From an uncultured virus (IMG/VR IMGVR_UViG_3300024283_000012) (taxonomy: Duplodnaviria; Heunggongvirae; Uroviricota; Caudoviricetes): DNA of 64,000 nt. Position numbers and translations under genes: made by a program. How positions within the stretch are numbered: the stretch's first letter is position 1; the number at the start of each line of letters is the position of its first letter. The stretch is taken from the IMG/VR virus record IMGVR_UViG_3300024283_000012. The stretch is one strand, 5' to 3'. A model generated the notes under the pieces. It was given only the letters and a program-made list of their open reading frames with translations, did no database searches and was not told where the DNA came from. Below are positions 1-64,000 of this stretch, one piece after another.

Positions 1-6
1 GTATTT

Positions 7-1233
7 ATGAACCTCGTTATGACCCGCAACAAGGGTTCATTCGAGGATGTTAACGGTCGCGGATTCTATATCCCCGGCGAAATGTTCCAGAACGCAGGCG
101 TCGGTATGTTCTCCGAAGGTGGAGCGCACCCCATAGCCGGTAACCGTTTGATGAAACGCATGTCCGGTTCATACAAACGATACATGATCTCCTGCAGACT
201 GACCGCCGATGTTCTGCAATCGCAGGGCAAGAACGTTCTCGGCAATGTCCTGCCAGATAACGTCGCTTCAGACATTGCGTCACTGATGCAGTACGCGAAT
301 GAAGATGCCTATCAGGACGGCACCGGCGTCAAGGGCATCGTCGGAACTGGCACGGCGACCACTTCCCTTGTCCTGCAAACTCCGACCGGTGCGCAGAACA
401 TGCACGAATATGGGCGATACAACATCGTCACAACCGCAGGCGTTCAGCGTGGATCGTCCGAAACCTACGTCGTTCAACCGGGCATCAGCTACGTCAACAA
501 AACCGTAACGCTCGATCAAGCGGTGGCAACTTCCGGCGCAGGTGGCGCTGTGGCTGTCGGTGATCTGGTTGTGCCTGAAAACTCCGCGCTCAAAGGTCTG
601 TCTGGCCTGAAACTGCTGGTCGACAACTCCACCTCGGTCAACTTGCAGGGACTTTCGCGATCGACCTATCCGCGTTTGAAGTCGGTTGTTTTGGGTAATG
701 GCGGCACGGCAAGACCGCTGTCAACCGCGTTGTTCGATCTGATCACTAATACCCTGCTGTTGCCGCGCTCCAAAGGGGCGGAAGTTTACAACGACTTCAA
801 CGCCTTTATGTGGATCTGCCACCCCAACGCGCGCAACCAGTATCAGCAACTGGCGCAGACCGCAGGAACGATCAGCCAGCCGTTAAAGAGATTCGATGGC
901 GGTACCAAAGAGCTTGATCTGGGCTACGACGTGATTAGTTACGGCGGCAAGAAGTTCATGATCGATCCGCATTGCCCGATGGACAAGATGTGGTACGGCG
1001 ACTGGAACAAGATTGACTATTACGAATTCCTGCCTGGTCAGTTTGTTCCCTACACCGGCCGCGAGTACGGCATGACGTTTGTGCCGAACTTCTCATCCGC
1101 CGGCGCTGGCTCGATGGCAGACGCTGAAATCTATTCGTGGGGATTCAAAGGTGATCTGGGTATCAAAGACCCAGGCCCGTTCGCGCGAATTGATGACATC
1201 GATTACACCGGCTTCGCGACGGGTTTCTTTTAG
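7..1233 (+). CDS. Major capsid protein (probably 5'-truncated by the window edge)
   Basis: At least 408 aa; frame open to the window edge; HK97-like pattern recognised by eye (A-Y-Q-D-G-T-G, GLSGLKLLV, WICHP, FMIDPHCP); followed by a hairpin. Confidence 0.8.
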   Translation: MNLVMTRNKGSFEDVNGRGFYIPGEMFQNAGVGMFSEGGAHPIAGNRLMKRMSGSYKRYMISCRLTADVLQSQGKNVLGNVLPDNVASDIASLMQYANEDAYQDGTGVKGIVGTGTATTSLVLQTPTGAQNMHEYGRYNIVTTAGVQRGSSETYVVQPGISYVNKTVTLDQAVATSGAGGAVAVGDLVVPENSALKGLSGLKLLVDNSTSVNLQGLSRSTYPRLKSVVLGNGGTARPLSTALFDLITNTLLLPRSKGAEVYNDFNAFMWICHPNARNQYQQLAQTAGTISQPLKRFDGGTKELDLGYDVISYGGKKFMIDPHCPMDKMWYGDWNKIDYYEFLPGQFVPYTGREYGMTFVPNFSSAGAGSMADAEIYSWGFKGDLGIKDPGPFARIDDIDYTGFATGFF

Positions 1234-1250
1234 TCTGAATTGACGTGATC

Positions 1251-1274
1251 GGGGCGGGACGGCTCGCCCCTTTA
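1251..1274 (+). terminator. GC-rich hairpin or weak intrinsic terminator after the capsid gene
   Basis: ggggcggg-acgg-ctcgcccc followed by ttt. Confidence 0.55.
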
Positions 1275-1280
1275 ATCAAT

Positions 1281-2156
1281 ATGTCCAAATTATCAGCAGC
1301 AGACATTAAGCGAAACTTCTGGCAATCGGAAGGTGTGCCGCAGAATGAACCGCCACCGGAAAACCGCGACTGGTTCAATAAGCGACTGATCGAAATTGGC
1401 GGCATCTGTGAGGATGCAGGTGGCCGGCCGTATCTGCGCGTTATCTGGGGACAGGAAGAAACCTGTTACCGCTGGGGGATGCGCTGCATCAAATACCCCG
1501 CTGTTCACATCAAGAAGCATTTCATCCACGGTGGATGGGCCAAGAACATTCACACCGGACAGAAAATTATCCTGTCACGAGACGAAGCGATTGATGTCAA
1601 CGATCAGCGTCCAGTGGCGAGATTACCAAAGCCAGAGGACTGGATTGTTAAGCTTAACGAAGAGCATGCGGTTCAGGAGGTTGGTCGGCACAACTGGATA
1701 ATTGAATCGCTCTCCTTCCGCAATGAGGCCGACTGGAAAGCCCACCGCACGCAGTACGGCGAGTTTGCTGCTGCCGCCGGTTTCGACCCTGCGCAACTGC
1801 ACGACGCCCTCGGCGAGTATCCACGCAACGGTGTTTATGGCGAGTGTCTGGTTATCGAAGACGACAAAGGCAAATACGAGCCGCTGTCAGAAAAATGGCT
1901 GACGAAACTAAAAGCCAATATCTACGCCGCTGAACAGACCATCAACGATAGCCCTGAGCTGTCGGCAAAGAAAGCGGCTGACAGAGTTATCGAAGCCCGC
2001 AATAAGGTGACCGAAGGAATGCGTCAGGGCGTTGCCGATGTCTATGCCCACTTTTATCGACAGGCGTTAAACCTGCCCGTCGTATCCGTTCCCGAAAACT
2101 ACACAAAGGAAATGAACAATGTCGAGTCAACTGATTCAGTCGTCAGCCCCGCTTGA
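1281..2156 (+). CDS. Hypothetical protein, head module
   Basis: Long ORF; ATG at 1281 just after the hairpin. Confidence 0.65.
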   Translation: MSKLSAADIKRNFWQSEGVPQNEPPPENRDWFNKRLIEIGGICEDAGGRPYLRVIWGQEETCYRWGMRCIKYPAVHIKKHFIHGGWAKNIHTGQKIILSRDEAIDVNDQRPVARLPKPEDWIVKLNEEHAVQEVGRHNWIIESLSFRNEADWKAHRTQYGEFAAAAGFDPAQLHDALGEYPRNGVYGECLVIEDDKGKYEPLSEKWLTKLKANIYAAEQTINDSPELSAKKAADRVIEARNKVTEGMRQGVADVYAHFYRQALNLPVVSVPENYTKEMNNVESTDSVVSPA

Positions 2157-3063
2157 ATCGATCTTTAATCCGGGTGCTGCGCCGCGACCCACAGGCGATA
2201 AGATCGTAACCGATCGTCACCCGCGCTTTGTATTCAGCGCAGGCCAGCCGCTGTATCTGTCCGGTGACGCCTGGAAGCACGGCCTTGGCACGATTCCCCG
2301 CTCGATCATCACGAAGATTGATCCGTTCTATACCCAGATCATGCGACCGCCGCAGGAAAGTCCGCCGCCGGGCACCGGTATGGATAACGGACTGATCCCT
2401 GACACACGCGAACCGCGAGGAATCGCAGAGGACGTGCTGAACAATTCGTATTTTGGCGTGTCGAGTCTTGACGCTCTTGTCGGTGAATCGCCTTACGACA
2501 CTGCGCAAATCCTGACGATTGTTTTCCCGCGACTGCTGCCGACCGCGCCGGCTGAGTTAATACCCGACACGCACAGAAAGCTCGGTGATGTGATAGCGGA
2601 GTGCAAAGACTCGATCAGGCAACTGGAATCGCGGTTACGACCCATTGCCGGTAGATGCGTCGAAAGCATCGACTGGGCGCGCAACAAAGCCCACGAATGG
2701 CAGAACTTCTGGATTAACAAACGCGAGTCTGAGCGATCAGAAGCGTCCCGCGCAGGCGGCAAGCCCGGCAATATCAACTACGGCGAAGACGAAAATATGT
2801 ACTACGCCTGGCTGGACCGCGCGAAACCCGAGATTCGCATTGCTCAGCAGAACGCGGGCGCGCAGGCGCAGTTGCTTGAACAGCTTTTGAACGTGGTCAA
2901 GGACGGTCGCCAGCCCGACGAGATGGTGACGATTCTCGCGCAGGACAACTCGGAACTGCGACGCAAGTACGACGAGACTCAGGCACAACTCGCGGAACTG
3001 CTGAAGAGATTGCCGCCGATTGTCGTTGAAACCGCTCCCGAGACTCCGAAGAAAGCGAAGTAA
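2119..3063 (+). CDS. Hypothetical protein with C-terminal coiled coil
   Basis: 314 aa; AAGGA RBS upstream; TAATG coupling to next gene. Confidence 0.7.
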   Translation: MSSQLIQSSAPLESIFNPGAAPRPTGDKIVTDRHPRFVFSAGQPLYLSGDAWKHGLGTIPRSIITKIDPFYTQIMRPPQESPPPGTGMDNGLIPDTREPRGIAEDVLNNSYFGVSSLDALVGESPYDTAQILTIVFPRLLPTAPAELIPDTHRKLGDVIAECKDSIRQLESRLRPIAGRCVESIDWARNKAHEWQNFWINKRESERSEASRAGGKPGNINYGEDENMYYAWLDRAKPEIRIAQQNAGAQAQLLEQLLNVVKDGRQPDEMVTILAQDNSELRRKYDETQAQLAELLKRLPPIVVETAPETPKKAK

Positions 3064-3752
3064 TGGAAATCTCCGTCCTCGACAGCAGGGTTAAGTTTCT
3101 GCTTGGCAACATAGGTGATGAGCAAATCGACGCCAAGGCGCTCTTTTCCTATCGCGACAATCAGTTGAACCTGCATCTGGCGGAGATGACCGATTCGAAT
3201 AATAACCAGCGCGGTATCCAGATCACGCGGACGCTCACAGAGGGGCAACTGGATTACGTCGGGCTGCCAAGCGATTTCTTTCAGCCTATCTGGTGCGACC
3301 TGATTGACCAGTTCGGTTATCGAATCGCCTATATCGAAACGGTCAACCTGACGGAACTGAAGAACCGCGATTACGACCATCGCGCGATTGCGTTCTGGGG
3401 CACTGACCCGGTGCGCTATCGAATCTCGTGGAGCCCGGTCGGCGGCCTGACGATGCGGATTGTTTACGAGCCAGACGACGAGCACGCAAAGAATCGTTCG
3501 TCAGGGCTTGAGATTCGGGAAATCTTCGCGTGGAAAGTCGCCTGCGAGATTGCGGTAGATGTGATTGAGCTGGTCGATTACACGCCACAGATGACGATCA
3601 ATCCGAATATCCGTGAAGGAATCAAGGGTGGACTATTGCGACCCGGCGGCACTGTTGCCCGGTGGCGCGAGTCCTGGAACAAAGAGATATTTCGCGGGCC
3701 ATCCCAGGGGCCAGCTTATGTGCGCCCATTCAGCGCGTATTGCAGACCGTAG
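3063..3752 (+). CDS. Putative head-tail adaptor / tail tubular-like protein
   Basis: 229 aa; position after capsid; adaptor-like Y-x-x-LPSDF motif. Confidence 0.5.
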   Translation: MEISVLDSRVKFLLGNIGDEQIDAKALFSYRDNQLNLHLAEMTDSNNNQRGIQITRTLTEGQLDYVGLPSDFFQPIWCDLIDQFGYRIAYIETVNLTELKNRDYDHRAIAFWGTDPVRYRISWSPVGGLTMRIVYEPDDEHAKNRSSGLEIREIFAWKVACEIAVDVIELVDYTPQMTINPNIREGIKGGLLRPGGTVARWRESWNKEIFRGPSQGPAYVRPFSAYCRP

Positions 3753-3763
3753 GAGTAACTGTT

Positions 3764-4321
3764 ATGCCGTTTTACAAGACGAAATCACTGGCTGTTGAAT
3801 TTGAATTTGCAGTTGCCGGGCAAATGTACAAAACCGTAAATGGCTTTGCGTCGTTTCCCGAAGGCACGCCGCTGCAAAAGCACAGCATCTGGAATCCTGA
3901 CACGTTCGAAGTATCGGCACTATTCGAAGCGTGGACGCAGGCAGACTTCGAGGAATTCTTTGACGTGGCAACGGATAAGGAAGTTAAGGCAATCCGTGCG
4001 CAGAACGTTAAGGACGCGCAAGTACAGGCGAGGAAAGACGCTGAGGTTGCCGTAAAAGCGGCGGAAGAAGCCACGAAACTGCGCATTGCCGACAAACAAA
4101 AGCAGGTAGCGGAGCATCCGAATCAGGACCCCGCAAACCCGATTGACCCAGGCGGCCTGGACGAACCCGCGCTCGATAAGGCGCTGTTCGATTTGAATCA
4201 TCCTGACCCGCTGACGGGATTTCCGGTGGTCGCCGTGAAGTCTGAGCCTGTCGTGGTTGCGCCAGTGCCAGCAACTCCGCCAGTGACGCCGCCTGTAGCC
4301 ACAGCACCCGTGGTTCCGTAG
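3764..4321 (+). CDS. Hypothetical protein with Pro/Val-rich C-terminus
   Basis: AGGAG RBS before ATG 3764. Confidence 0.65.
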   Translation: MPFYKTKSLAVEFEFAVAGQMYKTVNGFASFPEGTPLQKHSIWNPDTFEVSALFEAWTQADFEEFFDVATDKEVKAIRAQNVKDAQVQARKDAEVAVKAAEEATKLRIADKQKQVAEHPNQDPANPIDPGGLDEPALDKALFDLNHPDPLTGFPVVAVKSEPVVVAPVPATPPVTPPVATAPVVP

Positions 4322-4349
4322 CGAGTAATTGTGAGTAGGTTAATTACAA

Positions 4350-5258
4350 ATGGCAGCTCCGATCGTACCGTTCACAACAGCGAAAAATCAGGTGATGGAA
4401 TACCTGAACTGCGCCCGCACTTACGGTACGTTCAATGCTTCTCCGGCCGAAAAACGCTGGACCTCGGCTGGTATTGATGACGTGATTATCAATGCTGATG
4501 TCGAGTTTCAGCGTGCTGTTTGCGAAACCGACAAGCATCCGCGTCGAATCGAATACTACCAGGCCCCTGTGTCCGTTTCCTTTGGCGCTGTCCTTCCCTC
4601 CCATATCGGCCCACTCGGTCCTGTGCAGGTCACATATTCAAATGGTGAAAGCTGGGCGGGTGTTCGCGCCACTTCTGAGTGGATAAGAATCTGGAAAGAC
4701 GACCTGACTGCTCGCTCCGGTACGGGCGGAATGACCGCTGGCGGCAATACCCTGGCTCGCGCGGCCGGTTGGCTGTTTACGCAATCCGATATTGGCAAGA
4801 CGATCACAGTTGCGACCGCTGGCACGTCTGGCGGCACGCTCACAGCCACCATTACCGCAGTTGACACTGTTAATCAGACGGCAACGGTCAGCCCTGCCGC
4901 CGTCGGCACTGTTACAGGTGCTGCGACCGCGTGGGCTGGTAACAACGAATACGGCGGACTCGAAGCCTGCGAAGGACACTGGGACATCGTTGAAGAACGC
5001 GCCTATTTCATCGGCACGGCGCTGCTTGTGACTCCGTGCGAAATCGCCCGCGGAACAACATCGGCGCTAAAAGCACCGCTCGAATATATCAATGGGATTG
5101 TGGGCTGGGCGCTTGGGATGCTGCTCGCGAAAGACGGAGACCATATGGACGCGGCCAGTTTTTATATGCAGTACGCGAATATGTGTTTGCAGTTGGTGCG
5201 CGAAGGCAAGATGACCCTGCCGCCACTGATGCAGTTTGAGCCGGGACGGACAGACTAA
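4350..5258 (+). CDS. Virion structural protein (adaptor-like) carrying an inserted Thr/Ala/Gly beta module
   Basis: 302 aa; module FTQSDIGKTITV..AG..GGTLTATI shared with downstream virion genes. Confidence 0.6.
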   Translation: MAAPIVPFTTAKNQVMEYLNCARTYGTFNASPAEKRWTSAGIDDVIINADVEFQRAVCETDKHPRRIEYYQAPVSVSFGAVLPSHIGPLGPVQVTYSNGESWAGVRATSEWIRIWKDDLTARSGTGGMTAGGNTLARAAGWLFTQSDIGKTITVATAGTSGGTLTATITAVDTVNQTATVSPAAVGTVTGAATAWAGNNEYGGLEACEGHWDIVEERAYFIGTALLVTPCEIARGTTSALKAPLEYINGIVGWALGMLLAKDGDHMDAASFYMQYANMCLQLVREGKMTLPPLMQFEPGRTD

Positions 5259-5788
5259 TGGACAAGGTTGACGTAGCAAGAACAGCACAGACTCGAATCG
5301 CGCACCTGGGTGTCGCTGATTCTGGCTGGTGGCTGCCGAATATCGTCAAGCAGGTTCCGACCGCAATGCAGACGGTCGCGCAGAGTATTGCTTCGTCACC
5401 TGAAAAGAACGTGCTAACCACAACTTTCACGGTCACGCTCTCCGGCTCCGGTGATACGACAGTCGGATCACTCACGGCTGCGATTACGGCCGCTGAACCA
5501 ATCATTCTGATACCGCCGTTTGTCTCAGTGAGAGAGGCGACGGGCAAGGAATACAAGTATCAGGAAACGCGGAATCAATTAGACACGCAGGACATGGCGA
5601 ACGGCGATTGTTATTACTTCGTACAGGGAACGTCTCTGATTGCGCGAAAAGTGACCGCTGGCCCGACAACGCTCCTGGTTGTTGCCAGTTATGTACCGAC
5701 GCCTGAGAACTTCCCGAATCAGTTTAAGGATAACGTCGTTGCCGCACTCGTGGCGCTGATGCTTGGCAGCTTGGCGGGGAATAAGTAA
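5258..5788 (+). CDS. Putative structural protein
   Basis: 176 aa, TAATG coupled; loosely similar layout to 5788..6375. Confidence 0.6.
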   Translation: MDKVDVARTAQTRIAHLGVADSGWWLPNIVKQVPTAMQTVAQSIASSPEKNVLTTTFTVTLSGSGDTTVGSLTAAITAAEPIILIPPFVSVREATGKEYKYQETRNQLDTQDMANGDCYYFVQGTSLIARKVTAGPTTLLVVASYVPTPENFPNQFKDNVVAALVALMLGSLAGNK

Positions 5789-6375
5789 TGGCTCTTGATG
5801 CTAATAGATTAGCCAATGAAGCACAGTCTCGGCTGTTGATTATGCAGCCGACGCGACCGCTCGAAGGTGACTTTACCAAACACCTGACGGTCGCGCGGAA
5901 ACTGATGGCCGAACGGATTTGTTACGACCCTGCGCTCTTTGAACTGAGATGGCTGACGCTACACGGATATGTCCTTCCGCTCGTCGGCGAAACAGTTGAC
6001 CTGAACGCGCCCGGTACGGGTATTAACGACCCTGAGCCGATGCTGATACCGCGCCGTCGGGGGTTTCCTTCGGTAATTGTCGGCACGGAGAACCGGAGGG
6101 CGCGTTTTGTCGCCGATCAGGCCGCGCTTGATGATTTGCCGATGGATGACGGCGAAGTTTATTACACAGTCGTGGCTCTGACTATGTACATCGAAGGAAG
6201 TTTTACCACGACCGGTTTCGTGAACATGAGCGCGAACTGTATTCCGTTGCTCGAAAACATACCGGAGCAACTCGAGCCAATGCTTATTGATATTCTGGTC
6301 GAGGTTGCCATAGGACAGGTTACGGATCTCAAGGCCCGTGCTGATTCTGGGACCACGAAAGTGACGGCGGCATAG
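5788..6375 (+). CDS. Putative structural protein
   Basis: 195 aa, TAATG coupled. Confidence 0.6.
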   Translation: MALDANRLANEAQSRLLIMQPTRPLEGDFTKHLTVARKLMAERICYDPALFELRWLTLHGYVLPLVGETVDLNAPGTGINDPEPMLIPRRRGFPSVIVGTENRRARFVADQAALDDLPMDDGEVYYTVVALTMYIEGSFTTTGFVNMSANCIPLLENIPEQLEPMLIDILVEVAIGQVTDLKARADSGTTKVTAA

Positions 6376-6377
6376 AC

Positions 6378-6992
6378 ATGGCGAACTGGGTAAAGGCTGA
6401 TCCTGAAGGACTGCACAGATTGAAGACGCAGGCAGAAGCCAATGCGCGACATCTGAGCGGCCGGGTAAACCAGCGCCTGTCATCAATCGATCACGATATG
6501 AAGATCCACCATCAGCAGGTTGCCTTGTCGGCCGCAAACCTGGCGAACTGGCAAAACGACGCGACCGTACCGGAAGAAAAGATCGAGAAAGAACGACGCA
6601 GACTGGCTGATGCCTTGATGCGAACGGGGGAAATCGACAAGGCAATAGAGATTGCGCCTGAAGGATCGGACACAAGGGAGCGAGCCGTCGCGCTGAAAGC
6701 TGCTATTGAATTGGATGACAAAGCCGCGTGTGACTGCAAGGCGCACGAGCATCGCGGGCGAGTGTTCAGCGGATCACACGCTCTCTTGACTCATATCTTT
6801 TCGAAGAAACACGGCAAGACCATGCCGGTTCGCAGATGCGGCGAGTGCGGTCATTTAAACGTCACAGAAGAAAATCCGCATCCACAGATGACGCCTGAAC
6901 AAGAGAAGCGATTAGGACACGCGAGCGAAGCTGACAGAGCGAAGTACGCGCAGATGTATGCGCTCGGATTGAAAGCGAGAGCCTTGAAATAA
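6378..6992 (+). CDS. Hypothetical protein with TPR-like helices and Zn-binding motifs
   Basis: LADALMRTGEIDKAI, CDC and CGECGH motifs. Confidence 0.6.
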   Translation: MANWVKADPEGLHRLKTQAEANARHLSGRVNQRLSSIDHDMKIHHQQVALSAANLANWQNDATVPEEKIEKERRRLADALMRTGEIDKAIEIAPEGSDTRERAVALKAAIELDDKAACDCKAHEHRGRVFSGSHALLTHIFSKKHGKTMPVRRCGECGHLNVTEENPHPQMTPEQEKRLGHASEADRAKYAQMYALGLKARALK

Positions 6993-9226
6993 TGCTTTTG
7001 GATTTCCAGCCAATTAGAGTTGACGGCGGTTTCATCGGGGATTTGGTTATGCCAGATTCCGTGGACACGTCCGCCCTGCTCACTGGAAGCGCGAATGTCA
7101 TCTACTCGCGAACACGTCAGGGCTATCGCCAATTAGAGACTTACGGTGGCTACACGGCCAGCTCATTGAATCGTCGCAATCCGGTCATAGTCGAAGCCGG
7201 CAGCACATATACGATGCTCGATCGCGGCAACGCGCAGCAATATGTTTCGAAGACCCTGTTTATCATCGGCGGCACTGGAGCGATATTCTGTCCTGATCCG
7301 ACATCGGGAACGCTGACCAATATCGGCACAAATTCATCCATTCTGCAGCTATTCACGATCACTGGTGGTCATTATAACGCAGGTGTTCAGGCCGGACTTG
7401 CCGCTCCTGACGCGCCGGAACTGGCAGCACGCACCGATCTTGGGCCGGGAATGATTGGCAAGAACACTGGCACATACTCGGGTGTCGTCACGAAGGTTCG
7501 ATCAACGACTGGCGCTGAGAGTAATCCATCGCCCGCAACGCCGATTGTGGTCGCCGCCGGTCAATCAATGCGATTGACCCTGCCGCCTGAGCCAGTGGAC
7601 GGCACTGACGCGTGGCGCTGGTATCCGACGCCGCCGGGACTAGCCGCGCTGGGTCCGTATTTCCTCTATCAACCGGACATTCGGGAAGCCCAGATTTCCA
7701 GCGGCGATGGCCACGGAACAATCACGGCAACACAGTTCACTCTTACCCGAACATCTGGCGATTTGTGGACCGCCGATGACGCAGGAAAGACTATTACAGT
7801 TGTCGGGGCTGGGGTGGCCGCCGCGACACTAACAACGACTATCGCCTCGGTCGATGTGGTCAACCAGATCGCGACCTTAACTGATGCGGCCAGCACAACA
7901 GCGACAGCACAGGTGACGCATTGGGCGTCGATCGTAGACGGAGTGGAGCGGTCAACAGAGATTGAATGGCTGGGCGGCGAACTACTCGGCATTATTCCTC
8001 CAACGGACGCCAATCCGCCGGAAGCCGGAATGTTCGTTGTCTCGATTGCCGATGTGGTCGCGGTTATCGGTACATTCGACGGCATGGGCGTCAGTGTCTC
8101 GCGGCCGGGATTCCCTGAGAGCTATCCTGCGAGATGGGCACAGTTCCTGCCGGAGCCTGCCGTGTGTGTAATCGGACGACCGCAGGACGGGTTTATCTAC
8201 ATTCTGTGCGCAAACTCCGTCCATCAACTGATCTGGACTGGCGCAACCGACGGCCCGCCCCTGGTCCTCCGGCCTATCTGGGACCGTCACGGCTGCGCCG
8301 GTCAGTTATCTGCCTGCGTGGTTGGCAAGATTCTCTATTGGGCAACGCCGACAGGCAAGTTTATGCGTGCGCAACCAGACGGCAACGTAGACCTCGATTT
8401 CGGCGCAGAAGTCGAGACGGAAACTCTCGCGTGGACCGCTAGCCAGACAATCGTTACCTATGACGAGAATCGCCGAACCGTGCTGTTTGCCAATGGCGTG
8501 ACCTGCTATCCGTTTATGCTCGGCTCAAATGAGATGTGGAGCGCGAAACTGGACAGCCCTACTATCGCAGCTGCGGGAAGCACACCACAGACTTTCACGT
8601 CAGGGATAAATCTCAACGGTCGCGCAACGTTTGTTTCGCTTGATGCCGTCACCCCCGGCGCTGGTACGGTGGGAGCTGGTAGCCCAAACTTTACCAAGAC
8701 ATCGGGGGCGGCATTTACCTCTGCTGATGTAGGCAAGATTATCGCGATAACAGGCGCAGGAACTGCTGGCGGAATACTCACAACGACGATCCTGACGTTT
8801 ACCGATGCGACACACGTTGTTCTGGCGACCAACGCGATTACCGCTGTCACCGCTCAGCCGTTCACGATCTCTGCCTACAACCTCTGGCAATTCGACGGTG
8901 GAACATCAACAACAGTCGCGTGGACCTTTACCCCGGCGTGGAGAACAGGTGGCTATGCAGAACTGTTAAAAGCGGTCAAGTTGATGCTGCTCAATTATCA
9001 GGGCGGCAACACAAACAACATCACGATTACGGTCTATCGCGATTTCGATACTTCGACGGTGATTGACACGATTACTTTCCCTGCTGTTGCGGCGAAAACC
9101 ATCACCGACTGGATGTCGAGTTACGCGACGAATTGCAAGGTGTTCACGCTGTCTGTCTCGGGGACCGGCAGCGGTTATAAGTTTTTTGGACTGTGGCCCA
9201 AAGGTAGCGTGTCCAAGATTCACTAA
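6992..9226 (+). CDS. Putative tail tubular / DNA stabilisation (nozzle-like) protein
   Basis: 744 aa, beta-rich, SRPGFPESYP motif, position typical of short-tailed phages. Confidence 0.55.
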   Translation: MLLDFQPIRVDGGFIGDLVMPDSVDTSALLTGSANVIYSRTRQGYRQLETYGGYTASSLNRRNPVIVEAGSTYTMLDRGNAQQYVSKTLFIIGGTGAIFCPDPTSGTLTNIGTNSSILQLFTITGGHYNAGVQAGLAAPDAPELAARTDLGPGMIGKNTGTYSGVVTKVRSTTGAESNPSPATPIVVAAGQSMRLTLPPEPVDGTDAWRWYPTPPGLAALGPYFLYQPDIREAQISSGDGHGTITATQFTLTRTSGDLWTADDAGKTITVVGAGVAAATLTTTIASVDVVNQIATLTDAASTTATAQVTHWASIVDGVERSTEIEWLGGELLGIIPPTDANPPEAGMFVVSIADVVAVIGTFDGMGVSVSRPGFPESYPARWAQFLPEPAVCVIGRPQDGFIYILCANSVHQLIWTGATDGPPLVLRPIWDRHGCAGQLSACVVGKILYWATPTGKFMRAQPDGNVDLDFGAEVETETLAWTASQTIVTYDENRRTVLFANGVTCYPFMLGSNEMWSAKLDSPTIAAAGSTPQTFTSGINLNGRATFVSLDAVTPGAGTVGAGSPNFTKTSGAAFTSADVGKIIAITGAGTAGGILTTTILTFTDATHVVLATNAITAVTAQPFTISAYNLWQFDGGTSTTVAWTFTPAWRTGGYAELLKAVKLMLLNYQGGNTNNITITVYRDFDTSTVIDTITFPAVAAKTITDWMSSYATNCKVFTLSVSGTGSGYKFFGLWPKGSVSKIH

Positions 9227-9237
9227 GGGATTCACTA

Positions 9238-10731
9238 ATGGCTCTGTACGTTCCAGATTATGCGCAGATGTCGCGAGAACGGGCGCTCAACGATCGTCTC
9301 GATTCTGTCGAGGGCGACCTGGCGACCGCGCAGAGCCAATTGCTGTCCACGCAGGCATCGATTCCCGGTACGCCGACCATCGGCAACCGTGTTCGAAATG
9401 GTGAATTTGACTTCAACGACCTGATCTATATTCCGGCAACCTACGGCGCGGCGTCTGCTGATCGACCGTTTGGCTGGTACGCGCAGGACTCAACCGTCAA
9501 TACCGTCATCACCGAAACAGTGGCGGCCACTGAATCTGCGAAGTCCGTCAAGCTACTGAAAACGGCAACTGATGGCGTAATCAGCCTGGGCACACCGAAC
9601 ACGCTGACCTCGGCAACGGCTGCTTTTGTGGCCGGTGATGTCGGCAGCAATGTCTGGATAAAAGGCGCGGGTGTCGCTGGCGCTGACCTGCTGACAACGA
9701 TTTCAGGCTTTACGAGCGCGACCGTCGTTTCGATTACCACGGCGGCATCTACGGCTGTCACAGCAGCGTTCGTTGCGGTTTATACGACCAATACGGCCTG
9801 GCACAAAGGACAGGGGAATCTCTGGCTCGGCGGCATCGATGCTCTCTATGCTCCGATTCCAAAGACGGTGTTCTATCCCGGTAAGACCGTGTTCGTGGTC
9901 GGCAAAGTAAAGCTCAACGGCGACATGGACCGCACGGCGATTGACCCGACATGGAAACTGAGGCTTGCGATTTATAACAATGCCGCTGGTCAGCAGAAGA
10001 TCATTGAAGGCGCACCATTTGCCCTGACTGGCTCGGTAATCAGTGGCAGCGGCGCAAAGACTCGCCAGTACATTCTGGTGGTCAACACTCCGACCGCTGT
10101 CTATTACCTGTCAGATATTACGACGCCATTATCGATTGGAAGCCTGCCAGCGCCTGTGCCATCAGGAAGCTCTGGCTCGGTGTTGATTTCGTGGATTTCT
10201 TTTACCGATGCGGATAGCTACGAACTGTACCGCTCTGACACGGACGGGGGCCTCGCGAACTATTACAAGCTGATAACCATCACGAATGGCGATACCAGTT
10301 TCATCGATCAGGGTGGCCGCAATGGCAGCGCGTTTACGTTTTCGACGCAGGTCAATCCAAAGGCGCAGGCGTTTCTTGAAAAGCTCGCCAGCGGTCTGAG
10401 CAGCGATTCGTGGGAATTCTTCAAGCGCGCGATCACGATACCCGGAAAATATAGCTATGCGACGACCGACAAACAATGCCTGCGGATTGATGTAGTGGAC
10501 GACACAGACACGCCAGTAACGACGGACCCGCTGACCATAATCCTGGATCAGCTTGGCGTGGGGTTGACTGAAGGTGGATGGGACTACGCTGCCGAAGACC
10601 TGCAGTTCGTCGGCAACGTTGTTATTACGGCGCCAGATCCGAGCACGGGCGGCAGTGGCGGTGGTGGCGGTGACACTGGAGATGGTAGAGGGCGCGACCC
10701 GTTTGGTGGTGGACCTTTCTTTGGTCTGTAG
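9238..10731 (+). CDS. Virion structural/tail protein
   Basis: 497 aa; NRVRNGEFD motif and an FN3-like ISW...YELYRS...SFIDQG segment. Confidence 0.6.
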   Translation: MALYVPDYAQMSRERALNDRLDSVEGDLATAQSQLLSTQASIPGTPTIGNRVRNGEFDFNDLIYIPATYGAASADRPFGWYAQDSTVNTVITETVAATESAKSVKLLKTATDGVISLGTPNTLTSATAAFVAGDVGSNVWIKGAGVAGADLLTTISGFTSATVVSITTAASTAVTAAFVAVYTTNTAWHKGQGNLWLGGIDALYAPIPKTVFYPGKTVFVVGKVKLNGDMDRTAIDPTWKLRLAIYNNAAGQQKIIEGAPFALTGSVISGSGAKTRQYILVVNTPTAVYYLSDITTPLSIGSLPAPVPSGSSGSVLISWISFTDADSYELYRSDTDGGLANYYKLITITNGDTSFIDQGGRNGSAFTFSTQVNPKAQAFLEKLASGLSSDSWEFFKRAITIPGKYSYATTDKQCLRIDVVDDTDTPVTTDPLTIILDQLGVGLTEGGWDYAAEDLQFVGNVVITAPDPSTGGSGGGGGDTGDGRGRDPFGGGPFFGL

Positions 10732-10741
10732 TGAGGTAATT

Positions 10742-11302
10742 ATGCACAATAAAGAGAAAGATCAAGCAGATGCTCGGCTGGCGACAGCGACCCAGCAACA
10801 GCAGCAAGCGTACAATAACGTTCAGAAAGACCCGGCGATTATCGCGCAGGAAAAGCGATTTTCTGACCAGTTAGACCAATACGGCAAGGGTGACTATTCG
10901 AGCGCCCCGCTCTACAACGCAATGGTCACGACTGGCACAAAGATGCGCGACTTGAACCTAACCCCGACCGGCGACGAGGCATTGCTTGGGTACGGCACAG
11001 GAGAAGGCGACAATTATACCAAGCAGCTCGCCGACGATCGGAAGCGGTCGTTTATGTCATCGGTCGCAGGGATGCTGCCGGGCGCAGTCGAACAGGATAT
11101 CGGCAACGCGCAGGCGGGACTCTATTCGACATCCGGGATGCTGACCAACGTTGATCTCGCAAAAGCGGGACTTGCGCAGAATGACCTGAACACAGCGGCC
11201 AATCTATTCCAGTTCTCGCGGCGGCCATCGTGGCTTGGTCAGGCGGGGCTTGGGCTGATCGGCCAGAGCGGTCAGCTGGCGAAAGCTTACGCAGACGGTT
11301 AA
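10742..11302 (+). CDS. Putative small ejection (internal virion) protein
   Basis: GAGG RBS; Gln/Ala/Gly-rich helical protein. Confidence 0.5.
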   Translation: MHNKEKDQADARLATATQQQQQAYNNVQKDPAIIAQEKRFSDQLDQYGKGDYSSAPLYNAMVTTGTKMRDLNLTPTGDEALLGYGTGEGDNYTKQLADDRKRSFMSSVAGMLPGAVEQDIGNAQAGLYSTSGMLTNVDLAKAGLAQNDLNTAANLFQFSRRPSWLGQAGLGLIGQSGQLAKAYADG

Positions 11303-11312
11303 AGGAGCATAG

Positions 11313-13046
11313 ATGCCAACAGGCGACGTACTTATCGACGCAATTGTGATTCCAAACTGGCACTATCCAAATGCCACGGTCGAATTGCAGATTGATATAT
11401 CTGAAGCGTTCACGGCTACAGACGGCACCCCGATTCAACCCGGCGACTATCTGTCCGTGATCTGTACGCCGGACCTGAATGCCTTCACGTTGTCGATACC
11501 GGCCTTTCACGTCTTCAACACGACGAACGGCCAGGACAAGATCAACTGCACGTACAGCGCGAAGTTCTACGATGGCACGAATCACACGCAGAAGATCGCC
11601 GACTTTGCCAATTATCAAGCCTTCTCAGTTTCGGCAACTCCGACCGAAACGACATGGGCCAGCCTGGCAAACAAGCCGCCGGGAACTAATCGCTACGACT
11701 TTACCGCGTTTATGCGCGGCGTTGTCGACACGCTGTATTCGCGCCAGACCTTTGTTGATGGCGACACGACACCTTCGGTCGCGGCTTTCTATAGTTTCAA
11801 GACAGCAAACACAGCGACAACTCTCATTACGAATTTTGATAACGGATACGATGGCAAGACCATCTGGGTCTTAATCAACGACTCCCATACGAGCATATTT
11901 GGCACGCACTACACGCTCGGCGATTTCCTGTCGTTCCAGTACGACGGTACGACGTGGCGGTCAGCGATTCCTGTATCGGCGTCGGGGGTGACGAGTTTCA
12001 ACGGCCGCAATGGCGCGGTCGTCCCGGTCGATGGCGATTATTTCACCGTGAACACTCCTGTGTTGATTACAGCAAACCAGAATAACTATGCTCCGAGTAG
12101 CGGTTTCTTCCAGCGGTGGTCAAGCAATGCCTCCCGCAATATCACTGGAATGGTTGCGCCTTCAGCCGGCCAGCAGCGCGAGATCTGGAATGTCGGATCA
12201 AATAACATCGTCCTGATACATGAATCCAGCTTATCGACGGCCGCAAATCGGTTTACGGTGTCGACAGGTGAAGACCTGACCGTTGAGCCTAACCAGTCAG
12301 CGGTCGCAGACTATGATGCAGTGACTTCGCGGTGGCGTATTCAGGCAATTGGCGCAGGCGGCGGTGGAAATTCGCTCTTCTATGACCTGGCCGTTGATGT
12401 CGATGGCGCTCCGGCCGCGAATCAAACGGTATTCAGGTTTGTTGCCTGTCGCGCCTTTACGCTTGGGCTTAGCGCCTCACAGGGACTGGCCGGTGTAGCA
12501 GCGACAGCTCAAACCGACTTCCTGGTCACTGTCAACGGCGTGACCAAGGCAACGATTCGATTCGCAATAGGCGGAACAGTTGCGACCATTGTCAGCCCGA
12601 CAAGTACCGGCATAGTTCCTGGCGATATTGTTAGAATCATTGCTCCGGCCAGCCCTGATGCAACACTCGCCAATATCGCCTTTACCCTCGACGCGACAAC
12701 CAGCGGATCGAGCGAGCCCTATGACGCCAGTTGTCAGATTGACGGAATTCCGACGGCCAGTCAGATCGTTCTCAAATTCGTCGCTGTCAGGGGCGCGACG
12801 TTTCCAATGTCAGGATCTACCGGTGCGGCGGCATTCGCAGCGACGGCCGATACGGATTTTTTGGTGAAGGTCAACGGCATAACGGAAGCAACGTTGCGGT
12901 TCGCTGCAGGCCAGACGGTCGCCACGGTGGTAAGCCCAAGTTCAACGCCAGTGAACGCCGGGGACGTTGTGACCATTGTCGCTCCGGCCGTACCGGACGC
13001 GACACTTGCGAATATCGCGCTGACACTGAAAGGAACAACGCCTTAA
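11313..13046 (+). CDS. Tail fibre / receptor-binding protein with duplicated C-terminal domain
   Basis: 577 aa; VTSFNGRNGAV fibre motif; two ~100-aa repeats ending PDATLANIAxTL. Confidence 0.7.
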   Translation: MPTGDVLIDAIVIPNWHYPNATVELQIDISEAFTATDGTPIQPGDYLSVICTPDLNAFTLSIPAFHVFNTTNGQDKINCTYSAKFYDGTNHTQKIADFANYQAFSVSATPTETTWASLANKPPGTNRYDFTAFMRGVVDTLYSRQTFVDGDTTPSVAAFYSFKTANTATTLITNFDNGYDGKTIWVLINDSHTSIFGTHYTLGDFLSFQYDGTTWRSAIPVSASGVTSFNGRNGAVVPVDGDYFTVNTPVLITANQNNYAPSSGFFQRWSSNASRNITGMVAPSAGQQREIWNVGSNNIVLIHESSLSTAANRFTVSTGEDLTVEPNQSAVADYDAVTSRWRIQAIGAGGGGNSLFYDLAVDVDGAPAANQTVFRFVACRAFTLGLSASQGLAGVAATAQTDFLVTVNGVTKATIRFAIGGTVATIVSPTSTGIVPGDIVRIIAPASPDATLANIAFTLDATTSGSSEPYDASCQIDGIPTASQIVLKFVAVRGATFPMSGSTGAAAFAATADTDFLVKVNGITEATLRFAAGQTVATVVSPSSTPVNAGDVVTIVAPAVPDATLANIALTLKGTTP

Positions 13047-14848
13047 TGCCAGTAATCACCGTCCATAAGAGTGTCAGTAGTTTTATGCTTGGCAAGTTCG
13101 CTGAGTATAAATTTATCGAAGGCTCGGGCCAGCAGGTATTCAACAAGGTCGGAAGCTCCACGCCGTTTCTGCCAAATCTACTGTCAACAGGCGAGCAACT
13201 TAACGCGGCGACCGATGCCGACGGATGGATCAACGCAGGCTCAGTGACAACGACTGATTTTGCCGGAACCGACCCGCTTGGGGGCAATGCAGCGACTCGC
13301 GTTCAGCTCACATCAAACGGAGCATTTCTCTACTATCAGCCGCCGCTCGCAGCTGGAACATATACATTCAGCGTTTACGTGAAGTCGAATACCGGAGTTT
13401 CTCAGACCCTTCGGGCAGGCCCGACGACAGCGCCGGTCAATATAACGGCAACGACTTCATGGCAAAGATTCAGTGGTACGTTTACTTTGGGTTCTCCCGG
13501 GATACCGGCGATAACTGCTGTCTGGGAGGATGCTGCGAATAATCCGGTTGACGTGCTTGTTTATGGCGTGCAGCTCGAAGCGGGTAGTTCGGTTTCTGCC
13601 TATACCCCACCGGAGCTTGACATGCAATTGGGCGCCCAGCCCATTGCTGACGCGAAAGATCCCGTATGGAACAGCACCGGGCAGGACCTGAGTGGCACCG
13701 GGTACAATTTTGGGGTTTCGAGTGCCGGACATTCAGTGTCAACGATTTCGGTCTACGCAGCTGTTAAACAGACAGCCGCTGATCTTGCGTCAGGAATGGA
13801 ACCGATTATCGCTGAGAAATACGGTTCTCTAAAAATGCTCCTGATGGGCGCATTTAAGGATTTCGGCGCAATTGCCAACACAAAAGTCCCGTCGTTTTTG
13901 TTCGGGGGCAATCACCACGTCGATGCTTATGGCGTCATTCTTAACGACGGAAAATGGCATGTCCTCTGTGGAACTTACGACGGCACGACGCAGCGGCTTT
14001 ACCTGGATGGCGTAGAAGTTGCCAGCCAGATTGTCAGCATCGGTTCCGTCCAGATAAACAGGTTGTATATAGGTCGCCTCATCGGCGCTTCTACCGCAGA
14101 CTACTTTCCTGGCTCAATCGGCTACGCCTCTGTTTGCAATATAGCCCACTCAGCGTCACAGGTTCGGTCAAACTCTACAAGTATCGGCGCGATAATCACC
14201 GGACGCGGCGGCACGGTAAACACGATTGATACGTGGCTCGCCTTTGAGGGGGATAGCCTTTCTGACCCGAACGGAGCCCCACCGCCATCCGGCCGCGACT
14301 TCACAAACGGCTGGGTTTATATGCTACTGCATAATCTCAGCCCGACTCTGCAGGCGCGAAACTTTGCTCTTAGCGGTTCGACTATCGTCCCTGGAACTCT
14401 TTCGATTGCGAACGTTGCCCGCTACCAGTTGATCGATGCGACATACGATGCGTCTCGAAGCAAGAACATCCTGACGGTCTTTGTCGGCGCAAACGATCTG
14501 AACAGCGGCGTGACCGCTTCGTCGTTTGTGGCACAGTTGAAAGCATACTGTCTCGCACGGAGAGGCGTCGGGTGGCTAATCAATGTTGTCCTGCCGTTGC
14601 CTCAGAAGGCCGCGCACACCGGCGTCAACGCTCTGAAAGATGCCATTATTGCGCTGATGCTCGCCGATCCTGACTGGCAAAACGGTGTCGCGGCTCACGT
14701 GCTTTCGAGGACTGATCTTGAGTCGCATATTGGCCCGAACGCTGCTGCCGAAGATACGACACTTTATTCTGATGGGGAGCACCTGGCGACGCTTGGCAAT
14801 ACTTATTTGTGGCCGGTCATCAACACCGCCCTGGCGACGTTACTGTAA
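13046..14848 (+). CDS. Tail-associated protein: carbohydrate-binding + LamG-like + SGNH/GDSL esterase domains
   Basis: QLEAGSSVSAY; NDGKWHVLCGTYDGTTQRLYLDG (LamG); FEGDSLS, VGANDL, DGEH (SGNH blocks). Confidence 0.8.
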   Translation: MPVITVHKSVSSFMLGKFAEYKFIEGSGQQVFNKVGSSTPFLPNLLSTGEQLNAATDADGWINAGSVTTTDFAGTDPLGGNAATRVQLTSNGAFLYYQPPLAAGTYTFSVYVKSNTGVSQTLRAGPTTAPVNITATTSWQRFSGTFTLGSPGIPAITAVWEDAANNPVDVLVYGVQLEAGSSVSAYTPPELDMQLGAQPIADAKDPVWNSTGQDLSGTGYNFGVSSAGHSVSTISVYAAVKQTAADLASGMEPIIAEKYGSLKMLLMGAFKDFGAIANTKVPSFLFGGNHHVDAYGVILNDGKWHVLCGTYDGTTQRLYLDGVEVASQIVSIGSVQINRLYIGRLIGASTADYFPGSIGYASVCNIAHSASQVRSNSTSIGAIITGRGGTVNTIDTWLAFEGDSLSDPNGAPPPSGRDFTNGWVYMLLHNLSPTLQARNFALSGSTIVPGTLSIANVARYQLIDATYDASRSKNILTVFVGANDLNSGVTASSFVAQLKAYCLARRGVGWLINVVLPLPQKAAHTGVNALKDAIIALMLADPDWQNGVAAHVLSRTDLESHIGPNAAAEDTTLYSDGEHLATLGNTYLWPVINTALATLL

Positions 14849-15028
14849 TTTGATGCCCAAGAGAAACATTACACCACTGAGGATCGCACCGATGCAACCG
14901 CCCGCAACGGCGGCGTGCATCGAGATTGTCACCGCCGCGAATATTCGGTATCCCCTGCGCGAAAGACGAATAGTGGAAACCGCAAAACCGATGAGCGCGA
15001 ACAGAAGAACGGGCAAGAACTGGCACAT
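14840..15028 (-). CDS. Small two-TM membrane protein (moron-like)
   Basis: 62-aa hydrophobic ORF opposite to the late operon. Confidence 0.45.
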   Translation of the reverse strand: MCQFLPVLLFALIGFAVSTIRLSRRGYRIFAAVTISMHAAVAGGCIGAILSGVMFLLGIKLQ

Positions 15029-15033
15029 AGGTG

Positions 15034-15225
15034 TTATCCAGCGAATGAATGGTGACTGGCAATTATCCAGACTGCGGCACAGACAAGGACGAGCGACACA
15101 ACGCAGAACCATGCAGCTACAGCCTTTTCGCCTTCGCAGTAAATCTTGTATGCGACAAAGATCGCCACAGCGCCGGGCAGGAGCGTACCGCCAAGGATGA
15201 TGATTGCGCCGACGATGAAAGGCAT
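15034..15225 (-). CDS. Small two-TM membrane protein (moron-like)
   Basis: 63-aa hydrophobic ORF tandem with 14840..15028. Confidence 0.5.
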   Translation of the reverse strand: MPFIVGAIIILGGTLLPGAVAIFVAYKIYCEGEKAVAAWFCVVSLVLVCAAVWIIASHHSFAG

Positions 15226-15386
15226 GGCGCAAAGGATATGGCACCGAACGAATTAAGGTCAATGTATTTATGACGCTTTCTGTTATTATTCGGTTAATCA
15301 CTTTTCGGCAAAAGAATTGCCAAAACCACAGGTCGCCTCGGCTGACTTCAGTAACAAGGGTTCTCTGCTATTAGGAGAATCAAATC

Positions 15387-15662
15387 ATGTATAAAGGCAA
15401 CGCCTTAACGACCAGCGTGACGACCGCAAACACGTCTGGGGTATTGCTGGCCGGAAACAGCCAGCGGATTCGAGCGGAATTCATCAACAGGGATGCAGCC
15501 ATTACGGTTTACATCAAAGCCGGCGGCACGGCGGCAACCACAGATCACATACCCCTCGCGCCGGGCGCTCAGTATGTCGACGATTACGGTACTAGCGACT
15601 GGTTTGTCATTGCAGCTTCGGGCACCCCGAAGGTCTGCGTTACTCAAATCCTGGCACGATAA
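15387..15662 (+). CDS. Small beta-rich virion/decoration-like protein
   Basis: AGGAG RBS; 91 aa. Confidence 0.65.
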   Translation: MYKGNALTTSVTTANTSGVLLAGNSQRIRAEFINRDAAITVYIKAGGTAATTDHIPLAPGAQYVDDYGTSDWFVIAASGTPKVCVTQILAR

Positions 15663-15674
15663 GGGAGAACAGCT

Positions 15675-16055
15675 ATGGCATTGAATCAATCGAATCAGGG
15701 TAATCCCGGCACGGTGTCCAGTAGCAGCGTTGCGACTGCTCTACGTAGCGCAACCTCGCTTACGGCTGGCGGCACAAACGCGCTCGACTTGGGGCTGGCA
15801 AACTATTTTGTCCTGACCTGTGGAGCGGGCAATACGACACTCACATTTTCGAATATCGCCGACGGCGCAACCTACACGTTCTCAATCGTGCAGGACGGCG
15901 TAGGTAGTCGGCTGATCACCTGGCCTGCAACCGTCAAGTGGGCCGGCGGTTCTGGCCCGACACTCTCAACCGGCGCGAGCAAACGAGACAACGTAAGATT
16001 CGTCTCAGATGGCACCTCGCTGTTCGAGATCTCACGCGCTCTCGATGTTCGATAA
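15675..16055 (+). CDS. Small tail-fibre-like domain protein
   Basis: IVQDGVGSRLITWPATVKWAGGSGPTLST, a common phage fibre C-terminal motif. Confidence 0.7.
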   Translation: MALNQSNQGNPGTVSSSSVATALRSATSLTAGGTNALDLGLANYFVLTCGAGNTTLTFSNIADGATYTFSIVQDGVGSRLITWPATVKWAGGSGPTLSTGASKRDNVRFVSDGTSLFEISRALDVR

Positions 16056-16062
16056 ATCAACT

Positions 16063-16086
16063 GGGGCCATCCGGCCCCCTCTTTTG
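16063..16086 (+). terminator. Probable intrinsic terminator
   Basis: ggggcc-atcc-ggcccc then ctctttt. Confidence 0.5.
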
Positions 16087-16096
16087 AGGTAACGAA

Positions 16097-16459
16097 ATGA
16101 CTGCTTCAATAACTACTCCGGGCGCATTTAAGAAAACAATCACCCTTGGCGCTGCCGATACGCCGCAGCAGCTTTCGGCCCTGATGATCGCAAAGCAGCC
16201 AGGCGCGTGGGTGCATGGCGCAGAACTGAACATCTTTGGCGTCGCAGGCAACACGGCCCCTATCTACATCGGCGATTCGGGAATGGTGAGCCCAGGCGCT
16301 GGCCTTGCCCCTGTTGATTATATCTGGGCGCTCGATGGGGATGGTAATCCCTACAACTCTGGCGGCGGCCGCGACAATAACTTTACGCACTGCGGCGACT
16401 ACTGGGTTATGTCTACAGCTGGAACCCAGAAGATCAGGGTTGAATTAACTGTCGGATGA
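16097..16459 (+). CDS. Small beta-rich virion-like protein
   Basis: GAGGT RBS; 120 aa. Confidence 0.65.
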   Translation: MTASITTPGAFKKTITLGAADTPQQLSALMIAKQPGAWVHGAELNIFGVAGNTAPIYIGDSGMVSPGAGLAPVDYIWALDGDGNPYNSGGGRDNNFTHCGDYWVMSTAGTQKIRVELTVG

Positions 16460-16466
16460 GGATTAG

Positions 16467-17480
16467 ATGAAAAAGATATTACTTCCCTTTTTGTTCCTGC
16501 TGTTTGCTCTGGCGATTCAGGCGCAACCGCAAAGCAACACAGCGACCTATATTAAACACGGCACATCGTCGTCGGTGACTTCAGGCGGGGCCTGCTCGAC
16601 AGGCGCTGTCTACTTGCGCACTGACACTGGCCACCGATTCTTGTGTCCCGCTGGCGTGTGGGTCGATATGGGCACGGCGACAGCGCCGGTGCTGGGAACG
16701 CCGGCAAGTGGCACGCTGACCAATGCAACAGGCTTACCCCTGACGACTGGCGTGACGGGCGTATTGCCATCGACGAATGGCGGAGCCAATCCATTGCTGC
16801 CTCTATTCAACAATGCCAGCGAGGTCGCTGTCTATCAAACAGGGCTAGCCGCGACGGACAATGATCTCTATACCTGTCCGGCAAGCAAGCGATGCTTTCC
16901 GCTAATTATTACTCAGTTTAATGGCAACGCCGCCAGTGCCAATATTTTCTACGAAGTTAAGATTAGCGGGGTCTACCAGCAGGTCACGTCAACGGCGACC
17001 GTAACCACTCTGGCTGTGGCAAATCCTACATATGGTTATATCTTAAATGCTGGCGAAATATTGGCGGTAAATTCCACCCAAACGGCCCTGAACGTCTGGA
17101 TACGGATGATAGTCTTTGACGACACAACCGCAATTTCCAGCCATAAGATAACCAGCTTCATCAATGGGGATAACACAGTCTATACTTGCCCGGCAAACAA
17201 GACCTGCGCGATCCTGAATGGGGTCGGGCAAAGCACAACGAACGGCACTGTGTTTTATTGGAATGGCACTGGATCGAATCGAGCCGTTTCGTATAACTGC
17301 GTACCTGCTGCTGGCAGTCCATCAACTGCAAATCGCTTTTCGACAAACGTGGGGATCACAACTACAACTTTACAATCAATCCCCGGTGCACAGGTGATGA
17401 CTGCGGGTCAGTTTATAAGCATCAACATTGATTCAAACTCTGCTTCTCAATTTGTTTGGGTAAATTCGTGGGAGTTTTAG
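16467..17480 (+). CDS. Signal-peptide-bearing protein with tail-fibre-like motif
   Basis: [37 protein letters not shown]; duplicated YTCPAxKxC. Confidence 0.7.
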
Positions 17481-17487
17481 CAACTAA

Positions 17488-18216
17488 ATGACAACTGCGC
17501 TTCAATCATTACCCAGATGGGAAGCAGCGACCCGTGGCGGCGGCCTGGTTGCGCGTGATTCTCACGTTTCGAAACGCGCCTATGTCGCTCCGGCCGCAAT
17601 CGTCCGCTCTGGCGCTGAGATATTTGGTCAGGCACGCGCTGAGGGCACAACCGAAGTAGGCAGACTGGCTCGGCTCTCAGGCAAAGCAATCGTGCGCAAC
17701 AGCCGGATACTCGACTTCTCTGCCGTGTCTGATTCTGCGCAGGTCATTAATTCAACGCTCTCAGCCGACGCGGGTCAAAGGGACTGCCCGTTTGTGTGTG
17801 ACGAGGCGGTTGTCGAGGATAGCCATCTTTATGGACAGGTCAGGGTTTGCGAGAACGGATCGCTGAAGAACGTTACCGCCGATGGCAATGTTGAGATACG
17901 CGGCAATGGTCGCGCTGAAGATTGCGAACTGGGATCAGGCGTAATCATACACGAAGGTATCTGGCACGAATCGCCTCGAGTCTGGCTGACCGGACTGCAT
18001 TACAACTTGATTGCGTGTCGTCAGCACGAAGATTGGCAGCAGTCGAAATGCATTGTCGGATGCGTTTGCCACACGGTCGATCACTGGATCCGTGGCGGCC
18101 GCAAGAACGGTCAGCTAATGGGGATGACCGACGAGCAGATGTGGGTGTTTGCTCAACTGATAATCGAGAACTTTGTACCGGCTGAGTATCGCAAAGAAGC
18201 TTATAGCATTTGGTAA
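17488..18216 (+). CDS. Left-handed beta-helix (hexapeptide-like repeat) protein
   Basis: Repeating A-x-V/I-x-G/D-x units. Confidence 0.65.
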   Translation: MTTALQSLPRWEAATRGGGLVARDSHVSKRAYVAPAAIVRSGAEIFGQARAEGTTEVGRLARLSGKAIVRNSRILDFSAVSDSAQVINSTLSADAGQRDCPFVCDEAVVEDSHLYGQVRVCENGSLKNVTADGNVEIRGNGRAEDCELGSGVIIHEGIWHESPRVWLTGLHYNLIACRQHEDWQQSKCIVGCVCHTVDHWIRGGRKNGQLMGMTDEQMWVFAQLIIENFVPAEYRKEAYSIW

Positions 18217-18220
18217 ATCT

Positions 18221-19783
18221 ATGGCGTTAAGTCCAGAAACCCTAACTTCGATTTTGCGCATCAAGAAGCAGCAGGATCAGGATGCGGCCGATCGCGCGGC
18301 TGAAGCGGCAAAGAACGCGCCAGTCGATAACACGCGACCTGCGGCACCGGGTCCGTTTGGTCCTTTGGCGGGTGCAACGGCCGGATTAATCAATGGACAA
18401 CCTGAAGGCGGGATTAGCGATTGGCAGACAGGTCAACCGCAACTGGACAATTCAAACCTTGCTGGTCCGGTGCCGACAAATTTGACGCCCCCGCAGTCGT
18501 TTCAGCCTCCGCCATTACCGAATACCAGACCGCGACTCGTTACAGGTACGCCTGTTGAGCAAGGTGGTGCGTCGCCCATCGGATACAACGGCGGTCAATT
18601 GCTCAACTCTGGCGACTTCAATTATCTAAATCCGCGCGTACCTAACCCGAAGCAGACATATGAAGGCACGCCGATGCCATCGCGGCCGGACTATCAAAAC
18701 AGCGTCGACGCGACAGGCCAGCATATCGGTAAAGCCGCTCGGTTCGGCGCGGGTTTCCGCGAGGGGCTACGTGGCGGTCCACTATTCGCGCTCGGCAATG
18801 CGGTGACTTCCCTGCTCGCTCCCGGTCACGGCAACGAAGAAAAGTATCAGGTTGACAGTGAGCGGTTCAATAGAGAGAAGGCGATAGATCAGCAACGCGA
18901 CAGGAACGATCCGTACTATCAGAATCAATTGCAGACGCAGCAGTTGAGGATGGAGCAGCCGGTTAAATTGCAGACTTTCCAGCAGCAGCAGCAGGCAGAG
19001 CAAGCACGCCAGATGACACTGGAAGCACAGAGACAGCAGGGGCGAATCGAGAAAGCAAATCTCGTCGGCACTCAGGCGCTGGCAAAAGTCAGAATGACCA
19101 ATGAGGGTAAATCTGCACTCGCCGATAAGAACAATCTCGCAAAGGCAACGCTGGAAACCCGCCAGATTGCCGCAGGTCTGACGGGACAACCGGACTATGA
19201 CAATCTTTCGGACGAAGACAAAGCACAGATGGTTTCCGATATATATGTCAAACGGCAACAGCAAAAAGTCGCTGAATCCGCATCGAAAACAAATAAAAAT
19301 ATTGCGCAGACCAGTCAGGCAGTTGCGGCCACGGAAGCCACAAAGAAGCTCGGCGACTTGCGCGACAAGCAAGGCCAGTTAATAGACGACAAGATCAGCA
19401 ATCCAGAGCACTATTACAGGGGAATGACCGGGGATGCTCTCTACCGTGCGCAGATGGGTGATTACACCGACGCACTAAAGAGACTGGATACCGAAGAATC
19501 GCAGGCTCGCCAGGATCGCCGTGCCGGCGTTATCGACGATGATGCTCTGAAGGCAAAGCTCGGCGATATAGCTACTCGTCGCACGGCGGCGGTTCAGGCA
19601 CGCAAAGATGCCAGCCAGCAAGTCATCGGACAGGATCAGGCACGCAGGACTGGTGCGAGAACTGGCCCCACGCTGTCGACCGGGCACAAAACTGGCGACA
19701 CCGTTACGGTCGGCGGCAAACAGGTTCGAATAACCAAAGTTCACCCAGACGGTAAAACATTTGACTACGAAGAAATCAAATAA
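18221..19783 (+). CDS. Putative ejection/internal virion protein
   Basis: Pro-rich N-terminus, Gln-rich coiled coils, directly upstream of the giant gene. Confidence 0.6.
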   Translation: MALSPETLTSILRIKKQQDQDAADRAAEAAKNAPVDNTRPAAPGPFGPLAGATAGLINGQPEGGISDWQTGQPQLDNSNLAGPVPTNLTPPQSFQPPPLPNTRPRLVTGTPVEQGGASPIGYNGGQLLNSGDFNYLNPRVPNPKQTYEGTPMPSRPDYQNSVDATGQHIGKAARFGAGFREGLRGGPLFALGNAVTSLLAPGHGNEEKYQVDSERFNREKAIDQQRDRNDPYYQNQLQTQQLRMEQPVKLQTFQQQQQAEQARQMTLEAQRQQGRIEKANLVGTQALAKVRMTNEGKSALADKNNLAKATLETRQIAAGLTGQPDYDNLSDEDKAQMVSDIYVKRQQQKVAESASKTNKNIAQTSQAVAATEATKKLGDLRDKQGQLIDDKISNPEHYYRGMTGDALYRAQMGDYTDALKRLDTEESQARQDRRAGVIDDDALKAKLGDIATRRTAAVQARKDASQQVIGQDQARRTGARTGPTLSTGHKTGDTVTVGGKQVRITKVHPDGKTFDYEEIK

Positions 19784-22700
19784 TGCTGACAGGCACGGCC
19801 GATATTTCAGAGATTGATCAGGACCAGTCGGCTACCCCTCCGCCTAAAACACAGACAGCAACAGTTGACGATATTGACACTGCATCAGTGAAAGACCCGA
19901 AAGAACTGGTGCGGCGATATGCTCCTGATTACGGTATCGACCCTGATCTAGCGGAAAAGCTCGCCGACAGAGAATCGATTCACTTTCGCCCTGATGTTGT
20001 TTCTGGCAAGACACCATCGCCGCGTGGCGCAATTGGTACGATGCAGTTGATGCCAGACACCGCCAAAAGCCTGGGCGTCAATCCTTACGATTTACACGAC
20101 AACATCAGGGGCGGCCTTCAGTATCTCCGTAAGCAGATGGATGATTTCGGCGATCAACGATTGGCGCTTGCTGCCTATAATGCCGGGCCACAGGCCGTCC
20201 GCGACCATAAAGGAATCCCGCCATACAAAGAAACTCGCGATTACGTCGATGCTATCGCTGGTCCAGTACAAAAAGGTACAGCGACCGTCGATCAGATTGA
20301 CAGTCAGGCCCCGTCATCGGGTACGGCAACAGTCGATCAGATAGATACGCCTGCCCCGACCGTCAACGCAGGCGCTCCGAATCGTCCACTGTCAGCAGAT
20401 GAGCTGAAGGCGGCAGAGCCGTGGCGACAACAGCAGCCACTGACCGATTTTACAAACCTGCCAACATCGCCTGACGATAAGTTTCTCAAGGCCACAGCGC
20501 CCGTCACGGCGACGAATCGCGCCGAACAGTATGCAATGACCGCTGCAAACGCCAATCGACTAAAGGATGCGAATCAGGCAATGCCGGGTGTGCCGCTGGC
20601 AACGTTCAATCCGGTTGACGTGTCATTCGAAAACAACAAGCCCGGTGATCTGCGCAATGCTCTGTACAGTAAACTCGGCGTCGCTGATATTGCAAAAGAG
20701 TTGAAAGAGAAACACGGTGTTGACCTGCTTTCGTTCCCGGTGAAAGACCCTGTTACTGGCGAAACCAGACCCGCCACAGACGAAGAAATGGCGCGTTACG
20801 CCCAGCAGTCGCAAAGTGCATCCGTCGGCGGTCGCAATGTATTCGGGGCAACCGTGCCAATCAGTCCGGCAACTCTGATCGCCGCGAACGCATACAAGAC
20901 CGGCGGGATTGAGGGCTACAAAAAGGCTGTCGATTTATTGCAACAGCAATACGCCGATGCTCAAAAGCAAACGCAGAACATTACCCCTGAAGATCGCGCG
21001 CGCAGAGAGGCCGCGAATGTGCCCGGTCAGATTGCCGCCGGTGTCAACGAAGCCGCCGCAAAGAATGTTCAGTTCCTGAGAAACGCTGCGCATCTCGACC
21101 CGGCACTTGCCGGGATAATGGATCTGGGCGCTGACCCTGTACAGTTCCAGAAGAAACTCGAAGAGCAAGGATCAACCTCGGCAATGCGACAATTGCCAGC
21201 GCCGGAAACATTTGCACAGGGACTGGCCCGTCAGACTCCGGGAATGGCCGCCGATTTCTCGCGAATGGCAGCAGAGTCGTCTGGCCTTGGCCCGCTGGCT
21301 GCGCTTACAATTCCCGGTGATGTTGCAATCCAGAATCTTAATAAGCCAATCCACGAACAGTTGAAAGCGCAGTGGCAAAACCTGCCGATGACTGCGGCAT
21401 CACTTATTCCCGGTGGGCCGATGGCAAAGTCGCTCGCGCTTGGTCCGACAGCGGCAGCACAGACGCTGTACGAGGGTGGGTCTAATCAGCAGGCATTGTC
21501 ACAGGCTGCGTTAATGTCGCTCTTGCCTGTCCTGCACGGCAGCGAATCATCCGAAGAGGGCAACCGCATTATCGACGGGTTCGGCGACGCGAGACTGCAA
21601 AAGGCGCTGCTCGATTATGTCCAGAATCCGACGGCAGAAACGTCTGACCTGATTGATCAACATTTAGGTCAAATGGGCCTTGACCCGCGACAATCGCAGG
21701 AGTTTTTGAATAACCTGCGCATACGAATGAATCCGCAGAAAGCGGGGTCGGATGTTATAATCCGTCATCCGTTAGACCAGATACAGAGATCGGCGCCGGC
21801 TGGGGCTCGGGAAAACCTGCCTAACACGCAGGAGTCTACCACGGCGCCTGAGAGAATTAACTACCGGGCGCCTGGGCATCCGACAGGGGAAGCGAAGCCT
21901 GGCGCTGAACTGATGAGGGCCGACGTGAAGCAGCCGTGGGAGATGAGTCGCGACGAATTTTACAACAGCGGAAATGTCGGCTATCACGGTGGCGCAGATA
22001 TCGGACATGAAGGAATCTTAAAGCGCGGCTATCAAGGTGGGTCGAGAACCGGCCAGGATATGGGTGCTCTCTTCTTCACCGAAAGTCCGGATTACGCCGA
22101 AGGGTATAAAAAGCAGGGTGGCGCGGTTTACGAGCGTCTACATAATGACGAGAATATTTTTGATGCGAATAACCCTGAGCACCTTGCGCGGCTAAAAGAC
22201 GGCTTCCTGAAAGACTGGGAAGATGAATACGGCAGCAAAGAAGATGCGCTTCAGGATTACCAAAATGCTGTTAAATCGATCAAAGCTACAATGCAGCACG
22301 GCGCGGCTGACTGGGCAACGGCCAGCGGATACACCGATCAAATAGAAAAGGCTGGTTTTGACGGTGCCCGTTTTCTTGAGCGACCGGGGGAAATCAGCAA
22401 AACCGAACAAGGCTTTGAGGTATCAGGCAAGCCTGTTTATAGCGTTGGCATTTTTAAAGACACGCCCGTCTCGCGTAATCTGCACCACGATATAGTTGCC
22501 GATGCTCTCCGCGAAGGCAAACCCGTCCCGCCTGAAGTACTGGCAGATTACCCTGATCTGAAAAGAGAGCAATCAAATGCCCGAAATTTATCAGAAAATC
22601 AAACAGGAATATCTCAGCAAGGACAAGTCGGAGAAAACCGCGAAGTCAATCGCGGCGGCGACAACGGAAACTTACGGGTCGGCGAAGGACAAGGCGATGC

Positions 22701-25700
22701 TGGAACACGACGCCCAGGCAGCGCGGAAGAAGCCCAAAAGCTCATAGACGACTACGAAAATCATCTTGAGAGCCGAGGGATTGATCCGCTCAGCCTTTGG
22801 GACGCTGAATCAGTGCGTCAGCTTGGCGGAGAGCAAAATCTACCTGCTGGGCAGAGCGTTCAACCACTTGAACTCCAGCGGCTGTATCAGCAGCGTGACG
22901 CGCTGGGAGCGACCGAGTTACAGCGCAGTATTGATGGAATTTCAACGGAACTACGAAGAGCGGGCGTGCAAGAACATGATCTTCCCGATGTTTTGAAATC
23001 CATCGCCCTAGACCCGAACAGGACCGATGCGCTCGGTCAAAACAGCGCCTACGAGCATACGCAGAAACTGGCGCTTGGTGATCCGAAACATTTAGCCGAA
23101 GAGATTTATATCAAACTCGCGGCTAAGCGTGGGTTGGACGTAGAATTCAGCAGGACCACGGACGACATTATCCACCCTGATAAACAAACACTGGCCGATG
23201 CGCGAAATGCGGTCGTGGGCATACGAAAGTATTTTGAAGGTGGCGGCAAGTTCCTGCTTGCCGCGCCTGAGAGGAAACCCGAGCCTGGCACGCTCAGCGC
23301 CAGGAGCCCAGCACCCGAGAAACCCTATAGTTTCACCCACGAGCGTTTCGCCGGTGTACGTGAAGCCCCCGACCAGAGCGGCGTCCCCGATGGTAAGCTG
23401 CGAGTGCTCGATTCATTCAACGATGAGCATATTGTTCGCGATCCACGCGCCAGTAGAAGCGAAAGCGACACGAAGTTCGCCAGCAACAAAACGATTCTTG
23501 GCGCAATACGCGATCACGGCGGCATTAAGCCCAGCGATAATTTTAGTGGCGAGTTGCGGCAATTCACTAACAAGCAAAGCGGCACCACGGGAGTTGTCGG
23601 TAAATCTGGGCACTGGGACGCCGGGCAGATGGCATCGGTTTTGAATCAGGATGGATTTCGAGACTCAAACGGCGAAGAATTAACAGCCGACACGATGCTT
23701 GAGTTGATGGACCGCGAGCAGCGCGGCAATCCCGTCTACTCAAACGACCGAAGTCAGGCTATAATAGACAGACAACTGGACAAGGATTATGAGCAACACG
23801 TTCAAAGTGACGAAGCTGGTCCCGCTTTCAAGCAAGACTCCGCATATATCGACCGCGAGCTTGCCGACCCAGACTCCGAAATCGGCCGCGCCTTTGACGC
23901 CTTACTCGACACCGACAATCCAGAAGCCGCAGCCGACAGTTTCCGCAAGCGATCCCAGTACACCCTCTCGCCCGAAACAATCGATGAGGTCATTCAACGA
24001 GCTAACGCCGCAAGAGAAGACGGTATTCCGTTTGAAGACTTTCAGGAGAGCGGCGGCGAAAGCGGAAAATCAGCGCCAGAGCAATTCCGGGACGACATCA
24101 ACCGAGCCGAAGCCGCTGGTAAATTAGAAACCGAGAGGAACGCCGCAAAAGCCAAAGCCGCCAACGAAGCCGAACTATTGCGCGTCGGAATGAAGGGCGG
24201 CCGGGCGAATATCGAAGAAACGCAGCGACCTGCACCAAAAGACACGTTGACGCCTGACCTGTTTAATCCACAGGAAGATTTATTCAATAAAGGCAGTGAG
24301 ACCGGCGCTATTCGCCCCGAATTACTAAACGCTGTCGGCGTCGGATTACCGAAGCTGGTAGAAAAAGACGTGCTGCCGATCGGCGCAAAAGGTGTCGCCG
24401 CTTTCCGTTCCCTGTTCGATGATATCCGCAAGGTGTTCGCACCCGCTGGCCGCAGTCCCGAAGCCGGCAAAACCGCTGGTATTATTCGCGCGAACGCCGG
24501 TGAAATGGCACGTAAAGGCGACATAGCCGAAGCTGCGTTAAAAGGCGCTGGCAAAGAGTTGATGAAGCTACCAGAACAACAGCGATGGGATTTCGTCAAC
24601 CGCGTCGAGAATGGACTGAAGCAGCCGAACCCTGAGATGCAGGCAACCGCTGACGTGATGCGAAAACTGCTGGATGATCGCCGCGCAGAGGTCCAGGCGC
24701 TCGGGACTGGAAAGCTGCAGACTTACATCGAAGATTATTTTCCGCACATCTGGGAAGATCCCGCAAAGGCCAAAAGTCTCTTCGCCGAATTCTTCAGCAA
24801 GCGACCAATGGAAGGCTCAAAGGCATTCCTAAAGCAGCGAACTATCCCGACAATTGCCGATGGTATCGCGATGGGTCTGAAACCCGTTACGGACAATCCT
24901 GTCGATATGCTGCTGCTGAAAGCCCGCGAAATCGACCGATACGTAATGGCACAAAAGAGCCTGGCGGAGATGAAGCAGTCAAAGATTGCTCAGTATGTTC
25001 GCGCTGGCGATAAGCCACCGGACGGTTTCGTTGCGCTCGATGATCGCGTGGCGAAGGTCTATGGTGGCCCCGACTCAAAGCCACAGGGAGGCACGCTGAT
25101 TCGTGGTCAATACTATGCGCCTGAAGCTGCTGCGCGAGTGTTTAATAATTACCTCTCCCCAGGGCTTCGCGGTAAGCCGTGGTTTGATGCCTATCTCGCT
25201 GGCGGCAACATTCTCAATCAGGCACAGCTTGGATTATCGGCGTACCATCTGGGCTTTACTTCCGTTGATGCGATGGTGTCAAAGACCGCACTGGCGCTTC
25301 AGCAACTGGCATCCGGTAAATTCGTTGAAGGCGGAAAATCGTTACTGCGAACACCGATTGCGCCAGTCGAGAATCTCATTCGCGGCAGCAAGCTGCTAAA
25401 GGAATGGCAAGCACCAGGAACACAGAGCACCGAAGTCCAGCAACTGGCCGACGCCGCGATGAATGCTGGTGGTCGCGCAAAGATGCACAGTTTCTACGAT
25501 GCTCGCGTGACACAAAATATGGTCAACGCCTTTAAGGAAGGCAACGTAATCGGCGGTGTTTTGCGTGCTCCATTTGCCGCTGTCGAGCAGGCCGCGAAAC
25601 CGATTATGCAGTACATTGTCCCGCGTCAGAAGATGGGGATATTTGCCGATCTCGCAAAGCACGAAATGGAAAAGTTACCACCGGGCGCCTCCCGTGAAGA

Positions 25701-26790
25701 GTACAGGGCGGCAATGGCCCGTGCGTGGGATTCTGTCGACAACCGAATGGGTCAAATGGTCTATGACAATCTATTCTGGGATAAGACCGCCAAAGATTTG
25801 CTGATGGGTAGCGTCCGTTCTGTCGGATGGAACCTCGGAACATTCAGAGAGCTCGGCGGCGGTATCGCTGATTTCGGCAAGCAGGCCGTCGGAATCGCCC
25901 GTGGCAAGCGTCCTGAAGTCACACCACGAATGGCATACACCGTCGCGCTTCCGCTCGTTGTTGGGGCGCTGGGCGCGATTACGCAGTATCTATACACCGG
26001 CAAAGGACCGAAAGAACTGAAGGATTACTACTTCCCGCAGACCGGCAACCTGGACGAGAACGGCAGACCTGAGCGAGTCAACCTGCCATCGTACATGAAA
26101 GACGTTTACGCTTACAGCCAGCATCCGCTGCGGACGATGGAGCACAAGGCAAACCCGATCATTTCGTTAACGGCAGAGATGCTGGAAAACTCTGATTACT
26201 ACGGCACAAAGATTCGCAACGAAGACGATCCAAAGTTGAAGCAGTTGATGGATATAGTTAAGCACGTCGGGACTGCCGCTGTGCCGTTTGGTATTCGCGG
26301 AATGCAAAAAGAATACGAACGGTCGGGAAAGATCAATCCCCTGCCGCAGATAGGCATTACGCCCGCGCCAAGCGATGTTAACCAGACAGCAGCAGAGGCA
26401 AAACTGCACGAGATCATGCAGGAGAAGATGCCAGCCGGGACGCGAACACAGGCCGAAGCGGATAAAGCAAGGATGAAATCACAGTTGCGCCGCGATGTTC
26501 GAATGGGCAAAGACGTATCCGGTCAAATCAGCACGGCGGTAAAACAGGGACTGCTGACGCCTGACGAAGTTCGCAATATCCAAAAGGCCAAAACACAGAC
26601 AGCGCTACAATCGGAGTTTAAGAGCCTGTCGATACGCGATGCCCTGCGCGTGTGGGATCTGATGACACCCGACGAAAAGAGCAAGACCAAACAGGAATTG
26701 CAGATGAAGCAACGGTTGATTATGAAGGAGCCGGTATCAGAACGGCCAGCACTTCAGCAGCGGCTCAAGGCAGCGCTGGGCGCGAAGTAG
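19783..26790 (+). CDS. Giant polyvalent ejection protein: N-terminal lytic transglycosylase (SLT), putative ART-like domain, LPD38-like C-terminus
   Basis: 2335 aa; ADRES, GAIGTMQLMPDTA, ALAAYNAGP, PPYKETRDYV (SLT); GYHGG...GALFFTESPDYAEGY. Confidence 0.8.
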   Translation: MLTGTADISEIDQDQSATPPPKTQTATVDDIDTASVKDPKELVRRYAPDYGIDPDLAEKLADRESIHFRPDVVSGKTPSPRGAIGTMQLMPDTAKSLGVNPYDLHDNIRGGLQYLRKQMDDFGDQRLALAAYNAGPQAVRDHKGIPPYKETRDYVDAIAGPVQKGTATVDQIDSQAPSSGTATVDQIDTPAPTVNAGAPNRPLSADELKAAEPWRQQQPLTDFTNLPTSPDDKFLKATAPVTATNRAEQYAMTAANANRLKDANQAMPGVPLATFNPVDVSFENNKPGDLRNALYSKLGVADIAKELKEKHGVDLLSFPVKDPVTGETRPATDEEMARYAQQSQSASVGGRNVFGATVPISPATLIAANAYKTGGIEGYKKAVDLLQQQYADAQKQTQNITPEDRARREAANVPGQIAAGVNEAAAKNVQFLRNAAHLDPALAGIMDLGADPVQFQKKLEEQGSTSAMRQLPAPETFAQGLARQTPGMAADFSRMAAESSGLGPLAALTIPGDVAIQNLNKPIHEQLKAQWQNLPMTAASLIPGGPMAKSLALGPTAAAQTLYEGGSNQQALSQAALMSLLPVLHGSESSEEGNRIIDGFGDARLQKALLDYVQNPTAETSDLIDQHLGQMGLDPRQSQEFLNNLRIRMNPQKAGSDVIIRHPLDQIQRSAPAGARENLPNTQESTTAPERINYRAPGHPTGEAKPGAELMRADVKQPWEMSRDEFYNSGNVGYHGGADIGHEGILKRGYQGGSRTGQDMGALFFTESPDYAEGYKKQGGAVYERLHNDENIFDANNPEHLARLKDGFLKDWEDEYGSKEDALQDYQNAVKSIKATMQHGAADWATASGYTDQIEKAGFDGARFLERPGEISKTEQGFEVSGKPVYSVGIFKDTPVSRNLHHDIVADALREGKPVPPEVLADYPDLKREQSNARNLSENQTGISQQGQVGENREVNRGGDNGNLRVGEGQGDAGTRRPGSAEEAQKLIDDYENHLESRGIDPLSLWDAESVRQLGGEQNLPAGQSVQPLELQRLYQQRDALGATELQRSIDGISTELRRAGVQEHDLPDVLKSIALDPNRTDALGQNSAYEHTQKLALGDPKHLAEEIYIKLAAKRGLDVEFSRTTDDIIHPDKQTLADARNAVVGIRKYFEGGGKFLLAAPERKPEPGTLSARSPAPEKPYSFTHERFAGVREAPDQSGVPDGKLRVLDSFNDEHIVRDPRASRSESDTKFASNKTILGAIRDHGGIKPSDNFSGELRQFTNKQSGTTGVVGKSGHWDAGQMASVLNQDGFRDSNGEELTADTMLELMDREQRGNPVYSNDRSQAIIDRQLDKDYEQHVQSDEAGPAFKQDSAYIDRELADPDSEIGRAFDALLDTDNPEAAADSFRKRSQYTLSPETIDEVIQRANAAREDGIPFEDFQESGGESGKSAPEQFRDDINRAEAAGKLETERNAAKAKAANEAELLRVGMKGGRANIEETQRPAPKDTLTPDLFNPQEDLFNKGSETGAIRPELLNAVGVGLPKLVEKDVLPIGAKGVAAFRSLFDDIRKVFAPAGRSPEAGKTAGIIRANAGEMARKGDIAEAALKGAGKELMKLPEQQRWDFVNRVENGLKQPNPEMQATADVMRKLLDDRRAEVQALGTGKLQTYIEDYFPHIWEDPAKAKSLFAEFFSKRPMEGSKAFLKQRTIPTIADGIAMGLKPVTDNPVDMLLLKAREIDRYVMAQKSLAEMKQSKIAQYVRAGDKPPDGFVALDDRVAKVYGGPDSKPQGGTLIRGQYYAPEAAARVFNNYLSPGLRGKPWFDAYLAGGNILNQAQLGLSAYHLGFTSVDAMVSKTALALQQLASGKFVEGGKSLLRTPIAPVENLIRGSKLLKEWQAPGTQSTEVQQLADAAMNAGGRAKMHSFYDARVTQNMVNAFKEGNVIGGVLRAPFAAVEQAAKPIMQYIVPRQKMGIFADLAKHEMEKLPPGASREEYRAAMARAWDSVDNRMGQMVYDNLFWDKTAKDLLMGSVRSVGWNLGTFRELGGGIADFGKQAVGIARGKRPEVTPRMAYTVALPLVVGALGAITQYLYTGKGPKELKDYYFPQTGNLDENGRPERVNLPSYMKDVYAYSQHPLRTMEHKANPIISLTAEMLENSDYYGTKIRNEDDPKLKQLMDIVKHVGTAAVPFGIRGMQKEYERSGKINPLPQIGITPAPSDVNQTAAEAKLHEIMQEKMPAGTRTQAEADKARMKSQLRRDVRMGKDVSGQISTAVKQGLLTPDEVRNIQKAKTQTALQSEFKSLSIRDALRVWDLMTPDEKSKTKQELQMKQRLIMKEPVSERPALQQRLKAALGAK
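22577..22747 (+). CDS. Putative nested 56-aa basic protein in the +1 frame of the giant gene
   Basis: aaaagagag upstream; MPEIYQKIKQEYLSKDKSEKTAKSIAAATT...KKPKSS. Confidence 0.45.
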   Translation: MPEIYQKIKQEYLSKDKSEKTAKSIAAATTETYGSAKDKAMLEHDAQAARKKPKSS

Positions 26791-26839
26791 CCTCCCCTGC
26801 GCAGCTAGCCGTGCGGGGCTACGGGTGCCACTTCCCTGC

Positions 26840-27232
26840 TCACGCTGCCTCTGCCCGCTTCCCGATAATGCGATCCTCTGGGATCTCCTTCGTGTTCCAT
26901 TCGTCGCTTAGCATATGGTGATCTTGAACGGTATAGTAATATTCGTGCAGCGGCTGATGGCTGTTGTATTTCGCGCACACCGCAAGAAAACCGTCAATCC
27001 CTTTATCACCGTCGTTCAGCCACGATTTATAAGACGACAACGCCATAGCGGGCGCGACCGCTACCGCCAGCACGGAGTCGACATTGACTTCGCCTTCGCA
27101 GTCTTTAATCGCAATCCTGTCGCCGACGGCGTATTTCGGCTGCGGAAGCGGACTGTAGGTTTCGCAGAACTCGGCCTGTTTTGGGGTTTCGTAAACAGAT
27201 CCGCAAATCTCACATTTATAAACAGTCTTCAT
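26840..27232 (-). CDS. Hypothetical protein with N-terminal Zn finger
   Basis: YKCEICG...AEFCE; AAGGA RBS. Confidence 0.65.
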   Translation of the reverse strand: MKTVYKCEICGSVYETPKQAEFCETYSPLPQPKYAVGDRIAIKDCEGEVNVDSVLAVAVAPAMALSSYKSWLNDGDKGIDGFLAVCAKYNSHQPLHEYYYTVQDHHMLSDEWNTKEIPEDRIIGKRAEAA

Positions 27233-27264
27233 AATTCAAATTCCTTTACCGTTCGCCGATTATA

Positions 27265-28347
27265 TCACCCTTGCTGCCATTCTGGGATTGTCCAATTCCC
27301 TGTCGCGATACAATTCATCGTAGTTCGTTTCGTCTTATATGCGATCTCGCCCAGCACCGTGTCGGGGTACTCGCTCATGTCTTCCGCGTGCCTCAATATC
27401 GAATTCACCGCGTAGGCCAAACTGGACATTTTATGCTCTGGCGATTTGGTGACCGAATAACACAGGCCCAGCGTTATGTGAAACAGGTTCACGCGTGCAA
27501 TCTGCTCATACGCCTTCAGGTCACGTTCCTCTTTCCACGTCCCGCCATTGCTCAGTTGCTCAAACAGCTTGCGGACCTTTGCGAGCTTGTCGTCGGAAGG
27601 AACCGACGAAGATTGTGGCACTGGAAGATTATTCTTAGTATTAAATACATGTGGGCTAATTTCTAGTGGACTGGCCGACTGGATTTCATGATAACCATCC
27701 CCGTCGCTGATTGGTGGACTAGCTGACCCAGTGATTGGTCCACTGACCCGCCTGGACTTGATGCGCTTCGAAGTCGGATCGATTTCGATTCCCGCCACCT
27801 TCCGCGCTGCAAAGATTTCCTTTGGTCCGTAAACGTGATAGACGCCGCCATAAACATCGCCTTCCCTGAATCTGAAATCTATCGACAGTTTGCTTTCCAG
27901 TCCATGCACGGCCGTGCGGACAGTTTGTTTGCTCCGGATTCCCGTCTCGCGTAAAAGATCGCGCATCCTGAAATAAATATCATTGCGGCCAAAGCTGATC
28001 GTCTCGCGGTACAGAATCGAGTAAACAGCCTTCTCAGAATTGGTATGGGTTGAATCGAGCGTGACCCGGTGGGCTAGTGGACTAGCTTGCCCGGTGATCG
28101 GCGCACTGATTAACCCGGTGACTGGTGAGCTAGCTGACTCAGTGATTGGTGGACCTGCTGACCGACTGACTGGTTGACCAATTGGTGCACTGGCTGACTC
28201 GCTTGCTGGTGCGCTGGATGTGTCAGTGGGTGGCGCACCTATTGGTGGACTAACGACTGGACTAGGCTGGTTAAGCTCTTCATTGTCAATACCGGCAAGG
28301 ATAGAACCAAGGCCCATTTTCGGTTTCGCTGCCAATGGTTTGCTCAT
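27265..28347 (-). CDS. Winged-helix DNA-binding protein, putative plasmid-type replication/partition protein
   Basis: SEKAVYSILYRET...MRDLLRETGIRSKQTVRTAVHGLESK; internal DNA repeats; overlaps ATPase stop. Confidence 0.55.
   Translation of the reverse strand: MSKPLAAKPKMGLGSILAGIDNEELNQPSPVVSPPIGAPPTDTSSAPASESASAPIGQPVSRSAGPPITESASSPVTGLISAPITGQASPLAHRVTLDSTHTNSEKAVYSILYRETISFGRNDIYFRMRDLLRETGIRSKQTVRTAVHGLESKLSIDFRFREGDVYGGVYHVYGPKEIFAARKVAGIEIDPTSKRIKSRRVSGPITGSASPPISDGDGYHEIQSASPLEISPHVFNTKNNLPVPQSSSVPSDDKLAKVRKLFEQLSNGGTWKEERDLKAYEQIARVNLFHITLGLCYSVTKSPEHKMSSLAYAVNSILRHAEDMSEYPDTVLGEIAYKTKRTTMNCIATGNWTIPEWQQG
27664..28255. repeat. Degenerate 12/24-bp direct repeats in two clusters inside the wHTH gene
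   Basis: tggtggactagctgacccagtgat (27712), tggtgagctagctgactcagtgat (28123), further copies at 27664, 27736, 28075, 28099, 28147, 28183, 28207, 28243. Confidence 0.75.
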
Positions 28348-29141
28348 TGCAGCCTAGCCTCTTTCTCTGCGGACTCCACGATTTCCGGTGTAATCTCTTT
28401 CAGCTTGCGCAGTCGCATATACTCATACGCCATATCGCAAATCTTCAGAATCTCGCGGGGAACGCCGCCGCTAATGTCGTAGATGGATTGCAGCGCCTCT
28501 TCGGTGAAGGGAACTGGGATTTGTGCCAAGTCGCAGCGATGGCTAATCATCGATTGAGTTTCGCCCCAGGTGAGCGGATCCAGAATCGATGGTGCGAATA
28601 TTCGCGACCGGATAGCTTTCTGATCATCGGCAAGTAACCGGTCTCGAAGTTCGATTTGACCGGCTAAAACTATCTGAATCAGTTTGCTTTTGCTGGTTTC
28701 GAAGTTCAACAGGGAACGGACCTGCTCAAGCATCTTCGTAGTCAACCGCTGGGCTTCATCGATGAACACGGCGACATTGCGGTTTTCCTGATAGGCTGAC
28801 AGCAGATATTGCTCCAATGCCTTTTCCTGGTCGTACAGTGACCGCTTGGGGCTTATTTCGAGCTCGGCACAGATCGCCTTCAGGAACGCAAAATCACTGC
28901 TGAAATTGGCGGTCGGGATAAACACAGCCTGATAGTTTTCGCGGGCTGAATAATCGCTAAAGACAAGGCGCAGGACGCTTGATTTACCCATCCCTACGTC
29001 GCCCAGGATGCACGTTAGACCGCGTTTCCGGTCGATGGTGTACCTAATCTTATGAAGAGCGCCTTTTAGCGTCTCTGTGAGAAACAGGCTGACAGGGTTC
29101 GGCGAAGTAGAGAACGGCTCAATCGCTGGTTTTGCTGACAT
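28344..29141 (-). CDS. ExeA/GspA-family AAA+ ATPase
   Basis: PFSTSPNP, Walker A GDVGMGKS, Walker B VFIDEAQ, QIVLAGQIEL, SGGVPREI. Confidence 0.85.
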   Translation of the reverse strand: MSAKPAIEPFSTSPNPVSLFLTETLKGALHKIRYTIDRKRGLTCILGDVGMGKSSVLRLVFSDYSARENYQAVFIPTANFSSDFAFLKAICAELEISPKRSLYDQEKALEQYLLSAYQENRNVAVFIDEAQRLTTKMLEQVRSLLNFETSKSKLIQIVLAGQIELRDRLLADDQKAIRSRIFAPSILDPLTWGETQSMISHRCDLAQIPVPFTEEALQSIYDISGGVPREILKICDMAYEYMRLRKLKEITPEIVESAEKEARLQ

Positions 29142-29336
29142 ATTAAGGCAGATTCCTTTGATGCAATGGGAAATGATCGCCAATTCTGGCGAGTGACACG
29201 GGAATTCTGCCTAATTCGGTGTACGGGTGGGATAATAAGACATGTTTCGTGCGGTGCCAACAGGGAATTGCGCCTCCGCCCGCGCTGGTCGACTCGCGAG
29301 GCGTGGAACTGCGCTATGGCAATTCGGATAATACGA

Positions 29337-29714
29337 CTATTCCAGCCTAATAGCATCGGGGTCATTGGATGACGAGGCCAGAACCTCATGGTCGTGGTTG
29401 CCATCCCATCCAATAATAACACTGTGGATCTTCAGCCCTGAGTCTTCGAATATTTTTACGTCGCTAAGGAAAACAGCGTGTCCTTTACGTGGGCCGTCTT
29501 TGGGTGTGTAATAGACCACGAGGCAGGGAGTGTGCTTGTTGCCAAGCTTGAAAGACAGCGATCGGCCGTCCCCAACGTAGGTGAGTCCGAACCGTTTGCA
29601 GGCCTCCTGGATGTCAGGTACATCGGCCGGTGCAGGGATAAATGATAAGTCGGGGTTGACTGCGCCCTTGAACGCAAGACCGACCGCAAATGCCCTACGA
29701 AAACAATCGCTCAT
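29337..29714 (-). CDS. Hypothetical protein
   Basis: GGAGGGGG RBS; 125 aa. Confidence 0.6.
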   Translation of the reverse strand: MSDCFRRAFAVGLAFKGAVNPDLSFIPAPADVPDIQEACKRFGLTYVGDGRSLSFKLGNKHTPCLVVYYTPKDGPRKGHAVFLSDVKIFEDSGLKIHSVIIGWDGNHDHEVLASSSNDPDAIRLE

Positions 29715-29766
29715 ATCCCCCTCCGTCCTTTCGCATCGCCGCGTTACCCTGTCCGCTGGGTCGGGG

Positions 29767-29988
29767 CTATTGATACTCTTTCTGTGCGCCGATCAGGTCA
29801 GCGATTCCAACGTTGCCATTCTCGCAATGGTGAGTAATCATTAGGCCAGTGAATCCGACGCCTTGATGCACCATCAATCGCTCAATCGCGTAACGCATAA
29901 ACTTATCAGGGTCGGTATATCCACTCTCGCCACCGAAGATCAGTCCGCACATTCGACATTTATACGTGAACTGGTAGCTGTTGCTCAT
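29767..29988 (-). CDS. Small Zn-finger-like protein
   Basis: YKCRMCG...HHC. Confidence 0.6.
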   Translation of the reverse strand: MSNSYQFTYKCRMCGLIFGGESGYTDPDKFMRYAIERLMVHQGVGFTGLMITHHCENGNVGIADLIGAQKEYQ

Positions 29989-30028
29989 CCCTCAATCCTC
30001 CTGCCCCCGTGCGATCTTGCGGCCAAGA

Positions 30029-30274
30029 TCATCTTGGCTCTATTCCTTCGTTGCCTTCAATCGCCGCTTGAACGATACAGTCCAGAAGTTCATTTATTAG
30101 CAGGTCGTCCTGGTGGGGGCGCTCAGCGGTCACTAATTGCATTGTCACATAATTGAGGAATCGCTCGCGGTCAGTAACTTTTGCGTCCCAGTGCGAATGA
30201 TCTTCAGAACCGTCAATAATATTCTGCTCGTCCAATTCAATGATGATCTTGCCGTTTTGTCTATATGCTTTCAT
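30029..30274 (-). CDS. Hypothetical protein
   Basis: GGAG RBS before MKAYRQ. Confidence 0.55.
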   Translation of the reverse strand: MKAYRQNGKIIIELDEQNIIDGSEDHSHWDAKVTDRERFLNYVTMQLVTAERPHQDDLLINELLDCIVQAAIEGNEGIEPR

Positions 30275-30275
30275 A

Positions 30276-31154
30276 TCATCGCTCCTGCGCTGGTTCGGCC
30301 ATCGATGCATAGTTCCTGTTGTGCCTGATCGTAACCGTCACCTCTTCGTCTGGCTCGCACTTATCAAACTGCATTTCAACGGCAGCGATTGCTCCGGCCA
30401 GCGCCTTCTTATCTTCGTCCGTCACAAACGAGTCGAAGTCTCTGGGCCAGAACGGATGCGGGCTAATCTCCCATTTGTAAGGGCCATCATCCATTGCGGC
30501 ATCTTCTACGTCCAGCCTCGCCGAATCCGAATCTCCGTGAAGGGCTTCTATCAGTGCGCCGAACTTATCCACACGCTCGGACAGTTCATTGCAATAATCA
30601 GGCAGGTTCTCGAATATGTCACGCGCAACACCAGCCCACGCCTCCTTCACACCCGCAACCCCATCCCCGGTCGGGTGAGGGGCTGGTGCGTCGAACTTAC
30701 CGTCGGCCAGATGCTTCAGCAGGAGGCGACACATATGTTTTTGTCCGCCGTGGTCTGCTATCCCCTCGCGGTCGCCGTGACGTTTATAATCTGCGATACC
30801 CTCATCTAATTGGGTCATTGAAGCGGCCAGATATTCACGCAATTTCTCGCGATCCAACCCCGCCCCTGCGACCTCGGGCGCTGCGTGGACGGCACGGACT
30901 GCGGTGGCTACGGCATCAGCGAGGCCGTTTAACCTGTCGTTGGTAAGCAATGCGTTCCAGTCGGGATGCTTCACTGGATCGCGTGGAAGCGCTTTTAGCA
31001 TTGCGGTGAGTATCGCATCACGCAACGTCAAGTCCGCCACTGGTGCGGGGTTCGAGCGCTCAAGCTCTTGGGCTATCTGTTCCAGTAGAACGACGACCGA
31101 TTCAGGCCATACGTCCTTCTTGTAGCTGCGCACGATTTCAGCGGGTGTGTTCAT
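30276..31154 (-). CDS. Hypothetical protein
   Basis: 292 aa; AAGGAG RBS. Confidence 0.65.
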   Translation of the reverse strand: MNTPAEIVRSYKKDVWPESVVVLLEQIAQELERSNPAPVADLTLRDAILTAMLKALPRDPVKHPDWNALLTNDRLNGLADAVATAVRAVHAAPEVAGAGLDREKLREYLAASMTQLDEGIADYKRHGDREGIADHGGQKHMCRLLLKHLADGKFDAPAPHPTGDGVAGVKEAWAGVARDIFENLPDYCNELSERVDKFGALIEALHGDSDSARLDVEDAAMDDGPYKWEISPHPFWPRDFDSFVTDEDKKALAGAIAAVEMQFDKCEPDEEVTVTIRHNRNYASMAEPAQER

Positions 31155-31167
31155 TTCGATTGCTCCT

Positions 31168-31362
31168 TTAGCGCTGATTCGCTTGCGCGGTTCTGTCGAT
31201 CAAGGCTGTTGCTGCTTTGATCTTATCGAGTCCCATTGTGGCGTGTTCGGGATATATTACGTTCAAGAATCTATCCTTTTGCGCTTCAGTACAACAATAA
31301 TCCAGCGTGAAATACATTCCCATTCTAGCGTCTTCGGTTTCATTAGATTTAGCGTCAGTCAT
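31168..31362 (-). CDS. Hypothetical protein
   Basis: 64 aa with RBS. Confidence 0.5.
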   Translation of the reverse strand: MTDAKSNETEDARMGMYFTLDYCCTEAQKDRFLNVIYPEHATMGLDKIKAATALIDRTAQANQR

Positions 31363-31403
31363 TGTAATCCTCTCCTTGCCGCCGTTGCTGTCGGTGGGCG
31401 CGG

Positions 31404-31667
31404 CTAATTGCCGCAGATTGCGTGCGTGTTCGCGCCGTATCCGCTATAGGCGATACCCGACGATTCAACCGTCTCGTCCTTGATCTTGTCGTGGATCCGG
31501 TAGCAGTGATCACACCTGACAGCGAATGCGAATCTTGCGCCGCGCCGACGCGCCATATGCTTCGTCATATTCGAACCTGAGTGTCGATAAAGGCGGCCCG
31601 CTTCCGGCGCAACCACGGTTCTGCAATCTAGACAGTTCGCTTCGTATCTATTTGTCTGTCGGTCCAT
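31404..31667 (-). CDS. Hypothetical Zn-binding early protein
   Basis: NRYEANCLDC...CDHC; GGGAGG RBS; first gene after leftward promoter. Confidence 0.6.
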   Translation of the reverse strand: MDRQTNRYEANCLDCRTVVAPEAGRLYRHSGSNMTKHMARRRGARFAFAVRCDHCYRIHDKIKDETVESSGIAYSGYGANTHAICGN

Positions 31668-31690
31668 AAAAGCCTCCCTCGTTCACGCCG

Positions 31691-31778
31691 AATATAGCAC
31701 GTTGAAATGGATTGTCAACGGAATTATTTGGTTTTGTCAAAATAAAAGTGTTGCATTCTGAGAATACCTGTATATAAT
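31691..31778. promoter_or_regulatory. Divergent sigma70-like promoters
   Basis: Minus: TTGACA-16-TATATT with extended TG (31718-31691); plus: TTGCAT-16-TATAAT (31751-31778). Confidence 0.65.
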
Positions 31779-31786
31779 CTGCGGCT

Positions 31787-31978
31787 ATGAAAACTGAGTA
31801 TCTAGTTCAGGAAGCCGCAAAAGCAGCGGGTATCCACGTAGAGCGGGTGCGCCAGCTGCTAAAGGATATGCGCGAGGACTGGCATTATCGCGTAGTTGGT
31901 AAAACCAAAATTATCAATTCGCGCGGGATGAAGGTTATACTTGAAAGACCGAATCAAAGGAAGCGGAAAACCAAATGA
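31787..31978 (+). CDS. Small HTH DNA-binding protein (excisionase-like), near-leaderless
   Basis: VQEAAKAAGIHVERVRQLL. Confidence 0.65.
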   Translation: MKTEYLVQEAAKAAGIHVERVRQLLKDMREDWHYRVVGKTKIINSRGMKVILERPNQRKRKTK

Positions 31979-32178
31979 AAGTAACCGAAACCATCAATAT
32001 CGAAATCGACGCCAAGGAAGCCCTCGCGGTGCTGCTGGATTACATTCAGGCCAAGGGCTACAAGGTCATACAGGGACACTTCGATTACGGATGCGACAAT
32101 AATACTGAGGATTATCCTACACACAAACTGACCGTTCAGGTGGTCGTCGAAAAGAAGTCACGGAAGCCGCGCCGCTAA
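31975..32178 (+). CDS. Hypothetical protein
   Basis: ATGA overlap with previous gene. Confidence 0.55.
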   Translation: MKVTETINIEIDAKEALAVLLDYIQAKGYKVIQGHFDYGCDNNTEDYPTHKLTVQVVVEKKSRKPRR

Positions 32179-32189
32179 CAGGAGGTGAT

Positions 32190-32558
32190 ATGCAACTGAG
32201 CGAGGAGCAATGGCTACAGGAATTGAAGGCAGGCGACGAAGTCGTGGTGCGCCGTGGATACGTTTACGGCGATTACAGACTCGGTACGGTAGAGCGAACC
32301 ACTCCGACGCTTGTTATCGTGAGCGGCCTGAATTATCGAAGGCGTGACGGATACACGCAGGGCAGCGGTTATCAGCGGTGTCAATTGATACAGCCGACAC
32401 AGGAACTGCGAGACAAGATCGAAACGACGGAGTTGCTCAACAAGTTTTCCGGGACAGGCGTGTTCGATAAACTACCGCTCGATTCGTTGCGACAGATCGA
32501 CGTAATACTAAAGGCAGCGCTCGCGCAATCGCCCGACGCTAACGACGGCGCGCGGTGA
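32190..32558 (+). CDS. Hypothetical SH3/KOW-like barrel protein
   Basis: LKAGDEVVV...GTVERTTPT; AGGAGGT RBS. Confidence 0.65.
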   Translation: MQLSEEQWLQELKAGDEVVVRRGYVYGDYRLGTVERTTPTLVIVSGLNYRRRDGYTQGSGYQRCQLIQPTQELRDKIETTELLNKFSGTGVFDKLPLDSLRQIDVILKAALAQSPDANDGAR

Positions 32559-32571
32559 TGATGGAGTAAAT

Positions 32572-32796
32572 ATGACGCAACGGATATTCGACGAATACAT
32601 TAAAGAGCGCGTTTACATTGAGCGTATCGACGTAATCGGCCCGATGGATGAAGGCGAGACTGTTCTAAAAGCTCTCTGGGCTGAAGGCTACCGAACCATA
32701 AGGTCGGGTCCGTATACGAATCGCGACATGCATCCGAACGTCGATATGACGCGGTTTCTGTTTATAGCGGAACGCGAAATTGAGTCGCCGAAGTAG
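32572..32796 (+). CDS. Hypothetical protein
   Basis: GGAG RBS; 74 aa. Confidence 0.55.
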   Translation: MTQRIFDEYIKERVYIERIDVIGPMDEGETVLKALWAEGYRTIRSGPYTNRDMHPNVDMTRFLFIAEREIESPK

Positions 32797-32841
32797 AGTA
32801 GCCCGGCCGCTGCGTGGCGCGGGAAGAAAGGGAAGGTGAAT

Positions 32842-33093
32842 ATGGAAGAACGTAAACAGCGTGAACTGGTCGATGTAATCGCAGAAATGCTGGCCATTGT
32901 TCCAGCATCTGAATTGAATCTGCATAACGACCTTGGGAAAATTCGCACGAGCGCCAGCTATGCTGCACCTGAAATGCAGCGTCATTGGTGGGCGCGAACC
33001 GCTGATATATTGCAAGCAAGATTTGGCGAGGAATCGTTCACCGATGAATGGCAGGACAAACTATTCAATATCTGGATGGACAAGGCTGCATAG
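32842..33093 (+). CDS. Hypothetical protein
   Basis: GGAAGG RBS; ORF. Confidence 0.55.
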   Translation: MEERKQRELVDVIAEMLAIVPASELNLHNDLGKIRTSASYAAPEMQRHWWARTADILQARFGEESFTDEWQDKLFNIWMDKAA

Positions 33094-33135
33094 CACCGCC
33101 GCCACGCTCGCTCGGTGGGCAGCAGGCGCGCGGTG

Positions 33136-33366
33136 ATGAGTAGGGAAGTGGGGATTATGACATTCGCAGAGTGGATCAATACCAGCGGCTCTGAGCACAG
33201 CGACATAGAATCGTTCAAGCAGCGGATGGAGATAGGTGACGCTGGCAACCCCGATAATAAATGGATCGCGGCAAGCTACGCCTACAATGCAGGCATTCAG
33301 GAAGGGCTGCGACTGGCCGCTGAACGAATGAGAACGGTTATCATCGACGGAAGGCCAAGGGAATAG
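33136..33366 (+). CDS. Hypothetical protein
   Basis: ORF in the rightward early operon; start uncertain. Confidence 0.5.
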   Translation: MSREVGIMTFAEWINTSGSEHSDIESFKQRMEIGDAGNPDNKWIAASYAYNAGIQEGLRLAAERMRTVIIDGRPRE

Positions 33367-33428
33367 CCCGCCACCTGAAGCGCACCGTGTCGGCCACACG
33401 CGGTATGTTGTTCGAATGGAAGGTGATT

Positions 33429-34220
33429 ATGGATATTGAAACGCAGCTAATATTTGACGATTTCCAGGGTGGACGGTTCTATCGCGGTCGCTATGTATAC
33501 CTGTTGTCGGTTCGCCTTCCCGTGATTGATTACGGTTTCTGGACCACCGACATAGGCGGCAAGGTATACAAGGAACTAAGGGCGTTCGCCGAAATGTGCT
33601 ATGCGCCGAAGTCGTTTCAGGATCGGGGAACTGGCCGCAACAAGAGAAGCGCGACAGTGTTTTCATTCCATAACGATACGCCGACATTCAAGCTGTTCGG
33701 CCTGAGCCAGCAACAATATTTCAATAGAATGCTCAAACAGAAAAGCATCGTCGCGGTAGATCGCGGCCGGTCTGGCTGGTGGTACACGCAGCACGACCTG
33801 CTGCCGCTGGTTCGCTATCGTAAAAAGTCACATCACGTAGTCGGTCGAGTCGCTAAAGACAAGCGGGATCTGTTCGCTCCCGTACTCGTTGAACCTGTCG
33901 ATAAAATGCGAGAGGACGCAAAGCCCGGTGATTTCGAATATTACGCAGTCAGAAGCTGGCCGCTGCCTGACTATTCAAAGCTCGACTTGGGCCCGGATCG
34001 ATTACCCGAAGTCTGGGTTTGTAATCTCTGCGAGCATACCGACGTTTATGCGAAATGGCCGCGCCAGGACGGACTGCTTGGCGAATACATTCATCACTGC
34101 CCGAAGTGTCAGGCCAGGGGCGCTGATACGTTTCACAGAATCGTCGACCTTGCGAAAGACTCCATTGCATTCAAGCCGCGCCGACGGATGCAGGATGATT
34201 TCTATTTTACGCTGCAATAA
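33429..34220 (+). CDS. Hypothetical basic protein with C-terminal Zn ribbon
   Basis: WVCNLC...HCPKC; GGAAGGTG RBS. Confidence 0.65.
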   Translation: MDIETQLIFDDFQGGRFYRGRYVYLLSVRLPVIDYGFWTTDIGGKVYKELRAFAEMCYAPKSFQDRGTGRNKRSATVFSFHNDTPTFKLFGLSQQQYFNRMLKQKSIVAVDRGRSGWWYTQHDLLPLVRYRKKSHHVVGRVAKDKRDLFAPVLVEPVDKMREDAKPGDFEYYAVRSWPLPDYSKLDLGPDRLPEVWVCNLCEHTDVYAKWPRQDGLLGEYIHHCPKCQARGADTFHRIVDLAKDSIAFKPRRRMQDDFYFTLQ

Positions 34221-34317
34221 ATCAAAACACGCCACACCCTAGCTGCAACCTGCCGACAATTTGCGCGCAATTCGCTGCAAAATGATCGCGCCGGGTAGGG
34301 GGACTGTGGTATAGTGG

Positions 34318-34725
34318 TCAGCGACTCATACGATTTCCTCCGACCTGCTGGGCAGCTTACGCTTGGCGGGTCGACGTTATTTGAATTATTTGAATTATGG
34401 GATGCGCGTCGTGGACATTGACACGAGATAGAGGACGTGGCGCAGTCCTCCCCTTCAGGATGCAAGCCATAAAAGGCTACGGGTATACACGGATCGGGCC
34501 AGCCGAGTGCATCCGACCGCTGGAAGCCAGCATGTGAAATTCATTGCCGTATCCCGCTGTCTTTGAATCAGGGGCGAATGCCTCGCTGGACCTACTATCA
34601 TCAAGACGGTTCGGCAAATACTTGTCGTCTCTGTAAGGTTCCTGGGTTGTCCGTGACCTTCAATGTAGCGTGCTGAGGACGTTGATTTCTAACGAATGAG
34701 TCTGAGGCTTGACGGCAACCCGGAG
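34318..34725 (+). ncRNA. Putative ~410-nt structured non-coding RNA
   Basis: No credible ORF; gactcat 34323/atgagtc 34696 closing helix; many hairpins with G-U pairs on +; extended -10 TGgTATAGT at 34307-34315. Confidence 0.6.
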
Positions 34726-34730
34726 TCGAA

Positions 34731-34953
34731 TCACTCAACCTTCTTCCGTATCTCGCCTACGACCCGAAGCAATTCCGCAATCGACACATACAGCACGACA
34801 ACACAAACTCCCGCGATCAGCGCAACCGAGCCCAGGCCGATCCAGAGGTAGTTCTGATGCGAGAATATGAGCAGGACGGCGCCGAGGGTGATTAGGGCGA
34901 GCCCAGAGGTGCAGCCGATGAGGGCGACGGCGATATGGGTTAGACGGGATGAC
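34731..34953 (-). CDS. Small two-TM membrane protein
   Basis: MSSRLTHIAVALIG...; two hydrophobic helices. Confidence 0.55.
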
Positions 34954-35200
34954 ATTTTATTTACCGTTGACACGAATGTGAATCGAGCGTACCTTGTCAA
35001 AGCCTTAGATACGTTCGAATCTATACCCAACAATGTTGAACACAATTTAAGGCCCGTTTTTAGGCTTATTTTTCATCCTGGCCCACCTCAACGGCATACA
35101 TAGAAAATCACTACAAAAGTGATATAGTCCGCTCAGGAATCATGGAATCTCAGTGGACAGCCGCCCACTGTAAAATAATCTCACCAGTAAGGCAGTACAT

Positions 35201-35425
35201 ATGAGTTGTTTCGTCCATGTCGAATTAGAGGGATTTATCAGTGACAAGCATTTTTTCGTCGTCTATGAAGGAAAAACCTATGCGGTCACAGATCCAGCGC
35301 TGTCCCATTTTTCCATGCAGTTCCTGCCGACCGATCCGCTACGCGAGCCCGGCACCTATCTGGTTATAGCGAGCGAACGAAGGCGAAGCATGGCGTTGCC
35401 CAATCGCCTGGCGCTAGTCCGGTAG
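35201..35425 (+). CDS. Hypothetical protein
   Basis: TAAGG RBS; 74 aa. Confidence 0.45.
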   Translation: MSCFVHVELEGFISDKHFFVVYEGKTYAVTDPALSHFSMQFLPTDPLREPGTYLVIASERRRSMALPNRLALVR

Positions 35426-35785
35426 TTACGCGGGCTCGCGTTTCTGTGAATTCTTTTTCGCTGCATCGAAATCGGCGACCTCTTTCGCGCGATCATTCCC
35501 GAGTTGCTCAGCCAGTCTCTTAAACTTTTTTGCGTCATCGGGCTTTATACCGCCATAAAGGTCGATAATAATCTGCTGCATTGAAATCGCCATTATCTCG
35601 TCACCCGCTGGAAATTCGAATAACTTACCGTCGCGCCCATACGCCAGAAGTCCCCTTTCCAGAAGCGCATAGCTAACTTCGCTGACGTTCCGCCGTTCCC
35701 GGTTAGCAATCTCTTCCAGGCTTTTATTTGTCGATTCCGTGATGCGGAAAGTATGCGGAATCGTTTTCTTTTCCCGAGCGGCCAT
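35426..35785 (-). CDS. Ribbon-helix-helix (Arc/CopG-like) repressor with C-terminal extension
   Basis: PHTFRITESTNKSLEEIANRERRNVSEVSYALLERGL; GAGG RBS. Confidence 0.7.
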   Translation of the reverse strand: MAAREKKTIPHTFRITESTNKSLEEIANRERRNVSEVSYALLERGLLAYGRDGKLFEFPAGDEIMAISMQQIIIDLYGGIKPDDAKKFKRLAEQLGNDRAKEVADFDAAKKNSQKREPA

Positions 35786-35867
35786 TATTTTTTCCTCTGC
35801 AACTCTTGTACTGACAATTAGATACAAAGTACCCCTCAAGAAACAACGTTTACATCGTAGAAAAGAG

Positions 35868-35896
35868 TTGACATTGTATACATTGTGGACTATTGT
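35868..35896 (+). promoter_or_regulatory. Rightward early promoter with overlapping short repeats
   Basis: TTGACA-17-TATTGT; repeated ACATTGT/TATTGT. Confidence 0.65.
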
Positions 35897-35905
35897 GGTC
35901 ACGCG

Positions 35906-36088
35906 ATGGAAGACAACAACAAATTACACGGTCGCGCATTCGCCTTCAGGCTTTCGGAAGACCTGTTTTCCTTCTACGAGGAAAAGGCCAAACGAGAAAG
36001 ACGGAAGGTCGCTGAGGTTATTCGATTTGCGCTGGAAGATCAGAGAAAAGCTGAGTCCGGTAAGGCAAAGCGATCGAGGGTGGCGTAA
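35906..36088 (+). CDS. Ribbon-helix-helix (Arc-like) Cro-analogue
   Basis: AFAFRLSEDLFSFYEEKAKRERRKVAEVIRFALED. Confidence 0.7.
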   Translation: MEDNNKLHGRAFAFRLSEDLFSFYEEKAKRERRKVAEVIRFALEDQRKAESGKAKRSRVA

Positions 36089-36090
36089 CG

Positions 36091-36657
36091 ATGAAAACGC
36101 CACGAAAGATCACCGAGTCGGTGTGGCGCGGGATGAAGAACCGTTGCTTTAACCCGAAGGACACAGCCTATATCAGATACGGCGGGCGCGGGATCACTGT
36201 CTGCGAAGGATGGCTGGTTTTTGAAAACTTCCTCTTCGAGATGGGTACTTGTCCGAGGGGAATGAGTATCGACCGCTTTCCAGATAATGATGCCCATTAC
36301 AGCTGTGGACGATGCGGCCAATGTGCTGCGAATGGCTGGTCCCTCAATGCCAGATGGGCAACCCGACAGCAGCAAATGGCAAATACTCGCCAGAATGTTT
36401 GGATCACGTTCAATGGTCATACTCGAATACTCGAAGAGTGGTCCAGGATTACCGGCGTAGAGCCGACATTAATACGTAGCCGTCTCAAAAAGGGATTATC
36501 GCCGGAAGAGGCTCTGGCGCCCGCAAAGCCAATTTCACCGCTGAAATCGAAGCCCAGATACAAACGCGACTGGATAAAGCACATGGAGCAGCTTGAAATC
36601 CGTCGCGCGGAAAAGCGTCGTCTCAAGGCGGTTTCTCAAATGGATAAAGTTGCATAG
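36091..36657 (+). CDS. Phage HNH-like endonuclease
   Basis: WRGMKNRCFNP..YGGRGITVC..SIDR..NARWATRQQQMANTR. Confidence 0.8.
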   Translation: MKTPRKITESVWRGMKNRCFNPKDTAYIRYGGRGITVCEGWLVFENFLFEMGTCPRGMSIDRFPDNDAHYSCGRCGQCAANGWSLNARWATRQQQMANTRQNVWITFNGHTRILEEWSRITGVEPTLIRSRLKKGLSPEEALAPAKPISPLKSKPRYKRDWIKHMEQLEIRRAEKRRLKAVSQMDKVA

Positions 36658-36797
36658 TTTTTTCTCCCGATCGGTATCCGCGTTTTGGCAAAACGGCACA
36701 CGGGCCTTGGCCCAGTGAAACCGAATACCGACCGTGAGTGGAAGATAAACGAGCAAGTCGGTAATTACACGGAATTTCGAAGCAAGAAAGTTACCAA

Positions 36798-37088
36798 ATG
36801 CCAAAATTCGATGACGATGACGTGGAACAAGGTGGCTGTAGAGCGGATGTAATCAGAGAGGATGATTACTGCGTCAGATATACGAATCACGCCCACGTTC
36901 TCGAAACCGACCACGATATTCAATTGATCTTTGGCCAGCTAACACAGTCCAGTGAGGGAACTGTCGAGGTAAGACAAGTTGTAGACCTGATGATGTCGAG
37001 ATCGTTTCTCCCTGAGTTGATCGACATGCTTCAGGAAATAAATGCCCTAGCCGACGACGGCAATTTAGTTATCGGGAGCACTCACTGA
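36798..37088 (+). CDS. DUF3467-like protein
   Basis: YTNHAHVLETDHDIQLIFGQ...VVDLMMS. Confidence 0.55.
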   Translation: MPKFDDDDVEQGGCRADVIREDDYCVRYTNHAHVLETDHDIQLIFGQLTQSSEGTVEVRQVVDLMMSRSFLPELIDMLQEINALADDGNLVIGSTH

Positions 37089-37089
37089 A

Positions 37090-37524
37090 ATGGAATTACA
37101 AGCTTACGAAATAATGAGTAGAGCAACGGGGAAGCCGGGCACAAAGGCAAAGCTGGCGCGGGCCTTGGGATTGCCGACAAATGCAGTCAGTCGTCGTTGC
37201 TGCGCGCCAGAACGAATTGATAACCCATGTGGGACCGGCCGTACTAACGAGGTCGAGCGGTTAGAGACAATCCTAAAGGGGCTGGTCACTATTGGTCAGC
37301 CACAGGACGCAGATTTTATCGTCACGCACCTGCGCCGCTTTGTCCGCGAATGCAAACAGGAATCGGGGCCTGAGCACGCAGACAGCCTACCGCTGATCCT
37401 CATGGCCCTGGAAATGTTAGTCCGCGCGCTGCGGCACCGGATGGATAACCGACCGAAGGACTTCGAGGAAATCGCTGTCCGCGCCGTCGGCCTGATTGAA
37501 GATTCTGTTACGGGAAGGGGTTGA
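37090..37524 (+). CDS. HTH protein, possibly CII-like regulator
   Basis: KAKLARALGLPTNAVSRRC; position downstream of the Cro-analogue. Confidence 0.5.
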   Translation: MELQAYEIMSRATGKPGTKAKLARALGLPTNAVSRRCCAPERIDNPCGTGRTNEVERLETILKGLVTIGQPQDADFIVTHLRRFVRECKQESGPEHADSLPLILMALEMLVRALRHRMDNRPKDFEEIAVRAVGLIEDSVTGRG

Positions 37525-37525
37525 G

Positions 37526-37849
37526 ATGGATCAATTGTTCAGCCAGTTCAAGTCGGCGCTTCGCGATGGCCCAATCGACACAGCAGAGGTCGAAGACCTG
37601 GTGTCGTATCTCTCCACACTTCACTTGACGGATATTAAAGGCGTCCACGATGCACATATCGCGCTGTGCCGCAGTCTCTATAAGAGCAAGGCGTATGGAG
37701 ATTTCGTTATTGCACAGGCAAAAACGATCCTGCCGCACGAATCGGACGTTGACGTTGCGCATATACATCTATCCACGGGGATATTCCTGGGAATCATGCT
37801 CGGACTGCTGGCCGCTGATAGAGCGCAAGAACTGGCGGTGGCCCAATGA
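37526..37849 (+). CDS. Hypothetical protein
   Basis: ORF following the previous stop. Confidence 0.5.
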   Translation: MDQLFSQFKSALRDGPIDTAEVEDLVSYLSTLHLTDIKGVHDAHIALCRSLYKSKAYGDFVIAQAKTILPHESDVDVAHIHLSTGIFLGIMLGLLAADRAQELAVAQ

Positions 37850-38077
37850 CACCCACATTTGCAGCGCTCGCAATACTAGCCGTGTTCCTGCTGGTTGTGC
37901 TCATCCGGTGGGTGGTGGCCCTGGGCGCGTACTCGCCGACTGATGTGGAATCGAGGTTGAGATGAACGACCTAATACCGCTGGCCGCAATTATATTCGCG
38001 TCAGGCGTCATCGTCGGCGCTTTTGGAATCACGCTGCTGGATATACGCGCATCGTGGCGCGAGATGAAAGGCACAAA

Positions 38078-38497
38078 ATGAATAGAACAGTAATCATCAT
38101 CTGTCGCGGGGATCACACCTTCGCCGACGAACTTCACCAGATTATCCGTGCATTGCACGATCACGATTCCGGGCCCGAAGGGGAAATCAGCAACTGCGAA
38201 CTATCGCGGCAGCTTTCCCATGTCATCAACAAACTAGACACCATCATCGATAAGGAGAATTCCATCATGGCAACTTTAGCAGAAGTACAAACAGAGCTTG
38301 CTGACCTGAAGGCAACAACCGACAGCGAGCACCAACAGGCGCAGGTAGTCCTGGACAAAGTGACCGCACTGGAAGCACAGGTCGCTGATCTTCAGGCGCA
38401 ACTGGCGGCGGGCAACGTGGCGACAGCGGCTGACCTGGACGGACTGCTGACCCAGATCCGCGACATCAAAACTGGCGTCAACAACATCGTCCCCTAG
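38078..38497 (+). CDS. Coiled-coil protein
   Basis: Heptad-rich; a second internal start with TAAGGAG RBS before MATLAEV (38267). Confidence 0.6.
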   Translation: MNRTVIIICRGDHTFADELHQIIRALHDHDSGPEGEISNCELSRQLSHVINKLDTIIDKENSIMATLAEVQTELADLKATTDSEHQQAQVVLDKVTALEAQVADLQAQLAAGNVATAADLDGLLTQIRDIKTGVNNIVP

Positions 38498-38562
38498 CAT
38501 TGAAGGTGGCTTTCATTAACTCGGCTGGTGCCCGCGGCCAGCCACTTTTAAGAGGCAATTTT

Positions 38563-38913
38563 ATGAAGCACTACGGATTAACGCGGAAGCAGATGGTTAA
38601 AAAACTTCAGGAAGCTGGTATCGCTGGCGATCTGGATGAGAAAGCAGACCGTGCCAATCGAAAGATGCTACTGCTTGGCCGTGTTCGGTCATCGGGTAAA
38701 TCGCCAAGGTTTCCGGTCGGCCCGATGCTCAAGAACAAAAAGAAACCGTCAAAGAATGGCGTGACGATAGTTCGTGGTGCGCCAAAGATGTTCGACGGCA
38801 AGGTCTACACGAACAAGGCAGAACGCAAGGCATTGAAGCGCGCAAAGGTCGCGCAGATAAACGACCTAATGGCTCGCGTGGATGAATTCGTCGAGGAATA
38901 CGGGTACGAGTAA
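38563..38913 (+). CDS. Basic hypothetical protein
   Basis: GAGG RBS; Lys/Arg-rich. Confidence 0.6.
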   Translation: MKHYGLTRKQMVKKLQEAGIAGDLDEKADRANRKMLLLGRVRSSGKSPRFPVGPMLKNKKKPSKNGVTIVRGAPKMFDGKVYTNKAERKALKRAKVAQINDLMARVDEFVEEYGYE

Positions 38914-38920
38914 CAGCATC

Positions 38921-39197
38921 GGCTCTGGCGGCGGCTTATCTTGATTTTGATTGGATTAGTAACTCAATCTCTAAGCCCGGCCGTACGCCAGAGCCCTTCA
39001 GCAACGCAGGTGGAAGCGCTTACCTCCTATACAACGCAACTGCAATGGAGCGACTTCTGCCTGCGCAAGTTTTGAGGATTTAGCGGCGGTCCAGCATCGG
39101 AGAAATGTGCATGGCCAGAGTACCCGTCAAACGTTGGAGCAAGCCGCCGCTGATTAGTTTTGATGGGTAGAAAAGAATGCCCGGCTGTGAACCGGGC
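38921..39197 (+). ncRNA. Structured intergenic RNA: three long hairpins, a possible pseudoknot and a final hairpin
   Basis: Helices 38921/38986, 39005/39054, 39080/39144, 39121/39159, 39179-39197. Confidence 0.5.
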
Positions 39198-39234
39198 TGA
39201 ATGAAATCAATTTGAACAAAGGAAGTATATCACA

Positions 39235-39612
39235 ATGGCAACAGCAATTAAAAAGTATCCAGTCCCGTATCAGGACATTGCTCGTGCCGGTTTCAACTGG
39301 CAGAAGATGCGCGGCAATAACGCGATGGAGATCATTCTCTGGCATCGTGAATCGTCGAATGAATTCATGGTCACTGTCAGGTCGCAGGACGGTCGCGTGC
39401 AGCGGTTTGTGCCTGAGTCCGACGGTACTTTGTCGATCGTAAAGCCTGAGCCACAGCGATCGGCATTCACCGACCTGATGTTCGCGGCCAATCACGGCGC
39501 TGAAATCGCGTGGTCGTCAGAGATGGAAGATGAAGGGTTGAACGTGGTCGCGGTGGCTGGGGTCACGGCAGAGGACGAAGAAGATCAAATAGAGCAAAGG
39601 TACGGTGCGTGA
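39235..39612 (+). CDS. Hypothetical protein
   Basis: AAGGA RBS; 125 aa. Confidence 0.6.
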   Translation: MATAIKKYPVPYQDIARAGFNWQKMRGNNAMEIILWHRESSNEFMVTVRSQDGRVQRFVPESDGTLSIVKPEPQRSAFTDLMFAANHGAEIAWSSEMEDEGLNVVAVAGVTAEDEEDQIEQRYGA

Positions 39613-40070
39613 TGGCAATCTCTGTTGTAAATGTCGCGGGCTACGGCCCCTGCACAATTGAGCATCACCCGATACCAATATACATCCGAAGAATCGAGTG
39701 TTGGTGCGGTGCGAAGCTTGGCAAAGGCGACGGATGGTTTTGTCACCGATGCACAGAAAAGCTGACGTTTGAACTGGCTCATAATCTCAACTGGAATCAA
39801 GGCGATGACGATTCCTATCAGGAGGCCGCTGCGTATTTGGCAACGCTGGCCGGGCACGGCGACGACACACGGTCGGCTGCGCAAAGAGCAGAGGACGAAG
39901 CCAGCGAAACCTACGACGACGTGATAACCGGACTGCCGGCGGCTTTACAGGAGCTATTAACCGGCCACGTCATCGAGAAAACAATTGAAGCGCCAGAGAC
40001 GGACAGTGTTTACGCGCATGTCTTTGCTGGCCTACCCGCAGAACTACAGAAGGCAATTTTAGGAGAATAA
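39612..40070 (+). CDS. Hypothetical Zn-finger protein
   Basis: CWCG...FCHRC. Confidence 0.55.
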   Translation: MAISVVNVAGYGPCTIEHHPIPIYIRRIECWCGAKLGKGDGWFCHRCTEKLTFELAHNLNWNQGDDDSYQEAAAYLATLAGHGDDTRSAAQRAEDEASETYDDVITGLPAALQELLTGHVIEKTIEAPETDSVYAHVFAGLPAELQKAILGE

Positions 40071-40076
40071 TTTTAT

Positions 40077-41249
40077 ATGGCAACGCAACAATCAATACAG
40101 CTACGCAATCAATCGACGCAATCGTTAATCGCCAGCGGCGCAAAGGCATCTCTTCCGCGTTTCGGCGTGCTCCACAAGGGTGAAAAAGCTCAGCGAAGCT
40201 CAACCGGTGACATTACGCGACCGGGCAAGGATCTGAGTTATTTCCGCCTGGATACCAAATTTCCCGACATAGAGGCGGTCTGGAATAAGGCTTATCCCGA
40301 CGACGCGGCCAAGAGACGGATTAACGTGATTATGCCGTTTGCCACAGTAGACGAGAACTTTGAACGATGCCGCGAACAGTGGGTAAAAGGCGGACTGGTC
40401 CATAGGTGCGACGGCGTGACGACATCGCGAATGAGAGATAAACAAACCGGAAAAATGTCTCTTGAGCCGCAGGATTGCCCCGGTGGATGCGAACTGGTTT
40501 CTCGAATGATGGTGATGATTCCTGAGATGATCGTCGGCACTCTTCGTCTCGGACTGTTTACGCTCAACGACACAAGCAAAAACGACATTGCCCGATTAAA
40601 GGAAGAACTACAGTGGATCTACGATGCGCGCGGTTCGCTGCAAGGCGTCCCGATGATTCTGTACCGCACGGAAGAAATGATCAGCCAGCCCAAAAGCGAC
40701 ACAGACGTTTCCCGTGTTCGTCGAGCTAAATGGATGGTCCACATTGAGGCCGGTCCTGAATTCGCAAAGAGCCTGATTCGCGGTATGACACAGGAAGCGA
40801 TTGCCGCGCCGACCAGGGCTGCGATTGCCGGAACCCAAAGAAGATTGTCGGCCGCACCCGCGCCGATTGCTAACGGCTCGCCGATCGACACCAGCGGTAT
40901 CACCCACGAAGCTTATGGAGATGACGAACCGGAGCCGCCAGCATCGGATTTTGGCGAACAGCCGGGCGATGAAAACGATGGCGCAATCGATGCTGAGCCA
41001 GAATTGCCACCAGCGGAATTCATCAGCGGGGAACTGCTGGAGCGCGCAACCGACCTGACTAAGAAACTCACAGCGGAAGGCGTCACAGTGACCGAGCTTG
41101 CGTCGGTGATTGAGAATGTCGCCGGGGTGAAGAAGATCGAACACGTCGCCGCTGGTGACGCAAAACCGCTGATAGCCGCACTGGCGCAGGCGCTCAGCAC
41201 GAAGCTGGCAAGCAAGACCAAGAAGAAAAGTCCGTTCGCGCCGGAGTAA
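40077..41249 (+). CDS. Phage recombination-associated protein (gp3/RDF-like family)
   Basis: LPRFGVLHKG, LSYFR, HRCDG motifs; acidic linker; AGGAG RBS. Confidence 0.6.
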   Translation: MATQQSIQLRNQSTQSLIASGAKASLPRFGVLHKGEKAQRSSTGDITRPGKDLSYFRLDTKFPDIEAVWNKAYPDDAAKRRINVIMPFATVDENFERCREQWVKGGLVHRCDGVTTSRMRDKQTGKMSLEPQDCPGGCELVSRMMVMIPEMIVGTLRLGLFTLNDTSKNDIARLKEELQWIYDARGSLQGVPMILYRTEEMISQPKSDTDVSRVRRAKWMVHIEAGPEFAKSLIRGMTQEAIAAPTRAAIAGTQRRLSAAPAPIANGSPIDTSGITHEAYGDDEPEPPASDFGEQPGDENDGAIDAEPELPPAEFISGELLERATDLTKKLTAEGVTVTELASVIENVAGVKKIEHVAAGDAKPLIAALAQALSTKLASKTKKKSPFAPE

Positions 41250-41253
41250 TCAA

Positions 41254-41661
41254 ATGCATCTACGAGTCAGTTATTTCGATGTGGATATACCGTTCGATAA
41301 GTTGCTGGTCGATAGATACGGCTGGCCTCAGAACGTGCCCCTGAGCGACGAGGCGCTTGCGCGACTGCAGAAATGCACAAGCGTCAGCGTCCGTCTCGAA
41401 ATCAACCGTCACGGCGAAATTGTTAATAGCAATGCCTGGGTAAACGACGACGGAACAAGCCGCAACCACGAAGCTTGCTACGATCCGGACTGTAGCCATC
41501 ACTGGGCGCGACATTACAGCATCGACGAAAACTATTCGGCCTGTAAGTTTCCCGGATGCAAGTGCCAGCGGTTCGTGTCGCGCAATGAATATGAGATCGG
41601 ACAGCAACCAAACTCAATAGCGATTCGTCCGGTGATGGCGATCGCAAGGAAGGTCGCGTAA
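41254..41661 (+). CDS. Hypothetical protein with Cys/His cluster
   Basis: C..CSH...H...C...CKCQRF. Confidence 0.55.
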   Translation: MHLRVSYFDVDIPFDKLLVDRYGWPQNVPLSDEALARLQKCTSVSVRLEINRHGEIVNSNAWVNDDGTSRNHEACYDPDCSHHWARHYSIDENYSACKFPGCKCQRFVSRNEYEIGQQPNSIAIRPVMAIARKVA

Positions 41662-41891
41662 TGAGCGACCACGTAACCGATGTGCCCTGGAAAGACCATA
41701 TGGCACACATACGACCACTCGCGGCGGCAGATCCATCGCACGTCTATTACGCGCAGGTGATTCCGCCGGGATACGACGCAGAGGCCGACAGGTTGCGAGC
41801 GCTAGGAATGGTGCAGGTTTTCAGGTGCGAGCGGCCGGTTAAGGTCAGGGAAATCGACAGGGAATTACACCGCTTAATAAGGAAGGCATAG
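41661..41891 (+). CDS. Hypothetical protein
   Basis: TAATG coupling. Confidence 0.5.
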   Translation: MSDHVTDVPWKDHMAHIRPLAAADPSHVYYAQVIPPGYDAEADRLRALGMVQVFRCERPVKVREIDRELHRLIRKA

Positions 41892-41893
41892 CA

Positions 41894-42157
41894 ATGGGCT
41901 ACAAGTACGAAGATGAAAAACCTGAATTATTCACCGAGAACGGCTCTCGAATGTTCTTGAAGTATCGAGATACCGCGTTCTACCTGCTGGCGAAATCCGG
42001 CGCTATTCGAATGCAGGAATTGATGACGGCGGCGGCAACGGGTGGCAGTTCGTGGACGATGATGGCCTGTGTTGATCGAATGATTGAACTAGGCGAACTG
42101 CGTGAGATCCCGCAAGACGAGCCAGCCGGACAGCACAGAATATTCGTAAAGGCATAG
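41894..42157 (+). CDS. Hypothetical (winged-helix-like) protein
   Basis: 87 aa; CVDRMIELGELREI. Confidence 0.55.
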   Translation: MGYKYEDEKPELFTENGSRMFLKYRDTAFYLLAKSGAIRMQELMTAAATGGSSWTMMACVDRMIELGELREIPQDEPAGQHRIFVKA

Positions 42158-43219
42158 GCATTGACTTTCCATCCCGGCGCTACCCTTCGCAGTTGATTGT
42201 TGATTGACATGTGGCAGCGTCGGGGTGGGATTAACGGAGTGATTATGGGAGCTAAACTACGAGAGATGGCCTCAAGGGAAGTGCAGTTATATCGCGACGA
42301 GATTGACGGCCTGCTTGAGCAATGCACAGAGCCACAGCGCGTACTGTTCAAGAAAGTATTTCCAGATTATGAGACCACGGAAGACACATCCAAGCTTAAA
42401 ACAGCGGTTTCTTTATGCGCAAGAACTGTTGCGAAAAACAATGGCGATTCGGCGTGGGCTGGAGCATAGCCGGGCGTCGGGGTGGGATTGAGTAACAGAC
42501 GCGGCCGGTAGCTGACCGGATGATTGCAGTGGAGGCGCTTATGATCCGTGTCGACTCCGTTGTGGTTGCGGCGGCAAACGGCACGGTTATACACGAACAA
42601 ATGAACGGGGTTTCTCTAGCGAGGCTGGGCGGTGCTGGCAGGCCGCCCGGTAATGGAGTTGAGATGGCAAAGGTAATTCTGACACCTAATCAGGAAAAGA
42701 TTCTGCGGCTCGTCCGCGCTGGTCGCAGGATCGATCACTACGAGGGTCGAATCTATATGCACGGCGACGGTAAGCACGAATGCCTTGGCTTTCACGATGT
42801 CTATGCACTGGAACGCGGCGGCTGGCTTACATCGACAGGAAAGCTGACGAAGGCTGCGCGGGAAGGCAGGATTTGAGATGGCACAACCAAAGATCAGTTA
42901 CAGCCGCATTATGGATAACTTTTTCGTTGTCATTATCGACGGCGGCAGGGTCGGTTATGCGTTAAGCGAAGAGGACGCAAAGAAGGTCGTTTCGTGGCTG
43001 AAGAATGCGACCGAAGAGATTGAGTTTGTGAGGAAACCGCAATGACACAGCCAAAATCATCTGAATGGCCCGGCCCTCGCAAGTCGTTTGTGCGATGGCT
43101 GCGCAATTATCTCGATGCGCGAAAGATCAAGCGGGCACTCGGTCGTCCACGGCCGCGACGGATACATAATTACGACAGAGCGCCATTTGATGCGCCAGTG
43201 CTGAAGCAGGAGGACATTG

Positions 43220-43555
43220 ATGGCTACTGACACAACCGAATCCGCCCTCGCGTCCCTTTGCGAACAGCAGCTAAGTGAGCTGACTGCGCTGCGCAAGGAC
43301 AACGGCGAACTAAACGATGAGGTTAATCGGCTATCGTCGCTGGTGGATTATCTCACTATTGACCGTGACACATACAAGCGACTCTTCAGGAGAGAAGAGA
43401 TCCTGGCGGTTCGATATATGGAATGGGTCGAAAAGACCGCCTGCAATTGCAAGAAAGAGGCGCGGGCACCATTCCACGCTGATACCTGTAACTGGCTCGG
43501 CGTTCTATTCGACATAGAGGAACGTAAGGCCCCAGCCGCACCCGTGGGAGAGTGA
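43220..43555 (+). CDS. Coiled-coil hypothetical protein
   Basis: AGGAGG RBS. Confidence 0.55.
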   Translation: MATDTTESALASLCEQQLSELTALRKDNGELNDEVNRLSSLVDYLTIDRDTYKRLFRREEILAVRYMEWVEKTACNCKKEARAPFHADTCNWLGVLFDIEERKAPAAPVGE

Positions 43556-43687
43556 CGCGATGGCAAACTGTGCTGACTGCGATGCTGAAATTGAAGTAAC
43601 CGAATTTGCCTGTCCGTATTGCGGTGATTTGCTTTGCGGTGATTGCTGCGACCTGGCAATGGAAGTTCGGAATCCAGAGGATTATTA

Positions 43688-44245
43688 ATGCCACAAGAGC
43701 GAATGTCACTAGCGGACTTCAAGGCGCTGACGGGTAAATCGACCGGGCGCGGCACTAAAGAAACGCGGTCGAAGGAAAAGGAAAAGCTCGGCCAGTATTT
43801 GCTCTACGGCGGCAATCCATGGGTGACAGAGCATAAGTTTCATCCTACGCGAAAGTGGCCGCTCGACTATGCCTGGGTGGACCTGAAGATCGGAATTGAG
43901 TACCACGGCGCCGTGTTCGACGAAGGGCATCACTCTCGCGGTGTGGGGCTCACTGACGACGCAGAGAAGGCGGCAGAGGCGCAGATACTCGGATGGATAG
44001 TGATAACCGTGACGGCGCTTTCCGTGAAGGACGGCAGGGCGTTTGACCTAATCGATCGTGCCGTGAAAGCCAGGCAGGCAGAGGCCCGTAACTATGATCC
44101 AGAGGCGAATGCGAAGTATTGCCGGACCTACTATCAGAAGCGTGTTGACGCTGGACTGTGCCCAAAATGCGGCAACGTGCCCGAGATCGGGACGGTCTGC
44201 AACGATTGCTTGATGAAGACCAAGATACGGTTTTGCAAGAGGTAG
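43688..44245 (+). CDS. PD-(D/E)XK / DUF559-like endonuclease with C-terminal Zn finger
   Basis: EHKFHPTRKWPLDYAW..KIGIEYHG...AQILGWIVI; CPKC...CNDC. Confidence 0.7.
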   Translation: MPQERMSLADFKALTGKSTGRGTKETRSKEKEKLGQYLLYGGNPWVTEHKFHPTRKWPLDYAWVDLKIGIEYHGAVFDEGHHSRGVGLTDDAEKAAEAQILGWIVITVTALSVKDGRAFDLIDRAVKARQAEARNYDPEANAKYCRTYYQKRVDAGLCPKCGNVPEIGTVCNDCLMKTKIRFCKR

Positions 44246-44422
44246 CCATGCCAGAACCACGCGACTTCGCAGTCAATGAAGCTGTAATTATCCGTGACGG
44301 CAGCGCGTCCCACGATGGCGACGCCGGGGTGATTGCGTGCGCTGACGATGAGTTCTACTACGTGCAGATCGAGGGGTGTAGGCCGTGGTGGCCTTGTCAA
44401 GGTTCGGAATTGGAGAGAGTTG

Positions 44423-44857
44423 ATGAATAACTGGAAAATTACAGAAGACAAGCGAACCAAGACGGACGCGCCACTGATAGTGTGCGATTACGTTGAATTC
44501 TTACGCGAGAACGAATTTGAGCCGCCGATTTTATACTACGGCCTGAACAAAGAGGGCGCTCCCGTCTTTGGGGTCAGCGTAGATACAGACACTGAAAAGC
44601 AGTGCGAAATATTTGTTCACGCGGTTGTCGAGGGCTACGACGCGATTGCATTTTTTAATCGACAAATGAACGTGACGACGTTGATGCAGAAGGCGCGGGA
44701 ACTGTTCAGGATCGACGAATACCACGTTAAAGGCGTCCAGTTACTGGCCGTTTATAAGATCGCATACGACGACCTTCCGGTAGAGAATCGGCCGCTTGAG
44801 TCAGCATATTTTCCGAAATGGTTGTCGAGAACAGGCGAGCTAATACGGGAGACATAG
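44423..44857 (+). CDS. Hypothetical protein
   Basis: GGAG RBS; ORF. Confidence 0.55.
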   Translation: MNNWKITEDKRTKTDAPLIVCDYVEFLRENEFEPPILYYGLNKEGAPVFGVSVDTDTEKQCEIFVHAVVEGYDAIAFFNRQMNVTTLMQKARELFRIDEYHVKGVQLLAVYKIAYDDLPVENRPLESAYFPKWLSRTGELIRET

Positions 44858-45221
44858 CCATGACACCCAGCAACATCACCGAAGCCGAGATTGCCCGCCA
44901 GCGAGCGCGCGTCGTCGTGGCTGAAGCAGTTATCGACGATGCACAGAAACAGGCGCAGGTTGAGCGGGAGAGGTTGCAGCTGATGGAGGAGATGAGGGAG
45001 GTTTATTAGATGCCATACGATCTCGAAACACATTGTGGCGGAACTGGAATGCTCAACTGTTTTTGCGCTGGTGACTTTTGCGCGTGCGGTCTTAACGGTG
45101 AGGCAATCTGTACTGGCTGCCCAGACTGCTACGACAGCGACGATGACGACGATTTTGGCTATGACGAATTGACATCGGAGCCGACGCCGTAGCCTGACGC
45201 GGGCGGATGGGGGAGATTGGG

Positions 45222-45905
45222 ATGACGCCATATTATCAGGATAATTGGGTGACGATATTCAACGCGGATTGCCGTGGAATATTACCCCTGCTTGATCCTG
45301 TTGAGCTGCTATTGACTGATCCGCCTTACGGAATTGGCTTTGCCGGGCAGCCGACTAAATGGCAGCGCTTGGCTGGAAATCAGCCAAAAGATTGGGATGA
45401 TAAGCCGGTGTCACGGCAGATTCTGATTGATTACATCCACATCGCGGGCAAATCGATTATCTGGGGCGGCAATTATTTCCAGCTGCCAATTTCGCGCTGC
45501 TGGCTCTCGTGGTGTAAGCCCGATGCTCCGCCTTCAATGGGCAACGTAGAAGTTGCGTGGACAAATCTGGAAGGTAATTCGAAATACATAGTCCATTCAA
45601 TTTCAGCGACAAACAAAGAGCGCGTATCGCATCCGACACAAAAACCGTTGCGTGTTATTCGCTGGGCGCTCAACTGCGCCGACGTCGGAGAGAGGGCAAT
45701 TATCTGCGATCCCTTTATGGGCAGCGGCACAACTTTAGTCGCAGCAAAACAACTTGGCCGCCGCGCAATCGGCATCGAGATCAGCAAGGAATACTGCGAC
45801 ATAGCGATTGAGCGACTGAGGCAAGATGTGCTGGATTTCAGCGAACCACTACCAGAAGCGCAGCCGGTAACAGGGTCGCTATTTGACGCGGGAGAAGTGG
45901 CGTGA
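45222..45905 (+). CDS. DNA N4-cytosine/N6-adenine methyltransferase (beta class)
   Basis: TDPPYG, HPTQKP, DPFMGSGTT, GIEI. Confidence 0.9.
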   Translation: MTPYYQDNWVTIFNADCRGILPLLDPVELLLTDPPYGIGFAGQPTKWQRLAGNQPKDWDDKPVSRQILIDYIHIAGKSIIWGGNYFQLPISRCWLSWCKPDAPPSMGNVEVAWTNLEGNSKYIVHSISATNKERVSHPTQKPLRVIRWALNCADVGERAIICDPFMGSGTTLVAAKQLGRRAIGIEISKEYCDIAIERLRQDVLDFSEPLPEAQPVTGSLFDAGEVA

Positions 45906-46000
45906 AGCGTAAGGCCGGAATCGTGGAATCGTCGCACTGGGAGCGCGCGAAAACGTGATTTTTATGTGTACTTTTGGACAGAAAAAATATACACTGTTTC

Positions 46001-46428
46001 CAGCAACGAAGAGACTGCGGGAGTTACATTCACTTGTAATATCTCAATTTCTCAGTACAATCTGTCGGTTAATTTTCAGTCGATTTTGTCTCGCGACAAG
46101 ACCGCTGAGCTATTGGGCTACCGTCAAGGTAACCTCGCGTCTCTTCGTTGCTGTTGAACGCCAGGGGCTCAAAGCTCAGCGGTCTTGCTGCGTTTAGGGG
46201 CCGGTTATTTGACAATCGAACTTGATAATAGTGGGGTCGGTCGGACAACGGGAAACCGCTCTGAACACTCACGGATGATTCAGTCGGCCTTCAACAAGCC
46301 GATGAGAAGACGGGGAAATCTCTTCCAGTGGATGCCCGCAGGAACTGGAGGGCGCAGTGCGCACGCCTCAAACACCATACGATGCGAAACGGGCAGGTAG
46401 CCGAATGGTCACGCTGTTATCAAGTTGG
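46001..46428 (+). ncRNA. C4/CI-like antisense RNA element with flanking targets
   Basis: Two interleaved perfect 15-bp inverted repeats; internal promoter TTGTAA-16-TACAAT; further long helix 46219/46414. Confidence 0.55.
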
Positions 46429-46538
46429 GTTGTTTATGGAGTGGTCGATGCCAGAAGCGGAAACAGTCAACCCGAACATCCTGGAATCTGACGCAGAACT
46501 GATGTGGCAGATATGGGAAGAGGAAAGCGAGGGAGAGC

Positions 46539-47177
46539 ATGCAAATTAGCATCACTGGTTCTGATAACGGCCCATTACCGAAAAAGAAGCGCTCGTTCGA
46601 CGTTCCGGCAATGATCAGACTTCGACAGAAGGATATTGATACCGACGGTCAGGTTTCTGAATTCTTTTGGTCAAAGGTCGACAAGACGCCTGGGCTCGGC
46701 AAGTGGGGTGACTGCTGGTTCTGGACTGGTGGAATCTCAAAACAGACTGGCTATGGAAACTGCACGAAGATCATCGGCAAGAAAACGACGCCACATCGAA
46801 TCGCCTACGTTTTGGTCAAGGGACCGATCGCCGATGGACTGGAATTAAATCACGAATGCGAGGTTAAGCGATGCGTAAACCCCGACCACCTTGAACCGAT
46901 GACGCACGAGCACAATATGCTTTTTTCAGACACGCTGCCCGGCCTGAACGCCAAGAAAACACACTGCCCGAAAGGTCATCCGTACAATCAAAGCAACACC
47001 TACCGGCAGAAAAACGGCGGGCGCGTCTGCAAGAGATGCAGGTACGAAAAGATCAAAGCCTGGACAGCAAACAAGCTCGCAAACGATCCTGATTACAAGG
47101 AAAAATATTTGTCAAAGAAGCGCGCCTATTCGCTTGAATACCAGCGTAAGCAGCGCGGCCTGAATCCTTTGCAGTAA
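46539..47177 (+). CDS. HNH endonuclease
   Basis: CWFWTG, HRIAY, LNHECEVKRCVNPDHLE, THCPKGHPY. Confidence 0.85.
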   Translation: MQISITGSDNGPLPKKKRSFDVPAMIRLRQKDIDTDGQVSEFFWSKVDKTPGLGKWGDCWFWTGGISKQTGYGNCTKIIGKKTTPHRIAYVLVKGPIADGLELNHECEVKRCVNPDHLEPMTHEHNMLFSDTLPGLNAKKTHCPKGHPYNQSNTYRQKNGGRVCKRCRYEKIKAWTANKLANDPDYKEKYLSKKRAYSLEYQRKQRGLNPLQ

Positions 47178-47261
47178 ATGGCCCGTTATCAGATGTTTCC
47201 ATAATAACTATTTTCAGACGCAAACAATATGACGCGAATCACACACTATTGAGGGATTAAA

Positions 47262-48143
47262 TTGGCTTACGTCCCCGATGAAGCGATTGATCGATTCCCC
47301 GAACTGACCGCTGGCGAACAGGCGCTATATCTTCGCTTATGTAAATACCGCTGCGGTCAGGTTGAAGATGAAAACTACGGACTGGCTTTCCCGTCACGGA
47401 AGACCCTGGCGGCCGAAATGGATTGTGTTCCCGAGTACGTTTCACAGGTTATGTCATCGCTTACACGCAAAGAATGGGTCAAAAAAATCGGCTGGAAAGT
47501 CCTGCTACTGGTCGGGTTTTCAGAAGGTCAAAAGTTAGATAATTCTTACAAGTTAGAAAGTAAGAAAATTCTTAAAAGTAAGAATTTGAAAGGTCAAAAG
47601 TTAGAATCTGAAACCCAAAAGTTAGAAAATCAGCCCGCGCATATAAGGAATAAGAACCAATTAGAACCAAAAGAACCAATAGAAGAAATACCTACGCCTT
47701 CGGCTCCGGTTGTCGATGCAGCGCCAAAAGAAATCTGGTCAGCCCCATACGACCGGATGTTTAAGCGAATATTCGCGGAGTTCCATAAAGGCGAACCGTA
47801 CCTGCGCGAGATCGGAAAAAATGGCAAAGAGGATTCAAACGATTTTGTCAGACTAGGAAGGCTTTGGACTGCCCACGAAAACAAGCTGCCTCTTGATCAG
47901 TTCGAGGAGGCTCTGCTGAATTACTTTAGCACTCCCCAGGGAAAATACACCCTAGCTGATTTCTGTATGAGATATGCGACGTTTCGTGTCGGCCCGCTGA
48001 ACGACTACGGCAAGCCGGCGAACGGCCACGGTCCACCTGGATCGACACCTTCGCTATGGGCTCAAACCCGCAACACGCAGAACAACCCGTCAGCGTTCGA
48101 CGCAGCCGGTGAAATTATCAAGAACAGGACGAAAACAGGATGA
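47262..48143 (+). CDS. Replication initiator (lambda O / DnaD-like, N-terminal wHTH)
   Basis: ALYLRL...AFPSRKTLAAEM...LTRKEWV; internal AT-rich iterons; TTG start with GAGG RBS. Confidence 0.75.
   Translation: MAYVPDEAIDRFPELTAGEQALYLRLCKYRCGQVEDENYGLAFPSRKTLAAEMDCVPEYVSQVMSSLTRKEWVKKIGWKVLLLVGFSEGQKLDNSYKLESKKILKSKNLKGQKLESETQKLENQPAHIRNKNQLEPKEPIEEIPTPSAPVVDAAPKEIWSAPYDRMFKRIFAEFHKGEPYLREIGKNGKEDSNDFVRLGRLWTAHENKLPLDQFEEALLNYFSTPQGKYTLADFCMRYATFRVGPLNDYGKPANGHGPPGSTPSLWAQTRNTQNNPSAFDAAGEIIKNRTKTG
47524..47630. repeat. Putative replication origin iterons
   Basis: AAGTTAGA at 47532, 47550, 47598, 47619; AAGTAAGA at 47558, 47576; AT-rich. Confidence 0.7.
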
Positions 48144-48847
48144 AACCAGACGATTACGACAAATTCTCGGAAGCCCTTAAGGGACTCAGCGAGGTATTCG
48201 ACAAGCAATTATCTCCCGCGGCAATCGTGCTCTACTTCGACGCGATGATGGATCTGAGCTTGGATGCTGTCACGGCCGCAACGAAGCGGTATATCCTGAA
48301 CGGCAAATTCTTCCCGAAGATTGCCGAGATTCGCGAACTGTGCGCCGGTTCGACTGAAGATCAGGTTCAGAACGCCTGGAACCTGCTGAACAAAGCCTAC
48401 CGCAAAGCTGGTGAAATGGACTCAGTTTGTTTTCAGGATCCGGCTATGGCTTACGCGCTGACCAAAACGTTCACCACCTGGACGAACTGCGCGAACGAAC
48501 TTTACACCTTGTCGCCCGAGATGCTGGCATTCAAGAAAAAAGAATTCGGCAAGAATTATAAACTCTACGCGATCGAACAACCGGACAGCCAGCCGCTCTA
48601 TTTTCCCGGCAAGGCGGAGTCGTCGAATCGTCAGTCCGCTGGCAAATGGATGATTAAAATCGATTCATTCAAGCAGCCGGTTCATCTGGTCGGACCCGCG
48701 GACGTGGATACAGTAAATCTGAACTTCGACGGTGGTACAGGACTGCTGACTGAAGCGAGCGCCAAACGGCTTTACGCATTCCAGACGGGTATTCGCGAGA
48801 TCAAGGCTGGCAACGTACAGGCGCAAATAGTCGAAACGATTCAGTAG
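48140..48847 (+). CDS. Putative helicase loader/inhibitor (DUF6475-like)
   Basis: KFFPKIAEIRE, AWNLL, SVCFQDP; ATGA overlap with initiator. Confidence 0.65.
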   Translation: MKPDDYDKFSEALKGLSEVFDKQLSPAAIVLYFDAMMDLSLDAVTAATKRYILNGKFFPKIAEIRELCAGSTEDQVQNAWNLLNKAYRKAGEMDSVCFQDPAMAYALTKTFTTWTNCANELYTLSPEMLAFKKKEFGKNYKLYAIEQPDSQPLYFPGKAESSNRQSAGKWMIKIDSFKQPVHLVGPADVDTVNLNFDGGTGLLTEASAKRLYAFQTGIREIKAGNVQAQIVETIQ

Positions 48848-48910
48848 CACCCCTCGCACACCTGGAGCGGCTGGAGGAGGCACGGTGGAAGGTTTACGGG
48901 AGGTGAATTG

Positions 48911-49618
48911 ATGCGCTTCGGCTCGTTATTTTCAGGTATTGGCGGAATTGATTTAGGTCTTGAACGCGCGGGTATGTCCTGTGCGTGGCAGGTGGAGATT
49001 GACGATTATGCAAACAGGGTACTTGCAAAACACTGGCCCGATATTCCCAGATTTAGAGACGTGCGCGAAGTCGGAAAGCACAATCTTGAGCGAGTCGACC
49101 TTATCGCTGGCGGATTCCCCTGCCAGGACGTTTCGGTCGCAGGACTCAACGCTGGACTGTCAGGTGAGCGATCTGGCCTATGGCGGGAGTATCTCCGGAT
49201 TGTTTGCGATCTACGACCCCGATTCATCATCGTGGAAAACGTTGCAGCGCTCCTTGGTCGAGGGGCAGGACGAGTACTCGCGGACCTTGCCAGCGTCGGG
49301 TACGATGCGGAATGGCAGACTATACAAGCGTCCGACGTTGGCGCACCACACAGTCGCGCCAGAATCTTCATTGTTGCCTACTCCGACAGCTTCAATGGGC
49401 AAACGGGGCTGGGGTCTTTCGAGAACGGGCCGCCTCAGATATTCACAGACGGTAACAGACAACGCTTTCCGATTTGGCTACAGACCGCCGATCGGTTTAT
49501 TGGAGTGGATGATGGGGTTTCCGGAAAACTATACAGAAATCGCAGCGTAGCAATTGGAAACGCAGTAGTCCCGCAAATTGCGGAATACATCGGCCGGGCA
49601 ATCCTGGCAGCAGCCTAA
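48911..49618 (+). CDS. DNA C5-cytosine methyltransferase, alpha polypeptide (lacks motif IX)
   Basis: SLFSGIGG, GGFPCQDVS, ENV, HSRARIF, GNAVVPQ. Confidence 0.9.
   Translation: MRFGSLFSGIGGIDLGLERAGMSCAWQVEIDDYANRVLAKHWPDIPRFRDVREVGKHNLERVDLIAGGFPCQDVSVAGLNAGLSGERSGLWREYLRIVCDLRPRFIIVENVAALLGRGAGRVLADLASVGYDAEWQTIQASDVGAPHSRARIFIVAYSDSFNGQTGLGSFENGPPQIFTDGNRQRFPIWLQTADRFIGVDDGVSGKLYRNRSVAIGNAVVPQIAEYIGRAILAAA
49008..49550 (+). CDS. Overlapping +1-frame beta polypeptide of the C5 methyltransferase
   Basis: GGAG RBS; LLPTPTAS; LLEWMMGFPENYT (motif IX-like). Confidence 0.7.
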   Translation: MQTGYLQNTGPIFPDLETCAKSESTILSESTLSLADSPARTFRSQDSTLDCQVSDLAYGGSISGLFAIYDPDSSSWKTLQRSLVEGQDEYSRTLPASGTMRNGRLYKRPTLAHHTVAPESSLLPTPTASMGKRGWGLSRTGRLRYSQTVTDNAFRFGYRPPIGLLEWMMGFPENYTEIAA

Positions 49619-49665
49619 CCCCTGTCCGCAATTGCGCGGGCGGTGGTCGGCGGAGGAGATGAGCG

Positions 49666-50178
49666 ATGGCAACGGTATTTCGAATGGACAATCGATTCGG
49701 TAAAACGCACAAGGAAGAGTGGTTGACTCCGCCTGAGATTATCCGCGCGCTTGGAAGATTCGACCTGGATCCCTGTGCGCCAATTATCCGGCCGTGGCCG
49801 ACCGCTGATCAGCATTACACGATTGCTGACGATGGATTAAAGCAGCAATGGACAGGCCGCGTCTGGATGAATCCACCGTTTGGCGCAAAGGCACGTGTGT
49901 GGCTAAAGAAACTTGCGGATCACGGTAACGGAATCGCTCTGATCGCTGCGAGAACAGAAACCAGAGCCTTCTACGAATCGGTCTGGATGCGCGCCGATGC
50001 TGTTCTGTTCCTGATCGGTCGACCGCATTTTCATCACGTTAACGGCGAAAGAGCATCGGCGAATAGTGGCGCTCCGATTTGCCTGGTTGCTTATGGCAAA
50101 CAGAACGTTGTTGCTCTGCGTGAGTCAGGGCTTTGGGGACACTTGGACGAGTTTTCACAAGAGAACATCGTCGTGTGA
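49666..50178 (+). CDS. Phage DNA N6-adenine methyltransferase (Dam-like)
   Basis: EEWLTPPE, FDLDPCA, VWMNPPF, ARTET. Confidence 0.85.
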   Translation: MATVFRMDNRFGKTHKEEWLTPPEIIRALGRFDLDPCAPIIRPWPTADQHYTIADDGLKQQWTGRVWMNPPFGAKARVWLKKLADHGNGIALIAARTETRAFYESVWMRADAVLFLIGRPHFHHVNGERASANSGAPICLVAYGKQNVVALRESGLWGHLDEFSQENIVV

Positions 50179-50510
50179 GTATAGCGCCAGCCCCTGCGCT
50201 GCGAAATGGGGTGGAGGTTGATTGTGGATTATGTAATTGATCAATTACCGGATTGCAGCGTCGATTACTGCGGTTCGGTCGCGGCAAAGCGGTTCTCGAC
50301 CATAATGGAGAGCCACGGCGAAGTGGAGCTTTTCTATTGCGATGATCATTTTCAAGCTTTTGAAACGAAGCTCGCGGAAGTGATCGGACTGCCGCGTGAT
50401 CAGGTTAATCTTGCGATGTCGCCGTTGAATTTGGTGGCCGGCCAGATTCGCGACGTGATTGATTGGCTGGACGGCAAGGCGAAACCGCTGGCGACTGCGG
50501 AGCAAATGCG

Positions 50511-50693
50511 ATGATCTGCCCTGAGTGCAAAAAGACTGAGGGTAAATCCCGCCTTCGCGTTACTCACACGCTGAGCCTGAATGATGGCAGTACGACCCGT
50601 CGCTACTATCGCTGCCCCGTCTGCTCGAAGAGCTTTATTACAACGGAATCCCGGCCTGAGCGTGTTAAAAAGCGAAATCAAGAAGCCGCATAA
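50511..50693 (+). CDS. NrdR/Ogr-like Zn-ribbon regulator
   Basis: MICPEC...RRYYRCPVCSKSFITTE. Confidence 0.65.
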   Translation: MICPECKKTEGKSRLRVTHTLSLNDGSTTRRYYRCPVCSKSFITTESRPERVKKRNQEAA

Positions 50694-50770
50694 AAGATTA
50701 GTGCTACATATAGCATACGGAAATCTTTGCAATACCACGTATAGCATAGTGTGGGTTAACCTTGGCTGAA

Positions 50771-51142
50771 ATGAACAAAGACACCCAGATAAAAGCAAGC
50801 GGAGCGCTCTATTCGTTCATCCGTGCCGTGGTCTATCTGGTCTCCGCATGGCAGCTAAAGAAATCCGGCGGTCACCCTGACGACACCGTGGTTGACTGGA
50901 TGACCGGGCTGATACTGCCGGTGGCTGCACCCGTGGCCGCGTTCGTCTGGGGTCAGTACCAGTTGCATTACAGGACCGATAGCGCGGCGCTGAAGATCGA
51001 CACGGCGCTGGAATTGCCCAGCGGCACAACGAATTCACAGTTGAATGCGGTGGTTGCCGTGCTGAAGCCCGAGATTGCTAAATCACCTGAGACGCCGCTG
51101 ACTGTTTTAGTGGATCAGGCGTCACAAGGAATTGTCAAATAA
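50771..51142 (+). CDS. Putative holin-like membrane protein
   Basis: Two hydrophobic segments; first gene of the membrane cluster. Confidence 0.5.
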   Translation: MNKDTQIKASGALYSFIRAVVYLVSAWQLKKSGGHPDDTVVDWMTGLILPVAAPVAAFVWGQYQLHYRTDSAALKIDTALELPSGTTNSQLNAVVAVLKPEIAKSPETPLTVLVDQASQGIVK

Positions 51143-51150
51143 GGAGATTT

Positions 51151-51414
51151 ATGGGCCCACAATACATTGTCGAAGAAGGCTCAACGGTTAGTTTCACGAT
51201 TCAGGATGGCCCAATCAAAGAGGTCGGCGTCAACGGCTGTCAAATTGACGACGTGGTTGAATGGGCAAAGAACAAGATCGAAGGTTTCCAGAAAGCGTAT
51301 CCCTGCCGCGAAAACGCGCTGGTAATCACAAAGCTAGATGAGGCGTTACTGTGGCTCTACAAACGCAAGGCCGACCGTGAAAAACGCGGCGTGGAAGGAC
51401 AGAATAAATTATGA
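51151..51414 (+). CDS. Tad1/Acb2-like anti-defence sponge protein
   Basis: IQDGPIKE..NG...FQ...CRENALVITKLDEALLWL..R..DR..RGVEG; TAAGGAG RBS. Confidence 0.65.
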   Translation: MGPQYIVEEGSTVSFTIQDGPIKEVGVNGCQIDDVVEWAKNKIEGFQKAYPCRENALVITKLDEALLWLYKRKADREKRGVEGQNKL

Positions 51415-51920
51415 AACGACTTACCCGTACCCCGCTCGTGCTCCTGCTGCTGTCGATGATGGCGATGACGGCGTGTGGACCTGGCAAACCGCCTGTTAAC
51501 ACAAACCCGACCGTATACGACCGGCCTGCGCAGATTCTTGGCAGCGTGATCGATTCGACAAACGCGATTGAAGCCGTTTTAAAGAATCACCACGTCGCAA
51601 AGGTCGCCTCGATTCGTTCTGATTCAACCTTGACCAGCCAGGCGCGAAAGAAAGCACTCACAGCAGAGACTAACAGCTTTGAATCGCTGAATAATATCTA
51701 CAAACGGGCGCTATCGACCGAACGCGATGCCGCAAATACGATTCAATCGCTGGCCAAGTCCGGTGGATCGCCACAAACGGCTGTCGACAAGGTGCAAATC
51801 ATCGCCAATATCGTTGTCAATGAACTGCTGGGCGCCGTGAGTGATCCCGAAACGCGGCAATCTTTGACGCAGCTAAACACGCTGATTCAGCAATTGATTA
51901 CGAGTTTGAAAGGAAACTAG
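51411..51920 (+). CDS. Lipoprotein
   Basis: Signal peptide with lipobox MTA-C. Confidence 0.7.
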   Translation: MKRLTRTPLVLLLLSMMAMTACGPGKPPVNTNPTVYDRPAQILGSVIDSTNAIEAVLKNHHVAKVASIRSDSTLTSQARKKALTAETNSFESLNNIYKRALSTERDAANTIQSLAKSGGSPQTAVDKVQIIANIVVNELLGAVSDPETRQSLTQLNTLIQQLITSLKGN

Positions 51921-52037
51921 GTGTCCATTTTGTCAATCGTCGCATGGGACGCTAAATCGCCGCGCCAATGGGAAGCGCACGGGCGCAGGATACGAGAGCG
52001 GCAAAGCGGCGGATGGATGGATGAGGAAGGTGAAGAT

Positions 52038-52241
52038 ATGTCAACAAACACAGTTTTAACCGACGGAATTATCATCACAACGCTTTTACTCAAGATCAAA
52101 TCGCTAACCGGTCTCGGCTATGCGGAAATCCTGGCGCAGTCATTCCCGGAACTGGATGCGGGCGTGGCTGAATCGCTGGCAAATGATGCGATGATCGCAG
52201 AGGAACGGAAGTTTAATGCGGCAATTGATGACGGCGCGTAA
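52038..52241 (+). CDS. Hypothetical protein
   Basis: GAGGAAGGTG RBS before MSTNTV. Confidence 0.5.
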   Translation: MSTNTVLTDGIIITTLLLKIKSLTGLGYAEILAQSFPELDAGVAESLANDAMIAEERKFNAAIDDGA

Positions 52242-52534
52242 GATACTCGCGGTCGCATCGGAGCGCACTTCATGTCTTGAGGTGATGGGGCTAGATTTGA
52301 TTAACCGCGAATTGTGGCCTGCTGTGATTGCGACCGTGGGGAGATTTTGAATGGATGTATATGGAATTTGCGGTCGCGCCCAGCGATTCTCCGCGCCTCT
52401 AACTAAGCGATATTTGAATCTGTGGCGAGACTGCGAAAAGATTGAATAAGCCAGCAAAACAGACTGGCGCAAAGCTTTCACCCTAATGGAAGCAGGTACA
52501 ATGATTGCTTTATTGTTGAAAAGGTGAACGTGAG

Positions 52535-52981
52535 GTGCCTGAAAGACAATGGGAAACCCCGGAATGGTTCAAAGATCAGGAACGCCGACATCTTTGGACC
52601 TACCAGAATATAACTGAACTTGGGGCTACGATGAGCGCTCTTGTAAAGGTTGTCGAAACAATGCGAGAGGACGTAGATGACTGTAAAGAAAAAGACAGCG
52701 ACACGTCCACGAAGTTAGATATCGTTATCCAGCTCCTGAAACCCTTTACCGATGCGCACGATCAGCAGATACAGCGCCAGATACTAACTGCTGTCACGCC
52801 CCAGGGCACAACTATTCAGCAAACCACAACGACAACCGTCACACAAAACCCGATTGAGTGGGCGGTAAAGAATCCTTTAAAAGCGGTGATTACCGCAGGC
52901 TTTTCGATTCCAGCTATTATCTACGTCTGGAAGGCCCTTGTCTGGTTCGTGCAGCTCCTGGCGACGTATGGCAAACCGTGA
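52535..52981 (+). CDS. Coiled-coil protein with C-terminal TM
   Basis: GTG start; C-terminal hydrophobic helix. Confidence 0.55.
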   Translation: MPERQWETPEWFKDQERRHLWTYQNITELGATMSALVKVVETMREDVDDCKEKDSDTSTKLDIVIQLLKPFTDAHDQQIQRQILTAVTPQGTTIQQTTTTTVTQNPIEWAVKNPLKAVITAGFSIPAIIYVWKALVWFVQLLATYGKP

Positions 52982-53696
52982 ATCTATTCTGATTATCGAG
53001 GATATCGACGACACCCGCGAACTGTTCGAGGTCGGGCTACCAATGTACGGGTATAAGACGTACACGGCCCGCGATGGGCAGGAAGGCCTCGACCTTTACG
53101 AAAAGCACCGATGTCCGGTTGCGATCGTCGATGTAATGCTGCCTTCCGCTGTCACCGAAGATCTGAACGGCTACAAGGTATCTGCGAAAATCAAAGAGAA
53201 AAACCCTGACGCTATCGTAATAATCGTGACGGGTGCAACTGAGCCCGAGCAGCCAATCTCGAAGGTTCGGATCCTCGACAGCCACGCCGACATAATACTG
53301 ACGAAGCCGGTCACGGTCGATCAGGTGGTAACAGAGATTCAGTACATACAGGCAAAGCGGGACGCGATAAAGCCGCGTGTATTGCGTGCGCCATCGAATC
53401 GCCTGATGTGGATCGGCCTTGCCATCCTGTTCGGCGCCCTCGTGGTCGGTCTGTGCGGCATCTCCGCGGCGAGCTATCACTTCTATGCTGTCGAGACTGC
53501 GCGTCACGGTCAGGAAATGATGGACCTGCGACGCGATGAGGACAGGCGATTTCTGGATCTGCAACACGCGATGGAGCGCGAAACGGATATGAAGCTCGCA
53601 CAGATGCAGGGCCAGATTAATTACCTCGAACCGCGTGTCCTGACCCTGGAAAAAGAATTGTCACGTATGCACGGTGAGATAGGGAGGAAGAAGTAA
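52968..53696 (+). CDS. Response-regulator receiver (REC) domain fused to TM helix and coiled coil
   Basis: ILIIEDID, ARDGQEGL, AIVDVMLP, IIVTG, ADIILTKPV; TM WIGLAILFGALVVGLCGISAA. Confidence 0.8.
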   Translation: MANRESILIIEDIDDTRELFEVGLPMYGYKTYTARDGQEGLDLYEKHRCPVAIVDVMLPSAVTEDLNGYKVSAKIKEKNPDAIVIIVTGATEPEQPISKVRILDSHADIILTKPVTVDQVVTEIQYIQAKRDAIKPRVLRAPSNRLMWIGLAILFGALVVGLCGISAASYHFYAVETARHGQEMMDLRRDEDRRFLDLQHAMERETDMKLAQMQGQINYLEPRVLTLEKELSRMHGEIGRKK

Positions 53697-54082
53697 TGGA
53701 CTGCGATCAGCGTTGTCAGAAGATATTGCTCTGTATGCTTTGCGCCGCGTTTAATCTGCTCGCACAGAATACGGCACAGCGCAGGTGGAAAAGCGATCAT
53801 CAAACCCTGAGCGACGATTTCAAGGCAAGGCAACTGGCGCGACTGATGAGCCTGCAAGTGATCCTGGATGAATGCTATGTGATTATCGGCGTCCAGCCCG
53901 CCCGGGCTCCGGTGACGTTGCGGGCGCTGTCCGCTCAGCTCGAATGGTTATCGAAGCCGCGCGGGTTGGAAGAGGCAAAGCAGTGGGATCTGATCGAAAA
54001 GAGCGAACAGATTGAATCGATCTGCGATGAGAATCAGGCAGAGTATTTGGCCGAGATAAAGTATCTGCCGAAAGCCGCGTAG
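53696..54082 (+). CDS. Hypothetical protein
   Basis: TAATG coupling. Confidence 0.55.
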   Translation: MDCDQRCQKILLCMLCAAFNLLAQNTAQRRWKSDHQTLSDDFKARQLARLMSLQVILDECYVIIGVQPARAPVTLRALSAQLEWLSKPRGLEEAKQWDLIEKSEQIESICDENQAEYLAEIKYLPKAA

Positions 54083-54090
54083 GTGCAAAC

Positions 54091-54462
54091 GTGCCTGAAG
54101 AATCGATCAGCCTGACGAAGTATTTTATCTCGCTGCTGCGCGAACTGGAAAAGCGCGTCTACCAGAGATTCAAGGATCTTCGGCGCGCTCTCAGGACCGA
54201 TCTCGATTCTCTGAACAAACGCCTCGATGCGATGAATGAGATACGCGGGACGTTGAAAGATCAGCAGACCCAATTTATTACCCGCGCCGAACATAACGCG
54301 CTGGCGGATCGCGTATCAAAGACTGAAGCATTCCAATCTGAGATAGGCGGCACAACAAAGGCCCAGCGCGAAGGCAAGCAGAATAATCAGTGGCTCATCG
54401 GGATAGTCATCAGCATCGTGGTCGTGGTGGTTATACAGGTGATAACGCTGCTGCGGAAATAG
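54091..54462 (+). CDS. Coiled-coil protein with C-terminal TM
   Basis: WLIGIVISIVVVVVIQVITLL. Confidence 0.6.
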   Translation: MPEESISLTKYFISLLRELEKRVYQRFKDLRRALRTDLDSLNKRLDAMNEIRGTLKDQQTQFITRAEHNALADRVSKTEAFQSEIGGTTKAQREGKQNNQWLIGIVISIVVVVVIQVITLLRK

Positions 54463-54663
54463 TCAGGTCTTCGCGATCGGCCCCGGTTTCTTCTCATACG
54501 CTGCCAGTTTCTCCACGTCCGCATCTGACAGGATATGCACATTGCCGACGGTGGCGACTGGCTCAATGCCAAGCGCGCGCATCTGGCGGTAGAGTGTGTT
54601 GTATTTGCGATCTAAACGCTTAGACAGCGCTGAGAGTGTATTCTGTGGATTTATGTCGGGCAT
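54463..54663 (-). CDS. Small HTH protein
   Basis: TLSALSKRLDRKYNTLYRQM; AAGGA RBS. Confidence 0.6.
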   Translation of the reverse strand: MPDINPQNTLSALSKRLDRKYNTLYRQMRALGIEPVATVGNVHILSDADVEKLAAYEKKPGPIAKT

Positions 54664-55080
54664 TGTTTATCCTTGTGTTTCTTTATCGCGGAACTTGCAG
54701 AGAATACAGGTCCGTGATTTTGCGCATCGTCCATAATAGTGATCAATTGCTTCTTTAACTTCGTCCAGTGAGCGGGCCTCAACTGAATAGCCGCGCGATC
54801 CCGAACCGGGATTTGACATCTTCAGCGTATAACCGTCCATTGTCTTTATCGATCTGTCAATTGTCAGCATCTTAAAACATCTCCTTTGTATCAAATAAAC
54901 TCAGTGTTCGCGTGTCTTTGCGCTTGCGCGCGGGCTTCGGTTGTTCGATCAAGGATCGGCCAGCCAGCATACCGACGCGCAATAACTCTTCGGTGGGCAC
55001 AAGGGAGCGCGCTGGCTCCCTATCTGTTTCGTGCTGTTCGGGCATAAGGTCGAGTGTGGCTTGTGTCATTGTGATCTCCC

Positions 55081-55665
55081 TTATGCGTACCAGCTTCGAT
55101 ATTGCGGTGAGCCGTCCCAAAGATCGGCGTACCCGTAGGACATTTTAACACTGGCCTCTTTGCCGTTATTCTGAATGAGCTTCTGAAACGGCTGTGAGTT
55201 CTCTTTGAACGAATCTTTAACGCCGATGCAATAATCTGACATGTCGCTCATACCTGCGCCCATTCCTTCGACTCGGTGGGTATTGATTGACTGCAGAACG
55301 ACGGTTTTGCCTTTGAGTTCGACAATCTGGTAGAAGTCCTGATTCGTCTGCTCCCAGCCCCACGAATAATTGAGAATGTCGCCGACTTGCCACGGGCATA
55401 CAAAAGCTTTGATTGCTGCCTTGCGTTGCTGCTTCTCATCAAAGTCTTTCTGCAATTGATCGGTGTATCGCTTAATCCAGTCTTCGCGCTTCTCTGCGGT
55501 CGAGAATGCGTAGTTGACTTCAGCTTTCCGTTGCTTGCCTTTGTAGCTGATCGCGCAAGGCCGGCCATTCGAATAATAAACATAAATCTGTGCAAGGTGC
55601 GCGTGCTCTTCTACGAGTTCGGCCCCTGCGGGAACATATCGTTGAATCTGTGATATAGTGCTCAT
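55081..55665 (-). CDS. Phage early hypothetical protein
   Basis: VGDILNYSWGWEQTNQDFYQIV; AAGGAG RBS. Confidence 0.7.
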   Translation of the reverse strand: MSTISQIQRYVPAGAELVEEHAHLAQIYVYYSNGRPCAISYKGKQRKAEVNYAFSTAEKREDWIKRYTDQLQKDFDEKQQRKAAIKAFVCPWQVGDILNYSWGWEQTNQDFYQIVELKGKTVVLQSINTHRVEGMGAGMSDMSDYCIGVKDSFKENSQPFQKLIQNNGKEASVKMSYGYADLWDGSPQYRSWYA

Positions 55666-55755
55666 TGATCAAATCTCCTTTTGCGGGTGATGCGGTCAAT
55701 TCGGCCCCGGGTGTTACAAGCGCTCGGGGCTTACTGTTTCCTGCTGACAAGAGAG

Positions 55756-55784
55756 ATAATAAAGAATCATTGATTAATTGTCAA
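55756..55784 (-). promoter_or_regulatory. Strong sigma70-like promoter for the leftward operon
   Basis: TTGACA-17-TATTAT on minus strand with AT-rich upstream region. Confidence 0.75.
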
Positions 55785-55919
55785 GCATAAAAGATAAAAT
55801 ATATTTGATTATTCGCAAGCTGAACGAATGCAATGGTTTACAGGCGATAGATATTTAATAGTGTACTTTATATAACAAAGCACTTGTAGGTAATGAAAGC
55901 AGGGTTTAGAATCAGGGAG

Positions 55920-56375
55920 ATGTCCACTGTTTTACACAAGCCAAACAAAAGTGAACACGTCGGCACAAGGAACCTGAAGCCGTTCCAGCCGGGTCAGTCC
56001 GGTAATCCCCTCGGGCGCTCTATCCGCAAATACAGCGTCGTCAATCAAATGAAAGACCTGCTTGCCGGGGTCCATTATGACAAGTATACAGCGGAGAAGC
56101 TCGCGCTTGAGTTTATGAAACGGCTGTACAGCAAGAAGACGACACCGACGGTCTGGGTCCAAATGGTCAGCCTGCTATTCCAATACACCGAACAGAAGCC
56201 CGTCCAAAAGATCGAAGTGTCCACCGACGATGACGACTTTCGCCGCAAGATGGCTATATTCCTTGAGGAATGCAAGCGCCTGGGGCTGAAGACAAGCGAG
56301 GATGAGGCAGCGCGGTTTCTGAATGAGGCCGTGATCGAGACGACCGCGGAGGTGGGTGGCGATGCTGAAGTGTAA
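55920..56375 (+). CDS. Terminase small subunit (DUF5681-like)
   Basis: NLKPFQPGQSGNPLGR; EQKPVQKIEV. Confidence 0.75.
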   Translation: MSTVLHKPNKSEHVGTRNLKPFQPGQSGNPLGRSIRKYSVVNQMKDLLAGVHYDKYTAEKLALEFMKRLYSKKTTPTVWVQMVSLLFQYTEQKPVQKIEVSTDDDDFRRKMAIFLEECKRLGLKTSEDEAARFLNEAVIETTAEVGGDAEV

Positions 56376-56961
56376 CGACTGCGGGACTGAGCTTATTAAC
56401 GAAGCCGTTGAATCGCCTATTGGGTGGATCTGTATGCGGTGTTTCAGCAAGGCTATCTATTGGGACGGTGCGGGCCATACAGAGTTGAAATGCGCTGCCT
56501 CCGATGGGCAAGTCAATATACCGGCGTTCACCGTTGAATCAACTGTTATCGATTACCCCGACTGGCCTGACTTTGTGGATAAGGACGCAAGATTATGAGC
56601 ACTGAGATTGAGCGAAAACAAAAGCTAGCTCAGATGGTCAATCACAGGCCGGGCGATGAGCCGTTACTGATCAATGACGCCATAGCCCAGGAGCGCCAGC
56701 GGTGTGCGGGGATTGTGGAATCGCTGAAGGTTGAACTCGATGACCTGCGCGGCTATGCAATGGACATCAAATACGAAACGGATAAACTGATCGACAGCAA
56801 GATCAAGGAGATCAACGCAGATGGCGAATGAAAAAGATACCGGCATCTATGGCGAGTTTGCCGTTATGTCGCGTGACGAGAAAACGCAGACAGCAGAATG
56901 CGTTGACCGCGATAGTCGAATCATCCGAATGACGCAGGATGCCTTGGAATCTGCTCGCGGA

Positions 56962-57168
56962 TTACCCGTGCCAATACTCAATAGTCAGGAAGATAAACAG
57001 TAGCACAAACGCGCCTCTCGCCAGATTCCCTGTCCACGCATAGTTAGGACCGCCAGCAGTCCAGCCAATCCCACATAGCAGAATAAACGTTGCGAGAATC
57101 CAATCGACCATTAGCCAGGTGAGCGCGAATGGAGCGGACAGCAACAACAGAAATGTAATAACAGGCAT
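56962..57168 (-). CDS. Small hydrophobic membrane protein
   Basis: 68 aa; GAGG RBS; extended -10 TGGTATACT on minus at about 57215-57223. Confidence 0.55.
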   Translation of the reverse strand: MPVITFLLLLSAPFALTWLMVDWILATFILLCGIGWTAGGPNYAWTGNLARGAFVLLFIFLTIEYWHG

Positions 57169-57299
57169 AGCGAAACCTCACGGTAAGGAATTGCGCTGGA
57201 GGTCGCTTTGGGTCAGTATACCACACCCCTGACAGCAGTATGTCAGTATCTTGCGGCACCCCGGGTTAATGCGCGGTCAAAATGATACGAATTGGATGG

Positions 57300-58050
57300 G
57301 GTGATGTGTCGCTAAACGTAGTAATGCCCGGTGCTTTAAGGAAGGATTGTGCAGATCGAATCCGAAAGATACACCGGGCAATACATTTCGACGCAATTTG
57401 AGGCAGCAAGCCCCGACTAGGGTCATAATGACATAAATAACCCTTGCGTTCAATGTCAAAATGGGTTTATTATCGAAATCGTGCAGATTGAATTTACACC
57501 ATTTCATTGACGATTACGACAAAGCGGTGGAAGCCCGTCTGCACACGGGCATGCTCAAGGGTTGCCCAGTGTTCTTTGATAACTCGATTACTTTTGTAAT
57601 CCCCGGTTAAATTAAGGGTGCGACGTTTCCGGGCACACAAAACAAGAAACCCGCCTGCATGTCATTATCCGCTGACGTAAATTCGTCCTATGGATTCATC
57701 GGCTCAGGCAAAGGTGACAAGAGACGCCAAGTTGTAGGCGTTGATTACGAAGGCTAGGTCAACTGGTTTTCCTGTCTGGCTGCAGATAGGTTTTTCCGGG
57801 CTACGGGATGGTGATTGATCCATCAATGCAGGGTTACGCCCCGGTCGATTCGGCTCATATGCGAAATAAATCAGGTAAGGCCGAACCTGTAGATGCTTAC
57901 GAGTCTACACTAGCCGACAGTTGAAAGTCCCACAACCAAACAAATGTGAGTTATCAAGGTCACTATACGAGCATGATTCCCTATTAACAGTATCCGGTAG
58001 GGCGCAGAGGCGTCTAATAGGATATATGAGAGAGGGAAACCCTGCACCAT
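57300..58050 (+). ncRNA. Putative large (~750 nt) highly structured non-coding RNA
   Basis: No credible ORF; more than 12 helices including long-range 57574-57585/57948-57959; G-U pairs favour + strand; U-rich run after 58050. Confidence 0.7.
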
Positions 58051-58072
58051 GGTTTCTTTTTTTAGGCTTTTT

Positions 58073-58543
58073 ATGATTTATGCAGAAAATCAACCTTGTC
58101 CATCACGGAATTGTGATAGCTGGCTGAAGGTTCGTCGTCGACCTGCCGGATGGAAACCTGATCCTTCGTACAAGTATCAATATGCGGTGTGGTATGTTTG
58201 CAAGCACGGCCATACTCACTTCAACGATGTCGACAAACGATTCCCTGAGCATATTCGCGCCGAAAAAACTGAAAAGCGATTATTTAACCCTGACGAGATT
58301 ACTGTCGTTAAAGCCCCAAAGCCGTCTATAATTGCTGCGAAGTCAGAACAGAAGGTGCTTGGTCCTGCGCGAATGTCAGCAACCCAGGCCGCCCGTGCAA
58401 CCGCAGGCCGTCACCTGCTCACGAACCTGCTGCGCGCTCGCTACGTTGACCAGGGCGACGAGGATGTGACGGAGACTATGGGTAAGATCGAGAAGAGAAA
58501 GCAACGGAGTCTGAAGCGGAAGATGAAAAGGAAAACAGGATGA
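58073..58543 (+). CDS. Hypothetical basic Zn-binding protein
   Basis: CPSRNC...CKHGH. Confidence 0.55.
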   Translation: MIYAENQPCPSRNCDSWLKVRRRPAGWKPDPSYKYQYAVWYVCKHGHTHFNDVDKRFPEHIRAEKTEKRLFNPDEITVVKAPKPSIIAAKSEQKVLGPARMSATQAARATAGRHLLTNLLRARYVDQGDEDVTETMGKIEKRKQRSLKRKMKRKTG

Positions 58544-59544
58544 ACGTAGAACTAACGCCACAAGAGATCAAGCTAATCAGTGAGGCGCTTGCGGTATCTC
58601 ACCGGAGCATCGCCACGATGTTTGTTGATGGGGCCCGCAAGTCAATAGATCACGTTGAAAACAGGAAAGCCGAATTCAAAGCCCTGCGAATGAAGATCGA
58701 CAGCCTTGTGCTGCAAAACGCAATAGACGGCAAGCTGTAAGGAAAGGAAACGGGTGAGCGCGTGAAGATTCAGGCGCGAATTGTGCTAGATAAGCAATGG
58801 GGCAATAACAAAGTCACCTGCCCTTCGTGCTTGCGTTACGACGACGTGAAAATGAGCAGATATGTCAGTAGTTATACCACAAGGGCACGATACTGCCTGC
58901 GCCGCAGCTGGCTTTCGCGTAAACTCTGCGCGCTGCGCAACAAGATCACAGAAGACCATTGGCACGTTAAATGCGCATTTTGCCGTTACAAATATCTGAT
59001 GGGCAAGCCCGTTCCGCAAGAGCAGGTCGAGGAATTCACGATCAGCAAGCTCGAATCGTTATGGAAAGGCGGCCCGGAATGACCCCGACCCTCGCCCTCT
59101 CTGTCCACTCTGCGCCGCCCGACTGGTACGCAGCGCTACCACGGCCCAAAGCGTTCAATGCGTCGAACTCGCTTACTTGTCGCTGCGGTATGGTGATCGG
59201 ATACACCCTGGACGGTGTACAATATGGCGTGATTAGGGCGGAGTCTTTTGGGGATTGGTGGAAGGAAATGGAGAATTGTTTATGAAGATAATGGACAGGA
59301 CGATAAAGACTATCGGCGTCACGGTTGTCAATACCAGCAGCCGAATAGTTACATTTACGGCGAATAATGGCGCGGTCGGCGTTCATATTAAGCCGGGTGA
59401 GCAGTTTATCAGTGAGTCATCGCCGCAGAATCCAAATCCGTTCCGCGTTTTCCTTGCTGGGCGCGGCGGTAAATTCTCGGTGTCGAAAACCATTATTCCG
59501 GGATATTCGACGATGATTCAGATAGCCGACAGATTAAGGTAATT

Positions 59545-60078
59545 ATGACCGAACTTGAATCATATCGTCAGTGGATGCACCCGGCGCATAAGCATTTTGG
59601 CGCCAAGCCGCTGGCGGTCGATCGCGCAATCAATGAGGCGATTTATCGTGATGGCGGTACGGGTGGACGCGACAACCCTGACCACGTATTCAATCCTGAC
59701 GAATGGTGCCTCGATTGCAATCCATCGCGAGACGCCGAGCACGAACCCCTTACCGCAACAGTGCCGACGGAGTATTGGACGCCGAAACCTGTTATGTACT
59801 CCCGCTATTGCTCCACCTGCCATACGGTTTTCGATAGTTTTGACCCGTTTGACCGAGTGTACTGCGAGGGCTGTAAAGCACCAGAGCCGATGACGCTGGC
59901 GAGGGCGGTCGAGGTGCTGAATGAGCACAAGTGGGACGGTTGCACGAATTGGGTAGCCAGCGAGAATTCAATTAACGGCGCGTTCGCAATTCCAGCAGAC
60001 TCGGATAGCCCGCGCAAGGACATGGTCGAGCCGTTCGTCGCCATTGCAATCGCTGAAAAGCTCCTGCGTGAATCCTAA
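59545..60078 (+). CDS. Hypothetical protein with CxxC motifs
   Basis: 177 aa; TAATG coupled to terminase. Confidence 0.55.
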   Translation: MTELESYRQWMHPAHKHFGAKPLAVDRAINEAIYRDGGTGGRDNPDHVFNPDEWCLDCNPSRDAEHEPLTATVPTEYWTPKPVMYSRYCSTCHTVFDSFDPFDRVYCEGCKAPEPMTLARAVEVLNEHKWDGCTNWVASENSINGAFAIPADSDSPRKDMVEPFVAIAIAEKLLRES

Positions 60079-61976
60079 TGGACGAGTATCAGCAAAAACT
60101 GGAGCTGGCCCAAAAGATCAACCTGATGGCCGGGATTAAGAACGGCAAGGCTCGCTCTATTGAATCCTCCCTCATCGAGGCCGACTGGCGCGTGTGGCTC
60201 AAAACCGTCGGCCCGCATACGTTCACAAAAGAATTCTCGTTCTTCCACGCAGAGTTATGGCAGTGGTACTGGGCGATCACTCAGAAGCTGCGCCACAAAG
60301 AGCCGCTGACAGAGGACGATCTGGTGTTCTTCGCAATCTGGGCGCGGGGGTTCGGCAAGACATCAAACGCCGAATGGTGTGCGATCGCTGAGGGCGCGCT
60401 GATTGGCTCTGGCTATGTGCTCTATGTGAGCGGCACAGCGGTTCAGGCTGAAGGCCACGTCGCGTCGATTCGTTCCCGCCTGGAATCCGAAGAGATAACG
60501 AAATACTATCCCGCGCTATCGAATCCGAAGATAGGCGAGCACGGCAATCAGCACGGCTGGGGTAAGGAGTTCCTGAAGACTGACAGCGGCTGGTCGATAC
60601 GTCCGGTAGGCCTCGATCAGAACATCCGCGGCGTCAAAGAAGGCGACATGCGCCCGACGCTGATAATCCTCGACGATATTGACGATGTGAACGATTCCCC
60701 CCACGTTGTCGACCAGAAGATCAGGAAGATCACGGGATCAATTCTACCGACAGGGACGGCCTATACGCGCAAGATATTCGCTCAAAACCTGATTCATCGT
60801 AACAGCGTGCTAAACCTCGCGTTCACCCGTAAGCGGGATTTACTCCAGCGTCGAATCGTCAAAGGGCCGTACCCGGCATTTCAGGATCTGCAGATAGAGG
60901 TCGATTCAACGCCTGCTGGCCCTATTAACCGGATCACTGCCGGCCGCCCGACCTGGCCCGGTATTGATATGCAGGAAGTGCAACGATTCCTTGATGACTC
61001 CGGGCGGGATCTATTTCTCGCGGAGTATCAGCACGATTTCAGCGGCGTCGATCAGAAGCGCGTTATCCCTGAGTATGACGAGACGATTCACATCATTACG
61101 TGGTCGCAGTTCGAGAAAGTATTCGGCGTTCGTTATATCCCCGAGCACTGGCTGCGCGAAGTCGGTCACGATATTGGGTACACTAAAGAGCATCTTTCAA
61201 GCTGGTCGTTTGTGGCAACGAGCGCAAAGAATTCGCCGTTTCCTAACCTGAAGTTCCTTTATCGAGGGCTGAACTACTGCGAGCCATTGCTCGACGATAT
61301 GGCAGCCGATGTGATTCGAATACTTCAGCCTGACTATTCTGTGGGGCGTCGCTTTGACGAAAAGGAATGCATTACCCGCTGGAAAATGAGCCACGAGAAG
61401 AAGGGCGAGCGGATGACGTATCAGCAGAAATACAAGTTGCCGTTTACGCCCGTCGACTTCAGCAAATCCGACGGTATTTCGCAATGGCGCCATTATCTGC
61501 GATGTGATCACAAACTGAAGCATCCGTTTATGGACGACTATCAGGCCAGCGCTGACTCACCCTGGTCAATTGGCCGCCCGTCTCTCTACTACATTGTCGA
61601 TGACGACCAGGTCACGATGCCGCGTAATGACGCTGGCCTTGCCAATCACAGGCGCGAATTGCTGAACTGGGAGATGCGTCGGAGCGTTGAGACCGATACC
61701 GGATACAGCAAAGAACAGCCGGTAAAGGCGCGCGACGATGCGGCCGATTCCTTCAGGATGATCACAGCGTCTTGGGGACCTGGCGCGCTGGAACTAACCC
61801 CAGCCGAACAACAGGAGGTCGACCTGCCCGACCCGTACAAGATCGAGAACATCGCCAAGGCTTCCCCTCTCGCGCAGCAGCAGTTGTATATGGCGCGGAT
61901 GGCTGAAATACAGGCTCAGAAAGATAAAAAGGCACAGGCGCAAGGAGATTGGATCAAATCGCCTTCGTCGTGGTAG
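60078..61976 (+). CDS. terL: Terminase large subunit
   Basis: Walker A WARGFGKT, IRG..RPTLIILDDID, FLAEYQ, nuclease GHDIG and DDAADSFR. Confidence 0.9.
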   Translation: MDEYQQKLELAQKINLMAGIKNGKARSIESSLIEADWRVWLKTVGPHTFTKEFSFFHAELWQWYWAITQKLRHKEPLTEDDLVFFAIWARGFGKTSNAEWCAIAEGALIGSGYVLYVSGTAVQAEGHVASIRSRLESEEITKYYPALSNPKIGEHGNQHGWGKEFLKTDSGWSIRPVGLDQNIRGVKEGDMRPTLIILDDIDDVNDSPHVVDQKIRKITGSILPTGTAYTRKIFAQNLIHRNSVLNLAFTRKRDLLQRRIVKGPYPAFQDLQIEVDSTPAGPINRITAGRPTWPGIDMQEVQRFLDDSGRDLFLAEYQHDFSGVDQKRVIPEYDETIHIITWSQFEKVFGVRYIPEHWLREVGHDIGYTKEHLSSWSFVATSAKNSPFPNLKFLYRGLNYCEPLLDDMAADVIRILQPDYSVGRRFDEKECITRWKMSHEKKGERMTYQQKYKLPFTPVDFSKSDGISQWRHYLRCDHKLKHPFMDDYQASADSPWSIGRPSLYYIVDDDQVTMPRNDAGLANHRRELLNWEMRRSVETDTGYSKEQPVKARDDAADSFRMITASWGPGALELTPAEQQEVDLPDPYKIENIAKASPLAQQQLYMARMAEIQAQKDKKAQAQGDWIKSPSSW

Positions 61977-62693
61977 AATGACTATATGAGAAGAGGAATA
62001 AAAATAGATCAGCCGACGTATACCACGATTCGATCCTGTGACCATTGCCGGCGCGACATTGACGTGATTTTAGATGGAACAAAGTCAACACTGCCGACTT
62101 GCTATGCAGTAACAGTCGAGTCGGAGTTTTTCGACAGCGGCAAAATTCACAATGATTTCTGTTCGCTGAACTGCCTGATATTGTGGGCGAATGAGCAAGG
62201 AAAGACGAGTCCGGGACTGCTTGCAAATGCTTATCCGAGCTACTGGAAATTGGAGTCGAGATGACATTCCGCGACTACTACCGCGCCCTCGGCTTCTTCG
62301 CCTTCTTTGCATCGCGCAGAGAGGCATACGACCGTGAACAGCGGTTGTTAAATGAACTGGCCCGCAAGGATGAACTAATCGAATTCCACCGCCGCAAACT
62401 CACCGACGCTATGATGGTGACTGCGAATCGCAAGCCGGTGTACGATGTGCCTGAGACGAAGGTGGAAGAGTACAAAGACCCGGTTGTCGGGTATCAGAGG
62501 ATGCAATGAGCTATCAATTCAACCCGGATGGCGAGCACGCTAAAGACATACTTGCTCAGGTCGATCTGAAGCCCGGCGAATCGCAAGGCGTCTGCGAGAA
62601 GTGTGGTTACTGCCTTGAAAAGAACTCAGCGATTGCGCACAATAAATGCCCGTACTGTCGCGGGCGATTAGCGGTGCTGTCGGAGCCAAAGCA

Positions 62694-63158
62694 ATGAAAG
62701 GCGAGCCATTTACGCGGCTGGCCCGCGACCAAAGACGATTGGTTATTTTGGCGGGTGACGCGCTCGGCAACGTTCATTATTTCACTCAAGACTGGCTGGA
62801 AATGAGCGGCGTCAAAATGACTTTCCGCGACGCGACGCCCACAAGGGAAATAGAGTTATCATTCAAAGAAAAACGATTTACGACTCATTCCGATTTGGTA
62901 TGTAATGAAAATTCTCTACCGCCCAGCGCCTTACTGACCTGCTCGGAAGGGTCGCGGACCGTCGCCCTGATTCCGCTCCGATCTCACGATAAAAAAGAAG
63001 TGCTTTGTCTGGCTGGATTCGATAAGGCCACCGGGCAATGGTACGTAAATAGAGAGTCGGAGGCCATCAAATACGTTCTCGATCAGCGCGCGTTCGCCAC
63101 CGAGATATATACCGCAATGGACTGGCCCAGCGAATTACCATTAAATTTCAGGATGTGA
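62694..63158 (+). CDS. Hypothetical protein
   Basis: ATGA overlap with the previous small ORF. Confidence 0.5.
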   Translation: MKGEPFTRLARDQRRLVILAGDALGNVHYFTQDWLEMSGVKMTFRDATPTREIELSFKEKRFTTHSDLVCNENSLPPSALLTCSEGSRTVALIPLRSHDKKEVLCLAGFDKATGQWYVNRESEAIKYVLDQRAFATEIYTAMDWPSELPLNFRM

Positions 63159-63526
63159 GCGCTTTTGCTTATGATTACCGTCCAGTACTTCGCTGACGCG
63201 ATCGAACTCGCCCAAGTCCACAACGGCGATAACTGGACGCTGAATGTAGCGTGGGGCAGGCAGGTGTGCGATGGCTGAACTATTCGAAGATCTTCAAATA
63301 ACCACGAAAATTGAGGGCGACAAAACGACCTGTACGCTCAGCGCCCGAGTCAATCACCCCGGAATCAAAGCAGCGCTGGATTATTATATTCCCCGTGCCC
63401 GAGTGATTCACACAGACTACGGCGATATCTTCTACATCACTGACCCGCCTGTAAATTCTCCGCTTTCCTAATCTGACACATTGGTATATTCTCGGCGTGT
63501 CATCCCGATACACTGAGGTAAGGCCA

Positions 63527-64000
63527 ATGTCCACATATGCCCCAAGTAATCCGCAATCATTAATACCGCTGCCTGATAAGATCGTCGAAGAGTACGAGCG
63601 GGACCTAAAATCCGACGAGCAATACAACAAAGTTGACCTTGAAGACTGGTTTATGTCGGAGATTGACCGGGCTGAAGGCGCTGACAAGACCGCTGAGCTC
63701 GCCCTGCAATGGAAGCTGTTTCGCCTCGAATCGTTCTTTCATAACCGGCAGTTCTGGCAACGGAAGCTCAAAGCCGACGGGTCATACGACATTTTCTTCA
63801 ACTCGTGGGATGTTCAGACCACTGATGAAGGCAGAATGCGATATCTGACTAATAATCAGGTCCGCCGCGATGGCAATACCCTGATTGCACAGTGTGCATC
63901 GTCAAACCCGGCGTGGGTGTTTAGCGGTCGCTCTGAGGCTGACAGCGCGGAGTTGGCCGCGAGTTTTGCCAAAAAGATATGGGAATACCACCGCGATCGG
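63527..64000 (+). CDS. Probable portal protein (3'-truncated by the window edge)
   Basis: GAGGT RBS; open to the end: MSTYAPSNP...FFHNRQFW...LTNNQVRR...SSNP...AELAASFAKKIWEY; downstream of terL. Confidence 0.65.
   Translation, partial: MSTYAPSNPQSLIPLPDKIVEEYERDLKSDEQYNKVDLEDWFMSEIDRAEGADKTAELALQWKLFRLESFFHNRQFWQRKLKADGSYDIFFNSWDVQTTDEGRMRYLTNNQVRRDGNTLIAQCASSNPAWVFSGRSEADSAELAASFAKKIWEYHRDR

Follow-up and report, generated by a model that had tools for sequence, protein, structure and literature searches.

The DNA analysed here, referred to as the window, is a stretch of 64,000 nt from an uncultured soil phage and represents its genome or a large part of one. Among its products are the large terminase (60078-61976), the major head protein (7-1233) and a virion protein of 2335 aa that carries a lytic transglycosylase domain (19783-26790), together with tail proteins, an HNH endonuclease and several DNA methyltransferases. 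The largest non-coding stretch of the window is a gap of 510 nt (34221-34730) that lies between convergent genes, with a rightward operon (31787-34220) on its left, ending in the gene 33429-34220, and a leftward gene (34731-34955) on its right. Several other genes were recognised in the wider context, including a response-regulator receiver domain protein (52938-53696, plus strand; Pfam PF00072, E 1.1e-15), an AAA ATPase of the MuB/TniB kind (28344-29183, minus strand; phrog_296 'DNA transposition protein', PF13401) and a Gp3-like 'recombination directionality factor-like' protein (40077-41249, plus strand; PF18897). The scanned ORFs included no recognisable integrase or transposase. Furthermore, a divergent pair of small-protein genes, 35426-35902 (minus strand) and 35885-36088 (plus strand), is located about 1 kb from the features described below. 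The first of these products gave a weak ribbon-helix-helix or repressor match (Pfam RHH_1, E 0.0066; phrog_876, E 0.0058), the second resembles it by eye, and promoter-like sites are found between the two genes; the pair may constitute an immunity-type switch.

The last gene of the rightward operon (33429-34220, plus strand) encodes a 263-aa basic protein (pI 9.23) with a C-terminal CxxC...CxxC zinc ribbon. The original prediction had described it as an orphan, a description that no longer holds, as an exhaustive HMMER search returned 29 cluster representatives at E <= 1e-3, 19 at E <= 1e-10 and 11 at E <= 1e-30; a word-indexed search found one relative only, at 48% identity. In a family alignment built from the window protein and the 20 best representatives, leaving out nine weaker rows, the four cysteines C198, C201, C224 and C227 were found to be invariant in 21/21 members. 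The ten family members that were looked up all came from metagenome assemblies, on contigs of 1-25 kb. Searches of Pfam, PHROGs, NCBIfam and PDB sequences yielded no match to the protein, a Pfam PHD match being dismissed as chance level (E 0.074), and tblastn against phages yielded none either. Two copies only were present in metagenome_contigs, with the protein 100% identical, and no relatives of the flanking proteins were found in viral_contigs or genome_contigs. Herein, two viral_contigs records initially listed as relatives were rejected as false positives, since the similarity amounted to a short shared peptide word inside ORFs of about 1,530-1,540 aa. The family is a small and uncharacterised one, from phages or metagenomes.

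With the 21-sequence alignment, AlphaFold2 produced a model of the zinc-ribbon protein with a pLDDT of 89.4 and a pTM of 0.82, whereas an input of two sequences gave a pLDDT of 29.6 and was of no use. Foldseek comparison of the model with PDB and BFVD gave 0 matches at E <= 0.001, a VIA wide structural search reached a best Z of 4.4 with 0 chains at Z >= 5, and the top score in an ESM Atlas search (0.75) was under the usable level. The predicted model thus matches no known RNA-binding fold or other fold, and the fold of the protein may be new. In the same operon, a 122-aa protein (32190-32558, plus strand) was matched by the Pfam 'Phage ProQ C-terminal-like domain' at 26.5 bits against a threshold of 27 (E 1.1e-5) and by phrog_9662, and a link of this protein to RNA-chaperone-type proteins is possible.

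On the opposite side of the gap, the minus-strand ORF 34731-34955 encodes a 74-aa hydrophobic protein in which two hydrophobic stretches are visible by eye. One relative was found, at 84% identity, and no family match was obtained besides a chance-level NCBIfam match. No Shine-Dalgarno sequence precedes its predicted ATG, and the best minus-strand promoter-like site (34982-34954) overlaps the ATG.

The gap itself offers little material for comparison. The same DNA was found in two metagenome contigs, one 100% identical and the other with 1 mismatch in 4414 nt, and also in soil metagenome runs; of the 24 runs listed, 0 were RNA. In contigs from four DNA runs the gap pieces were identical except for one low-depth contig (depth 2.4), which is without 2 bases at 34582. 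Every copy of the gap that was found is therefore identical or nearly so, leaving no sequence variation from which covariation could be read. Blastn of the gap against phages and plasmids, both in distant mode, and of the 10-kb region against phages in near mode gave 0 matches; an exact 32-mer of the gap gave 0 matches in viral_contigs, and blastn for paralogous gap DNA within the window gave chance-level matches only. No tRNA or tmRNA was found. In addition, no frame holds a positive codon score throughout the gap, the maximum being +0.15 in one minus-strand frame near 34530; all six frames are closed, and none of the 22 stop-to-stop pieces of at least 25 aa is convincing. A 9-nt tandem repeat, TTATTTGAA, is present in 2.4 copies at 34377-34398, as had been pointed out from the sequence earlier; apart from it, the repeats of the gap are short low-copy matches only. 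The portion 34401-34730 carries no structure, coding, repeat or homology signal and is read here as spacer or as the untranslated tail of the convergent genes.

In the original prediction, 34318-34725 was taken for a multi-hairpin RNA of about 410 nt with a possible 3' pseudoknot, possibly forming a ribonucleoprotein with the zinc-ribbon protein. The elements named for this model do exist. The closing helix GACTCAT (34323) / ATGAGTC (34696) is present, and all the internal stems are found within 1 nt of where they were placed, namely CGACCTGCT (34341) / GGCGGGTCG (34365), TCGTG (34409) / CACGA (34422), GAGGAC (34431) / GTCCTC (34445), AGCC / GGCT, CGGAT (34490) / ATCCG (34511), GCTGG / CCAGC and AGACGG (34604) / TCGTCT (34625), as is the crossing pair CTGGGTTG (34642) / CAACCCGG (34716) on which the pseudoknot was based. 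Their number, however, is what shuffled sequence produces. Local hairpins of at least 5 bp in 34318-34725 amount to 44, against 50.8 +/- 6.6 in 300 dinucleotide shuffles, 86% of which reach at least the observed count, and helices of at least 8 bp amount to 23, against 24.9 +/- 4.4 in 60 shuffles. Because both counts match the shuffles, the closing and crossing helices have to be regarded as ordinary; many short stems in 400 nt are what random sequence of such composition yields.

Folding energies lead to the same result. The plus strand of 34318-34725 has a minimum free energy (MFE) of -139.3 kcal/mol, against -134.6 +/- 5.8 for shuffles (z -0.81; 23/100 as good), while the minus strand has a z of +0.31 and the part 34400-34730 a z of -0.14, with 42/100 shuffles as good. 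In 100-nt sliding windows, z fell below -2 only around 34250-34450 on the plus strand; in those that start from 34400 onwards it stayed above -2 on both strands. With the covariance models of Rfam release 15, where a match was defined by a score at or above the gathering threshold of the family, 0 matches were obtained in the whole window, and at E <= 10 the region 34000-35300 returned two chance-level matches only, CRISPR-DR53 (16.5 bits vs 45) and sR52 (13.4 vs 50). A scan for a terminator-like feature near 34725 found none, so that the proposed RNA is left with no 3' end signal, and a terminator-like hairpin occurs just 20 nt inside it. Although the long RNA is favoured by a gap GC content that equals the genome average (0.535) and shows no AT bias, by the basic character of the upstream protein and by the existence of the listed stems, this model is very improbable, and the pseudoknotted RNA and the ribonucleoprotein, as stated earlier, should not be carried forward. 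In this respect, the chief value of the analysis is negative.

One part of the region departs from this pattern. At 34304-34316 on the plus strand lies the extended -10 promoter-like motif CTGTGGTATAGTG (TGn + TATAGT). Its core, TGGTATAGT, is indeed present at 34307-34315, in agreement with the original prediction, with the TG one base before the hexamer and a 5/6 match to a TATAAT-like hexamer. The motif is without a -35 hexamer, and a two-hexamer promoter scan did not flag it. The shorter form TGNTATAGT occurs in three copies in the window, all on the plus strand, vs 0.67 expected, a number reached by 2/100 shuffles. The 13-mer CTGTGNTATAGTG occurs exactly twice, CTGTGGTATAGTG and the copy at 55648 differing at the free position only, and each copy is followed by one of the window's two hairpins of highest stability among the uninterrupted ones. 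The third TGNTATAGT (35120-35128, plus strand) is promoter-like and lies before the gene 35201-35425, with no significant hairpin after it (fold z +0.46 and -0.22). The looser pattern TG.TATA.T has 12 matches in all, several of them intragenic. A further motif, TATTTGAWTTATT, was rejected, its other matches being scattered and mismatched. As CTGTGNTATAGTG is found twice only, each time before a top hairpin, a promoter-driven RNA is plausible, and the motif is probably meaningful. What is left of the earlier proposal is a plausible promoter-driven RNA, which would be a short transcript with a single significant structure, the terminator-like hairpin.

The hairpin in question (34341-34373, plus strand) begins 25 nt past CTGTGGTATAGTG and consists of 13 bp, including 8 G-C and 4 G.U pairs, closed by a 7-nt loop. 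At -20.5 kcal/mol it is a stable, G+C-rich stem-loop of the kind expected of an intrinsic terminator. It starts 121 nt past the stop codon of the zinc-ribbon gene and has the same orientation. No terminator-like site of the region ranks higher, and it is the only plus-strand terminator-like element between the stop at 34220 and the convergent gene, the next one (35050-35067) lying past 34731-34955. The stretch 34322-34400 has a z of -3.5, with 0/200 shuffles as good, and forms the sole exception to chance-level folding in 34318-34725. The hairpin is followed by ACGTTATTTGAATTATTTG; its T-rich tail ACGTTATTTGAATTATTTGAATTATGG (34374-34400, plus strand) contains the 9-nt tandem repeat. The tail ACGTTATTTG satisfies a scan rule of 5 T in 8, with the first T as the fourth base past the stem; the U-tract is interrupted (ACGUUAUUUG). 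On the minus strand the same hairpin amounts to -11.8 kcal/mol. This strand asymmetry was considered as independent evidence and dropped, since shuffles give equally strong hairpins and a search that permits G.U pairs gives about one-third G.U by chance (here 4/13).

Between motif and hairpin lies a predicted unpaired 5' leader of 19 nt (34322-34340, plus strand), CU-rich with the stretch UUUCCUC(C), which stays single-stranded in the MFE structure as well as in the centroid. Opposite the leader, on the minus strand (34318-34341), GGAGG-N7-ATG is followed by an ORF of three codons (ATG AGT CGC TGA), an arrangement that could be a gene-start relic, a start-stop mini-ORF or chance. A candidate trans target of the 19-nt leader was rejected: the best duplex, -22.4 kcal/mol near 28400 on the minus strand, was equalled by 11/25 shuffled leaders.

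The second cassette occupies 55648-55745 on the plus strand and comprises CTGTGATATAGTG, a leader and a 13-pair hairpin (55703-55731). It folds at -32.9 kcal/mol with a z of -2.91 and 0/200 shuffles as good, while its minus strand has a z of -0.21. No plus-strand operon ends at 55648-55731, as the upstream genes (54463-55665) run leftward; this links the 55703 hairpin with the motif and with no gene upstream. The cassette lies opposite the leftward gene 55081-55665, in antisense to its 5' UTR and ribosome-binding site, and a transcript starting at about 55666, some 7 nt past the -10 hexamer, would complement the whole 5' UTR including AAGGAG-N9-ATG. The 194-aa product of this gene matches phrog_37844 over residues 9-194, and a match that begins at residue 9 supports the start codon. 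Tblastn of the same protein gave four distant phage matches at 30-52% identity, too far for DNA comparison. As a candidate cis-antisense RNA, 55648-55745 is stronger than its counterpart at 34.3 kb.

The significance of the pairing between motif and hairpin depends on how it is measured. Terminator scans over bases 1-60000 listed 67 sites, among which 13 pairs are reached only at 34341 and 55703, the next best having 8. In a separate hairpin scan of the whole window on both strands, these two again came out on top (-22.0 and -20.5 kcal/mol), and both are located past a TGNTATAGT motif, of which the window has three. Hairpin strength alone nevertheless proves nothing, as such hairpins arise by chance at window scale: among shuffled 64-kb windows, the best hairpin was at or below -22.0 kcal/mol in 6/25 and the second best at or below -20.5 in 6/25. 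A measure independent of hairpin choice is the fold of the 80 nt past each of the three motifs, for which z values of -2.7, -0.2 and -3.4 were obtained. Among 400 random windows of 80 nt, only 1.25% had z <= -2.5, so that two or more of three motifs would do so by chance with a probability of about 5e-4. If the 34.3-kb site is left out of the count, being the one from which the hypothesis arose, 1/2 other sites is structured (p ~0.025). Ranked by raw MFE among 4000 random windows, the same three segments are at percentiles 15, 74 and 0.6. Neither cassette lies in coding DNA, and both predicted leaders (17-19 nt) are unpaired and CU-rich. Altogether, the pairing of motif and hairpin is probably real, though not proven.

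The reading preferred here, with a probability of roughly 0.5, is that 34304-34400 constitutes a promoter-hairpin cassette that would both end the rightward operon and give rise to an RNA of 60-80 nt from its own promoter, the rest of the gap being spacer. In such a cassette, the hairpin 34341-34373 with its T-rich tail most likely ends the operon 31787-34220, while the extended -10 would fire as a promoter with a start near 34322, about 7 nt past the -10. The primary transcript would share the terminator of the operon, which would place its 3' end some 60-80 nt from the start. The predicted RNA would consist of the 19 unpaired nt, whose CU-rich stretch is anti-Shine-Dalgarno-like, followed by the hairpin, and it may act by base pairing through this 5' tail, as may its sister RNA. 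For the sister, the predicted target is the ribosome-binding site of 55081-55665, of which it would be a perfect complement by geometry. The target of the 34.3-kb RNA could be a leftward transcript carrying GGAGG-N7-ATG or a ribosome-binding site in trans. The remaining 330 nt or so of the gap would be unstructured spacer.

The main rival is that the hairpin is a plain terminator of the rightward operon and TGGTATAGT fortuitous, with no stand-alone RNA at all. Position and orientation relative to the operon, 121 nt past the stop codon and as the top site of the region, are as this reading expects, and a 13-bp G+C-rich hairpin with a T-rich stretch past a last gene in the same orientation resembles an intrinsic terminator. 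It is further favoured by the want of a -35 hexamer, by similar motifs inside genes, by equally strong hairpins arising by chance at window scale, by a raw MFE at the 15th percentile only and by the featureless remainder of the gap. The locus differs from one in its interrupted U-tract and in the promoter-like motif, whose end is 25 nt from the start of the hairpin. Against a plain terminator, the 13-mer is found again together with a 13-pair hairpin at 55648-55731, where the sister copy ends no plus-strand operon, and the chance of such co-location is low (about 5e-4 unconditioned, 0.025 conditioned). A plain terminator is for these reasons unlikely, if still a reading to be taken seriously.

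A different role for the same elements would be antitermination in the style of the lambdoid Q - PR' - tR' module, in which the zinc-ribbon protein or another phage factor would give read-through from TGNTATAGT promoters into the middle (beyond 34.3 kb) and late (beyond 55.7 kb) gene blocks. In lambdoid phages, the gene for a zinc-binding protein is the last of the early rightward operon and is followed by a promoter and a nearby terminator. The gene order found here fits that layout, a -10-like TACGAT (34329-34334) is present in the predicted initial transcribed region, and the gene block with the terminase (60078-61976) comes after the second cassette. The Pfam scan of 88 ORF translations, however, contained no Q-, N- or other antiterminator family. 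Late genes lie directly downstream on the same strand only at the 55.7-kb cassette; the gene after the 34.3-kb cassette (34731-34955) is on the opposite strand, and the next plus-strand gene has a promoter-like TGNTATAGT of its own (35120). Moreover, another promoter-like site is situated between the 55.7-kb hairpin and the first plus-strand gene, and the second cassette is without TAnnnT in its first 25 nt. Antitermination is thus improbable, and its bolder form, in which both cassettes would be promoter-proximal terminators and the zinc-ribbon protein would found a new Q-like antiterminator family switching on the middle and late blocks, is more doubtful again. Slightly less probable still is antisense control of the convergent 74-aa membrane-protein gene in the manner of a type I toxin-antitoxin system, where read-through past the hairpin, or a long leftward 3' tail reaching 34322-34385, would allow pairing. 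The convergent arrangement, the small hydrophobic product with its 84% identical relative, the lack of any minus-strand terminator-like site between 34731 and the hairpin, and the position of the next plus-strand terminator-like site (35050-35067) beyond the gene are all compatible with such control. The ORF, however, ends around 350 nt away from the hairpin, and type I toxins are typically shorter than 74 aa.

As a promoter-hairpin cassette, the locus can be compared with several known systems. In PMC12197685, the phage antisense RNAs P22 sar and lambda OOP are given as 68/69 nt and 77 nt. The RNA predicted here would be alike in its 60-80 nt, its own promoter and an unpaired 5' part that precedes a terminator hairpin, and the sister cassette would resemble sar, which is antisense to the ribosome-binding site of ant, in being antisense to a ribosome-binding site. 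Unlike these RNAs, to which it has no sequence or Rfam relation, the 34.3-kb cassette faces a 3-codon ORF only, with no target gene evident. Small RNAs with their own promoter near the end of an upstream gene, such as DapZ and MicL (PMC9438474), offer a second parallel, in that the promoter is close to the upstream gene end and the putative RNA would end at the hairpin that follows the gene; compared with these examples, the motif here lies 87 nt past the stop codon and not within the ORF. With the lambdoid Q - PR' - tR' module (PMC4914094), the locus has in common a regulator-like gene, a promoter and a promoter-proximal terminator. A -10-like hexamer is present in the predicted initial transcribed region. 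A Q family signature is missing, and the gene that follows is encoded on the opposite strand. Termination would give an RNA of about 60 nt here, against termination at +193 in lambda according to the template description in PMC4914094.

If the short RNA is real, it would provide one more small regulatory RNA together with a duplicated promoter-terminator design, an addition to a soil phage lineage without cultured relatives that would be useful rather than surprising. More out of the ordinary is the family of the upstream protein, which combines a confident model with no known fold, and as 33429-34220 directly precedes a putative promoter-terminator pair, a regulatory role can be put to the test.

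Follow-up and report, generated by a model that had tools for sequence, protein, structure and literature searches.

A non-coding, partly conserved gap ahead of the packaging genes of an uncultured soil phage: a possible plus-strand leader

What is the role of a long stretch of DNA without open reading frames that immediately precedes a long co-directional run of plus-strand genes in an uncultured tailed phage (IMG/VR record IMGVR_UViG_3300024283_000012)? Within the window, by which we mean the whole 64,000-nt (64 kb) stretch of DNA that was analyzed, this gap extends from 57169 to 58072, about 904 nt, and is wider than the region 57300–58050 that had been singled out in an earlier, sequence-only reading. 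It is flanked on the left by a minus-strand gene for a hydrophobic (membrane) protein of 68 aa (56962–57168) and on the right by a plus-strand gene for a Zn-ribbon protein of 156 aa (58073–58543), the first gene past the gap; 58072 is probably the right edge of the gap. The region had been described as lying between two terminase genes. The gene for the large terminase subunit, TerL (60078–61976, plus strand; phrog_38, E 3.4e-16; 365 homologues found), indeed lies 2 kb downstream, but the upstream candidate for the small subunit, an ORF of 160 aa, shows a sub-threshold match to DUF5681 only (20 bits; cut-off, 27.5) and gave zero matches in PHROGs, NCBIfam, and the PDB.

The gap is non-coding. 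Between 57170 and 58048, there are no ORFs longer than 78 codons from stop to stop. Sixteen six-frame fragments were searched against Pfam, 14 of them also against PHROGs, with a best family match at an E of 0.021 and all matches below the cut-offs; tblastx of the gap against 194 loci returned zero matches; and the longest ORF in the gap (76 aa) is absent from a collection of 5.8 billion proteins. These results bear out the earlier statement that the region contains no credible ORF. Three ORFs in the gap have gene-like codon scores, and two of them are disrupted in a variant from soil run X22, by a net 22-nt deletion within 57461–57610 and by a 2-nt insertion within the ATG at 57659. A decayed or hidden gene was rejected, since Pfam, PHROGs, and tblastx revealed a protein remnant in zero frames. 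No tRNA or tmRNA was found within the 64-kb window, and the reading of the gap as an attP site was discarded, an integrase not being seen in a PHROG scan of 53 ORFs.

Both flanking genes were inspected for their extent. In the 68-aa gene, 13 of the 14 base changes listed for the variant contigs in 56983–57151 affect third codon positions, a 3-nt insertion is in frame, and the codon score is 0.19 bits/codon, whereas the other frames score −0.39 and −0.23. The true start of the Zn-ribbon gene is probably 58073: the protein collection contains the 156-aa form, and in two proteins, P0123 and P0124, the first residue corresponds to M9. Seven of the eight codons from the ATG at 58049 are retained in a Zn-ribbon relative with 61% identity (P0122), whose 978-nt contig is expected to take in the 3′ end of the gap; remoter relatives start at the M9 position. 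The Zn-ribbon protein has a basic tail and the invariant residues C17, C22, C51, and H55; a search of 1.84 billion representatives turned up only 3 relatives, and its AlphaFold model is of low confidence (pLDDT 54).

The only relatives of the gap DNA that were found are near-identical soil variants, known as assembled contigs from the runs X19 (2018), X21, and X22 (2025); there are no RNA runs among the listed sequencing runs that contain the stretch. The X21 and X22 contigs cover part of an 8-kb stretch, and the comparative data lie outside 57690–58050, the 3′ half of the gap. In X21, 57152–57284 is free of changes, as opposed to 8 synonymous-site changes in the adjoining 85-nt coding part (57067–57151). 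The left end of the gap (57169–57251), which shares in this conservation and harbors an 18-nt palindrome at 57229–57246, may control the 68-aa gene from upstream; zero sigma-70-like sites scored there. In X19 (record 11) and X22 (record 19), the sequence to the left of 57252 is different, and a module boundary is found exactly at this position in contigs of both runs. The X22 match begins at 57252 and is preceded by the same foreign 8 nt as in record 11 of X19, which itself matches 57252–57293 only, with both flanks unlike; this 42-nt block, common to all variants, forms the left edge of the conserved module.

To the right of this edge, X22 contains three conserved blocks, 57252–57394, 57459–57515, and 57567–57656, which are 96–98% identical, with 6 changes in the 143 nt of the first and 2 in the 90 nt of the third; zero changes are listed for the second. 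The segment flanked by the latter two blocks, 57516–57566, is unalignable. In record 20 of X22, it contains 9 of the 10 deletions, amounting to 22 of 23 deleted letters, as well as 7 of the 9 substitutions among the changes listed, the full list being longer. All four listed substitutions in the conserved blocks are at positions that are unpaired in the minimum free energy (MFE) structure of 57252–58072, in which 36.5% of 197 scorable positions are unpaired; in the fold of 57280–58060, three of the four are unpaired, and the remaining one turns an A-U pair into G-U. Parts of the gap are thus conserved among the variant phages, alongside a segment that is scrambled. The coverage of the gap by X22 is partly a selection effect, as X22 was found with the same stretch.

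All helices previously listed for the region are present in the sequence at the places given. As to the fold as a whole, an 821-nt segment gave a z-score of −2.70 on the plus strand, with 1 of 60 shuffles equally good, and of −2.88 on the minus strand, with 0 of 60, so whole-region folding is not strand-specific. Ten control windows of 821 nt had z-scores from +2.07 to −2.75, and one of them matches the gap. The region hence folds better than shuffled controls, but by only about 2.7 SD on the plus strand, equally on both strands, and no better than a control window. Eight 200-nt windows in the gap have a mean plus-strand z of −1.38, a value that 5 of 122 background means reach. On a local scale, two of six plus-strand elements folded (57318–57387 and 57765–57800) beat all 200 shuffles; the other four, with z-scores from −0.65 to −1.75, are inside the shuffle range. 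When 70-nt folds were corrected for GC content and ranked over the plus strand of the 64 kb, the top ten included two from the gap (57321 and 57721), which makes up 1.4% of the window.

The first of these corresponds to a hairpin that we call H1 (57321–57384, plus strand), with an apical GUGCA loop. Folding of 57318–57387 gave an MFE of −27.1 kcal/mol and a z of −5.78, with 0 of 200 shuffles as good and pair probabilities of up to 0.99, and placed seventh among the GC-corrected 70-nt windows of the whole plus strand. On the minus strand, H1 has a z of −5.23 and is the only entry from the gap in the same ranking, at rank 13. Both X22 changes listed within it (57338 and 57364) are at unpaired positions. 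A second hairpin, H2 (57445–57515, plus strand), bears the second copy of a 16-nt direct repeat (57346–57361 and 57478–57493, 14 of 16 positions identical, 132 nt apart), of which a 13-mer has two exact copies in the 64 kb, both in the gap. The two apical stem-loop copies differ by G-C to A-U and U-G to C-G, the 4-pair stem being maintained. The fold of H2 does not stand out from shuffled sequences, 43 of 200 being as good (z −0.65).

Two further plus-strand hairpins resemble terminators. The first, at 57771–57795, consists of an 8-pair stem-loop (57771–57790) followed by five U; folding of 57765–57800 gave a z of −3.12, 0 of 200 shuffles as good, and an ensemble frequency of 0.96. Because it includes a G-U pair, it is weaker on the minus strand. 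The second, at 58029–58072, is a G-U-rich hairpin of 13 pairs, 3 of them G-C, with a 9-nt loop and subsequent U-runs, and spans a Shine–Dalgarno-like run, a CUGCAC, and the ATG at 58049. At −12.8 kcal/mol and z −1.75, with 12 of 200 shuffles as good, it is not significant alone; it is a possible second terminator or translation gate. Both hairpins require G-U pairs, and their U-runs exist on the plus strand only. The proposed plus-strand specificity accordingly applies to the strongest local structures and both terminator-like hairpins, but not to the global folding.

Long-range structure is less robust. A putative large domain (57550–57975, plus strand), underlain by a 10-nt perfect inverted repeat, would be closed by two nested helices, 57550–57556/57969–57975 and 57574–57585/57948–57959. 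Both helices exist in the sequence and occur in the MFE structure of 57252–58072, but they are missing from that of 57280–58060, which makes their prediction sensitive to where the folded segment begins and stops. An interpretation of the 57574/57948 inverted repeat as a MITE was rejected: a target duplication is absent, and an X22 contig spans the left arm unbroken. The earlier reading had also proposed contacts between GUGCAG loops at 57349 and 57481 and a CUGCAC loop at 57539. The motifs are where they were said to be, and an additional CUGCAC occurs at 58042, but the pairing idea is weakened because the CUGCAC hairpin (57533–57550) sits in the variable segment 57516–57566 that is unalignable in X22; forcing it costs 2.4 kcal/mol over the MFE. 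Moreover, hexamers that recur at least 4 times are found in 94% of equal-size windows of the genome, which puts the recurrence of GUGCAG/CUGCAC at chance level. Overall, the original observation holds for the ORF-free gap and its helices, whereas the fold statistics and motif recurrence are weak or at chance level.

Searches for known RNA families and homologues gave the following picture. With gathering thresholds, cmscan found 0 Rfam matches in the whole window, and a permissive scan of 56900–58300 to E 10 produced noise only (Yar_3, 15.9 bits with a gathering threshold of 50; 5.8S, 13.1 bits with a threshold of 42). The models of GOLLD, ROOL, and OLE were unmatched up to E 10, and those of group I/II introns, HEARO/OMEGA, raiA, other catalogued large RNAs, and pRNA were unmatched as well, so the suggested check against Rfam came out negative. 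Similar DNA was found neither in 50,697 GenBank phage records nor in 72,556 PLSDB plasmids (blastn 'distant'), nor in IMG/VR pattern scans (78 single chance matches, 1 collagen-like repeat, 0, 0, and 2 chance matches), a 20-mer scan of one JGI metagenome, or 194 fetched loci. A 20-mer common to the gap and JGI contigs is, in the latter, a coding string of an unrelated small protein. As a single query, TerL had zero matches in IMG/VR and GenBank phages. Protein relatives of TerL include P0002 (85% identity) and P0003 (71%). A TerL alignment retrieved 32 IMG/VR loci with 29–56% identity and 80 loci in GTDB genomes, the best with 38% (Pyrinomonadaceae MAGs). None of these loci shows similarity to the gap, the 32 IMG/VR loci have no neighbor genes in common with this phage, and the genome loci gave a single weak match, to the Zn-ribbon gene only (L155). 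The proposed collection of homologues therefore yielded no diverged ones in the phage, plasmid, IMG/VR, JGI, or 194-locus searches. Gaps of at least 450 nt lacking a 100-codon frame occur in 11 of the 32 IMG/VR terminase-relative loci, but only in L018/L019 does such a gap lie upstream of the terminase gene at a distance of 2 kb or less. Given this rarity near the terminase and the unshared neighbors, the arrangement is not a family feature.

The reading that we favor, at slightly less than even chances, is that the gap acts in cis, as a plus-strand leader or a control region between cistrons, ahead of a packaging and structural operon. Strong divergent sigma-70-type promoters are predicted at 55756–55805 (11/12 matches on the minus strand, 10/12 on the plus strand); the plus-strand one, at 55778–55805, is the nearest strong promoter in this orientation and could feed transcription via 55893–57003 into the gap, no terminator-like site having scored on the plus strand from 55731 to 57771. 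The stem-loop 57771–57790 with its five U was picked up by the terminator scan, and 58029–58063 with its U-runs would be next. No plus-strand promoter scored inside the gap; as consensus sigma-70 promoters are present elsewhere, this suits a leader better than an independent gene.

On this basis, we infer the start of transcription, its termination, and any antitermination as follows. The leftmost 80 nt would act as promoter or operator of the divergently oriented 68-aa gene, and from 57252 rightward the region would serve as a long plus-strand leader that is not translated, or as a spacer between cistrons. The gene run ahead of which it lies starts with the Zn-ribbon gene, followed by five small genes and the large terminase; on a circular map, it would go on into the head, tail, and ejection-protein genes (window start to 26790). 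RNA polymerase would enter at the conserved block 57252–57293 and/or from the promoter at 55778–55805. The transcript would fold its very stable 5′ hairpin at 57321–57384, and the polymerase would then encounter the terminator-like hairpins at 57771–57795 and 58029–58072, the latter of which would also hide the ribosome-binding region of the first gene. We propose that terminators and a buried ribosome-binding region would make downstream gene expression dependent on read-through or refolding.

The leader reading gains from the adjoining co-directional gene run, the boundary at 57252, the conservation in X21 and X22, and the unpaired substitutions. It further gains from the two top-ten folds, the mean z of the 200-nt windows, the strand-specific terminator-like hairpins, and the missing coding signal, with two gap ORFs broken in X22. 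It loses because a promoter in the gap and an antiterminator or late-activator gene in the phage were not recognized, because the second hairpin is within the shuffle range and the first has only five U, and because the arrangement is not shared by the family and global folding is equal on both strands. If it is true, this would be another phage in which a long structured UTR with internal stop signals times the packaging and structural genes; this would be unsurprising but would help to annotate uncultured soil phages. The present yield is a defined fragment with exact boundaries and specific hairpins.

There are precedents for such an arrangement. In the late leader of phage lambda, PR′ is followed by qut, the 6S RNA, and tR′, which Q reads through. 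Like it, the gap is a non-coding plus-strand region directly ahead of a long late operon with terminator-like hairpins to pass; unlike in lambda, a promoter, a qut-like site, and a Q-like gene were not recognized here, the leader would be 4 times longer, and termination and read-through are predicted. The put RNAs of phage HK022 (putL and putR) are cis-acting antiterminator RNAs. Like the pair formed by H1 and H2, they are stable stem-loops that lie close to the leader's 5′ end and precede terminators, but the likeness is one of arrangement only, H2 being statistically unsupported and an action of H1 on RNA polymerase putative.

The first alternative, which we consider rather unlikely, is that most of the gap is spacer without function, a leftover of decayed genes or shuffled modules. 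Its only signals would be short ones, a terminator or two and the region controlling the 68-aa gene, and most helices would have arisen by chance. Phages of this group are hypervariable upstream of TerL, as illustrated by the lack of shared neighbor genes in the 32 IMG/VR relatives and by an X19 variant in which an indel deletes an entire ORF. Most local folds being inside the shuffle range, the equal z of a control window, and the scrambling of part of the gap in X22 would fit as well. A spacer does not, however, readily account for three blocks that are 96–98% identical beside an unalignable segment, for the lack of a protein remnant in any frame, or for two top-ten local structures within so small a part of the window.

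A site acting at the DNA level strikes us as improbable. In this case, the gap would be a cos/pac region for packaging initiation, with repeated sites for the small terminase or the Zn-ribbon protein, or an origin or operator array, and the helices would be palindromic by-products. The position upstream of packaging genes, the 16-nt direct repeat with inverted copies of its core, and the basic tail of the Zn-ribbon protein encoded just past the gap are compatible with this; H1 and the global fold are equally good on both strands, as DNA palindromes predict, and conservation is accounted for equally well. In lambda, cosB contains the R sites for the small terminase subunit, and the gap is similar in being non-coding, upstream of packaging genes, and supplied with short motifs repeated in direct and inverted orientation. 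In contrast to cosB, a small terminase adjoining the gap was not identified, and the motif recurrence is at chance once corrected for the number of possible words. Furthermore, the terminator-like hairpins are G-U-dependent and strand-specific.

Of similarly low probability, in our judgment, is a stand-alone, lineage-specific large structured RNA of the plus strand, about 540 nt (ending at 57795) or about 820 nt long (ending near 58070), that acts in trans or self-associates through its GUGCAG/CUGCAC loops. Homo-oligomers are reported for GOLLD, ROOL, and OLE (PMC12286853). The gap shares with these RNAs and phi29 pRNA the phage setting, the size class of 0.5–0.8 kb, and complementary loops for possible RNA–RNA contacts. 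Large structured RNAs are rare, and several form RNA-only assemblies. The conserved blocks in an ORF-free stretch, the terminator-like 3′ ends, the multi-domain MFE with its long-range helices, the z of −2.7, the X22 substitutions at unpaired positions, and the paired-base swaps that preserve the 4-pair stem would all suit such a molecule. Against it are the lack of a scored promoter, the minus strand and the most structured control window folding as well, four of six local elements within the shuffle range, and hexamer recurrence at chance. In addition, the hairpin with the complementary loop is not conserved in X22, the single variant seen. Known large RNAs are widespread, whereas homologues of the gap are absent from the phage records, plasmids, IMG/VR pattern scans, and 194 loci, and the GOLLD, ROOL, and OLE models do not match it even at E 10. 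The phi29-type pRNAs are about 120–170 nt long and encoded at the genome end of phi29-like phages with protein-primed replication; the genome here is about 68 kb, and the PHROG scan showed no phi29-like genes.

The idea of a large, possibly self-assembling RNA of a new class consequently survives in part, in that the region is non-coding, locally structured on the plus strand, and partially conserved, but not with respect to the global fold, the loop pairing, and Rfam. In its fullest form, 57252 to about 58070 would be a discrete plus-strand RNA of about 0.8 kb from an uncatalogued, lineage-restricted class that has a terminator of its own and folds into several domains enclosed by long-range helices. 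Contacts between CUGCAC sites and its two conserved hairpins with GUGCA loops would let it control, or physically join in, the onset of late or packaging gene expression; we think this improbable. An independent RNA of this size would be a new object of study, phage-specific and ahead of the packaging genes, for which the present data fall short. In such an RNA, one of the CUGCAC contact sites would separate the ribosome-binding site of the downstream gene from its first AUG.

The window covers the greater part of an uncultured soil phage's genome. Contigs bearing its large terminase protein (TerL) reach up to 68,442 nt, and of the 23 runs listed with the stretch, 22 are metagenomes of soil and one is of fresh water. 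A PHROG scan identified the major head protein (7-1233), a 2335-aa protein (19783-26790) bearing a transglycosylase domain at its N-terminus and TerL (60078-61976), in addition to tail proteins, several DNA methyltransferases and HNH endonucleases. Using TerL as the query, we found no match in 50,697 GenBank phage records and no close match in IMG/VR; by sequence, the phage is distant from every cultured one. On the minus strand, the protein encoded at 28344-29183 matches phrog_296, a PHROG family annotated "DNA transposition protein" (E 2.9e-22), and is presumably a MuB/IstB/DnaC-like ATPase.

Upstream of TerL, a non-coding stretch of about 904 nt probably extends from 57169 to 58072. We place its right end at 58072 because the Zn-ribbon protein that follows is present in the protein collection as a 156-aa form starting at the methionine at 58073, where two more distant homologues also begin; the start at 58049 assumed earlier is therefore probably not the true one. 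The left neighbour, a minus-strand 68-aa hydrophobic ORF (56962-57168), is a real gene as judged from variant contigs: of 14 base changes listed for 56983-57151, 13 affect third positions of its codons, and a 3-nt insertion is in frame. Its 3' end overlaps that of a small plus-strand gene (56821-57003) by 42 nt, and variant changes across the two genes match the third codon positions of the frame that is locally unique. The sequence-only reading had seen no credible ORF in the gap, and this holds: the longest frame in 57169-58048 has at most 78 codons stop-to-stop, six-frame fragments gave no protein-family match better than E 0.02, tblastx against all 194 fetched loci returned nothing, and the longest gap ORF is missing from a 5.8-billion-protein collection, even as the window's own call. 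Three small plus-strand ORFs (57461-57610, 57659-57757 and 57808-57924) have gene-like codon-usage scores; two of them are disrupted in a natural variant, one losing a net 22 nt and the other gaining 2 nt within its ATG. The gap is a real, partly conserved non-coding region. The Zn-ribbon protein (ORF 58049-58543, real start probably 58073) belongs to a tiny family with only three relatives among 1.84 billion representatives, which carry a second CxxC...CxxC module absent from the window's protein; a weak tblastn match lies in a Planctomycetota MAG locus (L155, E 1.8e-5). In a variant contig from sequencing run X19, 232 nt of 58506-58739 are skipped and replaced by 22 other letters, so the 66-aa ORF 58540-58740 is absent there.

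No diverged homologue of the gap was obtained. TerL has 365 homologues at E 0.001 or better, one with 85% identity, one with 71% and the remainder with 60% or less. Neither the 32 IMG/VR loci (TerL 29-56%) nor the 80 genome loci (TerL best 38%, Pyrinomonadaceae MAGs) displayed nucleotide similarity to the gap. None of 17 neighbouring proteins tested at E 0.001 had a match in any of the 32 IMG/VR loci, and the genome loci yielded a single weak neighbour match, to the Zn-ribbon protein only. Eleven of the 32 loci from IMG/VR contain a stretch of at least 450 nt lacking a 100-codon frame; only in L018/L019 does one lie no more than 2 kb ahead of the terminase gene. Pattern scans of IMG/VR and one scan of JGI metagenomes gave chance matches only. 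Three TerL homologues (P0045, P0061 and P0068) are 958-1071 aa long; P0045 and P0068 contain the intein/homing-endonuclease domains PF14890, PF14528 and PF13403, so inteins occur in this terminase family, while P0061 has none on record.

The sole comparative source on the gap is the contigs of four runs aligned to 54000-62000. Contigs from run X21 have no change in 57152-57284, as opposed to eight changes, all at synonymous positions, in adjacent coding DNA, which indicates strong constraint at the gap's left end. Variant contigs from two runs (2018 and 2025) begin to match at 57252; the foreign sequence preceding that point is the same in both, which marks what is, by this alignment, a module boundary at 57252. 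In run X22, 57252-57394 is 96% identical and 57459-57515 and 57567-57656 show at most a few changes, with the intervening 51 nt (57516-57566) full of indels and substitutions; X22 was found with this very stretch, and its cover there relative to elsewhere does not mean that the gap is more conserved than the genes. The four substitutions listed in conserved blocks are all unpaired in the minimum-energy fold (MFE) of 57252-58072, in which 36.5% of 197 scorable positions are unpaired. The chance of this is 0.018, or 0.19 if only structure-compatible transitions are required, and in an alternative fold one of the four turns an A-U pair into G-U; the pattern is no more than suggestive and does not amount to a test.

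The complementary pairs listed in the sequence-only reading are all present in the DNA. Both long-range helices appear in the MFE of 57252-58072 (-263.6 kcal/mol), where forcing them is free, but their bases take other partners in that of 57280-58060, so the long-range model depends on the chosen ends. In the 57252-58072 fold, forcing costs 2.4 kcal/mol for the hairpin with the CUGCAC loop, 5.7 kcal/mol for the proposed 57827/58038 pairing and 8.9 kcal/mol for the second hairpin in the form first drawn. Relative to shuffled sequences, the 781-nt fold has z -2.60 on the plus and -3.46 on the minus strand (20 shuffles), and the 821-nt fold -2.70 (equalled by 1 of 60 shuffles) and -2.88 (by 0 of 60). 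Ten 821-nt control windows range from +2.07 to -2.75, the lowest (from 52000) having been chosen knowing its low local score and spanning another small intergenic gap. Plus-strand 200-nt windows are mildly negative throughout 57201 to 58001 (mean z of eight, -1.38; the 44-57 kb background yields 5 equally low means out of 122); minus-strand windows are negative only at 57201-57401. Local elements were folded on the plus strand against 200 shuffles each. Hairpin H1 (57318-57387; z -5.78) and element 57765-57800 (z -3.12) were equalled by none, in contrast to H2 at 57445-57515 (z -0.65; 43 of 200), 57520-57575 (z -1.49; 13), 57572-57640 (z -1.67; 13) and 58025-58070 (z -1.75; 12). In a G+C-corrected scan of all 70-nt windows of the 64 kb, H1 ranks 7 and 57721 ranks 9 on the plus strand, and H1 ranks 13 on the minus strand; hairpins of comparable strength lie elsewhere in both coding and intergenic DNA.

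Near the right end, a 13-pair hairpin at 58029-58063 is followed by U-runs, and its richness in G-U pairs makes it a plus-strand feature; taken alone it is not significant. Within it lie a purine run resembling a Shine-Dalgarno sequence, a fourth CUGCAC (58042) and the ATG of position 58049. Seven of the eight "codons" from 58049 are kept in a relative 61% identical overall and are absent from more distant relatives, which hints that the nucleotides matter here rather than the peptide. The phage has excellent sigma-70-type promoters, such as a divergent pair at 55756-55805 (11/12 and 10/12 matches) and, in our own reading, another near 31.7 kb, where the early control region lies; no such site scored on the gap's plus strand. 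No plus-strand terminator-like site scored from 55731 to 57771, and transcription from 55778 could therefore pass four small genes into the gap. Adjoining the divergent pair is a 13-pair G+C-rich hairpin (55703-55731; z -3.77), and 55703-55805 as a whole is clearly a control region, serving the 55893 operon as well as the minus-strand genes.

Adding an inferred start site, termination and read-through to the observed anatomy and conservation, we tentatively regard the region as a cis-acting control region, the best supported of the readings, in which read-through or refolding would set downstream expression. Segment 57169-57251 would serve as the upstream control segment of the 68-aa gene, 57252-57293 as a conserved entry block and 57321-57384 as a very stable 5' hairpin; the remainder would be a plus-strand stretch, long and untranslated, in which the second of two terminator-like hairpins buries the ribosome-binding region immediately ahead of the first gene after the gap. 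Read-through or refolding would then govern expression of the packaging and structural genes beyond. The region may work like the comparison systems, the lambda-type late leader or the HK022 put-type leader, and it is best filed, with some hesitation, as a new instance of a regulatory leader in phages.

That the gap is mostly inert spacer with a few signals seems unlikely. Still more doubtful is a stand-alone large RNA, as the sequence-only reading had proposed: neither the statistics nor the single variant available supports the claim that large self-assembling RNAs have a new class here. The region matches no Rfam family, GOLLD, ROOL, OLE, pRNA and introns included; those families are widely distributed, unlike this stretch. 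RNA-only assemblies are the subject of PMC12286853. The argument from GUGCAG/CUGCAC fails after correction: the region contains four copies, and the window as a whole 27 where 34 would be expected, and some hexamer reaches at least four copies in 94% of same-size windows (seven such hexamers in the region, mean 3.8; 18 repeated 8-mers, mean 14.6, 90th percentile 21). The proposed kissing loop is weakened as well, the CUGCAC partner hairpin sitting in the indel-riddled 57516-57566 of X22. The tips of H1 and H2 are formed by the two copies of a 16-nt repeat (14/16 identical), whose 13-nt core recurs exactly nowhere else in the 64 kb; a 4-pair stem is kept despite G-C to A-U and U-G to C-G differences, which between just two copies is an anecdote. 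A DNA-level site (cos/pac or a binding-site array) would suit the strand-symmetric folding, but no small terminase was identified, and we consider it as improbable as the stand-alone RNA.

Two other gaps have folding of their own. The 821-nt window from 52000 has a z of -2.75, on a par with the gap's own 821-nt fold; at 52241-52535, about 290 nt between two plus-strand ORFs contain a long stem (z -2.76, beating 100 of 100 shuffles) and match no Rfam family. An ORF-poor gap at 45962-46502, lying directly before the gene of an HNH endonuclease (46539-47177), likewise has no Rfam match; it contains a long inverted repeat around 46096-46190 and has a local z of about -6 on both strands.
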